Below are positions 1-64,000 of a stretch of DNA of 64,000 nucleotides, piece by piece (positions within the stretch are counted from its first letter, which is position 1; every line of letters starts with the position of its first letter). A model generated the notes under the pieces. That model was given only the letters and a program-made list of their open reading frames with translations, was not told the origin of the DNA and did not search any database. The position numbers and the translations under genes are program-made. This DNA is from Myxococcota bacterium (GTDB lineage: Bacteria; Myxococcota_A; UBA9160; UBA6930): positions 2,092,388 through 2,156,387 of the forward strand of contig OZ245002.1 in assembly GCA_965223415.1 (NCBI GenBank), read 5' to 3'.

Positions 1-30
1 AGGCGAGTTCTACGAACCGGAAGAGGAGCA

Positions 31-432
31 GTGAGGCTCGCCCTGGCCGGAGGGGCAGCGCTCATCCTCGGCTTCGTCGGCGTGACCTGGCTCGCTCTCG
101 AGGCCTCTGAGGTGGCCGTGCTGGAGACCCGCGTGCCGGACGGCAGCGTTCGCCGTACCCACGTCTGGTTCGTGGAGCCGGACGGCGAGCTCTGGATCGA
201 AGCGGGCACGCCCCAGAACCCGTGGCTGACGGACGTAGGCCGTGCTCCGGAGTTGCGCTTCGCGGCCGAGGACCGCGCCGGCCGCTACCGGGCGCGGGTG
301 TTGGAGGGGCGCGAGCCCGCGCAGCGGGTGCGGAGGCTGCTGCGCGAGAAGTACGGCTGGCGAGACGCGTGGGTCGGCATGATGGTGGACGCCTCCCGGT
401 CGATCGCGGTGCGGCTGGAGCCTCTTCCGTGA
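31..432 (+). CDS. hypothetical membrane-anchored protein (paralog of 3528..3923)
   Basis: 133-aa ORF with GTG start and an N-terminal hydrophobic helix. It shares the EVAVLET motif and a C-terminal KYG-x-xD-WV motif with the ORF at 3528..3923. Confidence 0.55.
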   Translation: MRLALAGGAALILGFVGVTWLALEASEVAVLETRVPDGSVRRTHVWFVEPDGELWIEAGTPQNPWLTDVGRAPELRFAAEDRAGRYRARVLEGREPAQRVRRLLREKYGWRDAWVGMMVDASRSIAVRLEPLP

Positions 433-824
433 ACGTCACGCACCGGGGCGGCTGCCACTGCGGGCGGGTACGCTTCGAGGTCGACGCGCCCGCGGACCTC
501 GAGCTCCACGAGTGCAACTGCTCCATCTGCGGCAAGGTCGGTTACCTGCACCTGACCGTGCCCCGCAGCCGTTTCCGTCTCCTCTCCGGCGAGGAGGAGC
601 TCACCGCCTATACCTTCAACACGGGAGTGGCCCGCCACCTCTTCTGCTCGGTCTGCGGCGTGAAGTCCTTCTACGTGCCGCGCTCCCACCCGGCGGGCTA
701 CAGCGTGAACGGCCGCTGTCTCGATCCGGAGACGGTCGCGAGCCGCGCCGTCCTGCCCTTCGACGGCGCCGACTGGGAGGCTCACGTCGACGAGCTGCCG
801 CCGCTCCCGGAGGACGAGACCTGA
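429..824 (+). CDS. GFA/CENP-V family protein (glutathione-dependent formaldehyde-activating fold)
   Basis: Cys-rich motifs GGCHCGRVRF, HECNCSICGK and LFCSVCG are typical of the GFA domain. The GTG start overlaps the upstream stop (GTGA). Confidence 0.8.
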   Translation: MNVTHRGGCHCGRVRFEVDAPADLELHECNCSICGKVGYLHLTVPRSRFRLLSGEEELTAYTFNTGVARHLFCSVCGVKSFYVPRSHPAGYSVNGRCLDPETVASRAVLPFDGADWEAHVDELPPLPEDET

Positions 825-859
825 CGCGATCGTACGGTGGCCCCTAGACTGGGGGCCCC

Positions 860-1393
860 TTGGACACGATTCCCGACGCCCTCCTCGACCGGCCCGTCAC
901 CGGCGCGAACCTCATGCCGGGCCGGCTGCGCGACCAGCTGCACGGGCCGACCCTGCTCGTCTTCCTCCGCCACTTCGGCTGCATCTTCTGTCGCGAAGCC
1001 GTGGGAGACCTGCGCGCTGCCGTCGAGGGCGACGAGAGCTATCCGGACGTGATCTTCTTCGCCCAGGCGAGCCCGATCGAGGCGCGGGCCTTCCTGCGGC
1101 GCTACTGGCCGACGGCCCGGGTGGTGTCGGATCCAGGGCTCTCCTTCTACGACGACTTCGGCGTGGGGCGCGCGAGCCTGCTGCAGTCGTTCTCGCCCCG
1201 GGTGTTCGCGGCCCAGCGCCGCGCCGCCGCCAAGGGCTACGAGAACGGGCCGCGAAGCGGTGACGTCTGGAGGATGCCGGCGGCCTTCGTCGTGGACGGC
1301 GAGCGCATCCTCTGGCGCTACGAGCCGCGCCATGCCGCGGACCATCCGGACTTCGCGTCGATTCCCGCTCAGCTGGCCGCGGCGCCCGCCTAG
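860..1393 (+). CDS. peroxiredoxin-like / AhpC-TSA family thioredoxin-fold protein
   Basis: 177 aa with LLVFLRHFGCIFCRE (CxxC in a thioredoxin-fold context). Confidence 0.7.
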   Translation: MDTIPDALLDRPVTGANLMPGRLRDQLHGPTLLVFLRHFGCIFCREAVGDLRAAVEGDESYPDVIFFAQASPIEARAFLRRYWPTARVVSDPGLSFYDDFGVGRASLLQSFSPRVFAAQRRAAAKGYENGPRSGDVWRMPAAFVVDGERILWRYEPRHAADHPDFASIPAQLAAAPA

Positions 1394-1395
1394 CG

Positions 1396-2025
1396 ATGGC
1401 CTTGGCGATCGGGGTCGGTGCCGCGGCGGTGGCGGCGCTCCTTGCGTCCCAACGCGCGGGCTTCCGCCCCGGCGTGGTCGTATCGAAGCTCCTGGCGGCC
1501 TCCGCGTTCGTCGCGGCCGCTCTCGGATGGGGAGCGCTGGCGACTCCGTACGGCCAGATGGTGCTCGCGGGTCTCGTCCTGTGCTGGCTGGGGGATGCGC
1601 TCCTGCTGCCGCTGGGGCAGAGCCGCTGGTTCCAGGCGGGCATCGGCGCGTTCCTGGCGGGTCACCTGGCCTATGCGGTCGCGTTCCTCCAGGGTCCGCT
1701 CTCCCCGCCGGCCCTGGTCCTGGCCGCGCTGGGCCTGGCGATCTTCGCGTGGTGGGTGCGGCGCTGGCTGGGTCCGCACCTCCCGGCCGAGTTCGAACTG
1801 CCGGTAACGGCCTACCTGGCAGTCATCTCGGCGATGGTGGTGCTGGCCATCGCCTCCTCCGCGGCCACGGGCCGCCCGGAAGCCGCCGTCGGGGCCGTGG
1901 GGTTCGCGCTCTCGGACGTGTCCGTCGCGCGGGATCGCTTCGTGGCGCCTGGCTTCGTGAACGGCGCGTGGGGCCTGCCCCTCTACTTCGGCTCGCAGTT
2001 CCTGCTCGCGTCGACGGTCGCCTGA
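1396..2025 (+). CDS. lysoplasmalogenase (YhhN) family membrane protein
   Basis: 209 aa, polytopic, with YhhN-like motifs WLGDALL and FLAGHLAYAVAF. Confidence 0.7.
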   Translation: MALAIGVGAAAVAALLASQRAGFRPGVVVSKLLAASAFVAAALGWGALATPYGQMVLAGLVLCWLGDALLLPLGQSRWFQAGIGAFLAGHLAYAVAFLQGPLSPPALVLAALGLAIFAWWVRRWLGPHLPAEFELPVTAYLAVISAMVVLAIASSAATGRPEAAVGAVGFALSDVSVARDRFVAPGFVNGAWGLPLYFGSQFLLASTVA

Positions 2026-2042
2026 GGTCTACCCTGGGAGAC

Positions 2043-2456
2043 GTGAGCGATCTGCGCGTGCGTCGAGAGGCCCTGGTCCGCCGGCACATGGAGGCGGAGA
2101 ACGTCCACGACTTCGACGCGGTGATCGAGACCTTCGCCCGTCCGCGCTACGAGCTGATCGGAACCGATCGGGTGCACGACGGCGAGGCGGAGGTGCGGGC
2201 CTACTTCCGCGAGACCCGCACCGCGTTTCCCGATCAGCGCAACGAGCTGATCGCCCTCCACCATGCCGACGACGCGGTGATCGCGGAGTTCTGGCTGCTG
2301 GGCACCCACGAAGGCCCCCTCGGCTCGCTCCCGCCGACCGGCCGCAGCTTCCGCTGCCGCATGACCGCCTTCTTCCTGTTCGAAGGCGAAGGCCTCGTCT
2401 GCGAGCGCGTCTACTTCGACTCCGGAACCATCCTCCGCCAGCTCACCGGCTCCTGA
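2043..2456 (+). CDS. SnoaL-like / ester cyclase (NTF2 fold) protein
   Basis: In-frame GTG start in the tail of ORF 1260..2456. Motifs ALVRRHMEAENVHDFDAV and RVYFDSGTILRQL are typical of ester cyclases. Confidence 0.65.
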   Translation: MSDLRVRREALVRRHMEAENVHDFDAVIETFARPRYELIGTDRVHDGEAEVRAYFRETRTAFPDQRNELIALHHADDAVIAEFWLLGTHEGPLGSLPPTGRSFRCRMTAFFLFEGEGLVCERVYFDSGTILRQLTGS

Positions 2457-2899
2457 TGCGACGTCCAGCGGTAGAGGATGTCGGGCTCGCTCTCGGGCGG
2501 GGGGCTGGTGGCGAAGGCGATGGGGTGGAAGCCGAAGCGCTCGTAGAAGGCGCGGGCCCCGGTGTTGCGGCGGTGGGTGAAGAGCGTGAGCTCGGAAGGG
2601 GAGAGCTCGCGGGCCCTGGCGAGCAGCACGCGGCCGATTCCGGCGCTCTGGGCGGTGGGGTCGACGTAGAGGTGCTCGACGCGCACGCCCGCGAGTGCGA
2701 GGAAGCCCAGCAATCTGCGGCCCCCCCGCGCTACCCACACGTCGCTCTCCCGTGCGATCACGTCGCGCATCTGGGCATGATCCTCGGCCGGGGTGTACCC
2801 CATGCGCTGCTCGAGCCAGGGCTGGGCACCCTCCCGGGAGCGGCGCCACAGGGCCGCAAGCTCCGCCGTGTCCGCCGAGTCGAGCGGCTCGAGCGTCAT
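2411..2899 (-). CDS. GNAT family N-acetyltransferase
   Basis: Acetyl-CoA binding core VDPTAQSAGIGRVLL and ARAFYERFGF. Internal ATG (MTLEPLD) chosen as start. Confidence 0.8.
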   Translation of the reverse strand: MTLEPLDSADTAELAALWRRSREGAQPWLEQRMGYTPAEDHAQMRDVIARESDVWVARGGRRLLGFLALAGVRVEHLYVDPTAQSAGIGRVLLARARELSPSELTLFTHRRNTGARAFYERFGFHPIAFATSPPPESEPDILYRWTSHQEPVSWRRMVPESK

Positions 2900-3465
2900 G
2901 GCTCCGCGGACGTGATGCGCGGTGCGGTCCAACTCCGGTCCTCCTGCTCCGTGTCCTCCAGGGTACGCTGCTGCTCACGACCCAGCAGGGCGCGCTTCCG
3001 CCACACGCCGCCGACGAAGCCCCCGAGCGAGCCGTCCCCGCGCACGACCCGGTGGCAGGGGACGAGGAGCGGTACCGGGTTCGTGGCGCAGGCGCTGCCC
3101 ACCGCCCGGGCGGCGCCCGGCGCGCCGAGCGCTCGCGCCACCTCGCGATAGCTGCGCGTCTCGCCGCTGGGAATGCGGGTGAGCGCCTGCCAGACCCGAC
3201 GCTGGAATCGGCTGCCGCGCACGTCCAGGGGAACGGTCTCCCGGGGTGGCCGGCCTCCCACGACGGCGAGCAGCGCGTCCATCCAGGGGCGCAGGCCTTC
3301 GGGATCGGGCCGGCGGCCCGCGCACGGGAACTCGCGCCGAAGCAGTTCGAGGAGCTCGGCCTCGTCCCGACCGAAGCGGACCAGGCACACACCGCGGCTC
3401 GAAGCGACGAGCAGCAGCTCGCCCAGATCGGTGCTCCGGGTGGCGTAGCGAAGGGAGGTGTCCAT
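2896..3465 (-). CDS. ogt: methylated-DNA-protein-cysteine methyltransferase
   Basis: Active-site PCHRVV motif plus YREVARALG and GGxxxKxxLL. ATG at 3463..3465 lies in the frame of ORF 2896..3999. Confidence 0.85.
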   Translation of the reverse strand: MDTSLRYATRSTDLGELLLVASSRGVCLVRFGRDEAELLELLRREFPCAGRRPDPEGLRPWMDALLAVVGGRPPRETVPLDVRGSRFQRRVWQALTRIPSGETRSYREVARALGAPGAARAVGSACATNPVPLLVPCHRVVRGDGSLGGFVGGVWRKRALLGREQQRTLEDTEQEDRSWTAPRITSAEP

Positions 3466-3527
3466 GCCGTGGAGGATCGTCCCTGCCGAAGCCCGGGGCT
3501 GGCGGAATTCGGACGTCTTCCTCGGGC

Positions 3528-3923
3528 TCAGCGCGGATCGAGCCGGACCGGAACCGCTTCGCGCCCGACGAGGAAGCGGACCCAGCGGTCGGCCAGGCCG
3601 TACTTCCCGGCCATCAGGCCGAGCAGGCTCTCGCGTTCCGCCACGACCGGGACGGCGGTGTAGCTCGCCCACTCGCCCTCGATCTGCACCCGCACGGCAG
3701 GATCGCTGCGCACGCGGGCGAGCCAGGCTGCGTCGCCGCTGCCGGCAAGGAGCCAGCGGCGGCCCTGGTGCCGGGCGAACCACAGGCGCGTCGTCTCGAC
3801 CGCGCCGTTCCCGGCGCTCGTCTCCAGCACCGCGACCTCGCCGCTCTCCACGAGTGCGCAGTGGCCGAGGTAGGCGGCGCCGAGCAGCAGCAGGAGGGCC
3901 ACGAGCACACGGGCGATCTTCAT
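3528..3923 (-). CDS. hypothetical membrane-anchored protein (paralog of 31..432)
   Basis: ATG at 3921..3923 (MKIARVLVALLLLL...), N-terminal signal/anchor, and the same EVAVLET and KYGLADRWV motifs as 31..432. Confidence 0.55.
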   Translation of the reverse strand: MKIARVLVALLLLLGAAYLGHCALVESGEVAVLETSAGNGAVETTRLWFARHQGRRWLLAGSGDAAWLARVRSDPAVRVQIEGEWASYTAVPVVAERESLLGLMAGKYGLADRWVRFLVGREAVPVRLDPR

Positions 3924-3974
3924 GGGCGGCCTCCGGCGCGTTCCTCCACGGTAGCGCTGCGGTAGCGTGGTTCC

Positions 3975-4835
3975 ATGGTCGATCCCGCCGCCTCCGCACG
4001 GGCGGCCTACGCGCGGGAGCTCGCCGAAGCCGTGGGCTTCCGCACTCCGGGCCTCGAGGCGGCGTTCGCGGCGGTGCCCCGCGACGCCTTCGTCGGGCGC
4101 GGCCCGTGGCAGGTGATCGAGCTGGAGCTCGGAGGCGAGCCCACCCGGACCCCCGACGACGATCCGGCCCACCTGCACCGCAACGTGCTGGTGGTGCTGG
4201 ACGCCGAGCGCGAGATCAACAGCGGCGAGCCGCGGCTGCTGGCGGGCTGGCTCGACACCCTCGGTCTCGCACCGGGCCGGCGCATGCTCCACGTCGGCTG
4301 CGGCGTCGGCTACTACACGGCCGTGGCGGCGCAGCTCGTCGGCTCGAGCGGTCGCGTGCTCGGAGTGGAGGCGGAGCCCGACCTGGCATCGCGGGCACGC
4401 AACAGCCTCGCGCCGTGGCCCTGGGCCGAGGTGGTGGAAGGGGACGCTTCGCGGCTCGGCGGCACGCGCTTCGAGGCGATCCTGACGAACGCCGGCGTGA
4501 CGCACGTGCCACCCGTGTGGTGCGACGCGCTCGCCGAAGGAGGTCGCTGGCTCCTGCCGATGACCGTGGACCTGCCGGCCTCGAAGTTCGGCGCCGGCTG
4601 GTCCCTCGTGATCGAACGCCGCCCGGGGCTGCGCTGGGGCGCGGCCTTCCAGGCGCCGGTGGGCATCTTCCCCTGTCTCGGTGCCCGCGACGAGCACGCC
4701 CAGCAAGCGCTCCGGAAGGCGTTCGAAGCCGGCGGCCACGATGCAGTGTGCAGCCTGCGCCTCGATCTCCACGATCCCGAGCCGAGCTGCTGGCTGCACG
4801 GTGAGGACGGGTGCCTGAGTCGGCTACCGGTCTAG
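3975..4835 (+). CDS. protein-L-isoaspartate O-methyltransferase-like SAM-dependent methyltransferase
   Basis: 286 aa with SAM motif I LHVGCGVGYYTA and a PIMT-like N-terminal AFAAVPRDAFV. Confidence 0.7.
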   Translation: MVDPAASARAAYARELAEAVGFRTPGLEAAFAAVPRDAFVGRGPWQVIELELGGEPTRTPDDDPAHLHRNVLVVLDAEREINSGEPRLLAGWLDTLGLAPGRRMLHVGCGVGYYTAVAAQLVGSSGRVLGVEAEPDLASRARNSLAPWPWAEVVEGDASRLGGTRFEAILTNAGVTHVPPVWCDALAEGGRWLLPMTVDLPASKFGAGWSLVIERRPGLRWGAAFQAPVGIFPCLGARDEHAQQALRKAFEAGGHDAVCSLRLDLHDPEPSCWLHGEDGCLSRLPV

Positions 4836-4945
4836 ACTCGGGAGAATGGCGGTCCTCCCCCGGGCGAGACGCTTCGAGCTCCGCTGGGTGTTTGACGGCG
4901 GCTCCAGCGGGGCCAATCCTTTGCGGGCGTCCATCGGAGGGGCAC

Positions 4946-5320
4946 ATGGGATTCCTGCTTCGCATGGCGATCACGGCGCTGGGCCTGTGGCTGGCCGCGC
5001 GCTGGGTACCGGGGCTCCGGATTCCGGCCGACGCGACGCTGGCGATCGCAGCCCTGCTGCTGGGGTTCGTCAACGCGACGGTGCGACCGATCGCCGTGTT
5101 CCTCACCTTTCCGATCACCGTGGTCACGCTCGGTCTCTTCCTCTGGGTCGTGAACGCGGGCATGCTCGGGCTGGTCGCGTGGGTACTGCGCGATTTCCAG
5201 ATCGCCGGGCTGGGCTCGGCGCTGCTCGGCTCCCTGGTCGTCAGCGTCACGAGCTGGCTCGGCTCCTGGTTCATCGGGCCGAAGGGACGCTACGAGGTGA
5301 TGGTGGTGCGGCGTGGCTGA
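4946..5320 (+). CDS. DUF360 / phage holin family 4-like membrane protein
   Basis: Internal ATG (MGFLLRMAITALGLWLA...) gives 124 aa with 3-4 TM helices. FVNATVRPI and TLGLFLWVVNA are typical of the YvlD/DUF360 family. Confidence 0.65.
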   Translation: MGFLLRMAITALGLWLAARWVPGLRIPADATLAIAALLLGFVNATVRPIAVFLTFPITVVTLGLFLWVVNAGMLGLVAWVLRDFQIAGLGSALLGSLVVSVTSWLGSWFIGPKGRYEVMVVRRG

Positions 5321-5753
5321 CCGGGCTCGGAAGCCGCCAAACATCGACGAGGTGGGCAACCTGGTGCTGCTGAAGCAGGTGCTGGATCTGCTGGCGGCGC
5401 CCGGCCCGGCACAGCTCGCCGCCTATCCTGTGGATCGCGAGGCCGGGCGGGAGATCGCCCTCTTGTTCGATGACGCGCTCGCGCGGGTGCGGCCCGTCTT
5501 CTGGCCGAGCTTCCCGCCCGAGGCGCGCGATGCGTTGCTCGCCATCCGACGCGGGCTCGACGCGGCGCCCCGCTCGGACGAGGCGGTGCTGGAAGGCGAA
5601 GCCTGGCGCGAGCTCCGCGAGCTGGCCGCCCGGGCCACGCCGATCCCGAGCTGGCTGCCTTCGGCGCCGCGAGGCTGGCGCGACCAGATCGTCCGCCACC
5701 GCGGCAGGCTCCGGCTGCGCCGCCAGGTGCAGGAGGAGCTGGCATGCCCGTAG
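5313..5753 (+). CDS. hypothetical protein
   Basis: 146-aa ORF in an operon-like overlap with both neighbours. No recognisable domain. Confidence 0.4.
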   Translation: MADRARKPPNIDEVGNLVLLKQVLDLLAAPGPAQLAAYPVDREAGREIALLFDDALARVRPVFWPSFPPEARDALLAIRRGLDAAPRSDEAVLEGEAWRELRELAARATPIPSWLPSAPRGWRDQIVRHRGRLRLRRQVQEELACP

Positions 5754-6136
5754 CCATCACAGCGCTCTACGCCGCGCTCCTCGGTGGGCTGCAGATCGTG
5801 CTGCAGCAGCTGGTGGGTCGCGAGCGGCTGCGGGTGGGCGTCTCGCTGGGCGACGGCGACGACGTGGGGCTTCGCGAGGCGATGCGGCGCCACGGCAACT
5901 TCCTGGAGCAGGTGCCGCTCGCCCTGCTCCTGATCGCTCTGGCCGAGCTGAACGGCGCCGCGCCAGCGTGGATCCACGGCCTCGGCGGGGGCCTGCTGGT
6001 GAGCCGGCTCGCGCACCCCTGGGGCGTGAAGCAGGAGGACGCGCGGCAGCTCCCGCGTTTCCTCGGAGCCCTCGGCACCCTGCTCGTGCAGATCGCCGCG
6101 GTGGCGCTCCTGCTCTGGCAGGTGGTCGGTGGCTGA
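5744..6136 (+). CDS. MAPEG family membrane protein
   Basis: 130 aa with RAHGNFLE-like motif RRHGNFLEQVP and RLAHPWG, typical of bacterial MAPEG/YecN proteins. Confidence 0.75.
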   Translation: MPVAITALYAALLGGLQIVLQQLVGRERLRVGVSLGDGDDVGLREAMRRHGNFLEQVPLALLLIALAELNGAAPAWIHGLGGGLLVSRLAHPWGVKQEDARQLPRFLGALGTLLVQIAAVALLLWQVVGG

Positions 6137-6788
6137 GATGCGCGTCGAGTCGCTGAACCGGAGCGGGGTGGAGACGGTTTGCTTCGCCGACGGCGGCGAG
6201 ATCCGGAGCGGCATCTGCAAGCGGCCGCAGCAGGGGCCCGTGCGGGTCGGCCCGGAAGGTCTGACGGGCGACGAGGTGCACGATCGCCGGTTCCACGGCG
6301 GGCCGAATCGCGCGCTGCACGCGTTCGCCCTCGAGGGCTACCGGGCGCTCGAGGAGGCGTCCGGCGCAGCCCTGCCCGTGCCCTGCTTCGGCGAGAACCT
6401 CACCGTCGGCGGCCTCACCGAGGTGGATGTCCGGCCCGGCGATGTCTGGCAGGTCGGGAGCGCACGGCTCCAGGTGACGATGCCCACCGAGCGCTGCGCC
6501 CATCCGGGCCGGCTGGCCGGGCATCCGCGCATCTTGTCGTGGGTCGTTCGCGACGGGCGCTGCGGCTGGTACCTGCGCGTCCTCGAGCCGGGCCTGCTGG
6601 AGACGGGCGACGCCATCGCCCGGGCCGAGCGCGGCCCCGAGGGCCCGACGCTTCTCGACCTCCACATCTGGATGCGCGACCAGGCCGGCGACCCGGACAT
6701 CCTGCGCCAGATCGAGGCCCACCCCGCCCTTGCCCCCGAGTGGAAGGAGCGCATGCGCATCCTCCACGCCCGCCGCCGCAAGCCCTGA
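6129..6788 (+). CDS. MOSC domain-containing protein (YiiM-like)
   Basis: 219 aa with HGGPNRALH, GENLTVGGL and PTERC motifs of the MOSC domain. Confidence 0.8.
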   Translation: MAEMRVESLNRSGVETVCFADGGEIRSGICKRPQQGPVRVGPEGLTGDEVHDRRFHGGPNRALHAFALEGYRALEEASGAALPVPCFGENLTVGGLTEVDVRPGDVWQVGSARLQVTMPTERCAHPGRLAGHPRILSWVVRDGRCGWYLRVLEPGLLETGDAIARAERGPEGPTLLDLHIWMRDQAGDPDILRQIEAHPALAPEWKERMRILHARRRKP

Positions 6789-6794
6789 CCCGGA

Positions 6795-6868
6795 AACGCA
6801 AGAGTGGGGACGTTCCTTGCATCTTGCGCAAAAGCGCAAGATGCAAGGAACGTCCCCACTCTTGCGTT
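6795..6868. repeat. 74-bp perfect palindromic element, copy 1 (34-bp arms, 6-nt loop)
   Basis: Arm aacgcaagagtggggacgttccttgcatcttgcg (6795..6828) is perfectly complementary to 6835..6868. The core is identical to the element at 52015..52090. It sits directly after the MOSC stop codon. Confidence 0.9.
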
Positions 6869-6887
6869 CTCTATGCTTGGTGGCGGG

Positions 6888-7391
6888 ATGGAAGCGGAAG
6901 CGGTCACCTGGGCGTTGCTGGTGCTCTCGTTCCTGCTGGTCGTGGTGGGACTGGCGGGGATGATCCTGCCCGCGATCCCCGGGGCGCCGGTCCTGTTCGG
7001 AGGGTTGGCGCTCGCGGCCTGGGCCGAGGGGTTCGCCCACGTCGGCTACGGCACGCTCGCGGTGCTCGGGGTGCTGGCGCTGCTCAGCTACGCGGTGGAC
7101 TTCGCTGCGGGTGCGTTCGGTGCCAAGCGCTTCGGCGCGTCGCGCCGGGGGATGGTCGGCGCGGCCCTCGGCGCCCTGGTCGGGCTCTTCTTCGGCCTGC
7201 CCGGTGTGTTGGTCGGGCCCTTCGCCGGTGCGGTGCTCGGGGAGCTCTCGGGCCAACGCCGCCTCGACGAGGCCGGCCGCGCCGGCGTCGGAGCGTCGCT
7301 GGGGCTCGTCCTCGGCGCCGCCGCCAAGCTGGCCCTCGCCTTCTCGATGCTCGGGATCTTCCTCGCGGTCCGCATCGCGGGCACCCTGTAG
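6888..7391 (+). CDS. DUF456 family membrane protein
   Basis: Internal ATG placed after the palindrome. 167 aa with Gly/Ala-rich TM helices (GMILPAIPGAP, GAFGAKRFGAS). Confidence 0.65.
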   Translation: MEAEAVTWALLVLSFLLVVVGLAGMILPAIPGAPVLFGGLALAAWAEGFAHVGYGTLAVLGVLALLSYAVDFAAGAFGAKRFGASRRGMVGAALGALVGLFFGLPGVLVGPFAGAVLGELSGQRRLDEAGRAGVGASLGLVLGAAAKLALAFSMLGIFLAVRIAGTL

Positions 7392-7410
7392 GGGGTGGTA
7401 GCCTCTCGCC

Positions 7411-8070
7411 ATGGCCGCCTCTCCCCGCACCCTCGGCGCCGTCCTCCACGAGGACTTCGAGCTGCTCGATCTCTACGGCCCCCTCGAGATGTTCGGCAGC
7501 CTCGGCGACGACGTCCGCATCATCACCGTCGCCGAGAGCAAAGGCCCGGTGAAGTCGACGCCCGGTCCCTGCACTGTGGCAGAGGCCGACTTCGCGAGCT
7601 GCCCGCCCCTCGACCTCCTGCTGGTTCCCGGTGGCATCGGCACGGTGGCCCAGCTCGCCAACGAGCCCATCCTGGGCTTCCTGCGCGAGCGTTGCGCGAA
7701 GGCGGAGGTGACGATGTCGGTCTGCTCCGGCTCGGCGCTCCTCGCCCGCGCCGGCGTGCTCGACGGCCGCCGCGCCACGTCGAACAAGATGTTCTTCGAC
7801 CTCGCTCGCGGCCAGAGCGGCGCGGTGGATTGGGTGACCGAGGCGCGCTGGGTGGAGGACGGCCCCTTCGTCACCTCGTCGGGCGTGTCCGCCGGCACGG
7901 ACATGGCCCTGGCCGTGATCGCGCGCCTCTACGGCCGGGAGCGCGCAGAGCAGGTGGCCATCTACACCGAGTACGAGTGGCAGACCGACGCCGATCGCGA
8001 TCCCTTCGCGAAGTACCTGAACCGGGCGGCGGAGCTGGGCCTCGTCCCCGGCGCGGACGCGAGCGGGTGA
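7411..8070 (+). CDS. DJ-1/PfpI family protein
   Basis: 219 aa with nucleophile-elbow motif SVCSGSALLA and the LLVPGG motif. Confidence 0.85.
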   Translation: MAASPRTLGAVLHEDFELLDLYGPLEMFGSLGDDVRIITVAESKGPVKSTPGPCTVAEADFASCPPLDLLLVPGGIGTVAQLANEPILGFLRERCAKAEVTMSVCSGSALLARAGVLDGRRATSNKMFFDLARGQSGAVDWVTEARWVEDGPFVTSSGVSAGTDMALAVIARLYGRERAEQVAIYTEYEWQTDADRDPFAKYLNRAAELGLVPGADASG

Positions 8071-8300
8071 ACGCGACCCTGCGGCGCTTCCTCCTCTCCT
8101 GGCACTGGATCTGGGTGATCGGCGCGGCGGCGGTCGCCTGGGCGTCGCTCTGGCTGGGTGATCCCCGGCCGCTGCTGGTGGTGCTCTGGTGGATGGGCTT
8201 CGTGGCCCTCGGCGGCATCCTGTTCGCCGGCGTGATCGGTGGCCTGGTCGTGCTGGTCGTGGGGATCCGCCAGAACCTCCGCAGGAACCGGAAGGGCTGA
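8067..8300 (+). CDS. small hypothetical membrane protein
   Basis: GTGA start/stop overlap with the upstream gene. 77 aa with two hydrophobic helices. Confidence 0.4.
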   Translation: MNATLRRFLLSWHWIWVIGAAAVAWASLWLGDPRPLLVVLWWMGFVALGGILFAGVIGGLVVLVVGIRQNLRRNRKG

Positions 8301-8313
8301 GGAAAGGGAACCC

Positions 8314-8700
8314 ATGGCGACGCGCATCTTCCTCGGCCTGATGGCGGTGGTCTGGCTGCCCTACGGCCTGGTCTGTCTCCTGCAGCCCGAGACCCTCGAA
8401 GCGGGAGGCCTGACGTTCGCCTCCGCCACCGGCTCGACCGAGGTTCGTGCCATGTACGGCGGGCTCCAGGCCGCGCTCGGCACGTGGGCGGCGTACGGGG
8501 CCTGGCGCCCCGCGGCCGCCCGCCCGGTGCTGCTGGCGCTCGCGGTGCTGACCGGCGGGCTCGCCAGTGCTCGCTTGCTCGGTGTGCTCCTCGACGGGGG
8601 CGTCGGCACCTACACCGGAGGTGCCCTGGTCTTCGAACTCGTCATCGTCGCGGCCAGCAGCGCCCTGCTCCGGGGCGCGCCCCGCGAGCCGGCGGCGTGA
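8314..8700 (+). CDS. hypothetical 4-TM membrane protein (DUF4345-like)
   Basis: ATG preceded by ggaaaggga. 128 aa, hydrophobic, with the EVRAMYGG motif. Confidence 0.5.
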   Translation: MATRIFLGLMAVVWLPYGLVCLLQPETLEAGGLTFASATGSTEVRAMYGGLQAALGTWAAYGAWRPAAARPVLLALAVLTGGLASARLLGVLLDGGVGTYTGGALVFELVIVAASSALLRGAPREPAA

Positions 8701-8713
8701 GTCCCTCGCGCCC

Positions 8714-8896
8714 GTGACGGAATGGATCCGCCAGCACCCGGTGATCGCGGGCATCCTCGCCGTCGCTGCAATCGCGGGCGCCGTGGTCGGCCTGCTCTAC
8801 CTCGACCCGACCTGGAGCGCCGGGCGGCGCATCGCGGCGGGTGGGCTGGCGGGCGGCGGCATCGGCTTCCTGATGACCGCGACCAGGATGCTCTGA
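8714..8896 (+). CDS. small hypothetical membrane protein
   Basis: GTG start, 60 aa, two predicted TM segments. Weak support. Confidence 0.3.
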   Translation: MTEWIRQHPVIAGILAVAAIAGAVVGLLYLDPTWSAGRRIAAGGLAGGGIGFLMTATRML

Positions 8897-9424
8897 TCAG
8901 AGCTGCTCGATCTCGAGGACCGTCCACTCGTCGCCGAAGCGCTTCCGCGTCCTCAGCCGCGCGTCGGCCTCGTCGTTCGCCTGCACGTAGAGCTTGCGGG
9001 TGCGGGGGCCGCCCTCGTGTCGCAGCCGCATCAGGAACGTGAACGCAGGTGCCTCGGCGGCGGCAGCCGCGGCGGTCCTGGGCGCCGCGCGCCGCGCCGA
9101 CGAGGGGTCCATCACGAGCCCGAAGTAGGAAGGCGGCGCGTTGCGGATCGCCAGGCCCATCCCCCCCTTCGCGAGGGTCCGGAGATGGGAGGCCACGGTC
9201 CGGCGCCACACCACCTGGGCGTCGATCTCGATGGGTTGCGGGAGCTGAGCCGGGTTCAGGTGCACCCGCACGCTCTCGCCGGGCCGGCCCGGTGCGCCCG
9301 TCTGCACGAACAGGCCGCGCCGGGAGACGTTCAAGACCATGGCCGAGGTGGAGCTGCCTCCAACCGTGACCCGGCACGGGACCCGCTTCTTGAACCTCGG
9401 ATCCCGCTGTGCCTCGACGCCCAT
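8897..9424 (-). CDS. PilZ domain protein
   Basis: Internal ATG (MGVEAQRDPRFKKR...). Carries the canonical c-di-GMP motifs RxxxR (RFKKR) and N-x-S-x-x-G (NVSRRG). Confidence 0.75.
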   Translation of the reverse strand: MGVEAQRDPRFKKRVPCRVTVGGSSTSAMVLNVSRRGLFVQTGAPGRPGESVRVHLNPAQLPQPIEIDAQVVWRRTVASHLRTLAKGGMGLAIRNAPPSYFGLVMDPSSARRAAPRTAAAAAAEAPAFTFLMRLRHEGGPRTRKLYVQANDEADARLRTRKRFGDEWTVLEIEQL

Positions 9425-9489
9425 TCCGTCCTCCCCGCACCTCGACTTCGGAGACCTCGGCGTTTCCCTTGAGGCGGAGCTGGCCGGCC

Positions 9490-9505
9490 CGCGACCCGGG
9501 TGCCA
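9490..9505 (-). promoter_or_regulatory. candidate sigma54 promoter for the PilZ gene
   Basis: The minus strand reads TGGCAC-ccggg-TCGCG: perfect -24, and a -12 element with one mismatch that keeps the GC. It lies about 65 nt upstream of the ATG at 9424. Confidence 0.4.
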
Positions 9506-9518
9506 TGCTGGCCGGATC

Positions 9519-10046
9519 ATGGGTGTTCGTCGACTTGCCGCGTTCTGGGTCCTCCTCCTCGTGTTCGGCTGTGGCACTTTCGCATCATCTCCCGAACGGG
9601 TGACGGAGGGCTTCTGGGAGGCCGTCGCCCACGGCGACCTCGACGACGCGAAAGCCCACTCCACCGAGCTGGACCTGCGCCGCCTGACGAGGCTCGCCGA
9701 GCAGCACGCCATCGAGGGCGTCGAGATCGGCGAGGTCCTCACCCGCGGCGACGTCGCGGAGGTGGCGACCACCCTGCGGCGAGCGGAGGACGAGGCGATC
9801 ACCTTCCACACCCAGCTCCGACGCTACGACGCAGGCTGGCGGGTCGACGCCCCGTCCAGCGCGACGGCCCTGCGCGAGGCGATCGCCGAGGAAGCGCTCT
9901 CGGACCTGCGCGACGCCTTCAGCGAAGGCGCCGGTGCGATCGGCGAGGCGGTGGAGCAGGGCCTCGAAGAGGCGACCGACGCGATGCGCGAGGCCCTGGA
10001 CGGGCTCGAGCGGGGCCGGCAGGAGCGTCGCTCGCCGGCGCCTTGA
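9519..10046 (+). CDS. putative lipoprotein
   Basis: Internal ATG with a signal peptide and lipobox LLVFGC. DUF4878-like N-terminus (FWEAVAHGDLDDA). Confidence 0.6.
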   Translation: MGVRRLAAFWVLLLVFGCGTFASSPERVTEGFWEAVAHGDLDDAKAHSTELDLRRLTRLAEQHAIEGVEIGEVLTRGDVAEVATTLRRAEDEAITFHTQLRRYDAGWRVDAPSSATALREAIAEEALSDLRDAFSEGAGAIGEAVEQGLEEATDAMREALDGLERGRQERRSPAP

Positions 10047-10052
10047 GTCTCG

Positions 10053-10598
10053 ATGCCGACCGCGTTCACCCACGCCTTGGTCGGTGGGCTCGTCGCTGGA
10101 GCCACCCGGGCCGAGCTTCCGCGCGGACGCCTCGTCCTCCTGCTCGCGACGCTGGCGGTGCTGCCGGACCTCGATGTCGTCGCCTTCTCCCTCGGCATCC
10201 CCTACGGCCACCCGCTCGGGCACCGCGGCCTCACCCACTCGCTGCCCTTCGCGCTCGCGCTGGCACCCGTCGCGACCGCACTGGTGTTCCCCCACCTCCC
10301 GCGTTTCGGGCCGACCTGGTGGCGGGTGGTGGCGGGGGCCGCCCTGGCCTGCGCGTCCCACGGCGTTCTCGACGCCTTCACCGACGGCGGGCGCGGGGTC
10401 GGCTTCTTCGTTCCCTTCGACTCGCGGCGCTTCTTCTTCCCCTGGCGGCCGCTCATCGTGTCGCCGATCGGTGTCGGCTCCTTCCTGGGGCGGGCCACGC
10501 CGATCCTGTGGAACGAGATCCTGTGGGTGTGGCTGCCGGCCCTGGTCCTGGCCGTCGCCTGGCGGCTCAGTCGTCGCCGGCCATCTCGGGGCGCATGA
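10053..10598 (+). CDS. membrane-bound metal-dependent hydrolase (YdjM/DUF457 family)
   Basis: MPTAFTHAL..., PDLD and HRGLTHS motifs typical of YdjM. Confidence 0.8.
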   Translation: MPTAFTHALVGGLVAGATRAELPRGRLVLLLATLAVLPDLDVVAFSLGIPYGHPLGHRGLTHSLPFALALAPVATALVFPHLPRFGPTWWRVVAGAALACASHGVLDAFTDGGRGVGFFVPFDSRRFFFPWRPLIVSPIGVGSFLGRATPILWNEILWVWLPALVLAVAWRLSRRRPSRGA

Positions 10599-11568
10599 CC
10601 GGGCCCGCGCGGTTGCGTCCGCCTTCCTTCGCCTCGTAGAGGGAGGCGTCCGCGGCTCGCAGCACCCCGGCCGGGTCTGCGCTGCCGGAGTTCGGCGCGA
10701 CCACGGCGATGCCCAGGCTCACCGTCACGACGCCGTGGCGGGACGGCTCGTGGGGAATCTGCAGGGCTTCGACGGCGCCGCGGATCCGCTCGGCGGAGGC
10801 CACGGCGTCGTCCGCTTCGGTCTCTGGAAGGGCGACCACGAACTCCTCGCCGCCGAAGCGATAGAGCACGTCCGATCCGCGGATGGCCGAGTGGGCGGCG
10901 CCCACCAGATCGCCCAGCGCCGCGTCGGCCTCCGGGTGACCGTAGTGGTCGTTGAGCTTCTTGAACTCGTCGATGTCGAACATGATGAGTGCGAAGCCGC
11001 GACCGAAGCGCTCGGCCAGGGCCTGCTGCCGGTCGAGCTCCTTGTCGAGGGCGCGCCGGTTGCCCACGCCGAGCATGGGATCGACGAGGGCCATGTGCTC
11101 CAGCCGCTCGTTCAGCATCCGGAGCTGCTCGGTGCGCATGGCGACGTGCTCCTCGAGCTGGTCGCGCTCCCGCTCGAGGGCCAGGGCCTGGGCCTGGACC
11201 AGGTTGCTCTCGGTGATGAGACCGATCATCCCGCCGTCCCCGCCGACGATGATCACGCGTCGGATCTTGCGGCGGTCGAGCAGGCGAATTGCCGCCTCCA
11301 CCGACGCCTCCTCGTGGAGGGTGATCGCCGGAGAGGTCATCAGCTCGCTGGCGATGCGGGGCAGGGGCTCTCCGTGCGCCTGGTCGGCCAGGGCCTCGAC
11401 CACGTCCCGCTCGCTGATCACGCCCACCGGCAGCCAGTCCTCGATCACCGGAATGCAGGAGAGCCTCTGCTTTCGCATGCTCTCCAGCACGTCCACGAGC
11501 GGCGTGTTCCTCGTCGCCGTCTCGATGTGCCGGGTCATGACCTCGGCGAGCTTCACCGGCTCCATCAT
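10567..11568 (-). CDS. CBS-pair + GGDEF diguanylate cyclase
   Basis: Start MMEPV is preceded by ggaaggaggt. Two CBS repeats, a coiled coil, then a GGDEF domain with an intact GGEEF site (YRFGGEEF). Confidence 0.9.
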   Translation of the reverse strand: MMEPVKLAEVMTRHIETATRNTPLVDVLESMRKQRLSCIPVIEDWLPVGVISERDVVEALADQAHGEPLPRIASELMTSPAITLHEEASVEAAIRLLDRRKIRRVIIVGGDGGMIGLITESNLVQAQALALERERDQLEEHVAMRTEQLRMLNERLEHMALVDPMLGVGNRRALDKELDRQQALAERFGRGFALIMFDIDEFKKLNDHYGHPEADAALGDLVGAAHSAIRGSDVLYRFGGEEFVVALPETEADDAVASAERIRGAVEALQIPHEPSRHGVVTVSLGIAVVAPNSGSADPAGVLRAADASLYEAKEGGRNRAGPVMRPEMAGDD

Positions 11569-12209
11569 CGACCTCCTTCCGCGTTGCGGCGCTTCGCATC
11601 GCGATGGCGCCGGGCTTCCTCGCGGTAGATCCAACGGCGTAGCGCGGCCTGCTCTTCCAGGTCGGCGCCGACGAACTCGAAGCCCACGATCCGGCTGGCT
11701 CCCCGCGCATCGACGCGCACCACCCGGGCCTGTAGCTCGAAGCTCCCCTCCCCCTGGAGATGGAAGCCACAGGTGACGATCTCTCCCGGCGCGAGCTCGG
11801 ACCGCTCGCGTCCAGCGGCGCCTCCGGCGCTGACGTCGACCATCTGGAGCTTCTCGCGCTCGGGCGGCTGGTCCCGTCGGCCGTGGCGCTCCACCTCGAG
11901 CGCGACGTCGTAGGTGGTGAGCCGCACGTGGGAGCGGCGCTGGCTGCGCCGCCAGGAGCCCACTCGCCGCAGGACGAGGGTCTCCGGCGGGACGAGCTCG
12001 ACCCGGGCGGGGGCGACGTACTGGGCGTCGCCGGGGACGACGTGCACCATCTTCACCATCTCGCCGGGCGCTCCCGGCTCCTCGATCCCGCTGATCCAGA
12101 TCAAGCCGTCACTTACGCGCACGACGATGGCGGAGCGGAGCGGGTCGCCGGCTTCGCCGAGGAGCACCAGACGACTGCCGGTCGACAGCTTCGGCGACTC
12201 CGTGCCCAT
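11565..12209 (-). CDS. YcgR-like PilZ protein (PilZN + PilZ), putative flagellar brake
   Basis: RxxxR (RRSQR) and DxSxxG (DVSAGG) motifs follow an N-terminal YcgR-type beta-barrel region. There is a 4-nt overlap with the downstream GGDEF gene. Confidence 0.75.
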   Translation of the reverse strand: MGTESPKLSTGSRLVLLGEAGDPLRSAIVVRVSDGLIWISGIEEPGAPGEMVKMVHVVPGDAQYVAPARVELVPPETLVLRRVGSWRRSQRRSHVRLTTYDVALEVERHGRRDQPPEREKLQMVDVSAGGAAGRERSELAPGEIVTCGFHLQGEGSFELQARVVRVDARGASRIVGFEFVGADLEEQAALRRWIYREEARRHRDAKRRNAEGGR

Positions 12210-12391
12210 GGCCGTTGGTTCGGCGCCCGATGTGCAGAAGTTGATCGGGCCAACACCCGAGACGGCTGGGCGAATCACCGAGGGGGAGATCGCGGGGGAG
12301 GTTCCTTCCTGTCGTGGTGTTCGTTCTGCAACGTCTCGTCTTGCGTTCTGGGAGACGGGGAAGCTGGTCGGGCGCGACGACGGTCCCGGCC

Positions 12392-12407
12392 GGGCACCGA
12401 TCTTGCG
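12392..12407 (+). promoter_or_regulatory. candidate sigma54 promoter upstream of pseB
   Basis: GGGCAC-cgatc-TTGCG, about 45 nt upstream of the pseB GTG. Confidence 0.55.
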
Positions 12408-12451
12408 TAGCTCCTGCGCATCCGTGACGCATCGTCAGGGCAGGGGGGAAC

Positions 12452-13405
12452 GTGCTCCAGATCCTACTCACCGGTGGAACGGGCTCCTTCGGCCACGCCT
12501 TCGCTCGGCGGATGCTCCGGGAGCGCGACGACTGCATGATCCGCATCTACAGTCGCGACGAGCTGAAGCAGGCCGAGATGCTCCGCCGCTTCGACGACGA
12601 CGAGCGTCTGCGCTTCCTCATCGGCGACGTGCGGGATCGGGTGCGCCTGCGGCGGGCAATGAGCGACGTCGACGTTGTCGTGCACGCTGCCGCCATGAAG
12701 CAGGTGCCGATCTGCGAGTACAACCCGGCCGAGGCGGTGAAGACCAACGTCATGGGCGGCATGAACGTCCTCGAATGCTGCCTGGACGCCGGTGTGCCGA
12801 AGGCGATCGCCCTCTCGACCGACAAGGCGGTGAACCCGGTCAACATCTACGGCGCCACGAAGCTGTGCATGGAGAAGCTCTTCATCCATGGCAACGCCTA
12901 CGCGGGCGGCAGCGATACCCGCTTCGCGGTGGTTCGCTACGGCAACGTGGTCGGGAGCCGGGGAAGCGTGATCCCGCTCTTCCTCCAGCAGGCGGCGGAC
13001 GGCGTCATGACCGTGACGGACCGCCGCATGACCCGTTTCTGGATCTCCCTGGAGCAGGCGGTGGAGCTGGTGCTGCTGGCGATGGAGGACATGCAGGGCG
13101 AGGAGACCTTCGTGCCCAAGATCCCCAGCATGCGCATCGTCGATCTGGCCAAGGCAGTCCGTTCCGACGCGATGATCAAGGAGATCGGCATCCGGCCCGG
13201 CGAGAAGATGCACGAGGTTCTGCTCACCGCCGACGAGGCACGGCACGCCCGGGATTTCGAGACCCACTTCGTGATCGGCGGCAATCCGAAGGGCGGCCGC
13301 TCGGTGCCGGAGGGCTTCGTCTACTCGAGCGACCAGAACTCGCTCTGGCTCACGGTCGAGAGGCTCTCGGAGCTGATCGAGAGCTGGAAGGTCGGGCGTG
13401 GGTGA
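12452..13405 (+). CDS. pseB: UDP-N-acetylglucosamine 4,6-dehydratase (inverting)
   Basis: 317 aa with TGGTGSFG Rossmann motif, YGATK catalytic motif and RYGNVxGSRGSVIP, typical of PseB/FlaA1/FlmA. Confidence 0.9.
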   Translation: MLQILLTGGTGSFGHAFARRMLRERDDCMIRIYSRDELKQAEMLRRFDDDERLRFLIGDVRDRVRLRRAMSDVDVVVHAAAMKQVPICEYNPAEAVKTNVMGGMNVLECCLDAGVPKAIALSTDKAVNPVNIYGATKLCMEKLFIHGNAYAGGSDTRFAVVRYGNVVGSRGSVIPLFLQQAADGVMTVTDRRMTRFWISLEQAVELVLLAMEDMQGEETFVPKIPSMRIVDLAKAVRSDAMIKEIGIRPGEKMHEVLLTADEARHARDFETHFVIGGNPKGGRSVPEGFVYSSDQNSLWLTVERLSELIESWKVGRG

Positions 13406-14591
13406 GGTCGGCGACCGTTCCCATCTTCCCTACACCCGGCACACGCTGGAGCCGGAGGATTCGCAGGCGCTGATCGATGCTCTCGAGAGCGGATGCATCA
13501 CCCAGGGACCGATCGTCCAGGACTTCGAGGCGCGGGTCGCCGCCATCGTGGGCGTGGGCCATGCAGTCGCCACGTCGAGCGGCACGACCGCCCTCGAGAC
13601 CGCGCTGGCGGCCCTGGGCGTGGGGCCCGGCGCGGAGGTCGTCGTCCCCACGCTCACCTTCGTGGCGACGGCCAACGCGGTGCGCGCGCGAGGCGCCACG
13701 CCGGTCTTCGCCGACGTGGATCCGCAGACCCTGAACCTCTCCGCGGAGACCCTCGCGCCTCACGTGAACGAGCGGACCGTGGGAGCGATCCCGGTGCACT
13801 TCGCCGGCCACCCCGCCGACGTCCCCGCGCTTCGGGAGGTGCTCGGGACCGAACGCTTCCTGCTCGAGGACGCCGCCCACGCCTTCGGGGCCGAGCTCGC
13901 CGATCGGCCGGCGGGATCACTCGGCGACGCGGCGTGCTTCTCCTTTCATCCGGCCAAGCTGGTCACGACGGCGGAAGGCGGGGCGGTCGCGACGAATTCG
14001 TCCTTCCTCGGCCGCCGCGCCCGGATGTTCCGCGAGCACGGGCTCGTCCGGGATCCGGCCCTCTTCGAGGGCCTCGACGTGCCGGAGGACCTGGCGGAGG
14101 ACGGGCTCGGCCCCTGGGTCTACGAGCAGCAGAGCTGCGGCTCGAACCATCGCATGAACGAGCTCCAGGCGGCGCTCGGGCGCAGCCAGCTCACGAGGAC
14201 CGGGCGCCTGCTCGAGCGGCGGCGCGCCCTGGCCGGCGCCTACGATGCGGCGCTCGCCGGCCTGGACGAGGTCGAGCCCCCCGCGGAGCGGGACGGCGCG
14301 CGTTCGGCCTGGCACCTCTACGTGATCCGGCTGCGCCCCGGCTCGATCGGGCGAGGCGCCCTCTACCGGCGCATGCGCGAAGCGAAGATCGGCGTGCAGG
14401 TCCACTACGTGCCCGTCCATCTCCAGCCCTACCATCGCCACGAGCTGGGCACGGCCTGGGGCGACTACCCGGTGGCCGAGGACGCCTACCTGCGGATGCT
14501 CTCGCTCCCCCTGTTCCCCGGCATGGGAGAGGACGACACCTACCGGGTCGTGGACGCCCTGCGGCAAGCGCTGGCCGGGAGCCCCCGGTGA
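13398..14591 (+). CDS. pseC: UDP-4-amino-4,6-dideoxy-N-acetyl-beta-L-altrosamine transaminase (DegT/DnrJ/EryC1 family)
   Basis: 397 aa with the PLP-lysine context FSFHPAKLVTTAEGG. Overlaps the pseB stop. Confidence 0.9.
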   Translation: MGEVGDRSHLPYTRHTLEPEDSQALIDALESGCITQGPIVQDFEARVAAIVGVGHAVATSSGTTALETALAALGVGPGAEVVVPTLTFVATANAVRARGATPVFADVDPQTLNLSAETLAPHVNERTVGAIPVHFAGHPADVPALREVLGTERFLLEDAAHAFGAELADRPAGSLGDAACFSFHPAKLVTTAEGGAVATNSSFLGRRARMFREHGLVRDPALFEGLDVPEDLAEDGLGPWVYEQQSCGSNHRMNELQAALGRSQLTRTGRLLERRRALAGAYDAALAGLDEVEPPAERDGARSAWHLYVIRLRPGSIGRGALYRRMREAKIGVQVHYVPVHLQPYHRHELGTAWGDYPVAEDAYLRMLSLPLFPGMGEDDTYRVVDALRQALAGSPR

Positions 14592-16498
14592 GCGCGCTGG
14601 CTCCGGAAGTCCACCGGCACGCGCTCCGGACGAACCTGGCCCGCCTGCAGGGCCGCCAGCCGGCCCTCGCCCAGGCGATCCTCGACGCCGATCCGGGCGG
14701 CGTGGAGGTGGTGGACGGAGCCAGGGGCATCCACACCGTGTCCGACCAGGGCACGCTGCTCGCCTCCGCCTACGACCCGGCGCGAGAGGGAGCGCGCCTG
14801 GCCGCGGACATGGCGGACGCTCCCACCGATCTGCTTGTCGCCGTGGGCTTCGGCCTCGGCCACCACCTCGAGGCCTTCCGCTCGCGCAATCCGTGTCCCG
14901 TCGTGGTCTACGAGCCGAAGCTCGCCCGGCTGCGGGCGGCGCTCTCGGCGCGGCCGGACCTCCGCCTGCTCGAAGAGGACGACGTCTACCTGACCGGCGA
15001 TGCCGACGAGCTCCGCAACCTGATCGCCGCGCGCTACACGCCGGGGCTCCGGATCAAGGTCTTTCCCCATCCCGCACTGATGCGGCTCTCGCCGGATGCG
15101 GTGCACGAGGCGATCGACCGGGTCTCCCGGGTCAAGGACTCGATCGATCTGGTCACGAACACGCGGATGACGATGATGGCCGATTGGGCACGGGGCACCA
15201 TCGCCAACGCCCGCCACCTGACCCACCGGCCGAGCATCACGCGCCTCGCCGGCGCGTTCCGCGGCGTGCCGGCGGTGATCTGCGCTGCGGGCCCGTCGCT
15301 CGATCGGCAGCTCCCCAAGCTCGCCGCCGCCCGGGATCGGGTGCTCGTCGTCGCCATCGGTCAGACGCTGCGGGCACTCCGCCGGGCCGGGATCGAGCCC
15401 GACCTCGTGCACGTGGTGGAGAGCCAGGACGTGGCCCACCAGCTCACCGAGGCCGGCGACGTGAGCCGGCTCCACCTCGTGCTGCCGCCCCAGGCCCACC
15501 CTTCCCTCTTCACGCTGCCCGTCCGCCAGCATTGGATCGCCTATCAATCGACGAACCCGTTCGGATGCTGGATCGGAGAGCAGCTCGGCGAGCGGGACTT
15601 CCTGCCCTCGGCAGGAACCGTGACCCAGTGCAGCCTGCACCTGGCCCGGGTGATGGGCTGCAACCCGGTCGCCGTGATCGGCCAGGATCTCGCCTTCACC
15701 GGGGGGCGCCTGTACGCGAGCGGGTCCGCCTACCACGACGTCGGCTTCCGCACTCTCGCCGACGGGCGCTACGAGTACACGAACCTGCGCGGCAAGCTCG
15801 AGGCCCTGGGACGCGACGATCCCGGCCAGGCGATGGGCGGCGAGCTGATCTGGGTGGAGGGCTGGGACGGGAATGCCGTCCCGACGAACCAGGCCTACGC
15901 GTCCTTCCTCGACCACTACCGGGACCTGAGTCCCTACTTCGCCCGCGAGGGCGTCAGCCTCGTGAACTGCACGGAAGGCGGCGCGCGGCTCCCGGGGCTG
16001 CTGCACCGGCCCTTCCAGGAGTTCCTGGACGAGCACGCGCGGACGCCCCACGGCGCGGGTGAGGTGCTCGCCCGGACGGCGGGCGCCTTCACGCCCGCTG
16101 CGCCGGGCCGCTTCGACCCCGGCTTCTCGAGGCTCCGGCGGGAGCTCCGCGAGCTCGGCCGCGAGTGCAGCCGCGGCCTCGAACGGGCGCGCAAGGCGCG
16201 CCGGGAGGTGGAGCGCGCCGCCGGAGAGGCCCGCCAGGTGGAGCTCCTACGGGGCGTCGCCCGGAGCCAGCGCAGGATCCATACCGTCGTTTCCCGCGTG
16301 ACGCTCCTCGACGCCCTCGTCCAGCGCGAGCTCCAGGGCGTCCAGAGTGACGTCTCGCGGGCCTCCTCCGCCCATCCGACGCCGCTCCAGGTGGCGGGTG
16401 AGGCGGAACGCTTGATGGAGGCGGCCCAGCAGGCGGCCCGTCGCGGGGTCGAGCTCGTGGACACCCTCGAGCGGGAGATCGCGGACTCGCTGCCTTAG
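14588..16498 (+). CDS. maf: motility accessory factor (Maf, DUF115/MptE-like) putative flagellin nonulosonic-acid glycosyltransferase
   Basis: GTGA overlap with pseC. 636 aa with VICAAGPSLD and a central MptE-like fold signature, plus a C-terminal coiled-coil region as in Campylobacter/Aeromonas Maf proteins. Confidence 0.8.
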   Translation: MSALAPEVHRHALRTNLARLQGRQPALAQAILDADPGGVEVVDGARGIHTVSDQGTLLASAYDPAREGARLAADMADAPTDLLVAVGFGLGHHLEAFRSRNPCPVVVYEPKLARLRAALSARPDLRLLEEDDVYLTGDADELRNLIAARYTPGLRIKVFPHPALMRLSPDAVHEAIDRVSRVKDSIDLVTNTRMTMMADWARGTIANARHLTHRPSITRLAGAFRGVPAVICAAGPSLDRQLPKLAAARDRVLVVAIGQTLRALRRAGIEPDLVHVVESQDVAHQLTEAGDVSRLHLVLPPQAHPSLFTLPVRQHWIAYQSTNPFGCWIGEQLGERDFLPSAGTVTQCSLHLARVMGCNPVAVIGQDLAFTGGRLYASGSAYHDVGFRTLADGRYEYTNLRGKLEALGRDDPGQAMGGELIWVEGWDGNAVPTNQAYASFLDHYRDLSPYFAREGVSLVNCTEGGARLPGLLHRPFQEFLDEHARTPHGAGEVLARTAGAFTPAAPGRFDPGFSRLRRELRELGRECSRGLERARKARREVERAAGEARQVELLRGVARSQRRIHTVVSRVTLLDALVQRELQGVQSDVSRASSAHPTPLQVAGEAERLMEAAQQAARRGVELVDTLEREIADSLP

Positions 16499-16510
16499 CC
16501 AGGTTCGAGG

Positions 16511-17989
16511 TCAGGCCCCGCCGTCACCCGGCGGAGGCTCGAAGACCTGTTGGGAGTAGCTGAAGCTGGTGTCGCCCTGATTGCGCTTCGGGGTGTGCTG
16601 CTTGTAGCCGCCGGTGCGAATCAGCTCGTCGTCGGCCAGACCGAGCTCGAGGCTCCGGTTCAGGCGCGAGCATTCCTCCTGGATCGCGTGCAGGATCGCC
16701 TCGTCCTCGAGCGCGGTCATGTTGAGGCAGATGTCCTGGCGCTCGGTAATCGAATCGAGGTAGGCGTCCTCGTCGGGGATGAACCCGTTCCGGCGGGCGT
16801 AGTCGTACATCTCGGTGTCGGGAAGCGGAAGGAGGAAGCCCACGCTCGGGTAGACGCCGTTGCGCTCGCAGAGGTCGAAGGTCTCGCGGATCGTGTCGCG
16901 AGTCTCGATCGGATAGCCGAGCACGACGCTGGTGTTGGAGGTGATCCCGACCTCGCGCAGCAGGCGCACCTGCTCCTCGAAGTAGTCCACGCGAACCCGC
17001 TTGTTCATCATGGCGAGGATCTCGGCGTTGCCGGACTCGAGGGAGTAGCCGAGGGTGAGGCAGCCGGAATCGCGGAACTTCTGCGCGACTTCGAGGCGCC
17101 GCTCGTAGGGGATCTGCCGGTTTCCGAACAGGTCGGTCCGCACGGCGGCGCTCCATGCGAAGCGCAGCCCGGAACCCAGGATCGCGTCCACCAGCTTCTC
17201 GGCTTGGGCGAGCTTGGTAAAGGTGAGGTCGTCCCAGAAGTTGATGTAGTTCGCGCCGTAGCCCTCGATGTTGCGGCGCACTTCCTGCAGCACGCCCTCG
17301 GCGCACCGGTGCCGATAGGGGTCGTGCTTGAAGACGATGTGGCAGAACGTGCACTTGTAGACGCAGCCGCGGGCGGTCGCGACGGGCATCGTGCGCCAGG
17401 TCGCATCGCCCTGGGTCGTGCCCCAGGCGGAGGGCGCGTCCGTCTCCGCGAAGTAGCGATCGACGTCGAAGAGGTCCCAATCGGGCATCGGCAGCTGGTC
17501 GATCGGGGCGGCCTTGCGGCGGGGCGTGTGGAGCGGCTCGCCCCGGGCGTCTCGAAGGACGATGCCCTCCACCTCGTGGAGGGCCGTGCCGCGCCGGAGT
17601 GCGTCGAGCACGGCCACGGTCGTGATCTCGCCCTCGCCGACCACCACCACATCGGCCTGCGACCGGGCCAGGAAGAGGTCCGGGACCGAGCCCGCCACCG
17701 AGTTCCCCACGACGATCTTCGCTCCGGGAGCAGCGCGGCGCGCCATCTCCGTGAAGCCCTTCATCCACTTGTAGTGGGTGACGATCGATCCGGTGAGGAT
17801 GACCTCCCAACGATTCCGGCCCAGGAAGGCCTCGACGGCGTCGTCGTCCTGGTCGTGGACCCCGACGTCGAGAAGCTCGACCTCGTAGCCGGCTTCGCGC
17901 ACCGCCGTCATCACGTAGGCGAGACCGACCGGCAGGTAACGGGTCGCGTGGCCCGGACGCAGGTTGGGATTGACGAACAGCAGGCGCAT
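16511..17989 (-). CDS. B12-binding domain radical SAM protein (class B)
   Basis: 492 aa. N-terminal cobalamin-binding Rossmann domain (LLFVNP, VVVVGEGE) and CxxxCxxC cluster ARGCVYKCTFCH. Confidence 0.9.
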   Translation of the reverse strand: MRLLFVNPNLRPGHATRYLPVGLAYVMTAVREAGYEVELLDVGVHDQDDDAVEAFLGRNRWEVILTGSIVTHYKWMKGFTEMARRAAPGAKIVVGNSVAGSVPDLFLARSQADVVVVGEGEITTVAVLDALRRGTALHEVEGIVLRDARGEPLHTPRRKAAPIDQLPMPDWDLFDVDRYFAETDAPSAWGTTQGDATWRTMPVATARGCVYKCTFCHIVFKHDPYRHRCAEGVLQEVRRNIEGYGANYINFWDDLTFTKLAQAEKLVDAILGSGLRFAWSAAVRTDLFGNRQIPYERRLEVAQKFRDSGCLTLGYSLESGNAEILAMMNKRVRVDYFEEQVRLLREVGITSNTSVVLGYPIETRDTIRETFDLCERNGVYPSVGFLLPLPDTEMYDYARRNGFIPDEDAYLDSITERQDICLNMTALEDEAILHAIQEECSRLNRSLELGLADDELIRTGGYKQHTPKRNQGDTSFSYSQQVFEPPPGDGGA

Positions 17990-18010
17990 GAAAGCTCCCT
18001 CGGCGGGCCG

Positions 18011-18748
18011 CTACCAGCGGTAGGGCGTCTGGGGCACGTGCTCGTTCCAGACGAGCCAACCCGGGTGCTCGGTGAGCCAGCCCTCGACCCGGTCGAAGCC
18101 GAAGGCTTCCTCGCCCGGATGCAGGGCGTCGTAGAGGGCGGAGACCAGCCGGTAGTCGTCGGCGGTGTCCACGGCGAGCCGCCACGGGCGCCGATCCGGT
18201 GTGCGATCGAGATACGCGGCCGGGCCCGCCTGTCCCCGCCAGAGCCAGGGCGTCACGTGCTCGCGCTCGTAGGGGTCCCGCGCCTCGCGGTGCGCCCGGA
18301 GCAGCGCCGCCGCGGTGAAGGCCTCCGCGTCGAGACCGATCGGGTAGCCGCTCTCGAGGGCCGTCGACGCGAACGCCACGTCGAGGCCCTGGCGCAGGGC
18401 GAGCACCGACGCACCGACCGCCGGGTCGTAGAGCGGGCAGTCCGACGTGACGCGAAGCACGACGGAGGCGCCGGTCGCATCCACCGCCAGGGCCGTTCGC
18501 GCGAGCACGTCCTCCTCCGGTCCGCGCACGACGTGCACGCCCCTGTGCAGAGAAGCGACGTCGACCACCGGCTGCTGAGCCGCGCCCTCGGGAAGGGCGA
18601 CGCAGATTTCGTCGACGCCCGGCGTCCGCCCGACCCGCTCGATCACCCGCGAGAGGAGCGGGGCTCCGGCGAGGGGCAGGCACACCTTGCCCGGCAGCCG
18701 TGTCGAGGTGCCCCGCGCCTGGATCACCGCCACGACGGGCCCGCTCAC
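18011..18748 (-). CDS. SpsF/FlmC-like cytidylyltransferase (probable CMP-pseudaminic acid synthetase role)
   Basis: AVIQARGTSTRLPGKV motif of the COG1861 cytidylyltransferase family. The GTG at 18746..18748 overlaps the pseI stop (GTGA). An alternative ATG lies at 18772. Confidence 0.7.
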   Translation of the reverse strand: MSGPVVAVIQARGTSTRLPGKVCLPLAGAPLLSRVIERVGRTPGVDEICVALPEGAAQQPVVDVASLHRGVHVVRGPEEDVLARTALAVDATGASVVLRVTSDCPLYDPAVGASVLALRQGLDVAFASTALESGYPIGLDAEAFTAAALLRAHREARDPYEREHVTPWLWRGQAGPAAYLDRTPDRRPWRLAVDTADDYRLVSALYDALHPGEEAFGFDRVEGWLTEHPGWLVWNEHVPQTPYRW

Positions 18749-19800
18749 GACGCCTCTCCCAGCTGTTCCCACTGGAGGGGCTCGCCCCGCTTCAGATCGC
18801 GGAGCGCCGGGCGACCGAGCACCGCGCCCAGGTGACGCGGCTCGAGGCCGAGGGCGGGACGGATCGAGCGCACCGCGTCACGGGTGAGCCGCTCTCCGGC
18901 TGCCACGTCCCGCACGACGTAGAGCGAGCGCCGACACCGGCGGCTGCTCGCCTCGCAGGCAGCCGGTGCCGAACGTCCGTCGCCCAGGCCTTCCCAGGCG
19001 GCCCGCACGTCGCGCACCATCGCCGCGAACTCGTCGGGCTCCAGGCTGAAGCCCGCGTCGGGGCCGCCGTCGGCTCGCGCCAGGGTGAGGTGCTTCTCGA
19101 TCAGGCTCGCGCCGAGGGCGACCGCGGCGATCGGAGCGGCGGGCCCGAGGCTGTGGTCCGACAGCCCGGTGACGACGCCGAACTCCGCCGCGAGGGTCGC
19201 CATGCGGCGCAGGTTCATCTCGCCGGGCGGGGTCGGGTAGCCGCTCACGCAGTGCAGCAGCGCCAGGTCGGTGCCGCCGGCGGCCCGGGCCGCGGCGAGG
19301 GCGCGTCGGATCTCGTCGGGCGTGGCCATGCCCGTGGAGAGGACGACCGGGCGTCCGGTCGCCGCGGCCCGCGCGATCAGCTCGAGATCGCCCAGCTCGA
19401 AGGACGCGATCTTGTAGGCTGGTGCGTCCAGCCGCTCGAGGAAGTCGACGGTCGCCGGGTCGAAGGGGGAGCTGAAGACAGCCATTCCCAGCTCGCGGCC
19501 GCGGGCGAAGAGCGCCGGGTGCCACGCGGCGGGCGTCTGGGCCTCGGCGTAGAGCTCGAACAGGTTGCGACCGCGCCAGGGGCCGTCCTCGATGTGGAAC
19601 CCCGGCCCGCTCTCGTCGAGGGTCATGCTCTCGGGCGTGTAGGTCTGGAGCTTCACGGCGTCGGCGCCGGCCCGGTGGGCGGCTTCGACGATGGCGAGGG
19701 CGCGGTCCCGATCGCCCAGGTGGTTCGCCGAGAGCTCCGCCACCACGTAGGGCGGCGCGCCGTCCCCAATCCAGCGTCTGTCCAGGGCGAATCCGCTCAC
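18745..19800 (-). CDS. pseI: pseudaminic acid synthase (NeuB family)
   Basis: 351 aa with YVVAELSANH, KLQTY and C-terminal SAF domain motifs. The GTG start overlaps the upstream stop. Confidence 0.9.
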   Translation of the reverse strand: MSGFALDRRWIGDGAPPYVVAELSANHLGDRDRALAIVEAAHRAGADAVKLQTYTPESMTLDESGPGFHIEDGPWRGRNLFELYAEAQTPAAWHPALFARGRELGMAVFSSPFDPATVDFLERLDAPAYKIASFELGDLELIARAAATGRPVVLSTGMATPDEIRRALAAARAAGGTDLALLHCVSGYPTPPGEMNLRRMATLAAEFGVVTGLSDHSLGPAAPIAAVALGASLIEKHLTLARADGGPDAGFSLEPDEFAAMVRDVRAAWEGLGDGRSAPAACEASSRRCRRSLYVVRDVAAGERLTRDAVRSIRPALGLEPRHLGAVLGRPALRDLKRGEPLQWEQLGEAS

Positions 19801-20534
19801 GGGCTCACTCCCAGGGTGCGCGGCTCGCGCCGGCCCCGTCGCAGGATCTCCCGGGCCTCGCGGCCGGTATTGAGGAGCAGGTCGACGGCGCTCGCCTGGG
19901 AGACGAAGCCGGCGCTGCACCGGGCACTGCACTGGGGATAGGGCGGTGGCTCGAAGTGCTGGATCGAGACGCGGATGCCGCGGCTGCGGAACGGCTCCTG
20001 GTCCTCGAGCAGGTAGGGCTCGGCTCCGGGGGCGGAGAGGTAGTGGGTGGCGCCCAGCTCCTCGCACAGGCCGGCCAGTCGCTCGCCCCGCCGCCCGCCG
20101 GCCTCGAGCCGCGAAGAGCGGTGGATCGGCACGTCGATGCCGAGCTCGTGGAACAGCCAGCCGATCAGCGCCAGGTTCAGCTCCGCGAGCCCCGTCCACG
20201 GCGCGCCGGAGGCGTAGGTGGCCTCGAGCCGCGACGCGAAAGGCTCGAGGGCGGGGGCGCGGGCGTAGGCGTGGCGGAGGGTGCGCAGGTGTTTGCGCCA
20301 GAAGTCCGCGTGGTCGATCGCGACGTCGCGGATGGTCTGTCCGCGCAGCCCCTTTACCCGCACCGGAACCGTCAGCCAATGCAGCGCGCCGCCGACGACG
20401 ATGCGATTGCGCTGCTGCCAGCTGCGGTGGGCGAAGCTGGCATCGTCGAGGAAGACGAAGCGATCGACCTGGTCCGCCAGGTCGAGGTAGCCGGGCCACG
20501 GCAGGTAGGTGGGCTGCATGATCGCGACCCGCAT
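19797..20534 (-). CDS. WbqC family protein
   Basis: MRVAIMQPTYLPWPGYLDL N-terminus is characteristic of the WbqC-like family. 245 aa. Confidence 0.75.
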   Translation of the reverse strand: MRVAIMQPTYLPWPGYLDLADQVDRFVFLDDASFAHRSWQQRNRIVVGGALHWLTVPVRVKGLRGQTIRDVAIDHADFWRKHLRTLRHAYARAPALEPFASRLEATYASGAPWTGLAELNLALIGWLFHELGIDVPIHRSSRLEAGGRRGERLAGLCEELGATHYLSAPGAEPYLLEDQEPFRSRGIRVSIQHFEPPPYPQCSARCSAGFVSQASAVDLLLNTGREAREILRRGRREPRTLGVSP

Positions 20535-21484
20535 CAGGTCGCCGCTCCCGCGAGCCGCTCCCACACCGCGCCCGCGACCCGGAAGCAGCCGCGGCCGTCG
20601 AAGGGGCGTGCGGCGGGCGGCCCCTGGGCGAGGGCCTCCTCCACCCGTGCCCAGGCCGCTTCCGGCTCCGCCTTCGGCTCCAGCCCGAGCAGTGCGCCCT
20701 CGCTCTCGAGCCAGGCGATCTCCTCCACCAGATCGGGCTCGTTGGGGAAGGCGACGCAGGGAACGCCGACGGTGAGCGCCTCCGGGACGATCATGCCTCC
20801 GGTGACCAGCGCGACCGAAGCCCGGCACAGGCGGCGGGCGAGCTCTTCCGCTTCCAGATCGACCCGCAGCTCGTGGCCGCCCGCTTCGCAGGTGCTGCGG
20901 AGCCGTTCCGGCTCCGCGAAGGACCCGCCGACGACCACGCATAGGTGCAGCGTCCCGGATGGCTCGGCGAGGAGCCCGAGCAGCCAGCGGGCCGCGTTCG
21001 CCCCGGAGCCCGCGACGACGATGACCTCGGGCACCTCGGCCGGCTCGCGGAGGCCCCGGGCCTCGGCGAAGGCCGGACGCAGGAGCGCGTAGCGCGGGCC
21101 GCACAGGCGGAGCGCCTCCTCCGGCAGCTTCGGGTAGGCATGGCGCGTCCCGGGACCGCTTCCGTTCACCACGACGTCGGCGCAGGCGGCGTCGCCGCCG
21201 TCGTCGACGACGACCCGGAGCCCGGAGGTCGCCACCCGGGCCTCGCGCGGATCCGGGTGGTCCACGACGAGCAGGTCGGCCCTCGCTGCCAGCGCCTCGT
21301 AGCGCGCGGGCGGCTCGATGCGGGCCCCGGGAAACAGCGCGGCGAGGTCGTCCGCACCCCGGCCCACGACGATCGGGGGCGCCGTCCCGGGCAGGGCGTC
21401 CAGCAGCGCCGCCGTGCGCACCGCGTGGCCGCGGCCCACCGAGGCGTCGGCATCGAGGCGTGCAACCGCGCAGGGACCGCTCAC
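20534..21484 (-). CDS. pseG: PseG-like UDP-2,4-diacetamido-2,4,6-trideoxy-beta-L-altropyranose hydrolase (GT28 C-terminal fold)
   Basis: About 316 aa with the GxGH motif (GRGHAVR) and a C-terminal GT-B half (TGGMIVPEAL). GTG chosen just downstream of the upstream stop. Confidence 0.65.
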   Translation of the reverse strand: MSGPCAVARLDADASVGRGHAVRTAALLDALPGTAPPIVVGRGADDLAALFPGARIEPPARYEALAARADLLVVDHPDPREARVATSGLRVVVDDGGDAACADVVVNGSGPGTRHAYPKLPEEALRLCGPRYALLRPAFAEARGLREPAEVPEVIVVAGSGANAARWLLGLLAEPSGTLHLCVVVGGSFAEPERLRSTCEAGGHELRVDLEAEELARRLCRASVALVTGGMIVPEALTVGVPCVAFPNEPDLVEEIAWLESEGALLGLEPKAEPEAAWARVEEALAQGPPAARPFDGRGCFRVAGAVWERLAGAAT

Positions 21485-21485
21485 G

Positions 21486-22187
21486 TCAGCGAACCGCCGA
21501 GACCAGCCAGTCGTCGTCCAGGAAGCGGCCGCCCTCACGGGTGACGCTTCGGCGATCCACCTGGACGTGGGTGAAGGGTCGGAACAGCTCGCGCAGGCTC
21601 GCCTCGTCGAGGAAGGTCATCTCCAGGCCCTCCTCGGCGGCCGCCGGCGTCCCGGCCAGTCCCTCGAGGCGGACGCGGTGATCGCCGATCGCCGTGCCGA
21701 AGACGAGGCGGGAATCCGCGTCGCTTCGCGTGCCGCACAGGAAGCGGCCGCCCGGCGCCAGCGCGCCGGCGACGCGCGAGATGGACGCGGCGATGCGCTC
21801 GAGGGGCGCGTAGCAATAGACCGACGCACACAGCACGGCGTCGAAGAAGCCTTCCGGGAACTCGAACGCGTCGATCGCGGCCTGCTGCGTGCCCAGCTCG
21901 AGGCCCTCTCCCGCGGCGCGGCGCAGGGCCTCGTCCAGACCCGCTCGCGACAGGTCGACGGCGAAGGTCTCGAAGCCCTCGCGGGCGAGGAACACCGCGT
22001 GGCGGCCCGCCCCGCAGCCGAGGTCGAGGGCGCGCGTGCTCCCGCGGCGCAGGCCGGGGAAGCTCGTGAGGGCCCAACGCACCACGGCCTCGTCCGGGTA
22101 GCGCGGGCAGTAGCGCGCTTCGCCGTGCAGCGCGTCCCAGCGCTCCCGCAAGCCCGCCTGCCCGACGTCGTCCAGCGCGGTCAGCAC
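21486..22187 (-). CDS. class I SAM-dependent methyltransferase
   Basis: Motif I LDLGCGAGRH and post-I FAVDLS. The GTG start is preceded by a GGAGG-containing RBS. Confidence 0.8.
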   Translation of the reverse strand: MLTALDDVGQAGLRERWDALHGEARYCPRYPDEAVVRWALTSFPGLRRGSTRALDLGCGAGRHAVFLAREGFETFAVDLSRAGLDEALRRAAGEGLELGTQQAAIDAFEFPEGFFDAVLCASVYCYAPLERIAASISRVAGALAPGGRFLCGTRSDADSRLVFGTAIGDHRVRLEGLAGTPAAAEEGLEMTFLDEASLRELFRPFTHVQVDRRSVTREGGRFLDDDWLVSAVR

Positions 22188-22204
22188 GCCCCCTCCTCGT
22201 TTCA

Positions 22205-22228
22205 GATCGAAACGCGGCGGTTTCGATC
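22205..22228. promoter_or_regulatory. palindrome GATCGAAAC-N6-GTTTCGATC in the divergent intergenic region
   Basis: Perfect 9-bp inverted repeat with a 6-nt spacer. It contains the GAAACGCGG core seen upstream of the other sigma54 promoters. Confidence 0.4.
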
Positions 22229-22290
22229 GGGAACCCGAGCCCCCCTCTCGCCCGCGCAGAAACGAGCGGAAGGCAGCGTCGACACGAGAG

Positions 22291-22306
22291 AGCAAGACCC
22301 GTGCCC
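22291..22306 (-). promoter_or_regulatory. candidate sigma54 promoter for the methyltransferase-pseG-wbqC-pseI operon
   Basis: The minus strand reads GGGCAC-gggtc-TTGCT, about 100 nt upstream of the GTG at 22187. Confidence 0.5.
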
Positions 22307-22322
22307 TGGCGCGGCGATTGCA
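22307..22322 (+). promoter_or_regulatory. candidate sigma54 promoter for the 22359 gene (and probably motAB)
   Basis: TGGCGC-ggcga-TTGCA, 37 nt upstream of the ATG at 22359. It abuts the minus-strand promoter directly. Confidence 0.55.
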
Positions 22323-22358
22323 TCGACCCGTAGGCGCGCGGGTGAAGAGGAGGAGACC

Positions 22359-22952
22359 ATGCGCCTGATCCAGGATGGACGGGAGTCCCAGGTCGAAGAC
22401 GGTGCGGAGAACGCGGAGGCCTTGCTCCTTCCGCGCCTCGCGCCCACCGGCGAGGATCCGCGGGTGGTCGTGCGCATGTGGCTCGACGGAAGCGACGTGC
22501 CCTCGAGCGAGCTCGGCGATCTCTCCGCGATCGCCGTGCAGGGCTGCGAGCTCCTGGAGGTAGAGACCGCGCCGGTGCGCGACGTCGCCCGGCAGAGCCT
22601 GGCGAGCGCGGGGGAGTACGCGGAGAAGGTGAAGGACGCTCTGCGGCATACCGCCGAGCTGATGCGCTCGGACCGTCCGGAGGTGGCCAACGAGCACTTC
22701 GCCGAGGCGATCGATGGGATGTCCGTGCTCTTCTTCACCCTCCAGGCCGCCGCTCAGCACCTCGGGCCGGAAGCTCGTCCGGTGGAGGAGATCGGCGCGC
22801 GCGTGCAGCCCTGGCTCGACGCCCTGACCGAGGCCCAGATCGCCCAGGACTGGATCCGCGTCGCGGACTACCTGGAGTACGAGATCGCTCCGGTGCTCGG
22901 AGAGGCGCGGGGCGCGATCGCCGCCGTGTGCGAGGGCGGCAGCCCGGGGTAG
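22359..22952 (+). CDS. hypothetical protein, flagellar-cluster associated
   Basis: ATG preceded by gaagaggaggag. 197 aa, acidic, with a helical C-terminal half. No recognisable domain. Confidence 0.6.
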   Translation: MRLIQDGRESQVEDGAENAEALLLPRLAPTGEDPRVVVRMWLDGSDVPSSELGDLSAIAVQGCELLEVETAPVRDVARQSLASAGEYAEKVKDALRHTAELMRSDRPEVANEHFAEAIDGMSVLFFTLQAAAQHLGPEARPVEEIGARVQPWLDALTEAQIAQDWIRVADYLEYEIAPVLGEARGAIAAVCEGGSPG

Positions 22953-23083
22953 AGACCCGAGGCGCGAATGCAGCGTTCTCCGGATCGATCCGCAGCCCGG
23001 GAGATCCGATAGCGGCGAAGGCGCGGAGGCGGGAGCGGGCTCCGCGCGGCCAACCCATGTCGGCTCCGCTCCGGTAGGCAGAG

Positions 23084-23848
23084 ATGGACCTCGCGACGCT
23101 GATCGGAATCGTCCTCGGGCTCGGCCTGATCGTCGGGTCGATGGCGCTCGGCGGTTCGATCATGGCGTTCGTGAACGTCCCGGGTCTGCTGATCGTGGTC
23201 GGCGGCACCATCGCGGCGACGCTCATCAACGAGTCCCTCGCCCAGGTGATCGGCGCCGTGAAGGTCTACCTCCAGGCGTTCTTCGAGAGGAAGGCTTCCG
23301 CGACGGAGCTGATCGAGAAGGTCGTCGATCTGGCGGCGAAGGCGCGCAAGGAGGGGCTCGTCTCGCTGGAGGGCGAGGACATCCCCGATCCCTTCCTCGC
23401 CCGCGGCGTCCAGCTCGGGGTCGACGGGCTCTCGCCCGAGATCATCAACGCCATCCTCGAGGGCGAGCTCAAGACCCTGAAGAGCCGGCACACCCGTGGA
23501 CAGACCGTCTTCAAGTTCATGGCCTCCACCGCGCCCGCCATGGGCATGATCGGCACGCTGATCGGCCTGGTGCAGATGCTCCAGAACATGTCGGACCCGT
23601 CGGCGATCGGTCCGTCGATGGCCGTGGCGCTCCTCACCACCCTCTACGGAGCCATCCTGGCCTTCGTCCTCTTCCAGCCCATCGCCTCGAAGCTGGAGAC
23701 CCGCACCAAGAGCGAAGTGGCCCACAAGACGCTGGCGATCATCGGCGTCGAATCCATCCTGAAGGGCGACAACTCGATGGTCATCCAGTCGAAGCTCGAC
23801 GCCTACCTCTCGCCCCAGGAAAGGGAAGCGAAGAAGGAGGAGAAGTGA
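23084..23848 (+). CDS. motA: flagellar stator protein MotA/PomA
   Basis: 254 aa, 4 TM, with MotA/TolQ/ExbB channel motifs (APAMGMIGTLIGLV, ALLTTLYG). Confidence 0.9.
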   Translation: MDLATLIGIVLGLGLIVGSMALGGSIMAFVNVPGLLIVVGGTIAATLINESLAQVIGAVKVYLQAFFERKASATELIEKVVDLAAKARKEGLVSLEGEDIPDPFLARGVQLGVDGLSPEIINAILEGELKTLKSRHTRGQTVFKFMASTAPAMGMIGTLIGLVQMLQNMSDPSAIGPSMAVALLTTLYGAILAFVLFQPIASKLETRTKSEVAHKTLAIIGVESILKGDNSMVIQSKLDAYLSPQEREAKKEEK

Positions 23849-24591
23849 GCGACGAAGACGAGGCCTTCGAGGAGCCGACGGCCCCAGCTTGGATGGCGAC
23901 CTTCGGGGACCTGATGAGTCTCCTGCTGTGCTTCTTCGTCCTCCTCCTCTCCTTCGCCAGCATGGACGCGAAGCGCTTCGCCGAGGTGAACGGCTCGATG
24001 CGCGACGCCTTCGGCGTCCAGCAGATCGAGCCCGGCGAGTTCGAGGCGCTGTCGGACGATCTCATCAGCCTGAACGACCGGTCGACCTCCTCCCACGTCA
24101 GCGTCATCGACGTGCCCACCCGCGCGAAGACCGACGCCAAGAGGCTGGTGCAGCGCATCAAGGCGAGCATCGCCGCCCAGCGCATGGATCGGCTGATCGA
24201 GGTGGAGGAGACGCCCCGCGGCGTCATGATCCGGGTGCCGGGCCAGCTGATGTTCTCCTCGGGCTCGACGGAGCTGAGGCCGGAATCGCTGGTCTTCCTG
24301 CGGGAGATCGCCGGCCTGATCAACGGGACGCCGGACACGGTGGCGATCGAGGGTCACACCGATGCGTCTCCCTCCTCCGCCACCACGACCAACTGGACGA
24401 TCTCCACGGCCCGGGCGGTGGCCACCCTCGAGTTCCTCGTCGACGTCGGCCACGTCGACCCCTCGCGCCTGCAGGCCACCGGCTTCGCGGACACGAAGCC
24501 CATCGCTTCGAACGAAGAGCCCGCCGGCCGTGCGAAGAACCGCCGCGTCGAGTTCACCTTCCTCCGCACGTCGGCCGAGGTGGAAGGGTAG
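23845..24591 (+). CDS. motB: flagellar stator protein MotB (OmpA-like C-terminus)
   Basis: Plug/TM region with the conserved Asp (TFGDLMSLLLCFF) and an OmpA-like domain (NRRVEF). GTGA overlap with motA. Confidence 0.9.
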   Translation: MSDEDEAFEEPTAPAWMATFGDLMSLLLCFFVLLLSFASMDAKRFAEVNGSMRDAFGVQQIEPGEFEALSDDLISLNDRSTSSHVSVIDVPTRAKTDAKRLVQRIKASIAAQRMDRLIEVEETPRGVMIRVPGQLMFSSGSTELRPESLVFLREIAGLINGTPDTVAIEGHTDASPSSATTTNWTISTARAVATLEFLVDVGHVDPSRLQATGFADTKPIASNEEPAGRAKNRRVEFTFLRTSAEVEG

Positions 24592-24609
24592 GCGGAAGGA
24601 TCTTCCGCC
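24591..24609 (+). terminator. hairpin after motB
   Basis: ggcggaag-gat-cttccgcc (8-bp stem) followed by the pyrimidine-rich cgacctttctcc. Confidence 0.45.
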
Positions 24610-24752
24610 CGACCTTTCTCCCTGAAACACCCGAAGCGTTCCGACTGAAACGGGGGTCGGAGCCCTCGAATCATGCGGCGCCCGCTCCCATCGCAGCGGA
24701 AAAGTCCAAAAAGAACGCAAGGTGTCCGCGTCTTCCGCCGATCGATGAGCCC

Positions 24753-26201
<1,449 letters not shown>

Positions 26202-26220
26202 CGAGGGCCAAGGAGAGCTC

Positions 26221-26730
26221 ATGGCGGACGAGGAAGCCGAAGAGACCACCGAAGAGGGCGGCGACGAGAAGGGCGGCAAGCCCTGGATGCTCATCATCCT
26301 GGCGGCGCTGGTGGCCCTGGGCCTCGGGGCAGGCGGCACCTTCTTCCTGCTGGGGGGGAAGGAGGAGCCCGTGGCGGCCGAGGCCGGCGAGGCGGACGCG
26401 GAGCCCGTCGAGCCGGACACCGAGTTCCAGGAGCGCGTCTTCTCCCTCGACCCCTTCGTCGTGAACGTCACCGGTGAGGGCTACCCGCGCTACCTGAAGA
26501 TGCAGGTCGCCTTCGAGATGAACACGGCCGAGGGCCGCATCGAGATCGAGAGCCGGGTCGCCCAGGTGCGGGACACGACGATCCTGCTGCTCTCGAGCAA
26601 GCGCCTCTCGGACATCAGCGATTTCGAGGGGAAGGCGCTCCTCAAGGATGACCTGCGAGACCGGGTGAACTCGCTCCTCAAGGCCGGCCGGGTCGAGAGC
26701 GTCCTCTTCACCGAGTTCGTGGTGCAGTAG
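26221..26730 (+). CDS. fliL: flagellar basal body-associated protein FliL
   Basis: 169 aa, single TM, with C-terminal FliL motifs (FVVNV, YLKMQVAFE, FTEFVVQ). Confidence 0.85.
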   Translation: MADEEAEETTEEGGDEKGGKPWMLIILAALVALGLGAGGTFFLLGGKEEPVAAEAGEADAEPVEPDTEFQERVFSLDPFVVNVTGEGYPRYLKMQVAFEMNTAEGRIEIESRVAQVRDTTILLLSSKRLSDISDFEGKALLKDDLRDRVNSLLKAGRVESVLFTEFVVQ

Positions 26731-26733
26731 ACG

Positions 26734-27645
26734 ATGAGTGAAGCCGAAGCCAGGGAGCTGCTCAGCCGCGAAGAGCTCGCGGCACTCCTGCAGGAGCTGC
26801 GGGAGGACCGGGGCAGTGCGCGGTCCTTCCCGGACAGCTCGAGCGGGCGCCTGGCGCCGGTCTCCCGCCTGCTCGGCGAGTTCGCGGACCAGCAGAGCCG
26901 CGCGCTCTCGACCCTGCACCAGCGCAGCATCGACCTCACGCTGCTGGACGTGGCCGAGGTGGCGATGCGCGAGTTCCAGGCGACGCTGCTTCCGGTGGAT
27001 CGGGTGATCGAGCTGGAGCTCGAGCCCGGAGGCCACCGGCTCTACCTCCTGCTGGGTCGGTCCTTCCTGTTCGCCTGGCTCGCCCTCGCCTTCGGTGCCA
27101 AGGAGAGCACGCCGGTCGTGAGCGTGCCCGAGCGCCACTACACCCGCATCGAGGAGCGCTTCATGCGGCGGGCGGCCGCCGAGCTGGTGCGGCATCTCGA
27201 GGCGACCTGGAGCTTCCGGAGTCCGGTGCAGATCCGCATCGTGGCGCTCGTCGATCCCGAGTCCCTGCCGCCTGCGTCTTCGAAGTGGGCGCTGGCGAGC
27301 TTCGACGCCCGTGGCCTGGGCGATCTCTGCCGGCTGCGCCTGCTGGTGGATCCCGGACTGTACGCCGCCGAGAGCGAGAGCACCGCCGACCAGGGCGAGC
27401 GCGCCGAGCTCGCCGTGGCCGTGCAGCAGGAGGTGCTCGAGATGCCGGTGCGCGTGCGCATAGAGGCCGGCTACGCGCAGGTGCCGCTGCAGCAGGTAGC
27501 CAACCTGCAGGTGGGCGACGTGATCCCGCTGGAGCGCGCCGATCGGCGTGGGCTGGTGGTGCGAATCGAGGACGAGGCGAAGTACCTGGCGGTGCGCGGC
27601 GCCGTGGGTGCGCGGCTCGCCGTGCAACTGGTCGAGAGCCTCTAG
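26734..27645 (+). CDS. fliM: flagellar motor switch protein FliM
   Basis: 303 aa. LSREELAALL N-terminal motif, a middle CheC-like domain and a C-terminal SpoA domain (LQVGDVIPL). Confidence 0.85.
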   Translation: MSEAEARELLSREELAALLQELREDRGSARSFPDSSSGRLAPVSRLLGEFADQQSRALSTLHQRSIDLTLLDVAEVAMREFQATLLPVDRVIELELEPGGHRLYLLLGRSFLFAWLALAFGAKESTPVVSVPERHYTRIEERFMRRAAAELVRHLEATWSFRSPVQIRIVALVDPESLPPASSKWALASFDARGLGDLCRLRLLVDPGLYAAESESTADQGERAELAVAVQQEVLEMPVRVRIEAGYAQVPLQQVANLQVGDVIPLERADRRGLVVRIEDEAKYLAVRGAVGARLAVQLVESL

Positions 27646-27656
27646 GAGCGGACGGA

Positions 27657-27965
27657 ATGGAGCAGGAGAAGCCGGACGAGACGGTGGCGGAGGCCACCGA
27701 TGGCGCTGCCGCCGAGAGCGGCTCCCTCGACCTCGTGATCGACGTGCCCCTGCGCGTCACCGTCGAGGTCGGATCCGCCTCCATGCTCGTGCGTGAGGTG
27801 CTCCAGTTCAGCAAGGGCTCGGTGATCGAGCTCGATCGCGCCGCCGGGCAGCCGGCGGACGTGCTGGTGAACGGGCGCCTGCTGGCCCGGGGCGAGGTGA
27901 CGGTCGAAGACGACCGCCTCGCCGTACGCATCGTGGAGATGCTGGCCCTTCCGCCGGGCTCGTGA
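27657..27965 (+). CDS. fliN: flagellar motor switch protein FliN
   Basis: 102 aa SpoA domain (DVPLRVTVEVG, VIELD, DVLVNGRLLARGEVTV). Confidence 0.85.
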   Translation: MEQEKPDETVAEATDGAAAESGSLDLVIDVPLRVTVEVGSASMLVREVLQFSKGSVIELDRAAGQPADVLVNGRLLARGEVTVEDDRLAVRIVEMLALPPGS

Positions 27966-27996
27966 GCCCGGCGGACCGACGCGAGGAGGGGAAGCG

Positions 27997-29040
27997 TTGG
28001 TCGAGACAGGATCCGCACTGCTGGTGGTGCTGGGATGCCTCGCGCTCCTGCGCGTCGCGCTCCAGTGGACAGGACTCGCCGGCGCCGGAACGAAGCGCCG
28101 GAGCCTGCGGGTGGTGGAGAGCTGCGCCCTCGGCTCGCGACAGCGTCTCCACGTGGTCGAGGTGGCGGGCGAGCGCCTGCTGGTCGGCTCCAGCGAGAAG
28201 GGGCTCTCGATGCTGAAGAGCCTGCCGGAAGCCGCCCCGCCCGAGGCGCAAGCGGCACCGGACCCGGAGGTCGAGCGCACGCCGCCGCCGCCGCGCCCGT
28301 TGCGTCGCCTGCTCCAGGCGCTGGGCGGCTTCGCCCTGCTCCTGCTGTTCAGCGATCCCGCCCTGGCCGAGAGCGGCCTGACGATCCAGCTCGAGGGCCT
28401 CGACGAGCCGGAGCAGCTGAGCTCGACCCTCGAGATGGTGGCGTTCTTCACCCTGGTCGGCGTCGCTCCTTCCATCCTGCTGATGGCGACCAGCTTCACG
28501 CGCATCGTCATCGTGCTGGCCTTCCTACGCCAGGCGATCGGCGTGCAGCACCTCCCGCCGAACCAGGTGCTCGTGGGGCTGGCGCTCTTCACCACGCTCT
28601 TCGTCATGGCGCCCCTGGGCGAGCAGATCCGTGTCGACGCCTACGAGCCCTACGTGGCCGAGAAGATCGACGCCTCCGAGGCCGCCGCCAAGGCCATGGG
28701 CCCCGTGCGCGGCTTCCTGCTCCAGTCCACGCAGGAGCAGGACCTGAACCTCTTCCTGGAGATCTCCGGCACGGGCGCGGTGGAAGATCTGGCCGACGTG
28801 CCCATCACGACGCTGCTTCCCTCCTACATGCTGAGCGAGCTGCGCACGGCCTTCGAGATCGGCTTCATGATCTACCTGCCCTTCCTGGTGATCGACCTCG
28901 TGATCGCCTCGATGCTCATCTCCATGGGCATGATCGTGCTGCCGCCGATCGTGATCTCCCTCCCCTTCAAACTGATGCTCTTCGTGCTGCTCGACGGATG
29001 GAATCTGGTGCTCGGCTCGCTGATCAGCGGGCTGCGCTGA
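27997..29040 (+). CDS. fliP: FliO-FliP in one reading frame (fusion, or FliP nested from the internal TTG at 28300)
   Basis: TTG start follows gaggagggga. The first 80 aa or so are FliO-like (TM plus LRVVESCALGSRQRLHVVEVAGERLLVG). A Pro-rich linker leads to a FliP signal peptide and the mature FliP domain (MATSFTRIVIVLAFLRQA..., GFMIYLPFLVIDLV). No stop separates them. Confidence 0.85.
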   Translation: MVETGSALLVVLGCLALLRVALQWTGLAGAGTKRRSLRVVESCALGSRQRLHVVEVAGERLLVGSSEKGLSMLKSLPEAAPPEAQAAPDPEVERTPPPPRPLRRLLQALGGFALLLLFSDPALAESGLTIQLEGLDEPEQLSSTLEMVAFFTLVGVAPSILLMATSFTRIVIVLAFLRQAIGVQHLPPNQVLVGLALFTTLFVMAPLGEQIRVDAYEPYVAEKIDASEAAAKAMGPVRGFLLQSTQEQDLNLFLEISGTGAVEDLADVPITTLLPSYMLSELRTAFEIGFMIYLPFLVIDLVIASMLISMGMIVLPPIVISLPFKLMLFVLLDGWNLVLGSLISGLR

Positions 29041-29050
29041 AGGAGGAACG

Positions 29051-29320
29051 ATGGACATCGGGCAAGTCAGTGCGCTCCTGCAGGAGACGATCCGCATCAG
29101 CTTGGTGCTCGCGGCGCCGATCCTGGCCACCGCGCTGCTCTCGGGCCTGGTGGTCTCGATCTTCCAGGCGGCCACCCAGGTGAACGAGCAGACCCTCTCC
29201 TTCGTGCCGAAGATCGTCCTCACCCTGGGCGTCTTCGCCTTCACCTTTCCCTGGGTCATGGCGAGCCTCGTCGATTTCGGCAACCGGTTGATGAGCCAGG
29301 TGGCTGCGGGGGGCCCGTGA
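29051..29320 (+). CDS. fliQ: flagellar export apparatus protein FliQ
   Basis: 89 aa with the FQAATQVNEQTLSFVPK motif. Confidence 0.9.
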   Translation: MDIGQVSALLQETIRISLVLAAPILATALLSGLVVSIFQAATQVNEQTLSFVPKIVLTLGVFAFTFPWVMASLVDFGNRLMSQVAAGGP

Positions 29321-30087
29321 CGGTTCCGCTGGACGAGACCTGGTCCTTCGCGCTGGTGATGGTCCGCATCGTCGCGCTCTTCGTGACGGCGCCGCTCTTC
29401 AGCCACGCGCTGATCCCGATGCGGGTGCGGGCCGGGCTCGCCTTCGCCGTGGCTCTGGCGGCCGGCACGCGCTTCGGCGAGGCGCCGGACCCGGCCCTGC
29501 TGAGCGGCGCCGAGGCGACGGCCCTCGTGGTGCGAGAGGCCCTCGTCGGCATCCTCCTGGGCTTCGCCTCGGGGCTCGTCTTCAGCGGGCTGGCGCTGAT
29601 GGGGGAGTTCGCGTCGATCCAGGGCGGCCTGGGCGCGGCCACCGTCCTCGATCCGATGAGCGGCTCGTCCTCGGTGGTGCTCACCTCGATGATCCAGCTC
29701 TTCGGCGTGCTGACCTTCCTGGCCATCGACGGCCACCACGAGGTGCTGCGGGGCCTCGCGCTCTCCTTCGCCGTCTTCCCGGTGGGCCAGATGACGATGG
29801 ACGTGGCGGCCTTCGAGACCGTGGCGAAGCTCGGCAGCGTGATCTTCCGGGTGGCGGTCCATCTGGCCGCACCGATCACCGCTGCGATGGTGATCTCGAA
29901 CGTCGCGGTGGGCATCCTCGGGCGGGCGATTCCTCAGTTGAACCTGATGGCGTTGCAGCTTCCCGCCCACGTGGCGACCACCCTGCTCATCCTCGGCCTG
30001 GGCGCGGCCCCGCTCACCGACGTCATGGCCCGCACCCTGCGTGGCTTCACCGACGAAGCGATCGGCGCGGTCCTCGGAGTACGTTAG
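29317..30087 (+). CDS. fliR: flagellar export apparatus protein FliR
   Basis: 256 aa, polytopic, in FliR position and showing FliR motifs (FALVMVRI, ALQLP). Confidence 0.9.
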   Translation: MTVPLDETWSFALVMVRIVALFVTAPLFSHALIPMRVRAGLAFAVALAAGTRFGEAPDPALLSGAEATALVVREALVGILLGFASGLVFSGLALMGEFASIQGGLGAATVLDPMSGSSSVVLTSMIQLFGVLTFLAIDGHHEVLRGLALSFAVFPVGQMTMDVAAFETVAKLGSVIFRVAVHLAAPITAAMVISNVAVGILGRAIPQLNLMALQLPAHVATTLLILGLGAAPLTDVMARTLRGFTDEAIGAVLGVR

Positions 30088-31176
30088 GTGCCTGAAGAAG
30101 AAGCGGAGCGAACCGAACCGGCGACGCCGAAGCGTCGTCAGGACGCGCGGAACAAGGGTGAAGTGGCCCAGAGCCGCGAGATCCAGCACGTCGTCATTCT
30201 CGGGGTGGCGCTCCTGGCCCTGGGCTCGTTCCTGGGTGGCGGCGTGGTGACCGCGCTGGCGGAGGTGGCCCGTTCCTCGTGGGGTGCGGTGGCGGCGCCG
30301 CCGGAGACCCTCGCCGACTACCGCTCCGTCCTGATCGGCTACGTGCGCTACCCCGCCCTGGCCGTCCTTCCCCTCTTCCTGCTGCTCGCGGCAACCGGCG
30401 CCTTGGCGCAGGTGCTGCAGACCGGGCCCCTGCTGAGCGCCCAGGCGCTGGCTTTCAAGCCGAACCGCATGAGCCCGCTCCAGGGCGTGAAGCGCTTCGT
30501 CAGTCCGGACCGCCTCTTCGATCTGGCCAAGGCGATCCTCAAGATCACCATCGTCGGCGCCGTCGGCTGGGCCGTGATCGGGGGCGAAATCGATCGCGTG
30601 ATCGGCCTTGCCGACGTGGACATCGGGCCCGGCCTCGCGACCCTCGGAATGCTGGTCCGCCGGCTGGCCATCGCCATCCTCGCGGTGCTGGCGGTGATGG
30701 CGGTCGGCGATCTCCTCTACCAGCGTTGGCGCTACGAGAAGCGGCTGCGCATGAGCAAGCGGGAGGTTCGGGAGGAGGCCAAGCAGCGCGAGGGCAACCC
30801 CCACGTCCGCAGCCGCTTCCGCCAGATGCAGCGCGAGCTCTCGCGCTCGCGGATGATCTCGGCGGTGGCCGACGCCGACGTCGTCGTCACCAACCCGACC
30901 CACTACGCCGTGGCCCTGCGCTACCAGCAGGACGAGATGCGCGCGCCGGAGGTCGTGGCGAAGGGCCGCGGCCACGTGGCCGCCCGCATCCGCGAAGCTG
31001 CCCGGGACGCCGACGTCCCGGTCGTCGAGAACCCGCCGCTGGCGCGGATGCTCCACCAGACCACCGAGGTCGGACACGCCGTGCCGGAGAACCTGTTCCA
31101 GGCGGTGGCCGAGGTGCTGGCCTACGTCTACCGGCTCGATCCGCGTAGGGCGAGCGCCTGGGGGGCTGCCTCGTGA
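30088..31176 (+). CDS. flhB: flagellar export switch protein FlhB
   Basis: 362 aa with N-terminal EKTE-like TEPATPKRRQDARNKG and the autocleavage motif NPTH (VVTNPTHYAVAL). Confidence 0.9.
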   Translation: MPEEEAERTEPATPKRRQDARNKGEVAQSREIQHVVILGVALLALGSFLGGGVVTALAEVARSSWGAVAAPPETLADYRSVLIGYVRYPALAVLPLFLLLAATGALAQVLQTGPLLSAQALAFKPNRMSPLQGVKRFVSPDRLFDLAKAILKITIVGAVGWAVIGGEIDRVIGLADVDIGPGLATLGMLVRRLAIAILAVLAVMAVGDLLYQRWRYEKRLRMSKREVREEAKQREGNPHVRSRFRQMQRELSRSRMISAVADADVVVTNPTHYAVALRYQQDEMRAPEVVAKGRGHVAARIREAARDADVPVVENPPLARMLHQTTEVGHAVPENLFQAVAEVLAYVYRLDPRRASAWGAAS

Positions 31177-33248
31177 GGGGCGCACGAAGCGAGCTGCTGC
31201 TGGCCGGAACCTTCTTCTGGATCCTGGCGCTCTTGATCGTGCCGCTGCCGCCGGCGCTGCTCGATCTCTTCCTGTCGCTCTCGATCACCATCTCGCTGAT
31301 CATCCTGCTGATCGCGCTCTACGTGGAGAAGCCCCTCGACTTCTCCGTCTTCCCCTCTTTGCTGCTGATCGTGACGCTCTCGCGGCTGGGCCTGAACGTC
31401 GCGAGCACCCGGCTCATCCTGGTGCGCGGTCCGGAGGGCTCCGACGCCGCCGGCCGCGTGATCCAGGCCTTCGGAGACATCGCCGTCGGCGGCAACTACC
31501 TGGTCGGCATCATCCTGTTCCTGATCTTCGTGATCATCAACTTCGTGGTCATCTCGAAGGGCTCGGGCCGAATCGCCGAGGTCGCCGCCCGCTTCACCCT
31601 GGACGCCATGCCCGGCAAGCAGATGGCGATCGACGCGGACCTGAACCAGGGCATCCTGGACGAACGCGAGGCCAAGGATCGGCGACGGGAGATCCAGCGC
31701 GAGTCGGATTTCTACGGCGCGATGGACGGCGCCAGCAAGTTCGTGAAGGGCGACGCCATCGCCGGCCTGGTGATCATGGCGGTGAACATCCTGGGAGGCC
31801 TCGCCGTCGGCGTAGTGCAGGGCGGCATGGCCCTCGGCGACGCGGTGGAGACCTACACGCTGCTGACCGTGGGCGACGGCCTGGTCGGGCAGGTCCCCGC
31901 GCTGATCGTCTCCACCGCCGCCGGCATGGTCGTCACCCGGGCGGCCGCCGGCGACACGCTCTCCGCCGAGCTCGGCACCCAGGTCGTGATGCAGCCCCGC
32001 GCGATGTACGGCGCCGCCGGCATGCTCGGTGTGCTGGCCTTGGTGCCGGGCTTCCCGTTCGCGCCCTTCGCCGGGCTCGCCGCCGGCGCGGCCTACATCG
32101 CTCGCCAGATGAACCAGAAGCAGCAGCAGGAGGAGCCCATGGAGCCGCCGGCCGAGACCACCGAGCCCGCCGTGACCGAGGAAGAGGAAGTGCGCGGCGC
32201 GCTGGCCCTCGACGACCTCGAGCTCGAGATCGGCTACGGGCTGATCCCCCTGGTGGACCCGGACCGCGGCGGCGACCTGCTGCCCCGGGTGCGCGCCATG
32301 CGCAAGCAGCTCGCGACGGAGCTGGGCTTCGTGATCCCGCTGATCCACATTCGCGACAACCTGCAGCTCGAGCCCGGCGAGTACGCGATCCTGGTGCGGG
32401 GCAACCAGGTGGCGCGCTCGAGGATTCCGCCCGGTCGTCTGCTCGCGATCCAGCCCGGCGAGGGCGCCCCGGAGATCCCGGGCATCGCGACCAAGGATCC
32501 GGCCTTCGGCCTGCCCGCGATCTGGATCCAGGATCGGGACAAGGAGCGCGCCACCACGGCCGGCTACGCGGTGGTCGACTCGGCCTCCGCCCTCGCGACG
32601 CACCTGGCCGAGACGATCCGCCGCTTCGCGCCGGAGCTCCTGACCCGCGCCCAGGTGATGGAGCTGCTCGACGCTTTCTCGCGCCAGTCGCCGAAGGTGG
32701 TGGAGGACATCGTGCCGGCGCTGGTCAGCGTGTCGGTGCTGCACCGCACCCTGCGCCAGCTCCTGGAGGAGGGCGTGTCGATCCGCGACGTCGGCGCCAT
32801 CCTCGAGACCCTCGCCGAGTATTCCGGCAAGATCGAGGATCCGGACCTGCAAACGGATCTCGTGCGGGAGCGCCTCGGCCGCACCATCACCCGACCGCTG
32901 CTCGAGCCCGACGGTACGCTCAAGGTGCTCACCCTCGAGCCCGGGCTGGAGGAGAGCCTCAAGAGCGGCGTCCAGCGTTCCCAGGGCGGCTCCTTCCTGG
33001 CGGTGGATCCGGGCACGCTGGACCGGCTGGTGAGGGGGGTCGAGGCGCGGCTCCAGGGTCTGCCCGCCGGAAGCGACCGCGGGCCGGTGCTGCTCTCGCC
33101 CCAGCAGCTCCGCTCGCCCCTGCGCCAGCTGCTCTCGCGCAGCGCGCCGCAGGTGGCGGTGGTGTCTCACAACGAGCTGCCGCCGGACGTTCGCATCGTC
33201 GCGGCGGGACAAGTGGAGCTGGCGGATGCCCAACCGGCCTTCTCTTGA
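31173..33248 (+). CDS. flhA: flagellar export gate protein FlhA
   Basis: 691 aa with FHIPEP motifs (ARFTLDAMPGKQMAIDADL, GAMDGASKFVKGDA). Confidence 0.95.
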   Translation: MRGARSELLLAGTFFWILALLIVPLPPALLDLFLSLSITISLIILLIALYVEKPLDFSVFPSLLLIVTLSRLGLNVASTRLILVRGPEGSDAAGRVIQAFGDIAVGGNYLVGIILFLIFVIINFVVISKGSGRIAEVAARFTLDAMPGKQMAIDADLNQGILDEREAKDRRREIQRESDFYGAMDGASKFVKGDAIAGLVIMAVNILGGLAVGVVQGGMALGDAVETYTLLTVGDGLVGQVPALIVSTAAGMVVTRAAAGDTLSAELGTQVVMQPRAMYGAAGMLGVLALVPGFPFAPFAGLAAGAAYIARQMNQKQQQEEPMEPPAETTEPAVTEEEEVRGALALDDLELEIGYGLIPLVDPDRGGDLLPRVRAMRKQLATELGFVIPLIHIRDNLQLEPGEYAILVRGNQVARSRIPPGRLLAIQPGEGAPEIPGIATKDPAFGLPAIWIQDRDKERATTAGYAVVDSASALATHLAETIRRFAPELLTRAQVMELLDAFSRQSPKVVEDIVPALVSVSVLHRTLRQLLEEGVSIRDVGAILETLAEYSGKIEDPDLQTDLVRERLGRTITRPLLEPDGTLKVLTLEPGLEESLKSGVQRSQGGSFLAVDPGTLDRLVRGVEARLQGLPAGSDRGPVLLSPQQLRSPLRQLLSRSAPQVAVVSHNELPPDVRIVAAGQVELADAQPAFS

Positions 33249-33264
33249 GACGGGGGACTGACCC

Positions 33265-34413
33265 GTGCACATCAAACGCTTCGAAGCGCCGACCATGCCC
33301 GAGGCGATCGCCCAGATCCGAGAGGAGCTGGGTCCGGAGGCACTGATCCTGCAGACGCGGCAGGTCCGTCGAGAGGGGGTGTTCGGCATGCTGGCCCGTC
33401 CCGTCGTCGAGGTGACGGCGGCGGTGGATCGGGATCACGCGCGCAGCCGCGCTGCCGCCGCCGGGCCCGAGCAGCGCAGCTGGCGCGAGATCCAGATCGC
33501 GCGGACACTGATGGAGCCGATCGAATCCGAGGTGAAGTCGGTGCGGCGCTCGGTGGACGCGCTGACCGGCGGCGCCCAAGGCACGCTCACCATCGCCGCC
33601 GAGGTCGCCGAGCTGCGCCAGATGGTCGCCGACCTGAGGCGTCCCTCCCTCGTCGGCGGGCGGACCCTGCTCGCCGCGCTCCTTTCCTCCGGGCTCGAGC
33701 CGCGCCACGCCTTCGCGCTCGCCGCGGAAGCGGAGACCCTCCAAGGTGTCGAGGCCCACGAAGCCTGCGTCGCCAGCCTGGCCTCGCGTCTCGAGGCACG
33801 GCTGCGTCCCGAGCGCGACGACGACCCGGCGGTGACGATGGTGGTGGGGCCGACCGGGGTCGGCAAGACGACGAGCCTCGCCAAGGTGGCCGGCCTGCGA
33901 TGCGGGGTGCGGCGCGGGCTCGCGGTGGTGACGACCGATGCCCATCGCTACGGCGCCGAGCTGCTGCTCCGCCGCTTCGCCCGGGACCTGGAGGTGCCCT
34001 TCGACGTGGCGGTGTCTCCCGAGTCCCTGGGCGAGCGCGCCCGGCACTTCGCGAGGCGACGGCTCTTCGTGGATACGGCGGGCCGCAGCCCGAGCGATTC
34101 GGGCGGTCTCCCGGAGCTTCGGGCCCTGCGCGAGGCGCTTCCCGAGGACGCCCAGGTGCAGCTCGTGGTCTCCGCGACGACGAAGCAGGAGGACCTGCGG
34201 GCCCAGGTGGCCCGTTTCCGACCCCTCGAGCCGGACGCGCTGATCGTGACCAAGACCGACGAGAGCACGGATCTCACCAACGTCGTGAACCTGCTGCTCG
34301 ACGAGGAGTCGCCGCCGCTCACCTGGTTCGGCGTGGGACAGAAGGTCCCGAGCGACCTGCGGGTCCCGGATCCGCGGGAGCTCGCCCTGGGCGTCCTGGG
34401 GACAGCGGCGTGA
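33265..34413 (+). CDS. flhF: flagellar SRP-type GTPase FlhF
   Basis: 382 aa with G1 GPTGVGKTT, G3 DTAGR and G4 TKTDE. Confidence 0.85.
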   Translation: MHIKRFEAPTMPEAIAQIREELGPEALILQTRQVRREGVFGMLARPVVEVTAAVDRDHARSRAAAAGPEQRSWREIQIARTLMEPIESEVKSVRRSVDALTGGAQGTLTIAAEVAELRQMVADLRRPSLVGGRTLLAALLSSGLEPRHAFALAAEAETLQGVEAHEACVASLASRLEARLRPERDDDPAVTMVVGPTGVGKTTSLAKVAGLRCGVRRGLAVVTTDAHRYGAELLLRRFARDLEVPFDVAVSPESLGERARHFARRRLFVDTAGRSPSDSGGLPELRALREALPEDAQVQLVVSATTKQEDLRAQVARFRPLEPDALIVTKTDESTDLTNVVNLLLDEESPPLTWFGVGQKVPSDLRVPDPRELALGVLGTAA

Positions 34414-35201
34414 GGGGCGCGCGTCTCGTCTCGGTGGTGAGCGGCAAGGGAGGCGTCGGCAAGACGAATCTCGTCGCGAACCTGGCGGTCTCTGCCGCCG
34501 GCCAGGGAGCCCGCGTGCTCGTGGTGGACGGCGATCTCGGCCTCTCGAACGTGGACGTGCTGCTCGGTCTCACGCCGCCGCGCACGGTTGCTGACGTGCT
34601 GGAAGGCCGCTGCAGCTTCGAGGAGGCGCTGCTCGAGGGACCGCGGGGCATCCACCTGCTTCCCGCCGCGTCCGGAAGGATGGACCTACCCGCCTGTCGT
34701 CCTGACGATCTGGCGGCGCTGCTGCTTCCCCTCTTCGAGGCGGCGTCCCGCTACGACCTGGTGCTGGTCGACGGCGGCGCCGGCGTCGGACCGGCGGTGG
34801 TCAGCCTGGCTGCGGCCTGCGATCGGGCGCTGCTCGTCGTGACCCGCGATCCCACCTGTCTGGCGGACGCCTATGCGACGTTGAAGGTGCTGGCCCGGGA
34901 GGCGCCGAGCCTTCGGGTCGAGGTGCTCGTGAACCTGGCGCGAGGCGAGCTGGAGGCCCGTGCGACCCACGCCCGTCTCGACCGGGTGGCCGGGCGCTTC
35001 CTCGGCACCCACCCGCCCTTTCGGGGCTACCTGCCCGTCGACCCGCGCCTCGCGGAGGCGTCGCTCCTGCAGCGGGCGGTCGTGGAGGCCTTCCCTTCCG
35101 CCCCTGCCGCCGAGAAGATCCACGACCTCGCCCGGGACCTGCTCGCCCTGCCGGGTCCGGGCGAGGCTTTGCTTCAACCCTCTCCGAGAGTCACGCCATG
35201 A
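34410..35201 (+). CDS. flhG: MinD-type ATPase FlhG/FleN
   Basis: Deviant Walker A SGKGGVGKT. GTGA overlap with flhF. Confidence 0.85.
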   Translation: MRGARLVSVVSGKGGVGKTNLVANLAVSAAGQGARVLVVDGDLGLSNVDVLLGLTPPRTVADVLEGRCSFEEALLEGPRGIHLLPAASGRMDLPACRPDDLAALLLPLFEAASRYDLVLVDGGAGVGPAVVSLAAACDRALLVVTRDPTCLADAYATLKVLAREAPSLRVEVLVNLARGELEARATHARLDRVAGRFLGTHPPFRGYLPVDPRLAEASLLQRAVVEAFPSAPAAEKIHDLARDLLALPGPGEALLQPSPRVTP

Positions 35202-36052
35202 ACGACCGCCTCAAGCCCTACCTCGCCGTCGTCGGCGATCTCCCCGGCATCCCCGCGATCGCCAGCCAGGTGATGAGCGCCGCCGCCGATCCGAACACCA
35301 GCGCCGACGATCTGCGTCAGGTCATCGAGCGGGATCCGGCGCTCGCCGCGCGCATCCTGAAGGTGGCGAACTCCTCGCTCTACTCTTTCTCGAAAGGGAT
35401 CGAGACGCTGCGGCACGCCATTGCCCTGCTCGGCTTTCGCACGGTCGAGAACCTGGTGATGGCAGCCTCGCTCCGGGACGTCTTCCAGAACTTCGGGCTC
35501 TCGGAGAAGCTGCTGTGGGAGCACTCGACCCTGGCCGGGTCGGTGGCGGCGAAGCTCTCGAGCTATGGGCCGATCGACGTGGACCGCGAGTCCGCCTTCA
35601 CGGCCGGCCTGCTCCACGATCTCGGCAAGATCGCGCTCTCGAACACCGCCCGCGAGAAGTACAACAAGATCATCATGCGGACCTACAACGAGGGCGTGTC
35701 CTTCCGCGACGCCGAGCTGGACGAGTTCGGCTTCGATCACGCGGAGCTGGGCGCTCTGGTGGGCGAGAAGTGGAAGCTCCCGGACCGGCTCGTCCACGCA
35801 ATCCGCTTCCACCACCACGATCCGCTGGAGTACCCGGACGGGCCGCCGGAGGACGGCCGCCTGATCGCGCTCACGGCGGTCGTCACACGCTGCTGCAGCC
35901 GGCTCGGCTACGGAAGGCGAGGCCCCATCGAGGCCATCGACGTGATGGAGCTGCCGGCCTGGAACCACCTCGACCTCGGCACGGCCGACATGGAGCCGAT
36001 CCTCGAGCTCGTGCTCGAGGAGGCGAAGAGCGCGGAGGGTCTGTTCGGCTGA
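35198..36052 (+). CDS. HDOD domain protein
   Basis: 284 aa with HDOD signatures (LPGIPAIASQVMS, LAARILKVANSSLY, AGLLHDLGK, FGFDHAELG). Translationally coupled to flhG. Confidence 0.85.
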   Translation: MNDRLKPYLAVVGDLPGIPAIASQVMSAAADPNTSADDLRQVIERDPALAARILKVANSSLYSFSKGIETLRHAIALLGFRTVENLVMAASLRDVFQNFGLSEKLLWEHSTLAGSVAAKLSSYGPIDVDRESAFTAGLLHDLGKIALSNTAREKYNKIIMRTYNEGVSFRDAELDEFGFDHAELGALVGEKWKLPDRLVHAIRFHHHDPLEYPDGPPEDGRLIALTAVVTRCCSRLGYGRRGPIEAIDVMELPAWNHLDLGTADMEPILELVLEEAKSAEGLFG

Positions 36053-36080
36053 GCGCCGCCGGAACCCACGGAGGTTCGCC

Positions 36081-36368
36081 ATGGAGAGCAACCCGATCCC
36101 CCCCCGTCTTCCCGAGCCCGCGGTCACCCAGGCGCGGGAAGCGGGCCAGCGCCAGGAGGGGCGCCGCCGCTTCGACGAGGAGCGGCGCAAGGCGTTCCGT
36201 CGAGCCAGGGGCGGCGACGCCGGGGGAACGGCCGAGCCGGAGCTCGAGCTTTCGCCGGAGGCCATCGCGTCTCGGGAACGGACACCGCCGCGAGAGCGCG
36301 CTCCGGAGGGCGACACCGCAGAGGAATCCCTGGACGTGCGCGGCCGGCGCCTCGACATCCGCGTCTGA
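36081..36368 (+). CDS. small highly charged hypothetical protein
   Basis: 95-aa ORF preceded by ggagg. Arg/Glu/Pro-rich and low complexity, so coding status is uncertain. Confidence 0.3.
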   Translation: MESNPIPPRLPEPAVTQAREAGQRQEGRRRFDEERRKAFRRARGGDAGGTAEPELELSPEAIASRERTPPRERAPEGDTAEESLDVRGRRLDIRV

Positions 36369-36395
36369 CCCGGGGCCGCGCCATCCCCGTGCAGG

Positions 36396-36415
36396 CTGAA
36401 ACGCGCGTGAAACGG
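36396..36415 (+). promoter_or_regulatory. TGAAACGCG motif pair (candidate enhancer/UAS)
   Basis: ctgaaacgcgcgtgaaacgg, about 130 nt upstream of the flgF sigma54 promoter. Confidence 0.4.
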
Positions 36416-36526
36416 ATGCCGGCGCATGTTGCCACCGGCGAAGGGCCCGGGCGCCGGGAGCGCGTCCGAACGCGCGCGAGAGGGAGCTAGAACGCCCCCA
36501 CCCGGCAGCTTCTTCCCACCGGGTCG

Positions 36527-36542
36527 TGGCACGCGTCTTGCT
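36527..36542 (+). promoter_or_regulatory. sigma54 promoter upstream of flgF
   Basis: TGGCAC-gcgtc-TTGCT, 43 nt upstream of the TTG start at 36585. Confidence 0.7.
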
Positions 36543-36584
36543 CTCCCCTCGTTCGTCAGTTCCCACCCTTCGAGGAGGCCCGCG

Positions 36585-37325
36585 TTGGGTACCGAGCTCT
36601 ACGTCTCGACTTCCGGCGCGGTCTCGCGCTTCCAGCAGCTCGAGATCGTCGCCAACAACCTCGCCAACGTGGACACGCTCGGCTACAAGGCCGATCGTCC
36701 ACAGTTCCAGGCGGCGCTCCAGAGCCAGATCCGCGACGTGGACGGCGAGATCGCGGCGGGGAGTCCGGCTCGCGCCTTCGTGCAGACGGCCGGCGTCGTC
36801 ACCGACCACGGCCTCGGCAACGTGGTGCGCACGGGCCGCCGGCTCGACGCGGCGATCGAAGGCCCCGGCTTCTACGTGATCGATACGGACGCCGGCGCCC
36901 GCTACACCCGCGCCGGATCGTTCATCGCAGATGCCAGCGGCGCCCTCACCACCCTCGACGGGCGCCCGGTGCTGGGCGACGGCGGGCCGATCCAGGTGGG
37001 CGATCGCGCCGCGGAGATCCGCGCCAGCGGCGAGGTGGTGGACGCCCAGGGGGAGGTACTGGGTCGCCTGCGCCTCGAGGCCTTCGAGGATCCGCGCATG
37101 CTGGAGAAGGAAGGCACGAACCTCTTCCGGGCGCCGCCCGAGGCCGTGGGCTTTCCGGTTGATGCGGTGCGCGTCCTGCCCGGCTCCGTGGAGCGCTCGA
37201 ACGTCCGGGCCATCGAGGAGCTCGCCACGATGATGATCCTGCAGAGGGAGTTCGACGCCAGCATGCAGGTGCTGCGTGCCGACGACAACGCCACCGACCA
37301 GCTCATCCGGGAGTTCTCGCAATGA
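36585..37325 (+). CDS. flgF: flagellar proximal rod protein FlgF
   Basis: TTG start follows gaggagg. Carries the N-terminal rod motif IVANNLANVDTLGYK and the C-terminal rod motif (ERSNV...REFDA). Confidence 0.8.
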   Translation: MGTELYVSTSGAVSRFQQLEIVANNLANVDTLGYKADRPQFQAALQSQIRDVDGEIAAGSPARAFVQTAGVVTDHGLGNVVRTGRRLDAAIEGPGFYVIDTDAGARYTRAGSFIADASGALTTLDGRPVLGDGGPIQVGDRAAEIRASGEVVDAQGEVLGRLRLEAFEDPRMLEKEGTNLFRAPPEAVGFPVDAVRVLPGSVERSNVRAIEELATMMILQREFDASMQVLRADDNATDQLIREFSQ

Positions 37326-38101
37326 GGGCCTTGTTCACGGCGGCGACCGGCATGGACGCCCAGCAGCTCCGCATCGACACGATCGCCAACAACCTGGCGA
37401 ACGTCTCGACAACCGGCTTCAAGAAGACCCGGGCCGAGTTCCAGGATCTCTTCTACGAGACCCTGGCTGCGCCCGGCGCTCAGACGGCCGACGGAACGAC
37501 GCTTCCGACCGGAGCCCAGGTGGGCCACGGCGTGAAGCTCGGCGGCATGAACCGGGTCTTCACCCAGGGCACGCGCAGCAACACGGGCAGGGACTTCGAC
37601 CTCGCCATCGACGGCGACGGCTTCTTCCAGATCGCGGACACCGGCGGTGAGATCCTCTACACCCGCGACGGTTCCTTCCACCTGGACCAGGACGGCAACC
37701 TGGTGAACGACCAGGGCAACCTGCTCGACCCGAACATCCAGGTGCCGATCGACGCGATCCAGGTGACCGTGCTCCAGGACGGCACCGTGTCGGCCCTGAT
37801 CGCCGGCCAGACCGCGCCCCAGACCCTGGGGCAGCTGGAGATCGCGCGCTTCGCGAACCCGTCGGGCCTGCGCGCCTTGGGCGGCAACCTCTTCGTCCCC
37901 AGCGAGGCGTCCGGTGACGCGGAGACCGGCACACCGGGCGACACCGGCTACGGGACCCTTGCTCAGGGCTTCCTCGAGTCCTCGAACGTCAACATGGCCG
38001 AAGAGCTGGTGAAGATGATCCTGGCCCAACGGGCCTTCGAGGTGAACAGCCGGGTGATCCGGGCCGGGGACGAGATGCTCCAGGCGGCGGCGAACCTGTG
38101 A
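37322..38101 (+). CDS. flgG: flagellar distal rod protein FlgG
   Basis: 259 aa with MRALFTAATGM, IANNLANVSTTGFK and a C-terminal LESSNVNMAEELVKMILAQRAFE. Confidence 0.9.
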   Translation: MRALFTAATGMDAQQLRIDTIANNLANVSTTGFKKTRAEFQDLFYETLAAPGAQTADGTTLPTGAQVGHGVKLGGMNRVFTQGTRSNTGRDFDLAIDGDGFFQIADTGGEILYTRDGSFHLDQDGNLVNDQGNLLDPNIQVPIDAIQVTVLQDGTVSALIAGQTAPQTLGQLEIARFANPSGLRALGGNLFVPSEASGDAETGTPGDTGYGTLAQGFLESSNVNMAEELVKMILAQRAFEVNSRVIRAGDEMLQAAANL

Positions 38102-38802
38102 TGCGCCGTCTACCGCTGGCTCTGGGCCTGGTGCTGGTCCTCCTGCAGGTGGCCCACGCGACGCCCTCGGCCTCGCCCTTCGGGCTGCGGGAGGCGATCG
38201 TCGCCTATCTGGAGGACCGCTCGCCGCTTCCGCCACGTAGCATCGAGGTGCCGCCGCTCGCGGACTTTGCCCTGGCCGGAATCGCCCCGAAGGACGTGCG
38301 CGTCGACGTGCGCGCCCATCCGAGGGCGCCCCGGATCGGGCGGGTGCCGGTGACGGTCACCCTGGCCGTCGGCGGGAAGATCCTGCGGCGCGGCGTGGTC
38401 AACGCCCGGGTGAACGCGGACGTGCCGGTCGTGGTCGCTGCAGGCCCCGTGCAGCGGGGAGACACGATCGAGGCCGCCGACCTGAAGATCGAGGAGCGCG
38501 ACGTCTCCGAGCTTCGCACCGGCTGGATCGACGATCCTGCGCAGCTGATCGGCCGCCGCGCCCGGCGCACGGTGGCGCCGGGGGCGCTCTGGCTGCGGGG
38601 CTGGGCCGAGATCCCGCCGCTGGTCAAGCGCGGAGAGCTGGTGCGACTGCGCCTGCGCCACGGTCCCCTGGCCATCGAGGGCAAGGGCGTCGTGCGCAAG
38701 GACGGCCATGCCGGCGAGTGGGTCCGGGTCGTGAACGCCGATTCCAAGCGCGAGCTGCTCGGCCGCGTCGAGCCCGACGGAGCCATCCATGTCGAGTTCT
38801 AG
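38098..38802 (+). CDS. flgA: flagellar P-ring assembly chaperone FlgA
   Basis: Signal peptide plus a SAF-domain C-terminal half (VVAAGPVQRGDTIEAADL, VRVVNADSKRELLGRV). Confidence 0.8.
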   Translation: MMRRLPLALGLVLVLLQVAHATPSASPFGLREAIVAYLEDRSPLPPRSIEVPPLADFALAGIAPKDVRVDVRAHPRAPRIGRVPVTVTLAVGGKILRRGVVNARVNADVPVVVAAGPVQRGDTIEAADLKIEERDVSELRTGWIDDPAQLIGRRARRTVAPGALWLRGWAEIPPLVKRGELVRLRLRHGPLAIEGKGVVRKDGHAGEWVRVVNADSKRELLGRVEPDGAIHVEF

Positions 38803-39544
38803 GCACCGAGGCTGGCTGTTGGCAGCGCTCCTCCTGGCGCTCGCCCAGACCGGCTGCATCGAGAGCTCGCTTCGCGAAATCGCCACGCCGCGCCGCTACC
38901 CGGCGCCGCCCCAGACCCCGACGGCCCCGCCCACCGAGGGCGCGATCTGGAGCGGCGGCACCGCTGGTGGCTCCTTCCTCTACTTCGACCGCAAGGCGCG
39001 GGGCGTCGGCGACCTGGTGACCGTGCTGGTGGCCGAAAGCCCGCGCGCCACCGGCAGCGCCAACACCCAGCTCGACCACACGACCACCTACGACGCCACG
39101 CTTACCTCGGACATCGGCTTCACGACCCTGCTCCAGGAAGGAGCCGCGCAGCTCTTCAACCTGGTCGGTGTGGACGGAGGAGGGACGGCGGCACCCGGGG
39201 AGGCCGTGAACGTCATCAGCGGCACCGGCGGCAGCCAGTTCGACGGGGACGGCCAGACCGCACGGAGCGGACAGTTCACCGCCATCGTCACCTGTCGAGT
39301 GGTCGACGTCCTGCCCGGCGGGATCTTCCACGTCTTCGGGCAGCGCCAGATCGTCGTGAACCACGATCTCCAGTGGATCACGGTCGAAGGGCTGGTCCGC
39401 CGGGAAGACATCAGCATCGACAACACCGTGCGTTCCTCGGTACTGGCGGACGCCAAGCTCACCTACGACGGCATCGGCGTGATCGACGACAAGCAGCGGC
39501 CGCCGCTGGTCTCGAGGCTCATCAACTGGGTGTATCCTTTCTGA
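38789..39544 (+). CDS. flgH: flagellar L-ring lipoprotein FlgH
   Basis: Lipobox LAQTGC with FlgH motifs (ARGVGDLVTVLV, ITVEGLVRREDI). Confidence 0.9.
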   Translation: MSSSRHRGWLLAALLLALAQTGCIESSLREIATPRRYPAPPQTPTAPPTEGAIWSGGTAGGSFLYFDRKARGVGDLVTVLVAESPRATGSANTQLDHTTTYDATLTSDIGFTTLLQEGAAQLFNLVGVDGGGTAAPGEAVNVISGTGGSQFDGDGQTARSGQFTAIVTCRVVDVLPGGIFHVFGQRQIVVNHDLQWITVEGLVRREDISIDNTVRSSVLADAKLTYDGIGVIDDKQRPPLVSRLINWVYPF

Positions 39545-40638
39545 TGCTGCGCTCCTTCGCCGTTCTCGCGCTCTCGGTCTTGCTCGCCGGGCCCAGCGTG
39601 GCCGTGCGCCTGAAGGACATCGCTTCGATCCAGGGTGTCCGTGCGAACCAGCTGACGGGCTACGGCCTCGTCGTGGGCCTGAAGGGCACCGGCGACAAGA
39701 GCGGTACCGAGTTCACCGTGCGTTCCCTGGCCAGCGTGCTGGCGCGCATGGGCATCGGGGTCGACGCGGACCAGATCCAGGTGAAGAACGTGGCGGCGGT
39801 GGTGGTGACCGCTGCGCTGCCGCCCTTCGCCCGGGCCGGCTCGCGCATCGACTCGACGGTCTCGTCCCTCGGTGACGCCACCAGCCTCGAAGGCGGCACC
39901 CTCGTGATGACGCCGCTCTTCGGCGCCGACGGCCAGGTGTACGCGATCGCTCAGGGCGCCGTCTCGGTCGGGGGCTTCTCGGCCGGCGGAGGCGGGGGCT
40001 CCTCCGTCGCGAAGAACCACACGACGGTGGGGCGCCTGGCCGGCGGCGCCACCGTGGAGCGGGAGCTCGCCTACGAGATCGACCGCAAGGACGCCTTCGA
40101 CGTGGCGCTGGCGGAGGTCGACTTCACCACGGCCCGTCGCATCGCGCGGGTGATCAACCGGGAGCTGGGCGAGGACGTGGCGATCGCCCCGGATCCGGGG
40201 ACCATCCGCGTCCGCGTCCCGACCCACTACCGCTCCGATGTGGTCGGCTTCCTGGCCGCCGTCGAGGCGATCGAGATCGAGCCGGATCGCGCTGCGAGGG
40301 TGGTACTGAACGAGCGCACCGGCACGGTGGTGATGGGCCAGAACGTCACGATCTCGACGGTCGCCATTTCCCACGGGTCCCTGTCGGTCACGATCCGTAT
40401 CGACAACGACGTCTCGCAGCCGCTCCCCTTCTCGGAGGGGGTGACGACGCCGGTGACGAACGACGAGATCACCGCCGTCGAGGAGGAGGCGACGCTCACG
40501 GTGGTGCAGGGACCTGTGACCATCGACGAGCTGGTACGCGGGCTGAACGCCATGGGTGTGACGCCCCGCGACCTCATCTCGATCCTCCAGGCTATCAAGG
40601 CCGCCGGCGCGCTTTCCGCCGAGATCGAGGTGATGTGA
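39544..40638 (+). CDS. flgI: flagellar P-ring protein FlgI
   Basis: Signal peptide followed by RLKDIASIQGVRANQLTGYGLVVGLKGTGD, a canonical FlgI N-terminus. Confidence 0.9.
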   Translation: MLRSFAVLALSVLLAGPSVAVRLKDIASIQGVRANQLTGYGLVVGLKGTGDKSGTEFTVRSLASVLARMGIGVDADQIQVKNVAAVVVTAALPPFARAGSRIDSTVSSLGDATSLEGGTLVMTPLFGADGQVYAIAQGAVSVGGFSAGGGGGSSVAKNHTTVGRLAGGATVERELAYEIDRKDAFDVALAEVDFTTARRIARVINRELGEDVAIAPDPGTIRVRVPTHYRSDVVGFLAAVEAIEIEPDRAARVVLNERTGTVVMGQNVTISTVAISHGSLSVTIRIDNDVSQPLPFSEGVTTPVTNDEITAVEEEATLTVVQGPVTIDELVRGLNAMGVTPRDLISILQAIKAAGALSAEIEVM

Positions 40639-40919
40639 TGGATCCGGCGGGTCTCGAGGCGCTGCGCGCCCTCGGCGGGCAGGTCGAGCGGGGTGGTGCG
40701 GAAGCGCGGCGACAGGTGGCGCGGGAGTTCGAAGCGCTGCTGGTCGGTGAGATGATGAAGCAGGCGACGCGCCCGACCCTGGGCGACACGCCGCTCTCCG
40801 GCGGCTCCGCCGCGCGCATGTGGCAGGAGATGTTCCTCGACCAGGTCGTTCGCAGCGGCGCCGGCCGCTTCGGCCTGGCCGAGGCCGTCGAGCGGGAGCT
40901 CGAAGGGGCGAAGAAGTGA
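40635..40919 (+). CDS. rod-binding protein (FlgJ N-terminal domain only)
   Basis: 94 aa with the FEALLVGEMMK rod-binding motif. No glucosaminidase or peptidase domain follows. Confidence 0.75.
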   Translation: MMDPAGLEALRALGGQVERGGAEARRQVAREFEALLVGEMMKQATRPTLGDTPLSGGSAARMWQEMFLDQVVRSGAGRFGLAEAVERELEGAKK

Positions 40920-41416
40920 CGACCGAGCGGCTCACCGCACTCACTTCCGTGCTCGACGCCGAGGAAACGCTCTATGTCGAGCTCAGGGATCTGCTCCAGC
41001 GCGAGCACGGGTTGATGGTCACCCTCGACGCCGAAGGCCTCGAGGAGGTGGCGCGGCGCAAGGAAGAGCTGGCGGACGAAGGCCGACTGGTCGAAGAGAC
41101 GAGGATGTTCCTCTGTCACGAGCTGGCTGCCGCACTCGGCATGGCCGACGCCCGCCCCCGCCTCTCCGGCATCTGCGAGCGCCTCGGCCCGGAAGGCCGG
41201 GCGCTGCGCGAGGCCCACACCCGACTGGTGGTGCTGGTCAGTGTGGTCCGCGAGCTGATGGACGCCAACAACGCGCTGGCGGGCGACGCGCTCTCCCAGG
41301 TGCGCGGAACGCTCCGCATGCTGGGCGGGCTCGTCCCCGGTGAGATCACCTACGAGGGCTCCGGGCCGGTACACGCCGGGCTCGGGGTCGGCCAGCTCGT
41401 GCGAAGGACCGCCTAG
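40916..41416 (+). CDS. FlgN-like export chaperone
   Basis: GTGA-coupled, 166 aa, helical, with an N-terminal L..L...L..E..LY..L..LL..E pattern. Sits immediately upstream of flgK as in many clusters. Confidence 0.55.
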   Translation: MTTERLTALTSVLDAEETLYVELRDLLQREHGLMVTLDAEGLEEVARRKEELADEGRLVEETRMFLCHELAAALGMADARPRLSGICERLGPEGRALREAHTRLVVLVSVVRELMDANNALAGDALSQVRGTLRMLGGLVPGEITYEGSGPVHAGLGVGQLVRRTA

Positions 41417-41424
41417 GAGCCATC

Positions 41425-42873
41425 ATGACCGGAATCTTCGGCGCCCTCGACATCGCCCGGAAGGGCCTCATCGTCACCCAGGCGGGTGTTCGCGTGGCCG
41501 GTCACAACATCGCCAACGCGAACACGCCGGGCTTCACCCAGCAGCGCGGGCTCCAGGCCGCCGATGCACCCATCCGCACCTCCGTCGGCCTCCAGGGCAC
41601 GGGCGTGCGCTCCTTCGGTGTCGAGCGCATCACCGATCCCTTCGTGCAGGCCCAGCTGATTCGCCAGCAGGGCGCGACGGCCTCGGCCCAGGCCCAGTCC
41701 GGCGTGCTCTCCCTGGTGGAGGAGATCCTGAACGAGCAGGACACCGGCGGCATCACCGCCGCCCTTGGCCAGTTCTACGACGCCCTCGACGATCTGGCGA
41801 CCAGCGCCACGCCCGGTGCGCCGGCCGAGCGGTCGGCCCTCGTGGCTTCGGCCCAGGCGGTGGTGGACACGCTCCACGTCACCGACGGACGCATCCGCGA
41901 CGTGATGGCCTCCACCAACGACGCCATCGAGGGGGTCATCCCGCGGGTGAACGACATCCTGAGCCACATCAACACCCTGAACGGGGAGATCAACCGCATC
42001 GAGGTCGACGCCTCGAGCCAGGCCAACGACCTCCGCGACCAGCGCGATGCGCTGCTCCGCGAGCTCGCGGGCGTCATGGACATCACCCACTACGAGAACG
42101 ACGACGGCGCCGTCGTCGTGGGCCTCACCAGCGGTGCCGCCCTCGTCGAGGGCGGGCGTGCCCGCTCTCTTGGCCTGGCCGTGGACCCCGCCAACCCGTT
42201 CAACACCGGCTACTTCCGGATCGATCTCATCGACCAGTCGGCGGTGCGGGACATCACGGCGGAGATCGGTGCCGGCGAGCTGGGTGGCCTGCTCCGCTCC
42301 CGCGACACCATCCTGCCCGCCGCCGTGCGCTCCCTCGATACCGTCGCCTACAACCTGGTGGCGAGCGTGAACACGGTGCATGGAGCCGGCCAAGGCCTGA
42401 CCGGCGTCACCGGCGACTTCTTCACTGCGCTGCCGGTGGTGGAGGATGCTGCCCGCGACGTCGGCATCGCGGCGAACATCCTCGCCAACCCGGACGACAT
42501 CGCGGCAGGCCTGACGTCCGCCGCCGGCGACAACCAGAACGCCCTGGCCCTGGCCGCGCTCCGCGACCAGAAGGCGCCTCTCTTCCTGCCCGGTGACCCG
42601 CCCGGCCCCGCCAGCGGCCCGACCCGGAGCGTCACCGAGCACGCCGTGGCGGTGGCGGTCGACGTCGGCCAGCAGGCCCAGAGCATGGCGTCCTCGCTGA
42701 CCCAGCAGGAGAAGATCATCGAGAGCCTCGAGAACCGGCGCGAGGAGGTCTCCGGCGTCTCGATCGACGAGCAGGTGACCGACCTGATCAAGCTCCAGGC
42801 CGCGTTCCAGGCGAACTCACGGGTGATCGGCGTGGTCGAGAGGCTGCTCGACGACCTGGTCAACATCCTCTAG
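41425..42873 (+). CDS. flgK: flagellar hook-associated protein 1 FlgK
   Basis: 482 aa with the N-terminal AGHNIANANTPGFT motif and a C-terminal VSIDEQVTDLIKLQAAFQAN. Confidence 0.9.
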   Translation: MTGIFGALDIARKGLIVTQAGVRVAGHNIANANTPGFTQQRGLQAADAPIRTSVGLQGTGVRSFGVERITDPFVQAQLIRQQGATASAQAQSGVLSLVEEILNEQDTGGITAALGQFYDALDDLATSATPGAPAERSALVASAQAVVDTLHVTDGRIRDVMASTNDAIEGVIPRVNDILSHINTLNGEINRIEVDASSQANDLRDQRDALLRELAGVMDITHYENDDGAVVVGLTSGAALVEGGRARSLGLAVDPANPFNTGYFRIDLIDQSAVRDITAEIGAGELGGLLRSRDTILPAAVRSLDTVAYNLVASVNTVHGAGQGLTGVTGDFFTALPVVEDAARDVGIAANILANPDDIAAGLTSAAGDNQNALALAALRDQKAPLFLPGDPPGPASGPTRSVTEHAVAVAVDVGQQAQSMASSLTQQEKIIESLENRREEVSGVSIDEQVTDLIKLQAAFQANSRVIGVVERLLDDLVNIL

Positions 42874-42885
42874 CGGGAGGCGGCG

Positions 42886-43830
42886 ATGCGCGTCACCCAA
42901 TCGATGATCATCCGGTCCGCGCTCGAGGACTTGAACCGCGCGCGCCTGCGCCTGGCCCGGACCCAGGAGCAGGCCGCCAGCGGCCTGCGCATCAACCGGC
43001 CTTCGGACGATCCGGTCGGCGCCTCCGCCGCGATGCTGCTCAAGTCCGGGATCGACGCCACCCGCCAGTACCAGCGCAACATCACCCAGACGCGCACACG
43101 GCTCGCCGCCGGCGAGAATGCCATCGCCAACGCGACGGATCTCCTGATCCGCGCCAAGGAGCTGGCGATCCAGGGCGTGAACGGCACCCAGAACGCCGCG
43201 TCGCGGGCCCAGCTCGCCAAGGAGATCGAGGGCCTGCACGCGAGCCTGCTCGCCGAGGGCAACAGCCGCATCGCGGGGGGCTCGCTCTTCGGCGGCTTCG
43301 CTTCGGACACGGCGCCCTTCGTCGCGTCCGGGGCCTTCGTCGACCTGCCGCCCTCCTCGCCGACGGTCACCTTCGCTGGCGACCGCAACGAGGTGCAGGT
43401 CCAGATCGACGAGGCGGTGCGGGCGACCGCGACCCTGAACGGCCAGCGGGTCTTCATGGGCGACGCCAACGGCGACGGCCTCGTCGACGCCGGGCGCGAG
43501 GACGTCTTCCAGCTCCTGGCCGATCTCCGCGACGGGCTCATCACCGACAACGTCGCCCAGATCAACGGGGCGCTGCCGCGCCTCGACACGGCCCTGGGCC
43601 AGCTCTCGGTGGAGCGGACGCGCTTCGGCGCCGCGCTGAACCAGCTCGACACCTTCGAAGAGCGCCTCGAGGATCGCTTCGTCGACCTCACGACGCGCCT
43701 CTCCGACACCCAAGACGCCGACGCCGTCAAGGTGTTCTCCGACCTCGCCAGCCAGGAGGTGGCGCTGCAGGCCTCCCTCCAGGCCAACGCCCGCCTGATC
43801 CAGCCGACGTTGCTGGACTTCATCGCCTAA
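42886..43830 (+). CDS. flgL: flagellar hook-associated protein 3 FlgL
   Basis: 314 aa with flagellin-like N and C termini (SGLRINRPSDDPVGA; LQASLQANARLIQPTLLDF). Confidence 0.85.
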   Translation: MRVTQSMIIRSALEDLNRARLRLARTQEQAASGLRINRPSDDPVGASAAMLLKSGIDATRQYQRNITQTRTRLAAGENAIANATDLLIRAKELAIQGVNGTQNAASRAQLAKEIEGLHASLLAEGNSRIAGGSLFGGFASDTAPFVASGAFVDLPPSSPTVTFAGDRNEVQVQIDEAVRATATLNGQRVFMGDANGDGLVDAGREDVFQLLADLRDGLITDNVAQINGALPRLDTALGQLSVERTRFGAALNQLDTFEERLEDRFVDLTTRLSDTQDADAVKVFSDLASQEVALQASLQANARLIQPTLLDFIA

Positions 43831-43832
43831 CG

Positions 43833-44075
43833 GTGCTCGTCCTCACCCGCCGCGCCGGCGAGAGCGTGCGCATCGGATCGGAGATCCGGGTCACCGTGCT
43901 CAGCGCGGCCGGTGGCCAGATGCGCATCGGCATCGAGGCCCCGGGCCGTGTGGCCGTGCATCGCGAGGAGGTCTTCGACCGCATCGTAGCCGCTAACGTC
44001 GAGGCGGCGTCGGTGGCGCCGTCGGAGCTGGAGCGCTGGCTGCCGAAGACGAAGACGAGCGGGGAGGGGAAGTGA
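43833..44075 (+). CDS. csrA: carbon storage regulator CsrA (flagellar type)
   Basis: MLVLTRRAGESVRIG...GIEAPGRVAVHREEV. 80 aa with a C-terminal extension as in FliW-regulated CsrA. Confidence 0.9.
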   Translation: MLVLTRRAGESVRIGSEIRVTVLSAAGGQMRIGIEAPGRVAVHREEVFDRIVAANVEAASVAPSELERWLPKTKTSGEGK

Positions 44076-44515
44076 GCGGAGCCGAGACCGTCGCGATCGA
44101 TCACGAGCGCTTCGGGCGCGTCGAGGTGCCGGCACCGGACGTGCTGCTCTTCGACGGCCTGCCCGGCTTCGCCGACGCGCGCCGCTTCGCCCTGCTGCGC
44201 CACGATCGCGAATCCGCCTTCCTCTGGCTCGTCTCCCTCGACCGCCCGGAGCTGGCCTTCGTGGTCACCGACCCCTGCCAGTTCTTCCCGGACTACGCGC
44301 CCAGGCTGAGCAGGCCCCAGCTCGGCGCCGTCGAGGCCGAGAGCCCCGAGGTTGTCGAGCTCTACGCCATCGCGACCATCCGCGAAGGCTCGACCAGCCT
44401 GAACCTGGCGGCGCCGGTGCTCGTGCACGCCGCGGCCGGCCGCGGGGCCCAGGTGATCCTGGACCAGAGCGAGCGCGGGACGCGGGAGCCGCTGCCGGAG
44501 CCGCTGGAGAACTGA
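44072..44515 (+). CDS. fliW: flagellar assembly factor FliW
   Basis: 147 aa with LLFDGLPGF, FVVTDP and NLAAPVLV motifs. Confidence 0.9.
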   Translation: MSGAETVAIDHERFGRVEVPAPDVLLFDGLPGFADARRFALLRHDRESAFLWLVSLDRPELAFVVTDPCQFFPDYAPRLSRPQLGAVEAESPEVVELYAIATIREGSTSLNLAAPVLVHAAAGRGAQVILDQSERGTREPLPEPLEN

Positions 44516-44563
44516 GCCCCGCGCGATCGGACCTCGGAACGTCCGCGTTGATATCCTGTCGGG

Positions 44564-45064
44564 ATGGCTTCCGACCTCCTCACGGTCAGCGAGATCGCAG
44601 TCGCATTCGTCGGCTTTGCAAGCATCGTCGTGCTCTTCAGACGGTCCGGGACCGGGCGCTGGAAGCGTGAGGACGCCTACGGGTTCCGAGACATGGTCTC
44701 GTTGACACTCGGCGTGGCGGCCTGGGCCGCCCTCCCCTTCTTCGTCTCCCAGTTCACCGAGCTCCGCGAGGCCTGGCGGGTGCTGTGTGGCCTCTTCGGG
44801 TTTACCCACCTCTTCGTTACGGCACGGGGTGTGGTCGCTCGATTCCGGTCGTGGGGGAAGGGCCCGATCTGGCGCGCCGCATCGGTCAGCATCCTCAGCC
44901 ACTTTGCGATCGCGGGCGTTCTGATCCTGGCCGCTCTCGGCGTCCTGGGGTCAGCCGCCGGGATCTACGCAGGAGCCATTGCCCTTCTGCTGCTGAATGC
45001 GGGTCTCTGGTTCCTCCAGCTGGTCGCCGTACGCGAAGACCAGCTGGAGGATGCTGGCGGGTAG
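44564..45064 (+). CDS. hypothetical polytopic membrane protein (lower GC than surroundings)
   Basis: 166 aa with 4-5 TM helices. Visibly more A/T at third codon positions than the flanking flagellar genes, and adjacent to the IS630 element. Confidence 0.5.
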   Translation: MASDLLTVSEIAVAFVGFASIVVLFRRSGTGRWKREDAYGFRDMVSLTLGVAAWAALPFFVSQFTELREAWRVLCGLFGFTHLFVTARGVVARFRSWGKGPIWRAASVSILSHFAIAGVLILAALGVLGSAAGIYAGAIALLLLNAGLWFLQLVAVREDQLEDAGG

Positions 45065-45160
45065 GTCAGGTCCTCGAACTCCGAGAGTCCGGCCTTCCCG
45101 AGGCTCCGGAATCAGGGTTCCACGTTGCCAGCAAGTCCGTGGGGTTCGTGAGATAGCCTC

Positions 45161-46376
45161 TAGTGTCCTGTTTCGGAAAAAAATACGCAAAATAGTGCGA
45201 ACTCCCAACGTGCAGGGGGCATCTTACCGGCATCACGTTGGGGGGACGTATGGCGAATCGTGGCCGGCCCAAGACGCCGATTGTGCTGACGGATGCGGAG
45301 CGAGAAGAGCTCCAGACGCACGCCAGAAGGCGGAAGAGCGCGCATCAGTTGGCCTACCGCTCGCGCATTGTATTGCTCGCAGAGCAGGGGCTGACGAATG
45401 GGGAAATCGCGGAACGCGTAGGCAAGCGACGAGAGACCGTCGGGATCTGGCGCAAGCGCTTCGTCGAAAAGCGGATCGCTGGGCTCTACGACGAGCCCAA
45501 GCCGGGAGCGCCCCGGACGGTGACCGACGAGCAGGTCGATGAGGTCGTGCGCTTGACGCTAGAGGAAACGCCCACGGGAGCGACGCACTGGTCCGTTCGC
45601 CTGATGGCGAAGCGGGTAGGCCTCCCGACGACGACGGTTCATCGCATCTGGCGAGCATTCAGCCTCCAGCCGCACCGAGTCGAGCGCTTCCGGCTCTCCA
45701 ACGATCCCCATTTTGTGGACAAGGTGGTGGATATCGTCGGCCTGTACATGTCTCCGCCGGCGAACGCGGTCGTCCTCTGCGTCGACGAGAAATCGCAGAT
45801 CCAAGCGCTGGAACGGAACCAGCCTGTCTTGCCGATGCAACCGGGCCGGGCGGAGCAGCGCACACACGGATACCTACGCCATGGCACGACGACACTCTTT
45901 GCCGCACTCAACATCGCAACGGGCGAAGTGATCGGATCCCTCCATCGCCGGCACCGCACGGAGGAGTTCCTGAAGTTCCTCAGGACGATCGACGACAACG
46001 TACCCGCCGAACTCGACATCCATCTCGTGCTCGACAACTACACCACGCACAAGACGAAGCGAACTCGGAGCTGGCTCGCGCGCCACCCTCGTTTCCACGT
46101 GCACTTCACCCCGACGTACAGCTCATGGCTGAATCAGGTCGAGCGGTTCTTTGCACTCATCACCGAGCGTTGCATCCGTCGCGGCGTGCATCGCAGCACG
46201 AGGGCGCTCGAGAACGACATCCGGAGCTTCCTGAAGACGACGAACGACGATCCGAGACCCTTCGTCTGGACCAAGACCGCGGATCAGATCCTCGCGAGTG
46301 TGCGGCGCTACTGTGGTCGCGTCCTCGACGTCCACTCCGATTCTAATCGAGTGGTTTCTTCTGGAACAGGACACTA
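45161..46376 (+). mobile_element. IS630-family insertion sequence with TA target duplication in a CTAG site
   Basis: Imperfect terminal inverted repeats: gtgtcctgtttcgg... at 45163 and ...ccagaacaggacac ending at 46374. Flanked by TA/TA inside C-TA...TA-G. Contains a single DDE transposase ORF. Confidence 0.8.
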
Positions 46377-46377
46377 G
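45250..46377 (+). CDS. IS630 family transposase
   Basis: 375 aa with an N-terminal HTH ([12 protein letters not shown]) and a DDE region ([31 protein letters not shown]). The TAG stop is formed by the TA duplication plus the flanking G. Confidence 0.9.
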
Positions 46378-47495
46378 ATCGAGTCGAAGCCCCACACGTA
46401 GAGAGGGAAAGGCAACCGGCCGCCTACCGCCTCCCGCTCCGCCGGCGTCAGTGCCGCGTGGAGTGAGGCTGCAGCTGGTGCGTCCTCTCCGCCGAAGAGC
46501 AGCGACAACGCCTGGGCGTGGTTCAGCCGCAGCTCACCCTCGCCTCCGCCCAGCCGTACGCCGTCACGGCTGTTCGCGAGGGCAACGCGCGCGAGCTCCG
46601 GCCGGTCGGCGGCGATCGCCCGCCACAGCCCTGCCGGATCCAGCAGCCGCATCAGGGCGAAGCTCCCCTCCTTGCCCACGGCGCCCGCGTCGTCCAGGAG
46701 CTTTGCCAGCAGGTCGGCGCCCGGGCCGACCATCAAGGCCAGGGCGCGGCGCTCCGCCAGGAGCTCCAACAGGCAGGCCAGCACGCCGGTCGCCTGGCCG
46801 GCCCACTCGTGGACGACGTCCGCGAAGTCGTCGCCGCGGCCGAGGGCGGCATAGGCGATCGGGCGGCCCCGGTGGTGGGCGACGCGCAGGTCGACCTGGG
46901 GGCCGGCGGCGAGTCGCGCCAACTCGCCGGGGCTGCGCTCCGCCCGGAACGGCTTGGCGTCGTAGAGGGCCTCGAGAGCGCTCCACTCCCTCTCCACCGG
47001 CGGGCCCACGTCGAGGAGGGCCGCGCCCTCCAGTCGCGCGCTGGCGCGGCGGACGACCGTTTCGTCGACAAACAGGAAGCGCTCGCGGCCGGCCGGATGG
47101 AAACCCAGGCGCCGGTAGAAATCCTGGCGATCGCTCCACAAGAGGGCGAGCGGGATGTCCTCGCTCCGCAAGCGCTCGGAACAGGCCTCGACGCAGCGGC
47201 TCGCCAGTCCGCGCCCTCGAGCGGCCTCCTCCGTGTACACGAGGCCGATCATGCCGAGCCGCAGGCGAAGCCCACCGACGCGGGCGGTCGTGCGGTGGAT
47301 CATGGCGTGAGCCAACGGCCGATCGCCCTCGCGCACCAGGAGCTGGTCGGCTGCGTGCTCCCTTCTCAGGGAAATCGGGTACTCCGCCTCGAGTCTTCCC
47401 CGGGTTCCTCCGCGAAGTCCGTCGTCGAGCCAGTCGACGACAGACCGCCACTCGTCGTCGTCGACAGCAGCGAGCGTGGCGCGCTCTGCATCCAT
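46374..47495 (-). CDS. Eis-like GNAT acetyltransferase (GNAT + SCP2-like C-terminal region)
   Basis: Internal ATG (MDAERATL). GNAT core [19 protein letters not shown] and FYRRLGF, with a long C-terminal region ending in an Eis-like aromatic tail. Confidence 0.75.
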
Positions 47496-47579
47496 GGAAG
47501 GGCGAATCGCAAGAACGATGCCGCGTTCTCGCCGGCGCTCGTCGTCCCTCGACGACGAATTGTGTCGCGACCTTTCGAC

Positions 47580-47590
47580 CTGAAACGCGG
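47580..47590 (+). promoter_or_regulatory. CTGAAACGCGG motif (candidate enhancer/UAS)
   Basis: Identical 11-mer to 61274..61284, about 140 nt upstream of the fliC sigma54 promoter. Preceded by gacctttc as at 24611. Confidence 0.4.
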
Positions 47591-47721
47591 AAGGCGTGCC
47601 GGTGGAACGGTGGTTCGCATCACACAAGTGCAGCGCGCGCGCATCCGCAGGGGAAAGGCCGCGCCGGCCTCTGGAGACGGCGAAACATGCATGCTAGGCC
47701 AGGCGTTTCGCCCAGGGCCGG

Positions 47722-47737
47722 TGGCACCCGCCTTGCA
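47722..47737 (+). promoter_or_regulatory. sigma54 promoter upstream of fliC
   Basis: Perfect TGGCAC-ccgcc-TTGCA, about 140 nt upstream of the fliC ATG. Confidence 0.75.
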
Positions 47738-47878
47738 GCCAGGAGCGTCCGGGCCTCGTGTGAGCGTGCTCTCGCGGTGCCCCCCCATCCGGGACGCTCG
47801 AGTGAGTGCCTCGGAAGCCAGAAGAGGGCTCACCAAGGATCGGTGAGTCAGGACCGTTCACGGAGGAAACAGAATCCA

Positions 47879-48703
47879 ATGGGTCTTCGAGTCAACAACA
47901 ACATCGCTTCGCTCAACGCGCAGCGAAACCTCGCCACCACCACGAACAACCTGCAGCGTTCGCTGGAGCGGCTGTCCTCGGGTCTGCGGATCACTCGCGC
48001 GTCCGACGATGCGGCCGGTCTGGCGATCTCCGAGCGGTTCCGCGCCGAGGTGCGGAGTCTCCAGCAGGCGCAGCGGAACGCCAACGACGGCATTTCGCTG
48101 CTGCAGATCGCGGAAGGCGCCCTCAACGAGACGAGCGGCATCCTCACGCGTCTGCGCGAGCTCGCCATCCAGTCGGCGAACGGCACCCTCGGGACCGCCG
48201 AGCGCACCACACTGGACAACGAGTTCAACGACTTGGTGACGGAGATCGGGCGGATCGCCCAGGTGACGGAGTTCAACGGCACCAAGCTGTTGGACGGCAC
48301 GGCGCCGAGCGTCACCTTCCAGGTGGGATCGAACAACACGGCCAACGACCAGATCACGGTCACTGGCGTGGATGCCACTGCCACCGGAATCGGCATCAGC
48401 GCGGCCGGTATCGATACGGTTGCCAACGCCCAGGCGGCGCTGTCGCTGATCGACTCGGCCATCGGAACCGTCGCGTCCCTGCGCGCCGGCTTCGGTACCG
48501 CCCAGAACCGCCTCGAGTCCACGATCCGATCGATCGCGGTCTCCGTGGAGAACACCACGGCGGCCGAGTCCCGGATCCGCGACGTCGATGTGGCCTCCGA
48601 GACCGCCATCCTGACGCGGAACCAGGTTCTGCAGCAGGCCGGCATCTCGGTGCTCGCCCAGGCGAACGTGTCGACGCAGAACGCGTTGGCCCTGCTCCAG
48701 TAG
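47879..48703 (+). CDS. fliC: flagellin
   Basis: 274 aa with MGLRVNNNIASLNAQRNL, SSGLRITRASDDAAGLAISE and a C-terminal ILTRNQVLQQAGISVLAQANVSTQNALALLQ. Short variable domain. Confidence 0.95.
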   Translation: MGLRVNNNIASLNAQRNLATTTNNLQRSLERLSSGLRITRASDDAAGLAISERFRAEVRSLQQAQRNANDGISLLQIAEGALNETSGILTRLRELAIQSANGTLGTAERTTLDNEFNDLVTEIGRIAQVTEFNGTKLLDGTAPSVTFQVGSNNTANDQITVTGVDATATGIGISAAGIDTVANAQAALSLIDSAIGTVASLRAGFGTAQNRLESTIRSIAVSVENTTAAESRIRDVDVASETAILTRNQVLQQAGISVLAQANVSTQNALALLQ

Positions 48704-48711
48704 TCCCCATC

Positions 48712-48786
48712 GCGGAGCGCGGCGACGCGGCCGCGCTCCGCACCCCCCGTTCGCCCCGGAGGCGGGTCCGACCCCCGCCTCCGGGG
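48712..48786 (+). terminator. two tandem GC-rich hairpins after fliC
   Basis: A 12-bp stem (48712..48723 / 48730..48741) and a 13-bp stem (48754..48766 / 48774..48786). No U-tract, so terminator versus attenuator is uncertain. Confidence 0.45.
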
Positions 48787-48823
48787 CCAACCGCGTCCCC
48801 AAGAATGATGAGGAACACGGGAG

Positions 48824-50233
48824 ATGGGAATCCGAGTCGGCGGGCTCTCCACGGGCCTGGACACCGCAGCGCTGATCGAGGCCTTCGTGGCCTTCGAGCG
48901 CCGTCCGCTCGATCTCGTGGAGGCGCGCAAGGCCGAAGTCGAGACCCAGCAGTCCCTGTTCCGGGATCTGAACAGCAAGCTCCAGGCGCTGCGCGACGCG
49001 GCCGCGGCTGTCGACAACCAGAACAGCCTCCTCACCGGCCCGACCCTCGACGAGGAGCTCCTCGAGTTCGGCGTCCTCTCGTCGAACGAGAGCGTGCTTA
49101 CTGGTAACGCGACCGGCAACGCGACGCCCGGCAGCCTCGACGTGGAGGTGGAACGGCTCGCGACAGTCGGCCGCCGCTTCTCCGCGGCGTTCGCCGACGA
49201 CACGGCGATCATCGCCAACTCCGGCGAGACGCTGAGCATCGACTACGGCGGCACGAGCAACATCGACATCACGGTCGGTGCCACAGGTTCCAGCCTCCAG
49301 GACCTGAAAGACGCGATCAACACGGATTCCAACAATCAGGGCAACGTGCGCGCCGACATCCTCTTCGACGGCACGAGCTATCGGCTGATCGTGTCCGGTG
49401 CCAACACCGGCGCGGCCAACGACGTCAGCGTCACCACCACCATCTCCGGGCCCGGTGCCCTGCCCTTCGTGGACGCGGCACTGGACCAGGCGGCCCAGGA
49501 CGCCCGGGTCAAGGTCTTCGGGAACATCACGATCGATCGGCCCGAGAACGACATCACCGACGTCGTGCCAGGCCTCACCCTGAAGCTTCACGCAGCGGAT
49601 CCGGGCTTCCCGGTCACTCTCGACGTGCAGCGCGACGACGAGAAGCTCGCCGAGAAGTTCCAGGCGTTCGTGGACGCCTACAACAGCGTCGTCGACTTCG
49701 TGAACTCCCAGAGCCGCTTCGACGAGGAGGCCGAGAAGGCCGGGCCGCTCTCCGGCAACCCGACCCTGCGCGGCATCCAGTTCGCACTCCAGAACGCACT
49801 GCAGGGGAGCTCGGCGAATCCCTACCAGTTCGCCGGCAACCCCCTGCGCTCGGCCGGCGAGTTCGGCATCGAGCTCGGTTCCGACGGCAGGCTCAACCTG
49901 AACACGACCGAGATGACCGAGAAGCTCGACGAGGACCCGTTCGCCGTGCGCCAGTTCCTGGCTGGCGACGGGACCGACGACGGAATGGCCCTCGCCATGG
50001 CCAAGGCCGTCGACGAGTACATCCGCTCCGGCGACGGCATCCTGGCCGGCGTCGATGAGTCGCTCCAGAACCGCATCGCGAACTTCGAGGTCCAGATCGA
50101 GCGCTTCGAGGCGCGGCTCGAGAAGCGGGAGGAGCTGCTCGTGCTCCAGTTCTCGCGCCTCGAGTCCTCGATCGCCGCGCTCCAGGCCCAGGGGAACTCG
50201 CTGAACGGCCTCTTGCTCACCAGATCGGTGTAG
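48824..50233 (+). CDS. fliD: flagellar filament cap protein FliD
   Basis: 469 aa with N-terminal GLSTGLDTAALIEAFVAFERRPL and C-terminal FliD motifs. Confidence 0.9.
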   Translation: MGIRVGGLSTGLDTAALIEAFVAFERRPLDLVEARKAEVETQQSLFRDLNSKLQALRDAAAAVDNQNSLLTGPTLDEELLEFGVLSSNESVLTGNATGNATPGSLDVEVERLATVGRRFSAAFADDTAIIANSGETLSIDYGGTSNIDITVGATGSSLQDLKDAINTDSNNQGNVRADILFDGTSYRLIVSGANTGAANDVSVTTTISGPGALPFVDAALDQAAQDARVKVFGNITIDRPENDITDVVPGLTLKLHAADPGFPVTLDVQRDDEKLAEKFQAFVDAYNSVVDFVNSQSRFDEEAEKAGPLSGNPTLRGIQFALQNALQGSSANPYQFAGNPLRSAGEFGIELGSDGRLNLNTTEMTEKLDEDPFAVRQFLAGDGTDDGMALAMAKAVDEYIRSGDGILAGVDESLQNRIANFEVQIERFEARLEKREELLVLQFSRLESSIAALQAQGNSLNGLLLTRSV

Positions 50234-50261
50234 ACGACGGACCACACGTCTCGGAGGGGAG

Positions 50262-50636
50262 ATGGGAAACCGGTACCAGCAGATGGACATCTCGACGGCG
50301 TCGCCGGAGGCGATCGTCGCGAAGCTGTTCCAGGGTGCGATCCGCCACGCGCGCCGCGCACGGTCGCTGGACACCGACGGGCCGCCCGGAGAGCGGGGCC
50401 AGTCCATCTCCAAGGCCGTCGCGATCGTCGGGGAGCTCCGCAGCTCACTCGACCACGACCGCGGCGGTGAGATCGCGGACAACCTGGCCCGGCTCTACGA
50501 CTTCGTGATCGAGCGGCTCACCGAGGCCAACCTGCGCCGAGCGGGTCAGCCCATCGACGACGCGCTGCAGGTGCTCGACACCCTCGAAGAGGCGTGGGCC
50601 GAGCTGGCCCGCCGCGGTGAGCGGGGCGCGGCGTGA
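50262..50636 (+). CDS. fliS: flagellin-specific chaperone FliS
   Basis: 124 aa with FliS motifs (ASPEAIVAKLFQGAI, LYDFVIERL). Confidence 0.85.
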   Translation: MGNRYQQMDISTASPEAIVAKLFQGAIRHARRARSLDTDGPPGERGQSISKAVAIVGELRSSLDHDRGGEIADNLARLYDFVIERLTEANLRRAGQPIDDALQVLDTLEEAWAELARRGERGAA

Positions 50637-50968
50637 GCGCCCTGGCCGCCCGCGCCCGAGCGCTGCGGAAGGCGGCGATCGCCCTGGCGGCGGCGGTGGA
50701 GCAGGGCGAGCCCGAGAGCCTGGAGGCGGCCCTCTCCGTGAGGGAGACGGCCTTCGAGCAGCTCCTCGAAGGAGCCGGCGACGGCCTCGACGCCAAGAGC
50801 CGGCCGATCGTGGAGGAAGTGATCGCCCTCGACGCCCGGATCCAGCAACGGCTCCGCGAACAGCAGGCCGCGATCCGGGCCGAGCTCGACCAGATCGCCC
50901 ACACCCGCCGGGTGGTCGCCCGCGAGACCGCCGACGACGTACCGCGCTTCGTGAGCCGGCGCGCATGA
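50633..50968 (+). CDS. FliT-like helical protein (hypothetical)
   Basis: GTGA-coupled to fliS. 111 aa, all-helical, in the fliT position. Sequence similarity could not be verified. Confidence 0.4.
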   Translation: MSALAARARALRKAAIALAAAVEQGEPESLEAALSVRETAFEQLLEGAGDGLDAKSRPIVEEVIALDARIQQRLREQQAAIRAELDQIAHTRRVVARETADDVPRFVSRRA

Positions 50969-52005
50969 GCGACGAAGAAGCCCAGGAGGTGGCCGAACAG
51001 GCTCCGGAAGAGGAGCCCGAGACGACCGAAGAGGCCGAGAGCGGCGAGGCGGGCGCCGAATCGCCGGACGCGGCCGAGCTCGATGCGGAGGCGCTGGCCG
51101 GCGTGGCTCGGGACTTCGCCGCGACCTTCTCGAAGGACCTCTCCGCGCTCCTCGGTGCCGACGCGAGCCTCTCGGTCCAGGGCACTTCCGTCGCGCAGCC
51201 CGACGCGCTCGTGTGTCCCGACGCCGTCGTCGATCAGCTCGCGCGATGCGAGGGCGAGCCGGCCCGAAGTCTGCACGTGCTGGTTCCCGTTGCCGACGCC
51301 GTCGGAATGGGGGCTCTCCAGGCAGGCGGCGAAGGTGATGCGGTGACCGAGGCGCGGGAGGGCGGGGACTTCGCTGCCCACGCCGAGGCCTTCGGCGAGG
51401 TGATGAAGCTCGCGGCCGCTGTGCTCTCCAAGCTGCTCGAGCCCCACGGTGTCGGCCCGCTCGCCCTGCAGGACGCACGGCCGCTGGAGGACGCGGCGAG
51501 CGACACCTCCTGGCTCGGCGACGCGGCCCAGTGGTGCCTGCGCCTCGAGCTCGGCGTGGAGGGCTTCGACGGGGCGCCGCTCCTCGTCCTCCTCGAGAAG
51601 GTGGAGGGCGACGGCGAGGCGGATGCGGCCCTCGAAGACCTCTCGGTCGTGATCATCGACCCGGACGGAGAAGAGCGGGACCGCATCGAGGAGGTCGGAG
51701 AGCAAAAGGGCCGCGAGATCGCCGCCATCGATCCCGCAGAGTTCGACGACGACAGCCGCGAGTCGATCGAAGAGGCCGACGCGGTGATCGTTGCCTGGCA
51801 GCTCGGCGGGCGCTCCGGCCTCGAGCTCGTCGAGCATCTCGTGCGCCACGAGCAGACCTCGGGTACGCCGGCGCTCCTCGCCCACGATCTGGCCCATCGC
51901 GGGATGGTCGAGAGTGCGCTGCGCGCCGGCGCCCGCGGCTTCGTGCTCCGGCCCTACGACGTAGAAGAGATCGAGAAGGCCGTCACCGCGGCCCGCCGCT
52001 CCTAA
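50965..52005 (+). CDS. acidic N-terminal domain protein with C-terminal pseudo-receiver (REC-like) domain
   Basis: ATGA-coupled, 346 aa. The C-terminal 120 aa or so align by eye with CheY (VVIIDPDG..., DAVIVAWQLGGRSGLELV, GFVLRPY), with Ala at the phosphoacceptor position. Confidence 0.6.
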   Translation: MSDEEAQEVAEQAPEEEPETTEEAESGEAGAESPDAAELDAEALAGVARDFAATFSKDLSALLGADASLSVQGTSVAQPDALVCPDAVVDQLARCEGEPARSLHVLVPVADAVGMGALQAGGEGDAVTEAREGGDFAAHAEAFGEVMKLAAAVLSKLLEPHGVGPLALQDARPLEDAASDTSWLGDAAQWCLRLELGVEGFDGAPLLVLLEKVEGDGEADAALEDLSVVIIDPDGEERDRIEEVGEQKGREIAAIDPAEFDDDSRESIEEADAVIVAWQLGGRSGLELVEHLVRHEQTSGTPALLAHDLAHRGMVESALRAGARGFVLRPYDVEEIEKAVTAARRS

Positions 52006-52014
52006 CCCCAAGAA

Positions 52015-52090
52015 CGCAAGAGTGGGGACGTTCCTTGCATCTTGCGTTTGCCACGAAACGCAAGATGCAAGGAACGTCCCCACTCTTGCG
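52015..52090. repeat. 76-bp perfect palindromic element, copy 2 (35-bp arms, 6-nt loop)
   Basis: cgcaagagtggggacgttccttgcatcttgcgttt (52015..52049) is perfectly complementary to 52056..52090. Same 32-nt core as 6795..6868. It lies between two convergent stop codons. Confidence 0.9.
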
Positions 52091-52399
52091 CTAGACCTTC
52101 ATGTCGAGGAGCGAGCCCTTCAGCTCGAGCTCCGCGTCGAGGGTGCGCAGGGCGGCCTGACCGCTCACCAGCGCCTTGGTCTGCTCGATCTTCTCCCGCC
52201 CCAGGTCCACTTCGCGGGGATCCTTCGTCCGGTTCACCACAGCCTGGGGCCTCTGGCCGGCGTCGACGGCCTGCTGGACTTCCAGCGGATGGAAGTCCGG
52301 CGTGTTCAAGTTGGCCACGTTGTGCGCCGAGGCTTCGAGCCTCTTGGTGGCGACGTCGAGGCCGGCGAGGCCCGCCGAGGCGGCATCGGAGATCATCAT
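52091..52399 (-). CDS. small protein with flagellar rod N-terminal motif
   Basis: Start MMISD is preceded by gggaggaa. 102 aa with SAHNVANLNTPDF, matching the ANNLAN-x-T-x-GF(K) rod/hook signature. Lacks the C-terminal rod domain. Confidence 0.55.
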   Translation of the reverse strand: MMISDAASAGLAGLDVATKRLEASAHNVANLNTPDFHPLEVQQAVDAGQRPQAVVNRTKDPREVDLGREKIEQTKALVSGQAALRTLDAELELKGSLLDMKV

Positions 52400-52819
52400 C
52401 TTCCTCCCGCCCCTCCCGTGGATCTGCATCGTCGCTGGTTCCCCGCGGCTTGAGCCGATCCCCCCGGGCCTCCGGGGTTTCCCCGAGTGCACCTGCAGCC
52501 TTTCCCCGAGTCGGTGTCACCTGCACGGACGAATCGTGCACTCACGACCATGGAGCTCTTCCTTCTCGCCGGTTGTGCCTGCGTCGCGTGGACCGCCGCG
52601 GAGCTCGGACGCGCTGCGGCCAGGCCGTCCGCCTCCTTCGGCGCGATCGACGGGCGGGGTCGCCCCCTCGACGTGGTGCTCGATCGCCGGGCCGCCGCCC
52701 GCGGTCGCCGCACGGACGACGCCGCCAGTCTCTCCCTTCGCGTCTGACCAGGATCGGGGAAACGCCCGATCGACCGGAGCGCGCAGGCGACCGAAACGGG
52801 TCTCCGAAGGGAGTCGCCC

Positions 52820-53917
52820 GTGGGATCGAAGAACGCTCCGAACGAGGATCCGGCCCTCGACGCGCTCGCTGCGGCGCTTCGAGATTGGGGTGAGATGGCC
52901 ATCGCCCTGGCCGAGCGCGATCCGGACGAGATCCGCGAGGACTTCGACGGTTGGGCCCGGCACGCCGTACTGGCTGCGCCGCGCCCCGGTCTCGACGACC
53001 CGGGCGCGCCGCCCGCCGCTCACAAGGATTGGAACGGCCTCGGCCGCTTCGTGCGGGAGCACCGGCGAGCCGAGCACGACTTCGTCACGCGCAGCCTGGC
53101 CGACCTGCGACAGGTGATCTGGCACTTCGTCCAGAGCCTGGGACGCGCGATCAGCGAGGACCGCAAGGCCGACGGCGAGGTGGCCACCAAGATGCTCGAT
53201 CTGCGCCGCGCGGTGGAGTCGAACGACACTGAGGCTCTCAAGCGCGAAGCTCTCGCTTCGATCACGCTCATCCAGAGCCGCATCGAGGGCCGCAAGCGTC
53301 GCGAGCAGGGGCAGATCGAGGAGCTCTCCGGCAAGCTCGAAGACATGGCGACCGAGCTCGTGGAGGTGAAGGAGCAGCTCTCGGTCGACGCCCTCACGCA
53401 GGTGTGCAACCGCGCCGGCTTCGACGACCACGTCTCCCGCGTGGTGAGCCTGGGCTTCGTTCTCGGCCAGCCGGCCATCCTGTTCATGATCGACGTGGAT
53501 CACTTCAAGTGGGTCAACGATCGCTACGGGCACGGGGCCGGCGACGAGGTGCTGCGAAAGGTGGCCGCCCGGCTCGAGCACACCTTCCGCCGCAAGGGCG
53601 ACTTCCTGGCGCGCTTCGGTGGCGACGAGTTCGCCGCGGTGATCCTCGAGGACAGCCTGGAGATCGCCGATCGGATCGGCGAGCGCCTGCTCTTCGCGAT
53701 TCGCGACCTGGACGTCCCGTGGGAGGACGAGGAAGAGCCGATCCGTGTGTCGGTCTCGGTGGGCGCCGCTCGCCTGGAGCCCGGCGAGAACGCGACGAGC
53801 TGGTTCGAGCGCGCGGACCGCGCCCTCTACCAGGCCAAGGAGCTCGGCCGGGACCGGCTCGCCATCGCCACGCCGGACGGAAGCTCCCGGGAAGAGAGCG
53901 CCGCCGAGACCGAGTAA
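52820..53917 (+). CDS. GGDEF diguanylate cyclase with N-terminal helical sensor region
   Basis: 365 aa with an intact GGDEF site (ARFGGDEF) and an RxxD-type region upstream, preceded by a coiled coil. Confidence 0.9.
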   Translation: MGSKNAPNEDPALDALAAALRDWGEMAIALAERDPDEIREDFDGWARHAVLAAPRPGLDDPGAPPAAHKDWNGLGRFVREHRRAEHDFVTRSLADLRQVIWHFVQSLGRAISEDRKADGEVATKMLDLRRAVESNDTEALKREALASITLIQSRIEGRKRREQGQIEELSGKLEDMATELVEVKEQLSVDALTQVCNRAGFDDHVSRVVSLGFVLGQPAILFMIDVDHFKWVNDRYGHGAGDEVLRKVAARLEHTFRRKGDFLARFGGDEFAAVILEDSLEIADRIGERLLFAIRDLDVPWEDEEEPIRVSVSVGAARLEPGENATSWFERADRALYQAKELGRDRLAIATPDGSSREESAAETE

Positions 53918-53954
53918 GGGCGGAGGGCGCGCCCGGCGGTCCCGGTCGGGACGG

Positions 53955-55349
53955 TCAGGAGCGTGCTGCGGCCTCGCCCAGGATCGCGAGGGCGGCGATC
54001 CGGTAGGCCTCGGTCAGGGTCGGGAAGTTGAAGGCGCTCTCGACGAAGTCGTCGACCTCCCAGCTCGCCTGGATGGCGACCTGGGCCACGTGGATCAGGT
54101 CCGTTGCGCCTTCGCCGAGGATCTGAACGCCGAGCACCCGACCGTTCTCAGCGCTCGCGACCATCTTCAGCCAGCCTTCGGTGCGCCGGTTGATCACCGA
54201 TCGCGCCACCTCGTCGAGGCGCGCGCGGCCGACGACCGGCGTGAGGCCCTGCTCGGTGGCGTCGGCCTCGGTGAGGCCGACGGTAGCCAGATCGGGAATG
54301 GTGTAGATGCCCACGGGCAGGGTGGAGGCGCCTTCGCCGGCAGGGAGCCCCAGAGCGCGGGCGACGGCGCGGCGGCCCTGCTCCATCGCCGTCGTGGCCA
54401 GGGCCGGGGGCCCGATCACGTCGCCGACCGCGAGGACGTGGGGAATGGCCGTGCGCAGGTCCGCATCCACGTCCAGCAAGCCGCGCTCGTTCACGGCGAG
54501 CCCGGCCCTCTCCAGCTGTAGCTCCGGCAGACAGCCCACGCGACCGAGCGCCACGAGGACCTTCGTGGCTTCGAGGAAACGGCCGTCCTCCAGGGTCACC
54601 ATGCTGTGGGAGAAGCCGTCCCACTCGACGCCAGTGGCACGGGCCTCGGGGACGTAGCGCCCGCCGCGCCTCTCGAAGGCCTCGACGAAACCCGCCGAGA
54701 GCTCCGGGTCGAGGAAGGCCAGCGGGCGCGGCGCGCGGTCGACGATCGTCACCCGGCTGCCGAGGGTGGCGAACACCGAGGCGTACTCGCAGGCGATCAC
54801 GCCGCCGCCCAGCACCAGGAGGCTCTCGGGCACGTAGCGGAGGGAGAGGATCGAGTCGCTGTCGAGGACGCGCTCGTGATCGACGGTGATCTCGTCGGGC
54901 ACGCGCGGCCGGGAGCCCGTGGCGATGACGATGCGCTCCGCTTCGATCTCGGTCACGGCGCCCCGCGGCGTCGTGACCGAGACGACGTGCTCGGACTCGA
55001 ATCGACCGCGTCCGCGCTCGATCTCGATTCCGTTGCGCTCGAGCTGGGCGCGCATGAAGCGGCTGTGGCCGGCCAGGACCGCGTCCACGCGCGCCTTCAG
55101 CTCCGACAGGGGCAGGGACCGTTCGCCGCCCTCGGCCGGCTTCTCGTCGCCGTCGCCCATGGACTCGAGGGCGAGCTGGCGCAGGGTCTTGCTCGGGATC
55201 GTTCCCCAGTGCACGCAGGCACCGCCCACGTCCCGTCCGGACTCCACCAGGGAGACCCGCCGGCCGGTTTTTGCCGCGGCGATCGCCGCCTTCTGGCCGC
55301 CGGGTCCGCCGCCGATCACGAGCAGGTCGACGCGCCTGCGGTCGGTCAC
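53955..55349 (-). CDS. sthA: soluble pyridine nucleotide transhydrogenase-like flavoprotein disulfide reductase family
   Basis: 464 aa with GGGPGG FAD motif, GGACVHWGTIPSKTLR (a single Cys, as in SthA rather than Lpd) and a second GGGVIACEYA NAD motif. Confidence 0.8.
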   Translation of the reverse strand: MTDRRRVDLLVIGGGPGGQKAAIAAAKTGRRVSLVESGRDVGGACVHWGTIPSKTLRQLALESMGDGDEKPAEGGERSLPLSELKARVDAVLAGHSRFMRAQLERNGIEIERGRGRFESEHVVSVTTPRGAVTEIEAERIVIATGSRPRVPDEITVDHERVLDSDSILSLRYVPESLLVLGGGVIACEYASVFATLGSRVTIVDRAPRPLAFLDPELSAGFVEAFERRGGRYVPEARATGVEWDGFSHSMVTLEDGRFLEATKVLVALGRVGCLPELQLERAGLAVNERGLLDVDADLRTAIPHVLAVGDVIGPPALATTAMEQGRRAVARALGLPAGEGASTLPVGIYTIPDLATVGLTEADATEQGLTPVVGRARLDEVARSVINRRTEGWLKMVASAENGRVLGVQILGEGATDLIHVAQVAIQASWEVDDFVESAFNFPTLTEAYRIAALAILGEAAARS

Positions 55350-56188
55350 TCCCCATTCTCCAGCATCTCGCGGATGACGTCCCTTCGCGCGAGCAGGGCG
55401 TCGAGGTCGTCGGGGTAGATCCCCAGCTCGTCCAGGATCGGATCGGCGCGCAGGGCTTCCTCCTTGGCTTCGTCGTCCTCGTCCGCGTCGAGGAGATCGA
55501 AGAGGCGCTCGGCCAAGAGCACGAGAAGGGCGTCACGCGCCGCCGAGGCCCGCGGCGTCGATTCGTCGAAGGCGACCGTCTCGCGCACGTGCTCCGGAAG
55601 GCCCCAGCTCTCGGCCGCACGCAGCCCCAGGCGGAGCCGGAAGGCGGCCTCGAGCTCCCGGAACTCCTCTGGCGGCATGCGCGGATCGCTCGCCCGACGA
55701 ATCCGTGAGAGCGCACGGATCAGGAGTGCCGTGCCCACGTGGCGAAGCAGGCCCGAGAGGAAGGCGGCCTCGACGTCCTCGCGAAGCGCGCGGGCCACCT
55801 CCTTGGCGAACAGGCCGGTGCCGAGAGATCGCCGCCAGAGCTGGCGCAGCTCCTCCTGGAAGCCGGGGGCGTTGAACACGCCGTCTCGAACGCTCGCGGC
55901 CACCGCCAGCTCGACGACGCGCTGGACGCCGAGCCGCGCGATCGCCTGCTGCAGCGACACGATGGCGACACGGCCCGCCTGCATGGCGGAGTTCGCGTCC
56001 TTCAGGATCTCTGCCGCGAGGCCCTGATCGCGGTGGACCAGCTCGGCCAGATCGGCCGCTGCCGTCATCGGATCCGCCGCGGTCTCGAGCACGCGCTGCG
56101 CGACCTCCGGAAGGGGAGGCAGCTCGATGCGGCCCGCGTCGTATCGACGTTCGAGCTCGCGACGGAGTGATTCGAGACTGCGCGCCAT
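55346..56188 (-). CDS. HDOD domain protein
   Basis: 280 aa with LPPLPEVAQRVL, LAAEILKDANSA and GLLRHVG motifs. There is a 4-nt overlap with sthA. Confidence 0.85.
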   Translation of the reverse strand: MARSLESLRRELERRYDAGRIELPPLPEVAQRVLETAADPMTAAADLAELVHRDQGLAAEILKDANSAMQAGRVAIVSLQQAIARLGVQRVVELAVAASVRDGVFNAPGFQEELRQLWRRSLGTGLFAKEVARALREDVEAAFLSGLLRHVGTALLIRALSRIRRASDPRMPPEEFRELEAAFRLRLGLRAAESWGLPEHVRETVAFDESTPRASAARDALLVLLAERLFDLLDADEDDEAKEEALRADPILDELGIYPDDLDALLARRDVIREMLENGE

Positions 56189-56282
56189 CGCACTTCACCC
56201 GTCGGTGTTCCTCCCGGACACCTTTACAGGAACTCGCAGCTCCGGCGTGTCTTCGCTCGCAGGCCGGCGCCTTCGCTCGGCG

Positions 56283-56315
56283 ATGAAACGGAGCCGCTTG
56301 CAGGATGAAACGCGC
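56283..56315 (+). promoter_or_regulatory. ATGAAACGG / ATGAAACGCGC motif pair (candidate enhancer/UAS)
   Basis: Two copies 22 nt apart, 35-65 nt upstream of the sigma54 promoter at 56349. Confidence 0.4.
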
Positions 56316-56348
56316 CGGTGCCGAACGTGCCTCACGCGCACCCGCGAC

Positions 56349-56364
56349 TGGCACGTCGCTTGCT
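56349..56364 (+). promoter_or_regulatory. sigma54 promoter upstream of the PilZ-TPR-pseudokinase-activator operon
   Basis: TGGCAC-gtcgc-TTGCT, 27 nt upstream of the GTG at 56391. Confidence 0.7.
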
Positions 56365-56390
56365 CTTCCGTCTGCGAGGAGGATCGTCCC

Positions 56391-56930
56391 GTGAGCGACT
56401 CCGAGGCCCGGTCCGGTGATCAGGACCAGCGTTCCTACTACCGCGTCCCCACTTTTCTCCCGGTGCGCTGCCGTCGCGTCGGCGCCAGCGAGCTCGCCGC
56501 GCTAGAGGCGGAGATCCTGACCCACGAGTCCTTCGACGTCTCGAACGTCGATCCCGGGCTGTGCGAGTGGCTCGATCGCATCGAGGGAAAGCTCGACCGG
56601 ATCCTCGCCCACTACGAGTCCGAGGACGGGCGCTGGATCACCCCTGAAGGGCCGCTCGAGCTGACCCTCTCGGGCTCCGGTATCCGGCTGCCGGTGACGC
56701 AGGAGGTCGCAGTCGGGACCAACGTGCTGCTCGAGATCGTCCTGCCGGGAACGCCGAAGCAGGTGATCCGCTGCATCGGGGAGGTGGCGAAGAGCGACGA
56801 CGACGAGAAGGGCCCCGCCATCGCGGCGGGCTTCCGCGTCATCGCCGAGAGCGACCGCGACGCGGTGGTCGGCCACGTCCTGCAGGTGCAGCGCTCCGAG
56901 TTGCGGCGGCGCGCGTCGGGCGACGAGTGA
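56391..56930 (+). CDS. PilZ domain protein
   Basis: GTG follows gaggagga. RxxxR (RSYYR) and an xLSGSG motif in a PilZ beta-barrel context. Confidence 0.7.
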   Translation: MSDSEARSGDQDQRSYYRVPTFLPVRCRRVGASELAALEAEILTHESFDVSNVDPGLCEWLDRIEGKLDRILAHYESEDGRWITPEGPLELTLSGSGIRLPVTQEVAVGTNVLLEIVLPGTPKQVIRCIGEVAKSDDDEKGPAIAAGFRVIAESDRDAVVGHVLQVQRSELRRRASGDE

Positions 56931-59014
56931 TCGGCCGCCTCGCGATCGTCCTGCTCGGCACGGCCTTCGCTCTCGCGGGGGGGCCGGCGACCGCCGAGGA
57001 AGAGGTGCCAGCGGCCGGTCCCGTCGCGGTGCCGCCGGATCCCTTCGCCATCTTCTCCGCGCGCCGCGCCTGGCTGCCGGTGCTCGACGCGGTGGAGCCC
57101 TGTCTCCCCGCGGAGCCCCCGGACGCCCTTCGCCCGGTGCTGCCGTTCGTGCTGGAGGACCGGGAGTCGGCGACCCGCCGAGTGCTGGAGCTGGCCGAGG
57201 AGACCCGGCGCAAGGAGGGCGAAGGGCTCTCGGCCGATCTCCGCCTGTGGCTCGCGATCGCCGGCGCGCGGGTCGCCGATACGGCGGAGCGTCGCCACGA
57301 CGCGATCCGGACGATCGACCGGGCGCTGACCCGGGGTGGCGGCGGTGAGGCCCGGGTGTGCGCTTACCTCGAGCGCGCGCGAGCGGAGCTGCGCATTCAC
57401 CGGGCGCCGGAGGCGAGTGCCTCCGCGCTGCGGGCCCTCCGGGAGGGAGAGGCGGCGGAGCTGCCGCCGGCGCGTGTGGAGGCGGCTCGCTTCCTGCGGG
57501 CGGAGGCGCTCCTGCTCGCGGGCCGGGTCGACGACGCGCGCTCCCTCTACGAGTCCCTGGCCGCGGCGGACCGCCCTGGGGTCGCCGCCGCGTCGCGCCT
57601 CCGCCTGATCGAAAGCGTCGGAGGGGAGATCGATCCGGTGACGGCATGGAAGCGCCTGCAGGCGCGCATGGAGGAGGCGCGCGATGCCGACCTCGACCTG
57701 CGCGCCTTCGCGAGGGTCGCGACCGAGTTCGCGCTTCGCGCTGGCGATTCGAGGCGTGCGCTCCTCCATGCCTCCCGTGCGGCGGATCTGGAGGGCGACG
57801 ACCTGGCGACCGGACTCGCTGCCATCCGAAAGGCGGACGTGCTGGCAGCGCGGGATCGCGGCGCGGATGCCGCCCTCACGCTCCGGCGGCTCTCGGAGGT
57901 GCACCCGGACGTCGACGTACGGCGGCTGGCGACGATTCGGCTGGCCGTCCACGGGCTCGGAGGAGAGACCGCCGCGGAAGAGCGCGCGGTGCTGGAAGAC
58001 GCGGCGGCCTCGAGCGAGCGGGGGCTCTCGGTGTACGCCCGCGCGGTGCTGCTCCACCGCCATGTCGGAGAGGGTGAGGTGGATCTCGCCCTCGCCGAGT
58101 ACGCCCGACTGGCCTACGACGATCCCGACGACGTGCTCGCTCCGGACCATCGCGACGATCTCGACGCCGCCCTGCGCGCTGCGGTGGGCTCCCACTGCCC
58201 GACGACGGTGCGCCTGCTCGGCGGACGTCGCGAGCTCTTCCTGCGCCAGGCGCGGGTGAGCGAGCCCTTCGTTGCGCTGGCGGATTGCTACCTGGCGCTC
58301 GGCATGCCTGTGCCGGCCCTGGGTGCCTATCGCGCTGTCACCCGTGCCTTCGGCCCGTCGCTTGCCGCCCAGCTCACCCTGCGACTCGCCCGTGCGTCGC
58401 TCGGCGCGGGAGACCTGCCCGCGGTGCGCGCTGCCCTGCGCGCGCATCGGGAGCACCCCGGCGAGCCTCGGGGGGGCCTGGCGGGGGACAGCTGGCCCCT
58501 GTTCGAGGCGGAGCTGGCGCTGCGCGAGGGACGGGAGGAGGCGGCGGCGGAGCGGCTGCTCTCCCTCGTGCGCGGCGGACGTGCGCCGCTGCGCGCGCTC
58601 CGCCGGCTGGCGGAGCTCGTCGCCCGGGACAAGACCGGAGGCGAGGCGCTCGCGGTCCTCGAGGACGAGACCTCCCGCTGGCAGCTCGCGCCGGATCCCC
58701 TGGCCGACGCCGAGGAGGCGCAGATCCGTGCGGGCATCGCGCTGGTGGTGGCCGACCGGCTGCTGGCGCGGGACGAGACCTCCCGCGCCCATTACTACTA
58801 CGGGCTGGCCGCCGAGACCCTCGCCGACGGGCCCGAGCGCGCGCGTGCCCGCTTCGCACGCGCGCGCCTGAGTCGCGGTGAGCGGCGCCGGCGCGCCTTC
58901 GAGACCGCCGCCGAGCCGACCCAGGGCCCGGCCCTCTGGAACCGCCTCGCCGGCATCGAGCTGCGCGCCGCCGAGCTTCGAGCGGAAATCGGGCGCGCGG
59001 AGCCGACACCGTGA
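56927..59014 (+). CDS. secreted TPR-like/helical-repeat protein
   Basis: GTGA-coupled, 695 aa. Signal peptide (LAIVLLGTAFALAGGPATA) followed by Ala/Leu/Arg/Glu-rich helical repeats. Confidence 0.55.
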   Translation: MIGRLAIVLLGTAFALAGGPATAEEEVPAAGPVAVPPDPFAIFSARRAWLPVLDAVEPCLPAEPPDALRPVLPFVLEDRESATRRVLELAEETRRKEGEGLSADLRLWLAIAGARVADTAERRHDAIRTIDRALTRGGGGEARVCAYLERARAELRIHRAPEASASALRALREGEAAELPPARVEAARFLRAEALLLAGRVDDARSLYESLAAADRPGVAAASRLRLIESVGGEIDPVTAWKRLQARMEEARDADLDLRAFARVATEFALRAGDSRRALLHASRAADLEGDDLATGLAAIRKADVLAARDRGADAALTLRRLSEVHPDVDVRRLATIRLAVHGLGGETAAEERAVLEDAAASSERGLSVYARAVLLHRHVGEGEVDLALAEYARLAYDDPDDVLAPDHRDDLDAALRAAVGSHCPTTVRLLGGRRELFLRQARVSEPFVALADCYLALGMPVPALGAYRAVTRAFGPSLAAQLTLRLARASLGAGDLPAVRAALRAHREHPGEPRGGLAGDSWPLFEAELALREGREEAAAERLLSLVRGGRAPLRALRRLAELVARDKTGGEALAVLEDETSRWQLAPDPLADAEEAQIRAGIALVVADRLLARDETSRAHYYYGLAAETLADGPERARARFARARLSRGERRRRAFETAAEPTQGPALWNRLAGIELRAAELRAEIGRAEPTP

Positions 59015-59063
59015 CGACCACCCGCGACGCGGAGCCGACACCGTGACCGCCACCCGCGACGCG
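59000..59063 (+). repeat. 32-bp tandem duplication spanning a gene junction
   Basis: gagccgacaccgtgacgaccacccgcgacgcg is followed at once by gagccgacaccgtgaccgccacccgcgacgcg (2 mismatches). Each unit contains a GTGA start/stop overlap. Confidence 0.9.
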
Positions 59064-59606
59064 GAGCTCGCCTCGGCTCTCCTCGACCTGCGCGCTCCCT
59101 TGTCGCGCATCGAGCTGGCGGCGAGTCGGCTCGACCGCGAGGAGCGGACGCCCCGCACGGGCGAGCTCGCGCGAACGATTCGCGAGGCCGTGGCGGCCGC
59201 CGATCACAAGCTCGAGCTGGCGTTGCGGGTGCTGGCGCCGCCCGCAGCGGAGCCGGCCCTTCCCGCGGCAGGTGTGCTGGAGGAGCTCGCCCTGCGGCTG
59301 CGTCCCGTGCTGGCGGCGCGTGGTCTCGAGCTGCGGGTCCACGGCGAGCCTTCGCCGGCCCTCGATCCCGCCGTGCTCCGTCGCGCCGCCATCGCCCTGG
59401 CCGGCACCGCGGCGGAGCTGGCGGAGGCGGGGCCGGTCGAGCTCCGTCTCGTGTCGGGGGAGGGGCGCTGGGGAGTCGAGGCGTGCTGGAGCGCCGCCGC
59501 CGGCGAAGGCGCCGCACTGCGCCGCCTCCGACCGCTGGCCCTCCTATGCGGCGGGGAAGCCTGTCACACGGACCGGGGCGCCGTCTTCTGGATGTCGACT
59601 TCGTGA
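59043..59606 (+). CDS. degenerate histidine-kinase-like protein (no phosphoacceptor His, no N/G boxes)
   Basis: 187 aa. The H-box-like stretch LLDLRAPLSRI stands where SHELRTPL is expected. It is followed by a short HATPase-like region without recognisable N, G1 or G2 boxes. Coupled (GTGA) to the downstream activator. Confidence 0.45.
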   Translation: MTATRDAELASALLDLRAPLSRIELAASRLDREERTPRTGELARTIREAVAAADHKLELALRVLAPPAAEPALPAAGVLEELALRLRPVLAARGLELRVHGEPSPALDPAVLRRAAIALAGTAAELAEAGPVELRLVSGEGRWGVEACWSAAAGEGAALRRLRPLALLCGGEACHTDRGAVFWMSTS

Positions 59607-60895
59607 GGGTGCTGGCGCGCCTCCGGGACGCCGGCCTGCGCCGGGACGTCCTCGCCATCGCCCGCGCCGCCGGCTACGCGGCCGAAGAGGGCGCGAGCGA
59701 TGCGGCGATGCTCGCCAGGGTGGAGCGGGGCGGCGTCGACGCCTCCCTGGTCGAGGTGAGCCGGCACGCCGACCTGCACCTGATCGAGGAGCTGCGCCGC
59801 CTCGCGCCGGACGTCGGCGTCGTCGCCGTGGGCGGACGGCCCGGCGTGGACCTGGTGGTCGACGCGTTTCGGGTCGGTGCCTCCGACTTCCTGCGCATGC
59901 CCTTCGACGTCTCTTCCCTGGAGCGGGCGCTGGCCCAGGTGCTGCGGCGGGAAGGCGCCGGGCCACGGGAGAGCGCCTTCCTCACCGAGGACGCGACCAC
60001 CCGGGGCCTGCTCGACCAGCTGCGAAGGGTGGCGGCCAGCGAGGCGACGGTTCGTCTGGTCGGCGAGTCCGGCACCGGCAAGGACCTGCTGGCCCGCTGG
60101 CTCCACGAAACGAGCTCGCGTCGTCACGGGCCCTTCGTGGTGGTGAGCTGCGCAGGGCTCGCGCCGAGCCTCGCCGAGAGCGAGCTTTTCGGTCACGTTC
60201 GCGGCGCCTTCTCCGGCGCGGTGGAAGCGCACCCCGGGCAGCTCGCCACCGCCGACGGCGGAACGCTGGTGCTCGACGAGATTGCCGACCTCCGCCTGGA
60301 GCTCCAGCCGAAGCTCCTGCGCGCGCTCCAGGAGCGCGAGGTGATTCCTCTCGGCGGGCGGACGCCCCGGCCCCTCGACATCCGCGTCGTGGTCACCACC
60401 CAGCGGGACCTGGGGCAGGAGGTCGCCGCCGGTCGCTTCCGGGCCGATCTCTACTACCGGCTCGACGTCGTCACCCTGCGCATTCCGCCCCTGCGCGAGC
60501 GGCCCTCGGACGTTCCCCTGCTGGCGCGCGCGTTCCTCGACCGCTTCGCCGCCGCCTCGGGCAGCGAGCCGGCGCGTCTGGACGACGAGGTCATCGCGGC
60601 GCTCGCGTCCCGCCCGTTCCGGGGCAACGTGCGCGAGCTGGAGAACCTGATGCGGCGCGCGGCACTCCTCTTTCCGGGGCGTTCCATCGACCCGGCCCGG
60701 CTGTTCACCCCGAGCGCGAGGTCCGGGGGAGGGATGACGCCGGGTCTGCGCTCGCTGAACCTCCGCGAGCTGGAGCGCGCCGCCGTGATCCGCTCCCTCG
60801 AGATGACAGGCGGCAACCGCACCCTCGCCTCGCGCGCCCTGGGCATCAGCGTGCGCACCCTGCGCAACAAGATCCGGCAATACGAGCTAGCCTGA
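59603..60895 (+). CDS. sigma54-dependent transcriptional activator with degenerate receiver domain (FlbD-like)
   Basis: 430 aa. Degenerate REC (Glu at the acceptor position, Lys replaced by Met), AAA+ (GESGTGKD, GAFSGA loop variant, ELFGH) and a Fis-type HTH. Confidence 0.9.
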   Translation: MRVLARLRDAGLRRDVLAIARAAGYAAEEGASDAAMLARVERGGVDASLVEVSRHADLHLIEELRRLAPDVGVVAVGGRPGVDLVVDAFRVGASDFLRMPFDVSSLERALAQVLRREGAGPRESAFLTEDATTRGLLDQLRRVAASEATVRLVGESGTGKDLLARWLHETSSRRHGPFVVVSCAGLAPSLAESELFGHVRGAFSGAVEAHPGQLATADGGTLVLDEIADLRLELQPKLLRALQEREVIPLGGRTPRPLDIRVVVTTQRDLGQEVAAGRFRADLYYRLDVVTLRIPPLRERPSDVPLLARAFLDRFAAASGSEPARLDDEVIAALASRPFRGNVRELENLMRRAALLFPGRSIDPARLFTPSARSGGGMTPGLRSLNLRELERAAVIRSLEMTGGNRTLASRALGISVRTLRNKIRQYELA

Positions 60896-60900
60896 GCCGC

Positions 60901-61242
60901 GTGATCAGCGCGTCCCAGCTGCGCAAGCTCGCCCTTGCCCTGCCGGGCGTCGAAGAAGGCACCTCCTACGGCACCCCCGCCTTCCGCGTGCGGAAGAAGC
61001 TGCTGGCGCGCGTGTCCGATGACGGCGAGTCCCTGGTCCTGCGCATCGACATGACGGATCGGGAAGCCCTGATGCGGAGCGATCCCAAGACCTTCTTCGT
61101 GACCGACCACTACCGCGACCACTCCTGGGTGCTGGTCCGGCTGGCGACGGTGAAGAAGGGCGAGCTGGCCGCGCTCTTCGAGCGGGCCTGGCGGGACGCG
61201 GCGCCGGCGAAGCTGATCGCGGAGCACGGCGCGCGGCGCTGA
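60901..61242 (+). CDS. MmcQ/YjbR family protein
   Basis: 113 aa with LPGVEEGTSYGTPAFRVRKKLLA, typical of the YjbR fold. Confidence 0.7.
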   Translation: MISASQLRKLALALPGVEEGTSYGTPAFRVRKKLLARVSDDGESLVLRIDMTDREALMRSDPKTFFVTDHYRDHSWVLVRLATVKKGELAALFERAWRDAAPAKLIAEHGARR

Positions 61243-61273
61243 CCCGGCACGAACGTCCCACCCGTCGTTCAAG

Positions 61274-61284
61274 CTGAAACGCGG
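61274..61284 (+). promoter_or_regulatory. CTGAAACGCGG motif (candidate enhancer/UAS)
   Basis: Identical 11-mer to 47580..47590, about 78 nt upstream of the flgB sigma54 promoter. Confidence 0.4.
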
Positions 61285-61351
61285 TGCTGCAAGGCGGGAG
61301 GCTCGCGGCGTCCCTGGCGGGCCGAGAGCGCGCGAGACCGCCAGCCGGCGG

Positions 61352-61367
61352 TGGCACTCGCCTTGCA
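61352..61367 (+). promoter_or_regulatory. sigma54 promoter upstream of flgB
   Basis: Perfect TGGCAC-tcgcc-TTGCA, 44 nt upstream of the ATG at 61411. Confidence 0.75.
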
Positions 61368-61410
61368 CTGGTTCCTGCCGACGCTCCCCGTGCGGGGATG
61401 GGAGGAGACG

Positions 61411-61803
61411 ATGCCCGGGCCGATGAACGGAGCCATGCCGCTGCTGGAGGACGCGATGCGCTTCCGGCTGGCGCGCCAGGCCGCGCTCGCGGGCAACGTC
61501 GCGAACGCGGACACGCCCGGCTATCGCCGCGTCGATCTCGAGTTCCAGCACGCGCTGGCGCACGCTGCGGCCCGGCTCGACCGGACGCACCCCGACCATC
61601 TCGGAACCGGAGGAGAAGGGGCGAGCGCGGACTACCGCGTCGTGCGCGGGCCCCGCGGCACGCGGCCCGACGGCAACGGCGTCGAGCTCGACAGCGAGCT
61701 GATCGCCCTCAACCGCAACGCGGGGGCGTTCCAGGACCAGGCCGCGGTGCTCTCGCGCCTCCACGTGCTTCGCCGGATCGCCGTCACAGGGGAGGGCCGC
61801 TGA
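61411..61803 (+). CDS. flgB: flagellar proximal rod protein FlgB
   Basis: ATG follows gggaggag. 130 aa with LAGNVANADTPGYR and a C-terminal LNRNAGAFQ. Confidence 0.85.
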   Translation: MPGPMNGAMPLLEDAMRFRLARQAALAGNVANADTPGYRRVDLEFQHALAHAAARLDRTHPDHLGTGGEGASADYRVVRGPRGTRPDGNGVELDSELIALNRNAGAFQDQAAVLSRLHVLRRIAVTGEGR

Positions 61804-62228
61804 TGAAGATCAGTGAGATCGTGGACATCGGCGTCTCCGGCGTGCTGGCCCAGCGCGCGCGCATGGCCGCCACCGCGTCGAACCTCGCCAACGCCGAGAC
61901 CACCCGCACACCCGAAGGCGGGCCCTACCGCCGCCGGGATCCGGTCTTCCGCACGAGCGGAGTCGGCGGTCCCTTCGCGGACCGGCTGGCCCGGGCGGTG
62001 CGCAAGGTCGAGGTCGCGCGGGTCGCCCTCGATCCGCGTCCGCCCACCACCCGATTCGATCCCGGGCATCCGGACGCGGACCCCCAGGGCTACGTAGCGA
62101 TTCCCCGGGTGAACGTCGTGGAGGAGCTCTCCAACATGATGTCGGCGAGCCGCTCCTACCAGGCCAACCTGCTGATCCTGCGAAAGGCCCGCGAAATGGC
62201 TCGCGCGGCGCTGCAGATCGGCGGCTAG
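61803..62228 (+). CDS. flgC: flagellar proximal rod protein FlgC
   Basis: 141 aa with ATASNLANAETTRTPEGGPYRR and a C-terminal VNVVEELSNMMSASRSYQANL. Confidence 0.9.
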   Translation: MKISEIVDIGVSGVLAQRARMAATASNLANAETTRTPEGGPYRRRDPVFRTSGVGGPFADRLARAVRKVEVARVALDPRPPTTRFDPGHPDADPQGYVAIPRVNVVEELSNMMSASRSYQANLLILRKAREMARAALQIGG

Positions 62229-62238
62229 GAGACGGTCC

Positions 62239-62535
62239 ATGGACTCCAGTCGCATCGCCGCCGCCCGGCTCTCCGCGCCGCCCCTCGCGGCCGACGCGAC
62301 GCCCGGCCCCTCCTCCGGCGCTTCGTTCTCCGAGCACGTGAAGGCGGCGATCCAGAACGCGAACCGCGAGCTCACCCAGGCGGAGACGGAGGCGACCCGG
62401 ATCGCCAAGGGAGAAGGGGACATCGTCGAAGCGATGATGGCGCTCTCGAAGGCCGAGCTGTCCCTGCGTCACGTCGTGACGCTGCGCAACCGCGTGCTCG
62501 AATCCTACCAGCAGATCATGAGGCTCCAGCTCTAG
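62239..62535 (+). CDS. fliE: flagellar hook-basal body protein FliE
   Basis: 98 aa with a C-terminal MMALSKAELSLRHVVTLRNRVLESYQQIMRLQ. Confidence 0.85.
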   Translation: MDSSRIAAARLSAPPLAADATPGPSSGASFSEHVKAAIQNANRELTQAETEATRIAKGEGDIVEAMMALSKAELSLRHVVTLRNRVLESYQQIMRLQL

Positions 62536-62538
62536 GCC

Positions 62539-64000
62539 ATGGAATGGCTCACCCGACTCCTCCAGCAGATCGGCTCGCTTCCGGCCGGCCGTCAGGCCGT
62601 GCTGGGCGCGACCGCCTTCGGCTCTCTCGCCTTCCTGCTCTGGATCGCCTACGGCGCCGCCACGCCGGACTACCGGGCGGCTTACCGCGGCCTTCCCGAG
62701 GACGAGATCGCCCGGGTGGCGGAGATGCTCCGGGAGGAGCGAATCGAGTACAAGGTGAGCGAGGGCGGCACCGCCATCCTCGTTCCGGCGCCGATGGTCT
62801 ACGAGGCGCGGATCCGCGCGGCCGGCCGGGGCCTGCCTTCCGGTGGCGCCACGGGCTTCGAGCTCTTCGACCAGCCGGCCTTCGGCGTGACGGACTTCGT
62901 GCACCGGGTGAACTACTCGCGCGCCATGCAGGGTGAGCTGGCCCGCAGCATCGAGCAGCTCGAACCGGTGGCGCGCGCGCGGGTGCAGGTGGTGATCCCC
63001 GAGCGCAAGAGCGTCCTGGCGGCGGCCAACCGCAAGCCCAGCGCCGCCGTCGTGGCCCGGCTCCAGCCCGGCCGCGAGCTGCAGCAGGAGCAGGTGCGGG
63101 CGATCGTCCACCTGGTGGCGTCGAGCATCGAATCCCTCGACCCGAGCGACGTCACGGTCGTCGACGGCAGCGGCCGGCTGCTCACCGCCCAGGGCGAGGA
63201 CGTGGCCGGCGGGGCGCTGCCGGCGGGCGGCGCGCCTTCCTACCAGCAGCGGGTGGAGAAGGATCTCGGCCGGCGCATCGAGGCCATCCTGGAGAAGACG
63301 GTCGGACCCGGCGGCGTGATCGCCCGGGTGCGCGCCGACATGGATTTCACGGAGCGCGAGACCACCGAGGAGGTCTTCGATCCGGATTCGCAGATCGCCC
63401 GCAGCGAGCAGCGCACCACCGAGACGGCCAGCGAAGGCGGCGGCGAGGGCGGCGTACCGGGCGTCGCCTCGAACACGCCGGACCTGGCCGCGGCGACCGG
63501 CTCGGGCGGCGGCAACGCCTCCAGCTCGAACCGCACCGCCGAGACCTTCAACTACGAGATCAGCAAGACCGTGAGCCGCCAGATCAAGCCCATGGGCGAG
63601 ACCCAGCGCCTCTCCATCGCGGTGCTGGTGGCGGACCGGCTGCCCGCCGAGGAAGGCGGCGAGCCGGTGCCGTGGGACGAGGATTCCCTCGCCCAGTTCA
63701 CGACCCTTGCCAAGCAGGCGGTGGGCTTCGACGAGAAGCGCGGCGACCAGATCACCGTCAGCAGCGCCCCCTTCCGCACACCGGACGCGGAGATTCCCGA
63801 GGAAGGCCTGCTCACCCCGGAGATCCTGTTCCTGATCGGCACCGTGGTACGGGTCGTCGCGGTGGTGCTGGCGCTCTTCCTCTTCGCGCGTCTCGTGGTG
63901 CGGCCCGTCCTCGACACCCTCGAGAGCGCGGCGCCGATCCCGCTCCCGGCAACGGTGGCGGATCTGGAGGCGCAAGCGGCGCTGCCGGAGAGCGAGGCCG
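62539..64000 (+). CDS. fliF: flagellar MS-ring protein FliF (3' end beyond the window)
   Basis: My translation from the ATG at 62539 gives MEWLTRLLQQIG...FELFDQPAFGVTDFVHRVNYSRAMQGELARSIEQL...VHLVASSIESLDPSDVTVVD. The frame stays open to the window end. Confidence 0.85.
   Translation, partial: MEWLTRLLQQIGSLPAGRQAVLGATAFGSLAFLLWIAYGAATPDYRAAYRGLPEDEIARVAEMLREERIEYKVSEGGTAILVPAPMVYEARIRAAGRGLPSGGATGFELFDQPAFGVTDFVHRVNYSRAMQGELARSIEQLEPVARARVQVVIPERKSVLAAANRKPSAAVVARLQPGRELQQEQVRAIVHLVASSIESLDPSDVTVVDGSGRLLTAQGEDVAGGALPAGGAPSYQQRVEKDLGRRIEAILEKTVGPGGVIARVRADMDFTERETTEEVFDPDSQIARSEQRTTETASEGGGEGGVPGVASNTPDLAAATGSGGGNASSSNRTAETFNYEISKTVSRQIKPMGETQRLSIAVLVADRLPAEEGGEPVPWDEDSLAQFTTLAKQAVGFDEKRGDQITVSSAPFRTPDAEIPEEGLLTPEILFLIGTVVRVVAVVLALFLFARLVVRPVLDTLESAAPIPLPATVADLEAQAALPESEA

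What the first reader, a model, noticed from the sequence alone, without database searches (positions are those of the whole stretch)
16511..17989. Cobalamin-dependent radical SAM enzyme terminating the Pse operon
The 492-aa protein has an N-terminal B12-binding domain and the CxxxCxxC cluster ARGCVYKCTFCH. This is the architecture of class B radical SAM methyltransferases, which act on unactivated carbons. Its position as the last gene of the pseG-pseI-cytidylyltransferase operon, ending 12 nt from the convergent maf stop, suggests it modifies the nonulosonic acid or its acyl substituent. That chemistry is not part of any described Pse or Leg pathway that I know of.
Basis: inference. Interest (0 to 1): 0.6.

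Follow-up and report, generated by a model that had tools for sequence, protein, structure and literature searches.

The report
B12 radical enzyme for sialic-acid-like sugars
A vitamin-B12-type radical SAM enzyme of an unnamed, widespread family sits in the gene cluster for the sialic-acid-like sugar that is probably attached to this bacterium's flagellin, and its relatives sit beside such sugar genes in many phyla, so it probably adds an undescribed modification to these sugars.

Summary
Window 16511-17989 on the minus strand encodes a 492-aa protein. It has a B12-binding domain, a radical SAM domain and a CxxxCxxC motif (C209/C213/C216). It is the last gene of a sigma54-type operon: methyltransferase, PseG-like, WbqC, PseI, cytidylyltransferase, rSAM. 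Its stop lies 12 nt from the stop of a convergent Maf gene, inside a flagellar region.

The protein matches no named equivalog. Its predicted fold is that of class B radical SAM enzymes (TsrM, OxsB, AprD4, CysS, TokK).

I collected 99 orthologous loci (47-79% identity), which reduce to 71 dereplicated groups. Of the 46 groups with at least 4 kb of flank, 38 carry at least one core nonulosonic-acid (NulO) gene and 31 carry at least two. NulO contexts occur in all four main clades of the tree. Both PseI-type and NeuB/Leg-type synthases are present. The neighbouring transferases are either Maf or capsule-type. One derived Myxococcota-like subclade has no NulO neighbours.

The family is therefore a NulO-pathway tailoring enzyme and is not specific to flagella. 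Most likely it C-methylates the sugar or its N-acetyl group, perhaps on the CMP-activated form. That chemistry is inferred, and non-methylating radical chemistry is not excluded.

No paper in the searched library links radical SAM enzymes to Pse or Leg pathways. First readers of this scan noted the same cassette on two other genomes.

The parts
16511..17989 (-). B12-binding radical SAM protein, 492 aa (P0002); the finding itself
   Evidence: ORF and translation; Pfam domains; orthologues at 47-79% identity
17609..17935 (-). B12-binding (Rossmann) domain, residues 19-127, with the invariant GEGE motif at residues 118-121
   Evidence: PF02310, 64 bits; invariant columns of alignment A1
16868..17377 (-). 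Radical SAM core, residues 205-374. The CxxxCxxC motif (C209, C213, C216) is encoded at 17342-17365
   Evidence: PF04055, 63.5 bits; the three cysteines are invariant in 27 sequences
18011..18772 (-). Cytidylyltransferase (CTP_transf_3); presumed CMP-NulO synthetase, only weakly PseF-like
   Evidence: PF02348, 75.6 bits; PseF TIGR03584 only 20 bits
18745..19800 (-). Pseudaminic acid synthase PseI
   Evidence: TIGR03586, 447 bits, cut-off 340
19797..20564 (-). WbqC-family protein of unknown function. The model resembles BshC and class I aminoacyl-tRNA synthetase catalytic domains
   Evidence: PF08889, 206 bits; AF2 pLDDT 87; VIA-align Z 13.6 to BshC
20534..21484 (-). PseG-like UDP-sugar hydrolase (weak match)
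   Evidence: TIGR03590, 64 bits, cut-off 154
21486..22187 (-). Class I SAM methyltransferase, first gene of the operon. The likely start is GTG at 22187, behind a GAGGAGG ribosome-binding site
   Evidence: Methyltransf_25/11; sequence
22290..22305 (-). Sigma54-type promoter-like element GGGCAC-N5-TTGCT, about 100 nt upstream of the methyltransferase start
   Evidence: read from the sequence; function not tested
12452..13405 (+). PseB (inverting UDP-GlcNAc 4,6-dehydratase)
   Evidence: TIGR03589, 446 bits, cut-off 408
13398..14591 (+). PseC-like aminotransferase
   Evidence: TIGR03588, 372 bits, cut-off 424; best match
14588..16498 (+). Maf-type (MptE-like) putative flagellin NulO transferase, convergent with the rSAM gene
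   Evidence: PF01973, 109 bits; PseD domain, 51 bits
47843..48703 (+). Flagellin (286 aa), the presumed acceptor of the glycan
   Evidence: PF00669 in the own genome; NCBIfam flagellin models

Best explanation
The gene encodes a member of an unnamed, well conserved orthologous family of class B (cobalamin-type) radical SAM enzymes. The role of this family is to tailor 5,7-diamino nonulosonic acids (the pseudaminic/legionaminic acid type). In this genome it belongs to the sigma54-driven operon that makes a non-canonical pseudaminic acid, with no PseH. That sugar is presumably the one the neighbouring Maf puts on flagellin.

The most likely mechanism is as follows. The [4Fe-4S] cluster cleaves SAM to a 5'-deoxyadenosyl radical. 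The radical abstracts a hydrogen from an unactivated sp3 carbon of the sugar. Methylcobalamin then delivers a methyl group, and a second SAM re-methylates the cofactor. The family occurs with both PseI-type and NeuB/Leg-type synthases, so the target should be a feature these sugars share: the N-acetyl methyl, C3, or the C8/C9 tail. The gene often lies next to the cytidylyltransferase and the NulO transferases, so the substrate may be the CMP-activated sugar, as with Fom3 and CMP-linked hydroxyethylphosphonate.

Shown here: the gene, its domains, its fold and its NulO linkage. Inferred: cobalamin use, methyl transfer, the site of modification and the stage in the pathway.
For: Gene and domains. 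The CxxxCxxC cysteines and a GEGE motif are invariant in 27 family members. The AF2 model (pLDDT 82) matches TsrM, OxsB, MgmA, AprD4, CysS and TokK at Foldseek E 1e-15 to 5e-21.

The operon is tight, has a sigma54-like promoter, and lies among flagellar genes.

The same cassette with a convergent Maf gene is found in L001 and L002. PseI-rSAM-Maf(-flagellin) arrangements occur in L009, L012, L018 and L033, from Pseudomonadota and Thermodesulfobacteriota.

Tally over 71 dereplicated groups, counting those with at least 4 kb of flank: 38 of 46 have at least one core NulO gene, 31 have at least two, 20 have a synthase, and 21 have a transferase-like gene (Maf, Capsule_synth or a TIGR04396-like protein). 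NulO context is found in all four main clades of the tree.

The other neighbours are typical NulO tailoring genes: the Pse-associated methylase TIGR03587, the WbuX amidotransferase, Asn-synthase-like, PIG-L, DUF4910, formyltransferase and ATP-grasp proteins. The synthases in these loci are about half PseI-type and half NeuB-type.

The genome can use B12. It has one cobalamin riboswitch and eight ORFs with a B12-binding domain above the cut-off, although CobS and CbiC were not found.
Against: There is no biochemical evidence. The best named profile matches are HpnJ and BchE, which are not methyltransferases, and all matches are far below their cut-offs. The best TM-score is to AprD4, a diol dehydratase that does not use cobalamin.

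Eight of 46 well-flanked groups show no NulO gene nearby. These include a coherent subclade that is sister to the window's own clade.

Immediate neighbours vary, so no fixed partner or pathway stage can be read from gene order.

No organism that carries the gene has a published glycan structure that I could find. I know of no C-methylated nonulosonic acid (own knowledge).
Confidence: 0.5

Rival explanations
1. The enzyme tailors the nonulosonic acid pathway, but by non-methylating radical chemistry. Candidates are deoxygenation or dehydration, epimerisation, or a carbon-skeleton rearrangement of the sugar or of a UDP-linked precursor, as done by AprD4, OxsB or HpnJ.
For: The best structural superposition is with AprD4, a 1,2-diol dehydratase acting on an aminosugar (TM 0.70/0.75, rmsd 4.6). 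The top NCBIfam matches are HpnJ (110 bits) and BchE (104 bits), neither of which is a methylase. OxsB is among the top hits by both sequence and fold. The operon already carries a class I methyltransferase.
Against: Most characterised class B enzymes are methyltransferases (own knowledge). P-methyltransferase models score almost as high as HpnJ and BchE (about 100 bits). The B12-binding domain scores well above the Pfam cut-off, and the genome uses B12.
Confidence: 0.25
2. In this lineage the enzyme methylates the unusual N-acyl or aminoacyl group that the WbqC protein attaches in place of the PseH acetyl group, and not the sugar skeleton.
For: No PseH above the cut-off is found in this genome or in five other rSAM-bearing genomes. 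The WbqC model resembles BshC and MshC, which ligate an amino acid to an aminosugar. WbqC lies directly upstream of the rSAM gene in several marine loci: L074, L083, L090 and L101.
Against: WbqC is seen in only 8 of 71 groups, so the family as a whole cannot depend on it. L018 has a PseH-like GNAT inside its cluster. The ligase role of WbqC is itself only a structural lead.
Confidence: 0.1
3. The gene has nothing to do with the sugar. It is a hitch-hiker in variable surface-glycan islands and acts on an unrelated small molecule or lipid.
For: Eight of 46 well-flanked groups lack NulO neighbours. Their neighbours include GH65, HAD, an ammonium transporter and DUF1259. The family is patchy, with an orthologue in 3 of 401 genomes of the phylum. 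Sister families are fused to YcaO or GT9 domains, which shows diverse roles nearby in sequence space.
Against: A NulO cluster covers well under 1% of a genome, yet 83% of well-flanked groups from several phyla have NulO genes beside the rSAM gene. Even in the exceptional subclade the next gene is a distant Capsule_synth-like protein (BLASTP 6e-6). All five genomes checked have a NeuB-family gene elsewhere, though this is weak because 9 of 14 control genomes also do.
Confidence: 0.07
4. The enzyme modifies a protein, either flagellin or the Maf transferase, in the way that Mmp10, MgmA or PoyC methylate amino-acid residues.
For: MgmA, a protein glutamine C-methylase, is among the fold matches. 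The gene is convergent with Maf and lies in a flagellar region.
Against: Most orthologue loci have no Maf or flagellin gene but do have capsule-type transferases (Maf or flagellin in 9 of 71 groups). The shared element across loci is the sugar pathway.
Confidence: 0.03

Closest known systems
Fom3 (fosfomycin) and GenK/GenD1 (gentamicin): class B radical SAM C-methyltransferases
   Same: They share the two-domain architecture. They methylate unactivated sp3 carbons of small polar metabolites. Fom3 needs a CMP-linked substrate made by a pathway cytidylyltransferase (own knowledge; the HEP-CMP complex of Fom1 appears as PDB 5X3D). Here too a cytidylyltransferase gene directly precedes the rSAM gene.
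   Different: No specific sequence relationship was found. None of these families appears among the significant NCBIfam hits. The substrate class here would be nonulosonic acids, which has no precedent.
Solved class B enzymes TsrM, OxsB, CysS, TokK, MgmA, and the B12-independent AprD4
   Same: They share the fold (Foldseek E 5e-21 to 3e-15, TM 0.60-0.70).
   Different: Identity is only 16-18%. By sequence profile the best match is CysS at 58 bits. Their substrates (tryptophan, dATP/dAMP, polyketide and carbapenem intermediates, a protein glutamine, paromamine) are unrelated to this context.
HpnJ (hopanoid cyclitol ether formation) and BchE (anaerobic Mg-protoporphyrin cyclase)
   Same: They are the best named profile matches (110 and 104 bits). 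HpnJ also acts on an aminosugar-derived moiety (own knowledge).
   Different: The scores are far below the equivalog cut-offs (578 and 481). The genomic context is entirely different.
Known tailoring enzymes of Pse/Leg pathways (PseA/WbuX amidotransferases, the Pse-associated methylase TIGR03587, Ptm enzymes, Cj1295/DUF4910)
   Same: They occupy the same genomic niche: accessory genes inside NulO clusters that diversify the sugar. Several co-occur with this rSAM gene.
   Different: All of these use polar chemistry (amidation, acylation, O/N-methylation). None is a radical SAM enzyme.

Membership tests
Class B (cobalamin-dependent) radical SAM enzymes | N-terminal Rossmann-type B12-binding domain | tested here: met
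   PF02310, 64 bits against a cut-off of 32, residues 19-127. The model superposes on TsrM, OxsB, CysS and TokK.
Class B (cobalamin-dependent) radical SAM enzymes | CxxxCxxC [4Fe-4S]/SAM motif in a partial TIM barrel | tested here: met
   C209, C213 and C216 are invariant in 27 sequences. PF04055, 63.5 bits.
Class B (cobalamin-dependent) radical SAM enzymes | The protein actually binds cobalamin | not testable with these tools
   AprD4 has the same fold without cobalamin. The genome has a cobalamin riboswitch and other B12-domain proteins, so the cofactor is plausibly available.
Class B radical SAM methyltransferases | Methyl transfer from SAM via methylcobalamin to the substrate | not testable with these tools
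   Inference only. Both methylases and non-methylases are among the nearest relatives.
Named equivalogs (HpnJ, BchE, PhpK/Sden_1168 P-methyltransferases, ApyD, HpnR, BzaD, KedN5, TsrM-type) | Score above the curated NCBIfam cut-off | tested here: not met
   The best score is 110 bits against a cut-off of 578 (HpnJ). All 25 listed hits are far below their cut-offs.
Canonical pseudaminic acid pathway (PseB, C, H, G, I, F) as the context of the gene | PseB and PseI equivalogs present | tested here: met
   PseB 446 bits (cut-off 408); PseI 447 bits (cut-off 340).
Canonical pseudaminic acid pathway (PseB, C, H, G, I, F) as the context of the gene | PseC, PseG and PseF equivalogs present | tested here: inconclusive
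   PseC scores 372 bits against 424 and is the best match. PseG scores 64 against 154, and PseF 20 against 206, though with a clear CTP_transf_3 domain.
Canonical pseudaminic acid pathway (PseB, C, H, G, I, F) as the context of the gene | PseH N-acetyltransferase present | tested here: not met
   The best TIGR03585 match in the whole genome is 26 bits against a cut-off of 93, and it is not in the cluster.
Maf-type flagellin nonulosonic acid transferases (the neighbouring gene) | MptE-like (DUF115) domain in a protein of about 600 aa beside Pse genes and flagellar genes | tested here: met
   PF01973, 109 bits, in the 636-aa protein. The flagellar genes and flagellin are in the same window.

The most novel reading that the evidence does not exclude
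This orthologous family installs a carbon-carbon bond (a C-methyl branch or chain extension) on CMP-activated 5,7-diamino nonulosonic acids. That would create a class of sialic-acid-like sugars not yet seen by glycan chemists. These sugars would be widespread on marine bacterial surfaces and on some flagella, and this would be the first radical SAM step in any nonulosonic acid pathway.
Probability: 0.4. Interest if true: 0.75.

Novelty: new variant of a known kind. Interest (0 to 1): 0.6.

Why it matters
Nonulosonic acids (sialic, legionaminic and pseudaminic acids) decorate flagella, capsules and lipopolysaccharides. They shape motility, phage and immune recognition, and cell-surface diversity. 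All described tailoring of these sugars uses polar chemistry.

A conserved B12-type radical SAM family embedded in these clusters predicts a modification on an unactivated carbon. The family is found across Myxococcota-like, Pseudomonadota, Thermodesulfobacteriota and Sericytochromatia-like genomes and in many marine metagenome contigs. Current glycan databases and mass-spectrometry searches would not anticipate such a sugar.

For radical SAM enzymology it offers a new, soluble, chemically accessible substrate class. For genome annotation it gives a testable name to hundreds of proteins now labelled 'B12-binding radical SAM protein', 'YgiQ' or 'BchE-like cyclase'. It also ties surface-sugar diversity to vitamin B12 supply. 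This genome lacks CobS and CbiC, so it would depend on imported corrinoid.

Tried and rejected
I rebuilt gene contexts from raw loci with my own ORF calling, tblastn and clustering. A first greedy longest-ORF caller failed on high-GC loci and was replaced by a caller based on third-codon-position GC (GC3). L001 was still miscalled and was rescued by tblastn.
- A presence/absence co-occurrence test inside the own phylum was not feasible. Only 3 of 401 genomes carry an orthologue.
- NeuB elsewhere in the five genomes whose rSAM locus lacks NulO genes was positive in all five. The family also rings in 9 of 14 control genomes, so this carries little weight.
- The protein atlas returned only generic 'B12-binding radical SAM' clusters.
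- The viral contig scan found no relative.
- No RNA holder was listed for the operon, so I did not lay any reads.
- Foldseek against the PDB found nothing for WbqC at E <= 0.001. VIA-align then gave the BshC/class I synthetase lead.
- Fusion partners of sister families (tandem rSAM, YcaO, GT9) gave no Rosetta-stone clue for this family.
- Literature searches joining radical SAM with pseudaminic, legionaminic, nonulosonic or flagellin glycosylation returned only incidental co-mentions. One example is non-B12 radical SAM genes in a Campylobacter fetus phase-variable region (PMC6321876). Another is a heme-utilisation radical SAM enzyme, HutW, in Plesiomonas (PMC6309461).
- I considered whether the rSAM enzyme could replace PseH and rejected it on chemical grounds. 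An N-acyl transfer is not radical SAM chemistry, and L018 keeps a PseH-like GNAT.
- I did not try to assign the lower-axial or cobalamin-contact residues from the model, because these are not conserved among solved class B enzymes.
Full report
**1. The observation**

The ORF at 16511-17989 is real, but it lies on the minus strand. Its translation is a 492-aa protein starting MRLLFVNPNL and containing ARGCVYKCTFCH. The plus-strand reading of the same interval is open only because the genome is 71% GC. Codon-position GC (0.67/0.44/0.91) marks the minus frame as coding.

Pfam finds a B12-binding domain (residues 19-127, E 1.4e-17) and a Radical_SAM domain (205-374, E 3.6e-17). A good ribosome-binding site (AGGGAG) precedes the ATG. 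The start is 21 nt after the stop of the upstream cytidylyltransferase gene. Exactly 12 nt separate the rSAM stop from the stop of the convergent Maf gene.

**2. The surroundings**

I called genes by codon bias and scanned them against protein families. This gives two convergent units.

- The plus-strand unit is PseB (12452-13405, above the equivalog cut-off), a PseC-like aminotransferase (13398-14591) and Maf (14588-16498).
- The minus-strand unit is a class I methyltransferase (21486-22187), a PseG-like gene (20534-21484), WbqC (19797-20564), PseI (18745-19800, above the cut-off), a cytidylyltransferase (18011-18772) and the rSAM gene.

In the minus-strand unit, adjacent reading frames overlap or are separated by at most 21 nt. 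A GGGCAC-N5-TTGCT element lies about 100 nt upstream of the methyltransferase start.

The cluster is embedded in flagellar genes: motAB, a sigma54 activator, fliL, fliM/N, fliOP, fliR, flhB and flhA. The single flagellin gene is at 47843-48703. No PseH is detectable anywhere in the 5.83 Mb, 97% complete genome. The 1001-aa ORF 13493-16498 that could be taken for a giant Maf is two genes in different frames.

**3. What kind of protein it is**

No curated NCBIfam model claims it. The best matches are HpnJ (110 bits, cut-off 578), BchE (104), two P-methyltransferase families (about 100) and ApyD (88). Against PDB sequences, a family profile reaches only CysS (58 bits), OxsB (51) and TokK (34).

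The AlphaFold model built on a 27-sequence alignment has pLDDT 82 and pTM 0.84. It matches TsrM, OxsB, MgmA, AprD4, CysS and TokK with Foldseek E-values of 5e-21 to 3e-15. The highest TM-score is to AprD4. It is therefore a class B-fold radical SAM protein from an uncharacterised subfamily. The fold does not say whether it methylates.

The family is sharply conserved, with 58% mean column identity. The invariant positions include the three cluster cysteines and a GEGE motif at 118-121.

In a library clustered at 50% identity, the family's own representative scores 496 bits. Sister families follow at 35-42% identity (300-375 bits), and below them the scores decline without a gap. Some sister proteins are fused to a second rSAM unit, to YcaO or to a GT9 glycosyltransferase. 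Function therefore cannot be transferred from them.

**4.

A protein search returned more than 120 clusters at 52-79% identity. The sources name them only generically. I fetched 22 loci from species-representative genomes and 80 from metagenomes.

Ninety-nine of these carry an orthologue (at least 45% identity), and they collapse to 71 groups at 85% identity. I annotated the flanks in two ways. One was tblastn with the window's Pse proteins and with proteins from L009, L014, L018 and L004. The other was clustering of all called ORFs, with Pfam and NCBIfam annotation of the cluster representatives.

Result for groups with at least 4 kb of flank:

| Feature in the flank | Groups (of 46) |
|---|---|
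| At least one core NulO gene (PseB-, PseC-, cytidylyltransferase-, synthase- or PseG-like) | 38 |
| At least two core NulO genes | 31 |
| A NulO synthase | 20 |
| Maf or flagellin | 7 |
| Capsule-type transferase-like gene (PF05159, or distant TIGR04396-like) | 14 |

Three loci of unrelated B12-rSAM genes (L020-L022) show no such gene. A NulO cluster occupies well under 1% of a genome, so this is far beyond chance.

Clear flagellar examples are:

- L009: PseB, PseC, PseF, two methyltransferases, PseG, a phosphoesterase, an ATP-grasp protein, PseI, rSAM, Maf and a 1023-aa flagellin.
- L012: PseI-rSAM-Maf.
- L018: flagellin ... PseB-rSAM-PseC-PseF ... PseI, Maf.
- L001 and L002, which repeat the window's six-gene cassette with the convergent Maf.

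Of 21 synthases in these loci, 12 match the PseI model and 11 match the NeuB model at E <= 1e-90. The family therefore serves both Pse-type and Neu/Leg-type pathways.

Other recurrent neighbours are known NulO accessory families:

- the Pse-associated methylase TIGR03587
- the WbuX amidotransferase
- Asn-synthase-like proteins
- PIG-L deacetylase
- DUF4910
- Antibiotic_NAT
- formyltransferase
- ATP-grasp proteins

.

**5. Phylogeny and exceptions**

A maximum-likelihood tree of 95 sequences shows NulO contexts in all four main clades. The window groups with L001 and L002 (support 99), then with L023. All four are Maf-linked.

The sister of this group is a supported subclade (L003, L004, L005, L024, L026; also L015, which was left out of the tree because its rSAM reading frame is split) from Myxococcota-like MAGs. 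It lacks NulO neighbours. There the rSAM gene is followed by a 402-aa protein without a Pfam match and an AsmA-like protein, or it sits among unrelated genes (GH65, HAD).

The 402-aa protein is a distant relative of the Capsule_synth proteins that neighbour the rSAM gene in marine loci (BLASTP E 6e-6 over the HP-motif region). It also hits the 'surface carbohydrate biosynthesis' model weakly. All five genomes with non-NulO loci have a NeuB-family gene elsewhere, but that family is common. I read this subclade as a derived relocation. A change of function cannot be excluded.

The family is patchy. Only 3 of 401 genomes sampled from the window's phylum have it.

**6. Mechanism**

The shared element across all contexts is the diamino-nonulosonate pathway. 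It is not flagellin, not WbqC (8 of 71 groups) and not any one acyl-modifying enzyme. This argues that the substrate is the sugar itself or its standard N-acetyl groups.

The gene is frequently an immediate neighbour of the cytidylyltransferase or of the transferase that consumes the CMP-sugar. This suggests, but does not prove, a late step on the CMP-activated sugar. The precedent is Fom3, which needs a CMP-linked substrate (own knowledge).

I therefore commit to C-methylation by the usual class B mechanism, at about 50%. The steps are a 5'-deoxyadenosyl radical, hydrogen abstraction, and methyl transfer from methylcobalamin.

The main rival, at about 25%, is non-methylating radical chemistry on the same pathway. 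It is kept alive by the AprD4, OxsB, HpnJ and BchE similarities.

The genome lacks CobS and CbiC. It has a cobalamin riboswitch and eight ORFs with a B12-binding domain above the cut-off, so it appears to use imported corrinoid.

**7. A side result that bears on the pathway**

The WbqC protein sits where PseH would be expected. It has no Foldseek match in the PDB. With VIA-align its confident model (pLDDT 87) superposes best on BshC (Z 13.6, 230 residues) and on class I lysyl- and glutamyl-tRNA synthetase catalytic domains. MshC also appears, at Z 7.2. BshC and MshC act in bacillithiol and mycothiol biosynthesis, where cysteine is joined to a glucosamine-containing acceptor (own knowledge; for BshC the ligase activity is putative). 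A plausible reading is that WbqC attaches an acyl or aminoacyl group to the 4-amino group of the UDP-sugar instead of acetylation by PseH. This is a lead and was not tested further.

**8. Novelty**

Full-text searches joining radical SAM with pseudaminic, legionaminic, nonulosonic or flagellin glycosylation found no paper describing such a step.

First readers of this scan noted the same cassette on two other genomes. A different B12-rSAM gene was followed up in another NulO cluster. I also saw second, distantly related B12-rSAM genes in several of my loci.

The enzyme class and the idea of NulO tailoring are both known. A radical SAM, B12-type step in these pathways is not. I rate it a new variant of a known kind, with interest 0.6.

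Noticed in passing
window 19797-20564 (-): The WbqC-family protein (PF08889, function unknown) has a confident AF2 model. The model has no Foldseek PDB match but superposes on BshC (VIA Z 13.6, 230 residues) and on class I Lys/Glu-tRNA synthetase catalytic domains. MshC also matches, at Z 7.2. This suggests an ATP-dependent amide ligase that could stand in for the missing PseH.
   Followed up: partly
whole genome (G000); window 12452-22187: No PseH (TIGR03585) above the cut-off is found anywhere in this 97% complete genome or in five other genomes that carry the rSAM orthologue. L018 has a 47-bit PseH-like GNAT inside its cluster.
   Followed up: partly
whole genome (G000); L115:1501-1729: The genome has no CobS and no CbiC match. 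It does have one cobalamin riboswitch (32.9 bits) and eight ORFs with a B12-binding domain over the cut-off. It looks like a B12 user that depends on imported corrinoid. I did not identify the gene downstream of the riboswitch.
   Followed up: partly
L004:3408-6109, L005:1265-5879, L015:3309-7814, L024: In a derived subclade from Myxococcota-like MAGs the rSAM gene has left the NulO cluster. It is followed by a 402-aa protein with no Pfam match and an AsmA-like protein. The 402-aa protein is distantly similar to Capsule_synth proteins (BLASTP 6e-6).
   Followed up: partly
L032:12131-12919, L040:36-770, L053:14624-15406, L068:2397-3506, L090:3858-4586: A second, distantly related B12/radical SAM gene (22-28% identity to the query) lies in the same NulO loci. 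More than one radical SAM family may therefore tailor these sugars.
   Followed up: no
L075:3759-4211 (-) and 12 other loci: A protein of about 150 aa with no Pfam or NCBIfam match recurs within a few hundred bases of the rSAM gene in marine loci (10 dereplicated groups). In L091 and L100 it is part of a protein of about 320 aa.
   Followed up: no
window 13493-16498 (+): The 1001-aa ORF listed mechanically is an artefact of high GC content. Codon bias splits it into PseC (13398-14591) and Maf (14588-16498), which overlap by 4 nt in different frames.
   Followed up: yes
window 22187-22358: The methyltransferase probably starts at GTG 22187 behind a GAGGAGG ribosome-binding site. A sigma54-type GGGCAC-N5-TTGCT element lies at about 22290-22305, in the divergent intergenic region shared with the 22359 gene that precedes motAB. 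This ties the sugar operon to the flagellar regulon.
   Followed up: partly
P0140, P0195, P0123 (sister families): Relatives at 31-40% identity are fused to a YcaO domain, to a GT9 heptosyltransferase domain or to a second B12-rSAM unit.
   Followed up: no

Follow-up and report, generated by a model that had tools for sequence, protein, structure and literature searches.

In the 64,000-nt stretch of DNA that was analysed (the window), four genes follow each other on the plus strand behind a predicted sigma54 promoter. The operon lies within a large flagellar cluster, directly upstream of the flgBC-fliEF operon, likewise predicted to be sigma54-dependent, a context that was absent from the preliminary description of this DNA, as were the enhancer common to the promoters and the conservation of the lost residues across the family. 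The features used in the text are the following:

24753-26201, plus strand: EBP1, a second sigma54 activator of the flagellar cluster, between motB and fliL; its receiver passes Pfam and has Glu as acceptor
56283-56313, plus strand: putative enhancer (UAS) of the operon, with two TGAAAC half-sites; TTGCAGGATGAAAC at 56298-56311 matches the palindrome GTTTCA-N3-TGAAAC
56349-56364, plus strand: sigma54 -24/-12 promoter of the operon, TGGCACGTCGCTTGCT, an exact match to TGGCAC-N5-TTGCT, 27 bp before the GTG start
56391-56930, plus strand: PilZ-domain protein, 179 aa
56927-59014, plus strand: exported 695-aa TPR-like alpha-solenoid; its GTG start overlaps the PilZ stop codon and its frame shows codon-position bias
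59000-59063, plus strand: tandem duplication of 32 bp, 59000-59031 repeated at 59032-59063 as seen in the sequence itself, which copies the GTGA stop/start junction
59043-59606, plus strand: pseudo-histidine kinase, 187 aa, a DHp helical hairpin with a truncated CA-like alpha/beta domain (profile, AF2, Foldseek)
59603-60895, plus strand: sigma54 enhancer-binding protein EBP2, 430 aa, with pseudo-receiver, AAA+ domain and Fis-type HTH (Pfam); its GTG start overlaps the preceding stop codon
61267-61281, plus strand: enhancer motif GTTCAAGCTGAAACG, upstream of the flgB promoter (motif scan)
61352-61367, plus strand: sigma54 promoter of the flgB-flgC-fliE-fliF operon, an exact match, conserved in related loci

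Downstream of the promoter, a GAGGAGG ribosome-binding site (56376-56382) precedes the GTG start at 56391, and the genes for the PilZ protein, the exported TPR solenoid, the 187-aa protein with DHp/CA fold and EBP2 follow in this order. Translational coupling of all four genes had been proposed, and it holds at two of the three junctions, with GTGA overlaps at 56927 and 59603, but not between the 695-aa and the 187-aa genes, where the tandem duplication has produced a 28-nt gap; in the orthologs this junction is a 4-nt overlap. The third codon positions of the plus-strand frames hold most of the substitutions in all four genes, as measured against three orthologs (two for EBP2), a pattern that indicates purifying selection on the whole operon. 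By the same bias, the longer antisense ORF at 56612-59158 was ruled out as a real gene and is an artefact.

The succession of PilZ, TPR, pseudo-kinase and activator genes recurs in 11 or more distinct related loci, which belong to uncultured genomes labelled Myxococcota or Deltaproteobacteria, in the order PilZ, a protein of about 700 aa, one of about 200 aa and the EBP, and then flgB-flgC-fliE-fliF-fliG-fliH-fliI-fliJ. This order was taken from the gene calls of loci L001/L002, L003, L004/L005, L009, L010, L011, L013, L014 and L015, with the flg genes lying beyond the contig ends in L003 and L004/L005 and only flgB found after the EBP in L011; in L012 the order is partly present, and in L008 a match to the kinase-like protein was found together with both promoters. 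FlgB, FlgC and FliE were confirmed by Pfam. FlhF and FlhG are present, the FlhG/FleN homolog being encoded in the window, which points to a polar-flagellate lineage. A DUF8042-like gene changes its place from one locus to another, while the four operon genes keep together in the same order in every locus.

The first two products are as initially described, a PilZ protein and a signal-peptide protein made of helical repeats. The PilZ protein scored above the Pfam gathering threshold (24.8 bits, cutoff 22.5), and its ortholog in locus L014 reached 44.6 bits. Its RxxxR motif is intact (R14, R18) and the second motif reads TLSGSG, in such a way that SxxG is kept and D/N is replaced by T; across 7 orthologs R14, R18, S94 and G97 are invariant, and T, I or Q occupies the D/N position. 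Around 50 helical residues are inserted between both motifs, and the best PDB match of the family is the MotI/YpfA clutch of Bacillus subtilis (5vx6, E 1.4e-5). As for the 695-aa protein, whose family numbered 16 proteins in a word-index search, an N-terminal signal peptide and four invariant Cys are conserved among its relatives, and its AF2 model is an all-alpha solenoid of about 35 helices (pLDDT 86.7). No Pfam match, TPR included, was obtained for the window protein, and weak TPR matches were found in three members of the family. The Foldseek matches were all generic TPR superhelices with TM about 0.3, the fourth in rank being the flagellar periplasmic motor scaffold of C. jejuni (9hmf_K), and no sequence-level match was found behind this structural similarity.

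The 187-aa protein had been presented as histidine-kinase-like but deprived of the His and of the N, G1 and G2 boxes, and both the fold and the losses were recovered by profile and structure searches. Compared with the PDB, the family profile matched the histidine kinases GacS (7z8n, E 1.6e-5), EnvZ and CusS, and HisKA gave a weak match in 12 of 15 family members. The best 50 Foldseek matches, obtained with an AF2 model from the single sequence (pLDDT 73.7), were all of the kinase DHp-CA type (Bergerat fold), with E down to 1.9e-6 and TM-scores of only 0.3-0.4; 46 of them were bacterial histidine kinases, and the others three pyruvate dehydrogenase kinases and a plant phytochrome. In the profile alignment the His column is occupied by Leu14 and that of the N-box Asn by Ala123, and there is no Asn anywhere in the window protein, which also lacks the G1/F/G2 lid, any transmembrane segment and any sensor domain. 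Its lid segment has 25 residues against 40-46 in the co-aligned true kinases, a difference of about 20 residues. Of the five kinases in the alignment, four are true hybrid kinases with a His, the two N-box Asn and the G1/F/G2 boxes, and DxGxG and GLGLGL are present in four of the five; the fifth protein, of 300 aa, exceeds the cutoffs of Pfam for HisKA and HATPase_c and retains the His, but shows neither the N-box Asn nor the lid boxes.

These losses extend to the relatives of the 187-aa protein, which form 158 or more clusters at E<=1e-10 and retain the size and DHp helix 1. A His occupies the H-box column in only one of 131, and the whole sequence is free of His in 14 members and free of Asn in 44. 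The most conserved stretch of the family, LRxPLSRIELAASRL, corresponds to DHp helix 1, which in true kinases is the docking surface for the response regulator, as in the HK853-RR468 complex. As deduced from these positions, the 187-aa protein is a histidine-kinase descendant that should neither bind ATP in the usual way nor form phospho-His.

The product of the last gene, EBP2, is a sigma54 activator (PF00158, E 2.8e-58) with a Fis-type HTH (PF02954, E 1.9e-10) and with intact AAA+ motifs (Walker A GESGTGKD; Walker B LDE, in LVLDE). Its sigma54-contact loop reads GAFSGA in the window clade, a non-canonical form, and is GAFTGA in most orthologs and degenerate in a few distant ones. ZraR, NtrC1, FlrC, FleQ and also NifA were among its PDB matches, several of its orthologs are named FlrC by JGI, and the FleQ N-terminal domain (PF06490) was not among its Pfam matches at E<=0.01. 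The best NCBIfam model was FlbD (NF050807), making the comparison with FlbD/FliX in the preliminary description an apt one, although the 334.9 bits obtained are well below the cutoff of 750, and EBP2 is therefore not a FlbD equivalog.

The receiver of EBP2 (PF00072) gave 21.4 bits, below the Pfam cutoff of 30.2. When aligned to CheY and NtrC, its key positions (acidic pair, CheY D12/D13; acceptor, CheY D57 and NtrC D54; T87; K109) read L-R, E, G and M, versus D-D, D, T and K in a working receiver. The Glu acceptor, the Met in place of Lys and the lack of the acidic pair, already pointed out by eye, were in this way confirmed, and the Thr was found to be missing as well, being Gly. Judged by these residues, the EBP2 receiver cannot be phosphorylated. 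Among 38 orthologs none has the DD pair, 32 have Gly at the T87 position and most keep the Lys, and the acceptor is variable (D 22, E 10, A 4, G 1, T 1, Q 1); the receivers of the family also show a 2-residue deletion in the beta3-alpha3 loop, and canonical outgroup activators retain DD-D-T-K. As Asp is found at the acceptor position in 22 of the 38, and Lys in most, some relatives may keep residual phosphorylation. The presence of His in just one of 131 kinase-like relatives, the variable acceptor in the EBP2 orthologs and the purifying selection on the four genes support that the loss of phosphotransfer in both proteins is a family trait and not decay.

The window contains four exact TGGCAC-N5-TTGCW matches, among them the consensus promoter reported ahead of the operon, which has the GG and GC doublets 10 bp apart. 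With one mismatch allowed, six matches were found against 0.75 expected, a number reached in none of 100 shuffles of the window. An equivalent promoter was retained 30-90 bp 5' of the first gene of the operon in all ten related loci scanned there (L001, L003, L004, L008-L011 and L013-L015), in line with the predicted sigma54 dependence of the operon. The GTTTCA-N3-TGAAAC motif was found seven times in the window (0.13 expected) and precedes each of its five sigma54 promoters, that of the operon included, at a distance of 45-150 bp. Among the orthologous operon and flgB promoters, most have it upstream as well: the site before flgB is kept in L001, L008-L011 and L013-L015, and a clear site was absent from the motif scan before the operon promoters of L009 and L011. 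In parallel with the conserved enhancer, the HTH of EBP2 (GNRTxASxALGISVRTLRNKIR) is nearly invariant across the 38 orthologs, and the flgB-flgC-fliE-fliF promoter is likely a direct target of this protein.

Our preferred reading, to which we give a probability of around 60%, is that the operon serves a sigma54-dependent flagellar regulon and encodes a FlbD/FliX-like flagellar regulator that works without phosphorylation and whose partner descends from a histidine kinase, in such a way that the pseudo-kinase would control EBP2 by binding and EBP2 would drive the enhancer-bearing promoters. The flagellar genes would then probably be switched here by protein binding and not by phosphorylation. 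As a FlbD/FlrC-type protein, EBP2 most likely binds GTTTCA-N3-TGAAAC, and its ATP hydrolysis would open the sigma54 promoters of flgBC-fliEF, flgFG, the flagellin gene and the motAB-containing operon. Positive feedback of the operon through EBP2, as initially proposed, is plausible, since the enhancer motif of the flagellar promoters is present at the operon promoter too. The pseudo-kinase probably docks on EBP2 through the ancestral DHp-receiver interface and may hold it stoichiometrically either off or on, as in FliX-FlbD and NifL-NifA, and such a switch would couple late flagellar gene expression to assembly or to a second-messenger cue. The PilZ and the exported TPR proteins may feed c-di-GMP or periplasmic information into it, although this last step is speculation, and both proteins can be read equally well as motor parts.

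According to this alternative, to which we concede slightly less than an even chance, the PilZ protein would act like MotI or YcgR, as a brake or clutch of the motor that depends on c-di-GMP, and the TPR protein like PflA or PflB, as a scaffold or assembly factor of the motor in the periplasm; the two would simply be co-expressed with the early flagellar genes, without being inputs of the regulator. The MotI/YpfA match of the PilZ family agrees with it, as do the export and the conserved Cys pairs of the TPR protein, the C. jejuni scaffold among its top structural matches, and the fact that the operon encodes no membrane-spanning link from the periplasmic TPR protein to the cytoplasmic pair. 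However, the TPR fold matches are generic, with no match in sequence, the four genes stay together in the same order while the DUF8042-like gene moves, and the strictness with which they are co-translated with the regulators is a hint that the functions are linked. A motor-accessory role of both proteins is compatible with the explanation given above for the 187-aa protein and EBP2.

A more doubtful possibility concerns EBP1, which shares 39% identity with EBP2 in the AAA+ and HTH domains and could bind the shared enhancer in its place. Instead of a feedback loop, a cascade would result, in which EBP1 switches on every sigma54 flagellar promoter, this operon included, and EBP2 acts later on a subset of them or as a hetero-oligomer partner or modulator of EBP1. 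EBP1 belongs to the same cluster, its contact loop is the canonical GAFTGA and its receiver is better preserved than that of EBP2; moreover, a single binder would suffice for one type of motif at five of five promoters, and the degenerate loops of a few distant EBP2 orthologs suggest that these may be unable to contact sigma54 on their own. Two cooperating flagellar activators have a precedent in FleQ and FleT of Rhodobacter. By contrast, the HTH of EBP2 is nearly invariant across the loci where the enhancer is conserved, the enhancer immediately flanks the EBP2 gene on both sides, and EBP1 itself is apparently downstream of a sigma54 promoter with the same motif (22307), so that the bootstrapping problem would merely be moved.

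It is quite improbable that EBP2 is autonomous, made constitutively active by a phosphomimetic Glu, and that the 187-aa protein is a remnant or has an unrelated role (chaperone, assembly factor) without regulating EBP2, since, even if Glu is found at the acceptor position in the window clade, acts as a phosphomimetic in the partly constitutive NtrC D54E and would by the same effect make a partner unnecessary, the A, G, T or Q of some EBP2 orthologs are not phosphomimetics, and a remnant fits badly with the purifying selection on the 187-aa gene, with the retention of size and DHp helix 1 across at least 158 clusters of relatives, and with the strict gene order and translational coupling to the activator in every locus.

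In agreement with the preliminary description, no described module composed of PilZ, TPR, pseudo-kinase and sigma54 activator was found in literature searches; the closest known systems share parts of it. Like MotI (YpfA/DgrA) and YcgR, the PilZ protein is encoded with flagellar genes and bears RxxxR in its PilZ domain; it differs from them in having a single PilZ domain, the insert of around 50 helical residues, the Thr as first residue of D/NxSxxG and its apparent co-transcription with regulators. NifL, a protein derived from a histidine kinase, controls the sigma54 activator NifA by stoichiometric protein-protein interaction without phosphotransfer. The case differs in that NifL has PAS sensors and a GHKL domain that still binds nucleotides, the place of the receiver is taken in NifA by a GAF domain, and the process is nitrogen fixation.

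Pseudo-kinases and pseudo-receivers are recognised classes, and pseudo-histidine kinases signal through protein contacts without His autophosphorylation (reviewed in PMC12632262). DivL and RetS share the kinase DHp-CA fold with the 187-aa protein and their structures are among its top Foldseek matches. They are, however, large multidomain proteins with a full-size CA domain and functional regulator or kinase partners, whereas here a minimal DHp with a lidless CA makes up the 187 aa and the presumed partner is itself a pseudo-receiver. In FleQ/FlrA, which activates flagellar genes with sigma54, the pseudo-receiver is never phosphorylated, c-di-GMP serves as input and a protein acts as antagonist (PMC12632262). 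FleQ AAA+ structures match EBP2, and an FlhG/FleN homolog is encoded in the window; on the other hand, FleQ itself binds c-di-GMP, for which there is a separate PilZ protein here, and its partner is an ATPase and not a kinase-like protein.

In polar flagellates with FlhF/FlhG, the pairs FlgS-FlgR, FlrB-FlrC and FleS-FleR drive the sigma54-dependent rod and hook operons (PMC7064773, PMC3930126). A kinase gene followed by a sigma54-activator gene beside flagellar genes is also what the operon shows, and the 187-aa protein is soluble and cytoplasmic, as FlgS. It differs from FlgS, FlrB and FleS in having no His, N-box Asn, G1/F/G2 lid, PAS or other sensor domain, and the EBP2 receiver differs from those of FlgR, FlrC and FleR in the loss of the DD pair and Thr and in its variable acceptor. 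In Caulobacter crescentus, FlbD is phosphorylation-independent and is controlled by the binding of FliX (PMC3096577, PMC3930126, PMC7064773). There, flbD and fliX are CtrA-dependent, unlike the operon described here, whose predicted promoter would make it sigma54-dependent, and FlhF/FlhG, present here, are not found in Caulobacter. In both systems the flagellar genes have a sigma54 activator whose receiver has diverged and which lacks a cognate active kinase, and direct contact with a small partner whose gene lies among the flagellar ones, as occurs between FliX and FlbD, is the arrangement that we propose by analogy for the pseudo-kinase and EBP2.

The four genes lie within a flagellar cluster that spans most of the window, a context missed by the preliminary description. 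A subset of the gene names in this cluster was confirmed by Pfam, and the remainder come from ORF translations only. Its 5' part carries motAB, the gene of a second sigma54 activator (EBP1), fliLM...flhBA, flhF, flhG and the gene of an HDOD protein. In its middle are flgFG-flgAHI, flgN, flgKL and csrA-fliW, and the part preceding the operon carries flagellin, fliDST and the genes of a receiver-like protein, a GGDEF protein and a second HDOD protein. The relevant features are the following:

22359-22952, plus strand, 197-aa gene upstream of motA, 3' of a promoter at 22307
24753-26201, plus strand, EBP1, between motB and fliL
35198-36052, plus strand, HDOD protein
50968-52005, plus strand, 345-aa protein whose C-terminal receiver is borderline (29.5 bits against 30.2)
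52091-52492, minus strand, small conserved gene (101 aa in relatives) between the receiver-like and GGDEF genes
52820-53917, plus strand, GGDEF cyclase
55346-56188, minus strand, second HDOD protein
56349-56364, plus strand, sigma54 -24/-12 element TGGCACGTCGCTTGCT, exact match
56376-56382, plus strand, ribosome-binding site GAGGAGG, between the operon promoter and the GTG start at 56391
56391-56930, plus strand, PilZ gene, 179 aa, GTG start
56927-59014, plus strand, 695-aa gene
59000-59063, 32-bp tandem duplication, two copies of GAGCCGACACCGTGAC[G/C][A/G]CCACCCGCGACGCG, covering the 695-aa stop codon and the start of the pseudo-kinase gene
59043-59606, plus strand, 187-aa (pseudo-kinase) gene
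59603-60895, plus strand, EBP2, the sigma54 activator of the operon, 430 aa
60901-61242, plus strand, gene of the YjbR family (Pfam E 9.5e-14), 3' of EBP2 and ahead of the enhancer and promoter of flgB
61352, exact sigma54 promoter downstream of EBP2 and the small yjbR-like gene, followed by flgB-flgC-fliE-fliF

The window has a G+C content of 71%. The pattern TGGCAC-N5-TTGCW has four exact matches in it, the operon promoter among them, and six when one mismatch is allowed, against 0.75 expected; none of 100 shuffled sequences reached six, in agreement with the consensus sigma54 promoter previously placed at 56349. Scanning of 55900-61500 found no sigma70 promoter and no basal promoter to start a feedback loop, and terminator-like sites in the same region were at chance level only. 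Translational coupling of all four genes, as first proposed, holds for the two junctions with a GTGA overlap and fails between the 695-aa and 187-aa genes, where there is a gap of 28 nt. Orthologs show a plain 4-nt overlap at this junction, and the gap arose because the 32-bp duplication copied the original GTGA overlap, uncoupling both genes.

A longer antisense ORF (56612-59158, minus strand, 848 aa) overlaps the 695-aa gene with a similar base composition, and its GC3 is above that of the 695-aa frame. The coding strand was therefore tested by codon alignments with three orthologs per gene (two for EBP2). At codon positions 1, 2 and 3, the differences per site came to 0.24, 0.19 and 0.62 for the 695-aa gene and 0.26, 0.17 and 0.54 for the 187-aa gene. 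The four plus-strand frames are all genuine genes, and purifying selection acts on each of them. The antisense ORF was discarded as an artefact of GC-rich sequence, since substitutions relative to the three orthologs fall at third positions of the plus frame.

The 187-aa protein has no family match above threshold in Pfam or NCBIfam, and weak HisKA matches were obtained for 12 of 15 relatives. When its family profile was compared with histidine kinases of the PDB, matches to GacS (E 1.6e-5), EnvZ and CusS were found, spanning the dimerisation (DHp) domain and the first half of the catalytic (CA) domain. The AF2 model, made from a single sequence (pLDDT 73.7), has a hairpin of two helices with a small alpha/beta sandwich after it, and every one of its top 50 Foldseek neighbours in the PDB is of kinase DHp-CA type. 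All but four are bacterial histidine kinases (RetS, GacS, ShkA, ZraS, DivL, CpxA and HK853, for example), the others being three mitochondrial pyruvate dehydrogenase kinases and a plant phytochrome. The protein is thus histidine-kinase-like, as had been proposed from the sequence, and the reported absence of the H-box His and of the N, G1 and G2 boxes was also corroborated: in the profile alignment the phospho-acceptor His column is occupied by Leu14, and that of the Mg-binding N-box Asn by Ala123.

A word-index search gave 15 relatives of this protein and a trimmed alignment against the genome collection gave three species genomes. The family is much larger than these searches indicated: 1.84 billion representative proteins, when scanned with an HMM, yielded 158 kinase-like clusters at E<=1e-10, nearly all of 190-240 aa. 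We aligned 131 short proteins from these clusters together with five longer co-aligned ones. The H-box column is His in only one of the short proteins versus all five long ones; histidine is missing altogether from 14 of the short proteins, and asparagine from 44. Four of the long proteins are confirmed hybrid kinases with both N-box Asn, and the fifth (300 aa) has the His and lacks the N-box Asn; DxGxG and GLGLGL are present in four of the five. The lid segment of the G1/F/G2 boxes is 25 residues in the short family versus 40-46 in the long proteins. The best-conserved stretch of the short family, LRxPLSRIELAASRL, corresponds to DHp helix 1, which in true kinases is the receiver docking surface. 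At the level of sequence it is shown that neither the usual ATP binding nor a phospho-His would be possible in this pseudo-kinase. Its reading as a decaying pseudogene was rejected on family size, conservation and selection pattern.

EBP2 matches the Pfam families Sigma54_activat (E 2.8e-58), AAA lid and HTH_8, and has intact Walker A and Walker B motifs and a sigma54-contact loop, GAFSGA. Its receiver scores 21.4 bits, below the Pfam cutoff of 30.2. We aligned EBP2 and its orthologs with canonical outgroup activators and with E. coli CheY and NtrC. At the positions of CheY D12, D13, D57, T87 and K109, EBP2 has L, R, E, G and M, in line with the Glu acceptor, the Met for Lys and the missing acidic pair noted earlier, whereas DD-D-T-K is kept by four canonical outgroup proteins, NtrC and CheY. 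None of 38 EBP2 orthologs has the DD pair, 32 have Gly at the T87 position, and the beta3-alpha3 loop is shorter by two residues in all of them. As acceptor residue, 22 orthologs have D, 10 E, four A, and one each G, T and Q; a position with such drift is probably not in use for phosphorylation. The alignment shows EBP2 with a predicted intact ATPase and DNA-binding domain and with a receiver that would not be phosphorylatable. The predicted loss of phosphotransfer is a family trait of both EBP2 and the kinase-like protein.

Among NCBIfam models, Caulobacter FlbD fits EBP2 best, at 334.9 bits, far under the cutoff of 750. Identity with FleQ was rejected, as EBP2 has no FleQ domain. In the distant orthologs P0212, P0241, P0243, P0245 and P0255 the GAFTGA loop is deleted or degenerate and, in some cases, Walker B is altered; these proteins may have lost the ability to activate sigma54 unaided.

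The PilZ protein is just over the Pfam threshold (24.8 versus 22.5 bits), and one ortholog reaches 44.6 bits. Seven orthologs all keep RxxxR (R14, R18) and the SxxG of the second motif, with T, I or Q at the D/N position of the latter, and a helical insert of around 50 residues separates the two motifs. The best PDB match of the family is the Bacillus flagellar clutch protein YpfA/MotI. The 695-aa protein gave nothing above threshold in Pfam or NCBIfam; in its family the N-terminal signal peptide is retained and four cysteines are invariant. AF2 modelled it with confidence from 15 sequences as an all-alpha, TPR-like solenoid (pLDDT 86.7, pTM 0.74), for which Foldseek returned generic TPR superhelices, with a Campylobacter flagellar periplasmic scaffold at rank 4. 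A sequence search of the PDB with the family gave just weak SRP72 and designed-TPR matches, without support for a link to that scaffold; the modelled likeness is one of generic fold alone. The PilZ and exported TPR proteins may be inputs to a switch or parts of the motor, and the operon encodes no membrane-spanning protein to join the periplasm with the cytoplasmic pseudo-kinase and EBP2.

The gene-neighbourhood survey suggested in the preliminary description recovered the arrangement PilZ, protein of ~700 aa, protein of ~200 aa and activator, followed by flgB-flgC-fliE-fliF-fliG-fliH-fliI-fliJ, in at least 11 distinct loci, from MAGs labelled bacterium, Deltaproteobacteria, Myxococcales or Myxococcota. 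By gene calls, operon and flg order were seen in the related loci L001/L002, L003, L004/L005, L009, L010, L011, L013, L014 and L015; in L003 and L004/L005 the contig ends ahead of the flg genes, and L011 has flgB alone after the activator. The arrangement is partial in L012, and L008 has a kinase-like protein match and both promoters. The TPR protein falls to 31% identity and the activator to 52%, and the pseudo-kinase and EBP2 genes are adjacent and translationally coupled in every locus. The YjbR-family gene was absent after EBP2 from all related loci examined. Wherever these regions were scanned in related loci, sigma54 promoters precede the first gene of the operon and flgB, the flgB element of L010, GGCACGGCGATTGCA, being identified by eye outside the pattern match. 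These data show the operon to be a conserved part of a predicted sigma54-dependent flagellar regulon.

Each of the five sigma54 promoters of the window is preceded, at a distance of 45-150 bp, by a near-palindrome, GTTTCA-N3-TGAAAC(GCG). This putative enhancer has seven matches in the window against 0.13 expected, and it accompanies most of the orthologous promoters in related loci:

Enhancer site 22205, promoter 22307
Enhancer site 36396, promoter 36527
Enhancer site 47580, promoter 47722
Enhancer site 56298, promoter 56349 (operon)
Enhancer site 61274, promoter 61352 (flgB)

The helix-turn-helix of EBP2, GNRTxASxALGISVRTLRNKIR, is nearly invariant across the same loci, which fits EBP2 as the binder of the conserved enhancer, short of proof. 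The shared motif may instead be bound by EBP1, whose recognition helix differs from that of EBP2. The best NCBIfam models for EBP1 are AtoC and NtrC; Pfam recognises its receiver (49 bits), in which D-E and K are retained, with Glu as acceptor and Ala at the T87 position. The phospho-acceptor Asp is present in neither activator of the cluster.

The promoter at 22307 (TGGCGC..., one mismatch) and its palindromic enhancer lie in 22199-22322. The 197-aa gene that follows shares 42% identity with the gene that opens the orthologous operon of L013, and the L014 gene at the same position is also called DUF8042 (precomputed Pfam). Since relatives carry this counterpart in the orthologous operon, a gene of this type has moved between flagellar operons.

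The flagellin gene (about 47880-48703) has its own exact sigma54 promoter and enhancer (47573-47737). No fliA (sigma28) gene was seen at the usual position after flhG; csrA-fliW are present. An apparently fully sigma54-driven flagellar regulon is documented in flagellated relatives of the Myxococcota, which are best known for non-flagellar motility, and the whole flagellar hierarchy may run on sigma54. The 345-aa receiver-like, GGDEF and two HDOD genes are embedded in the cluster and syntenic with the operon in several relatives, and their position suggests a c-di-GMP wiring of motility. The product of the gene at 52091-52492 weakly resembles FlgB/FlgF rod proteins in their N-terminal motif. 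Beside the flagellar genes, at about 12450-21600, translations of the ORFs resemble enzymes of sugar-nucleotide and nonulosonic-acid synthesis (a PseB-like dehydratase, an aminotransferase, a NeuB-like synthase and a cytidylyltransferase), and NeuB and CTP_transf_3 genes flank the operon in L013 and L014; such genes would be consistent with flagellin glycosylation.

The presence of FlhF and FlhG makes the organism fit a polar-flagellate programme, in which a flagellum-associated two-component system senses assembly of the MS-ring, rotor and export gate before rod and hook transcription (PMC7064773). In this lineage that system appears to be phosphate-free. As a mechanism, EBP2 would bind the enhancer and activate flgB and other flagellar promoters, as well as its own operon promoter, giving positive feedback, while a pseudo-kinase dimer would dock on the EBP2 pseudo-receiver through the ancestral DHp-receiver surface and gate its oligomerisation. 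A bolder reading, tentative and with a probability of roughly 0.3, is that the co-evolving pseudo-kinase and pseudo-receiver form a phosphate-free "two-component" switch for a lineage-wide flagellar assembly checkpoint, in which DHp-receiver docking would be the sole signalling contact, modulated by PilZ (c-di-GMP) and the exported TPR protein (periplasmic assembly state).

Pseudo-receivers are common and their mode of switching is largely unknown (PMC12632262), and for flagellar activators of the FlbD type it is likewise an open question by what means they detect assembly when no kinase is present (PMC7064773). In this operon, both partners of what was once a two-component system lack catalysis, yet they are translationally coupled and under purifying selection in many genomes, a natural test case of whether a kinase-regulator docking interface alone can carry a signal. 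The operon could show how a phosphorelay is converted into a binding switch, of relevance to the fields of two-component signalling and flagellar regulation, and the conserved enhancer with its five promoters offers a ready-made reporter set.

Pseudo-receivers and pseudo-histidine kinases are recognised classes (PMC12632262). Our literature search found no specific description of a PilZ/TPR/pseudo-kinase/EBP module or of a flagellar pseudo-kinase, as the preliminary description had anticipated. What appears to be new is a minimal, lidless and His-less kinase remnant paired with a pseudo-receiver activator and encoded together with PilZ and an exported TPR protein in a conserved operon that heads a flagellar regulon. 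Precedents for sigma54 activators under phosphorylation-free control are FlbD/FliX, FleQ/FleN and NifL/NifA. Gating of EBP2 by pseudo-kinase binding would resemble the action of FliX on FlbD (PMC3096577, PMC3930126) and that of NifL on NifA, and, in the bolder reading, the switch would be intermediate in evolution between the phospho-dependent FlgSR and FlrBC systems and FlbD/FliX.
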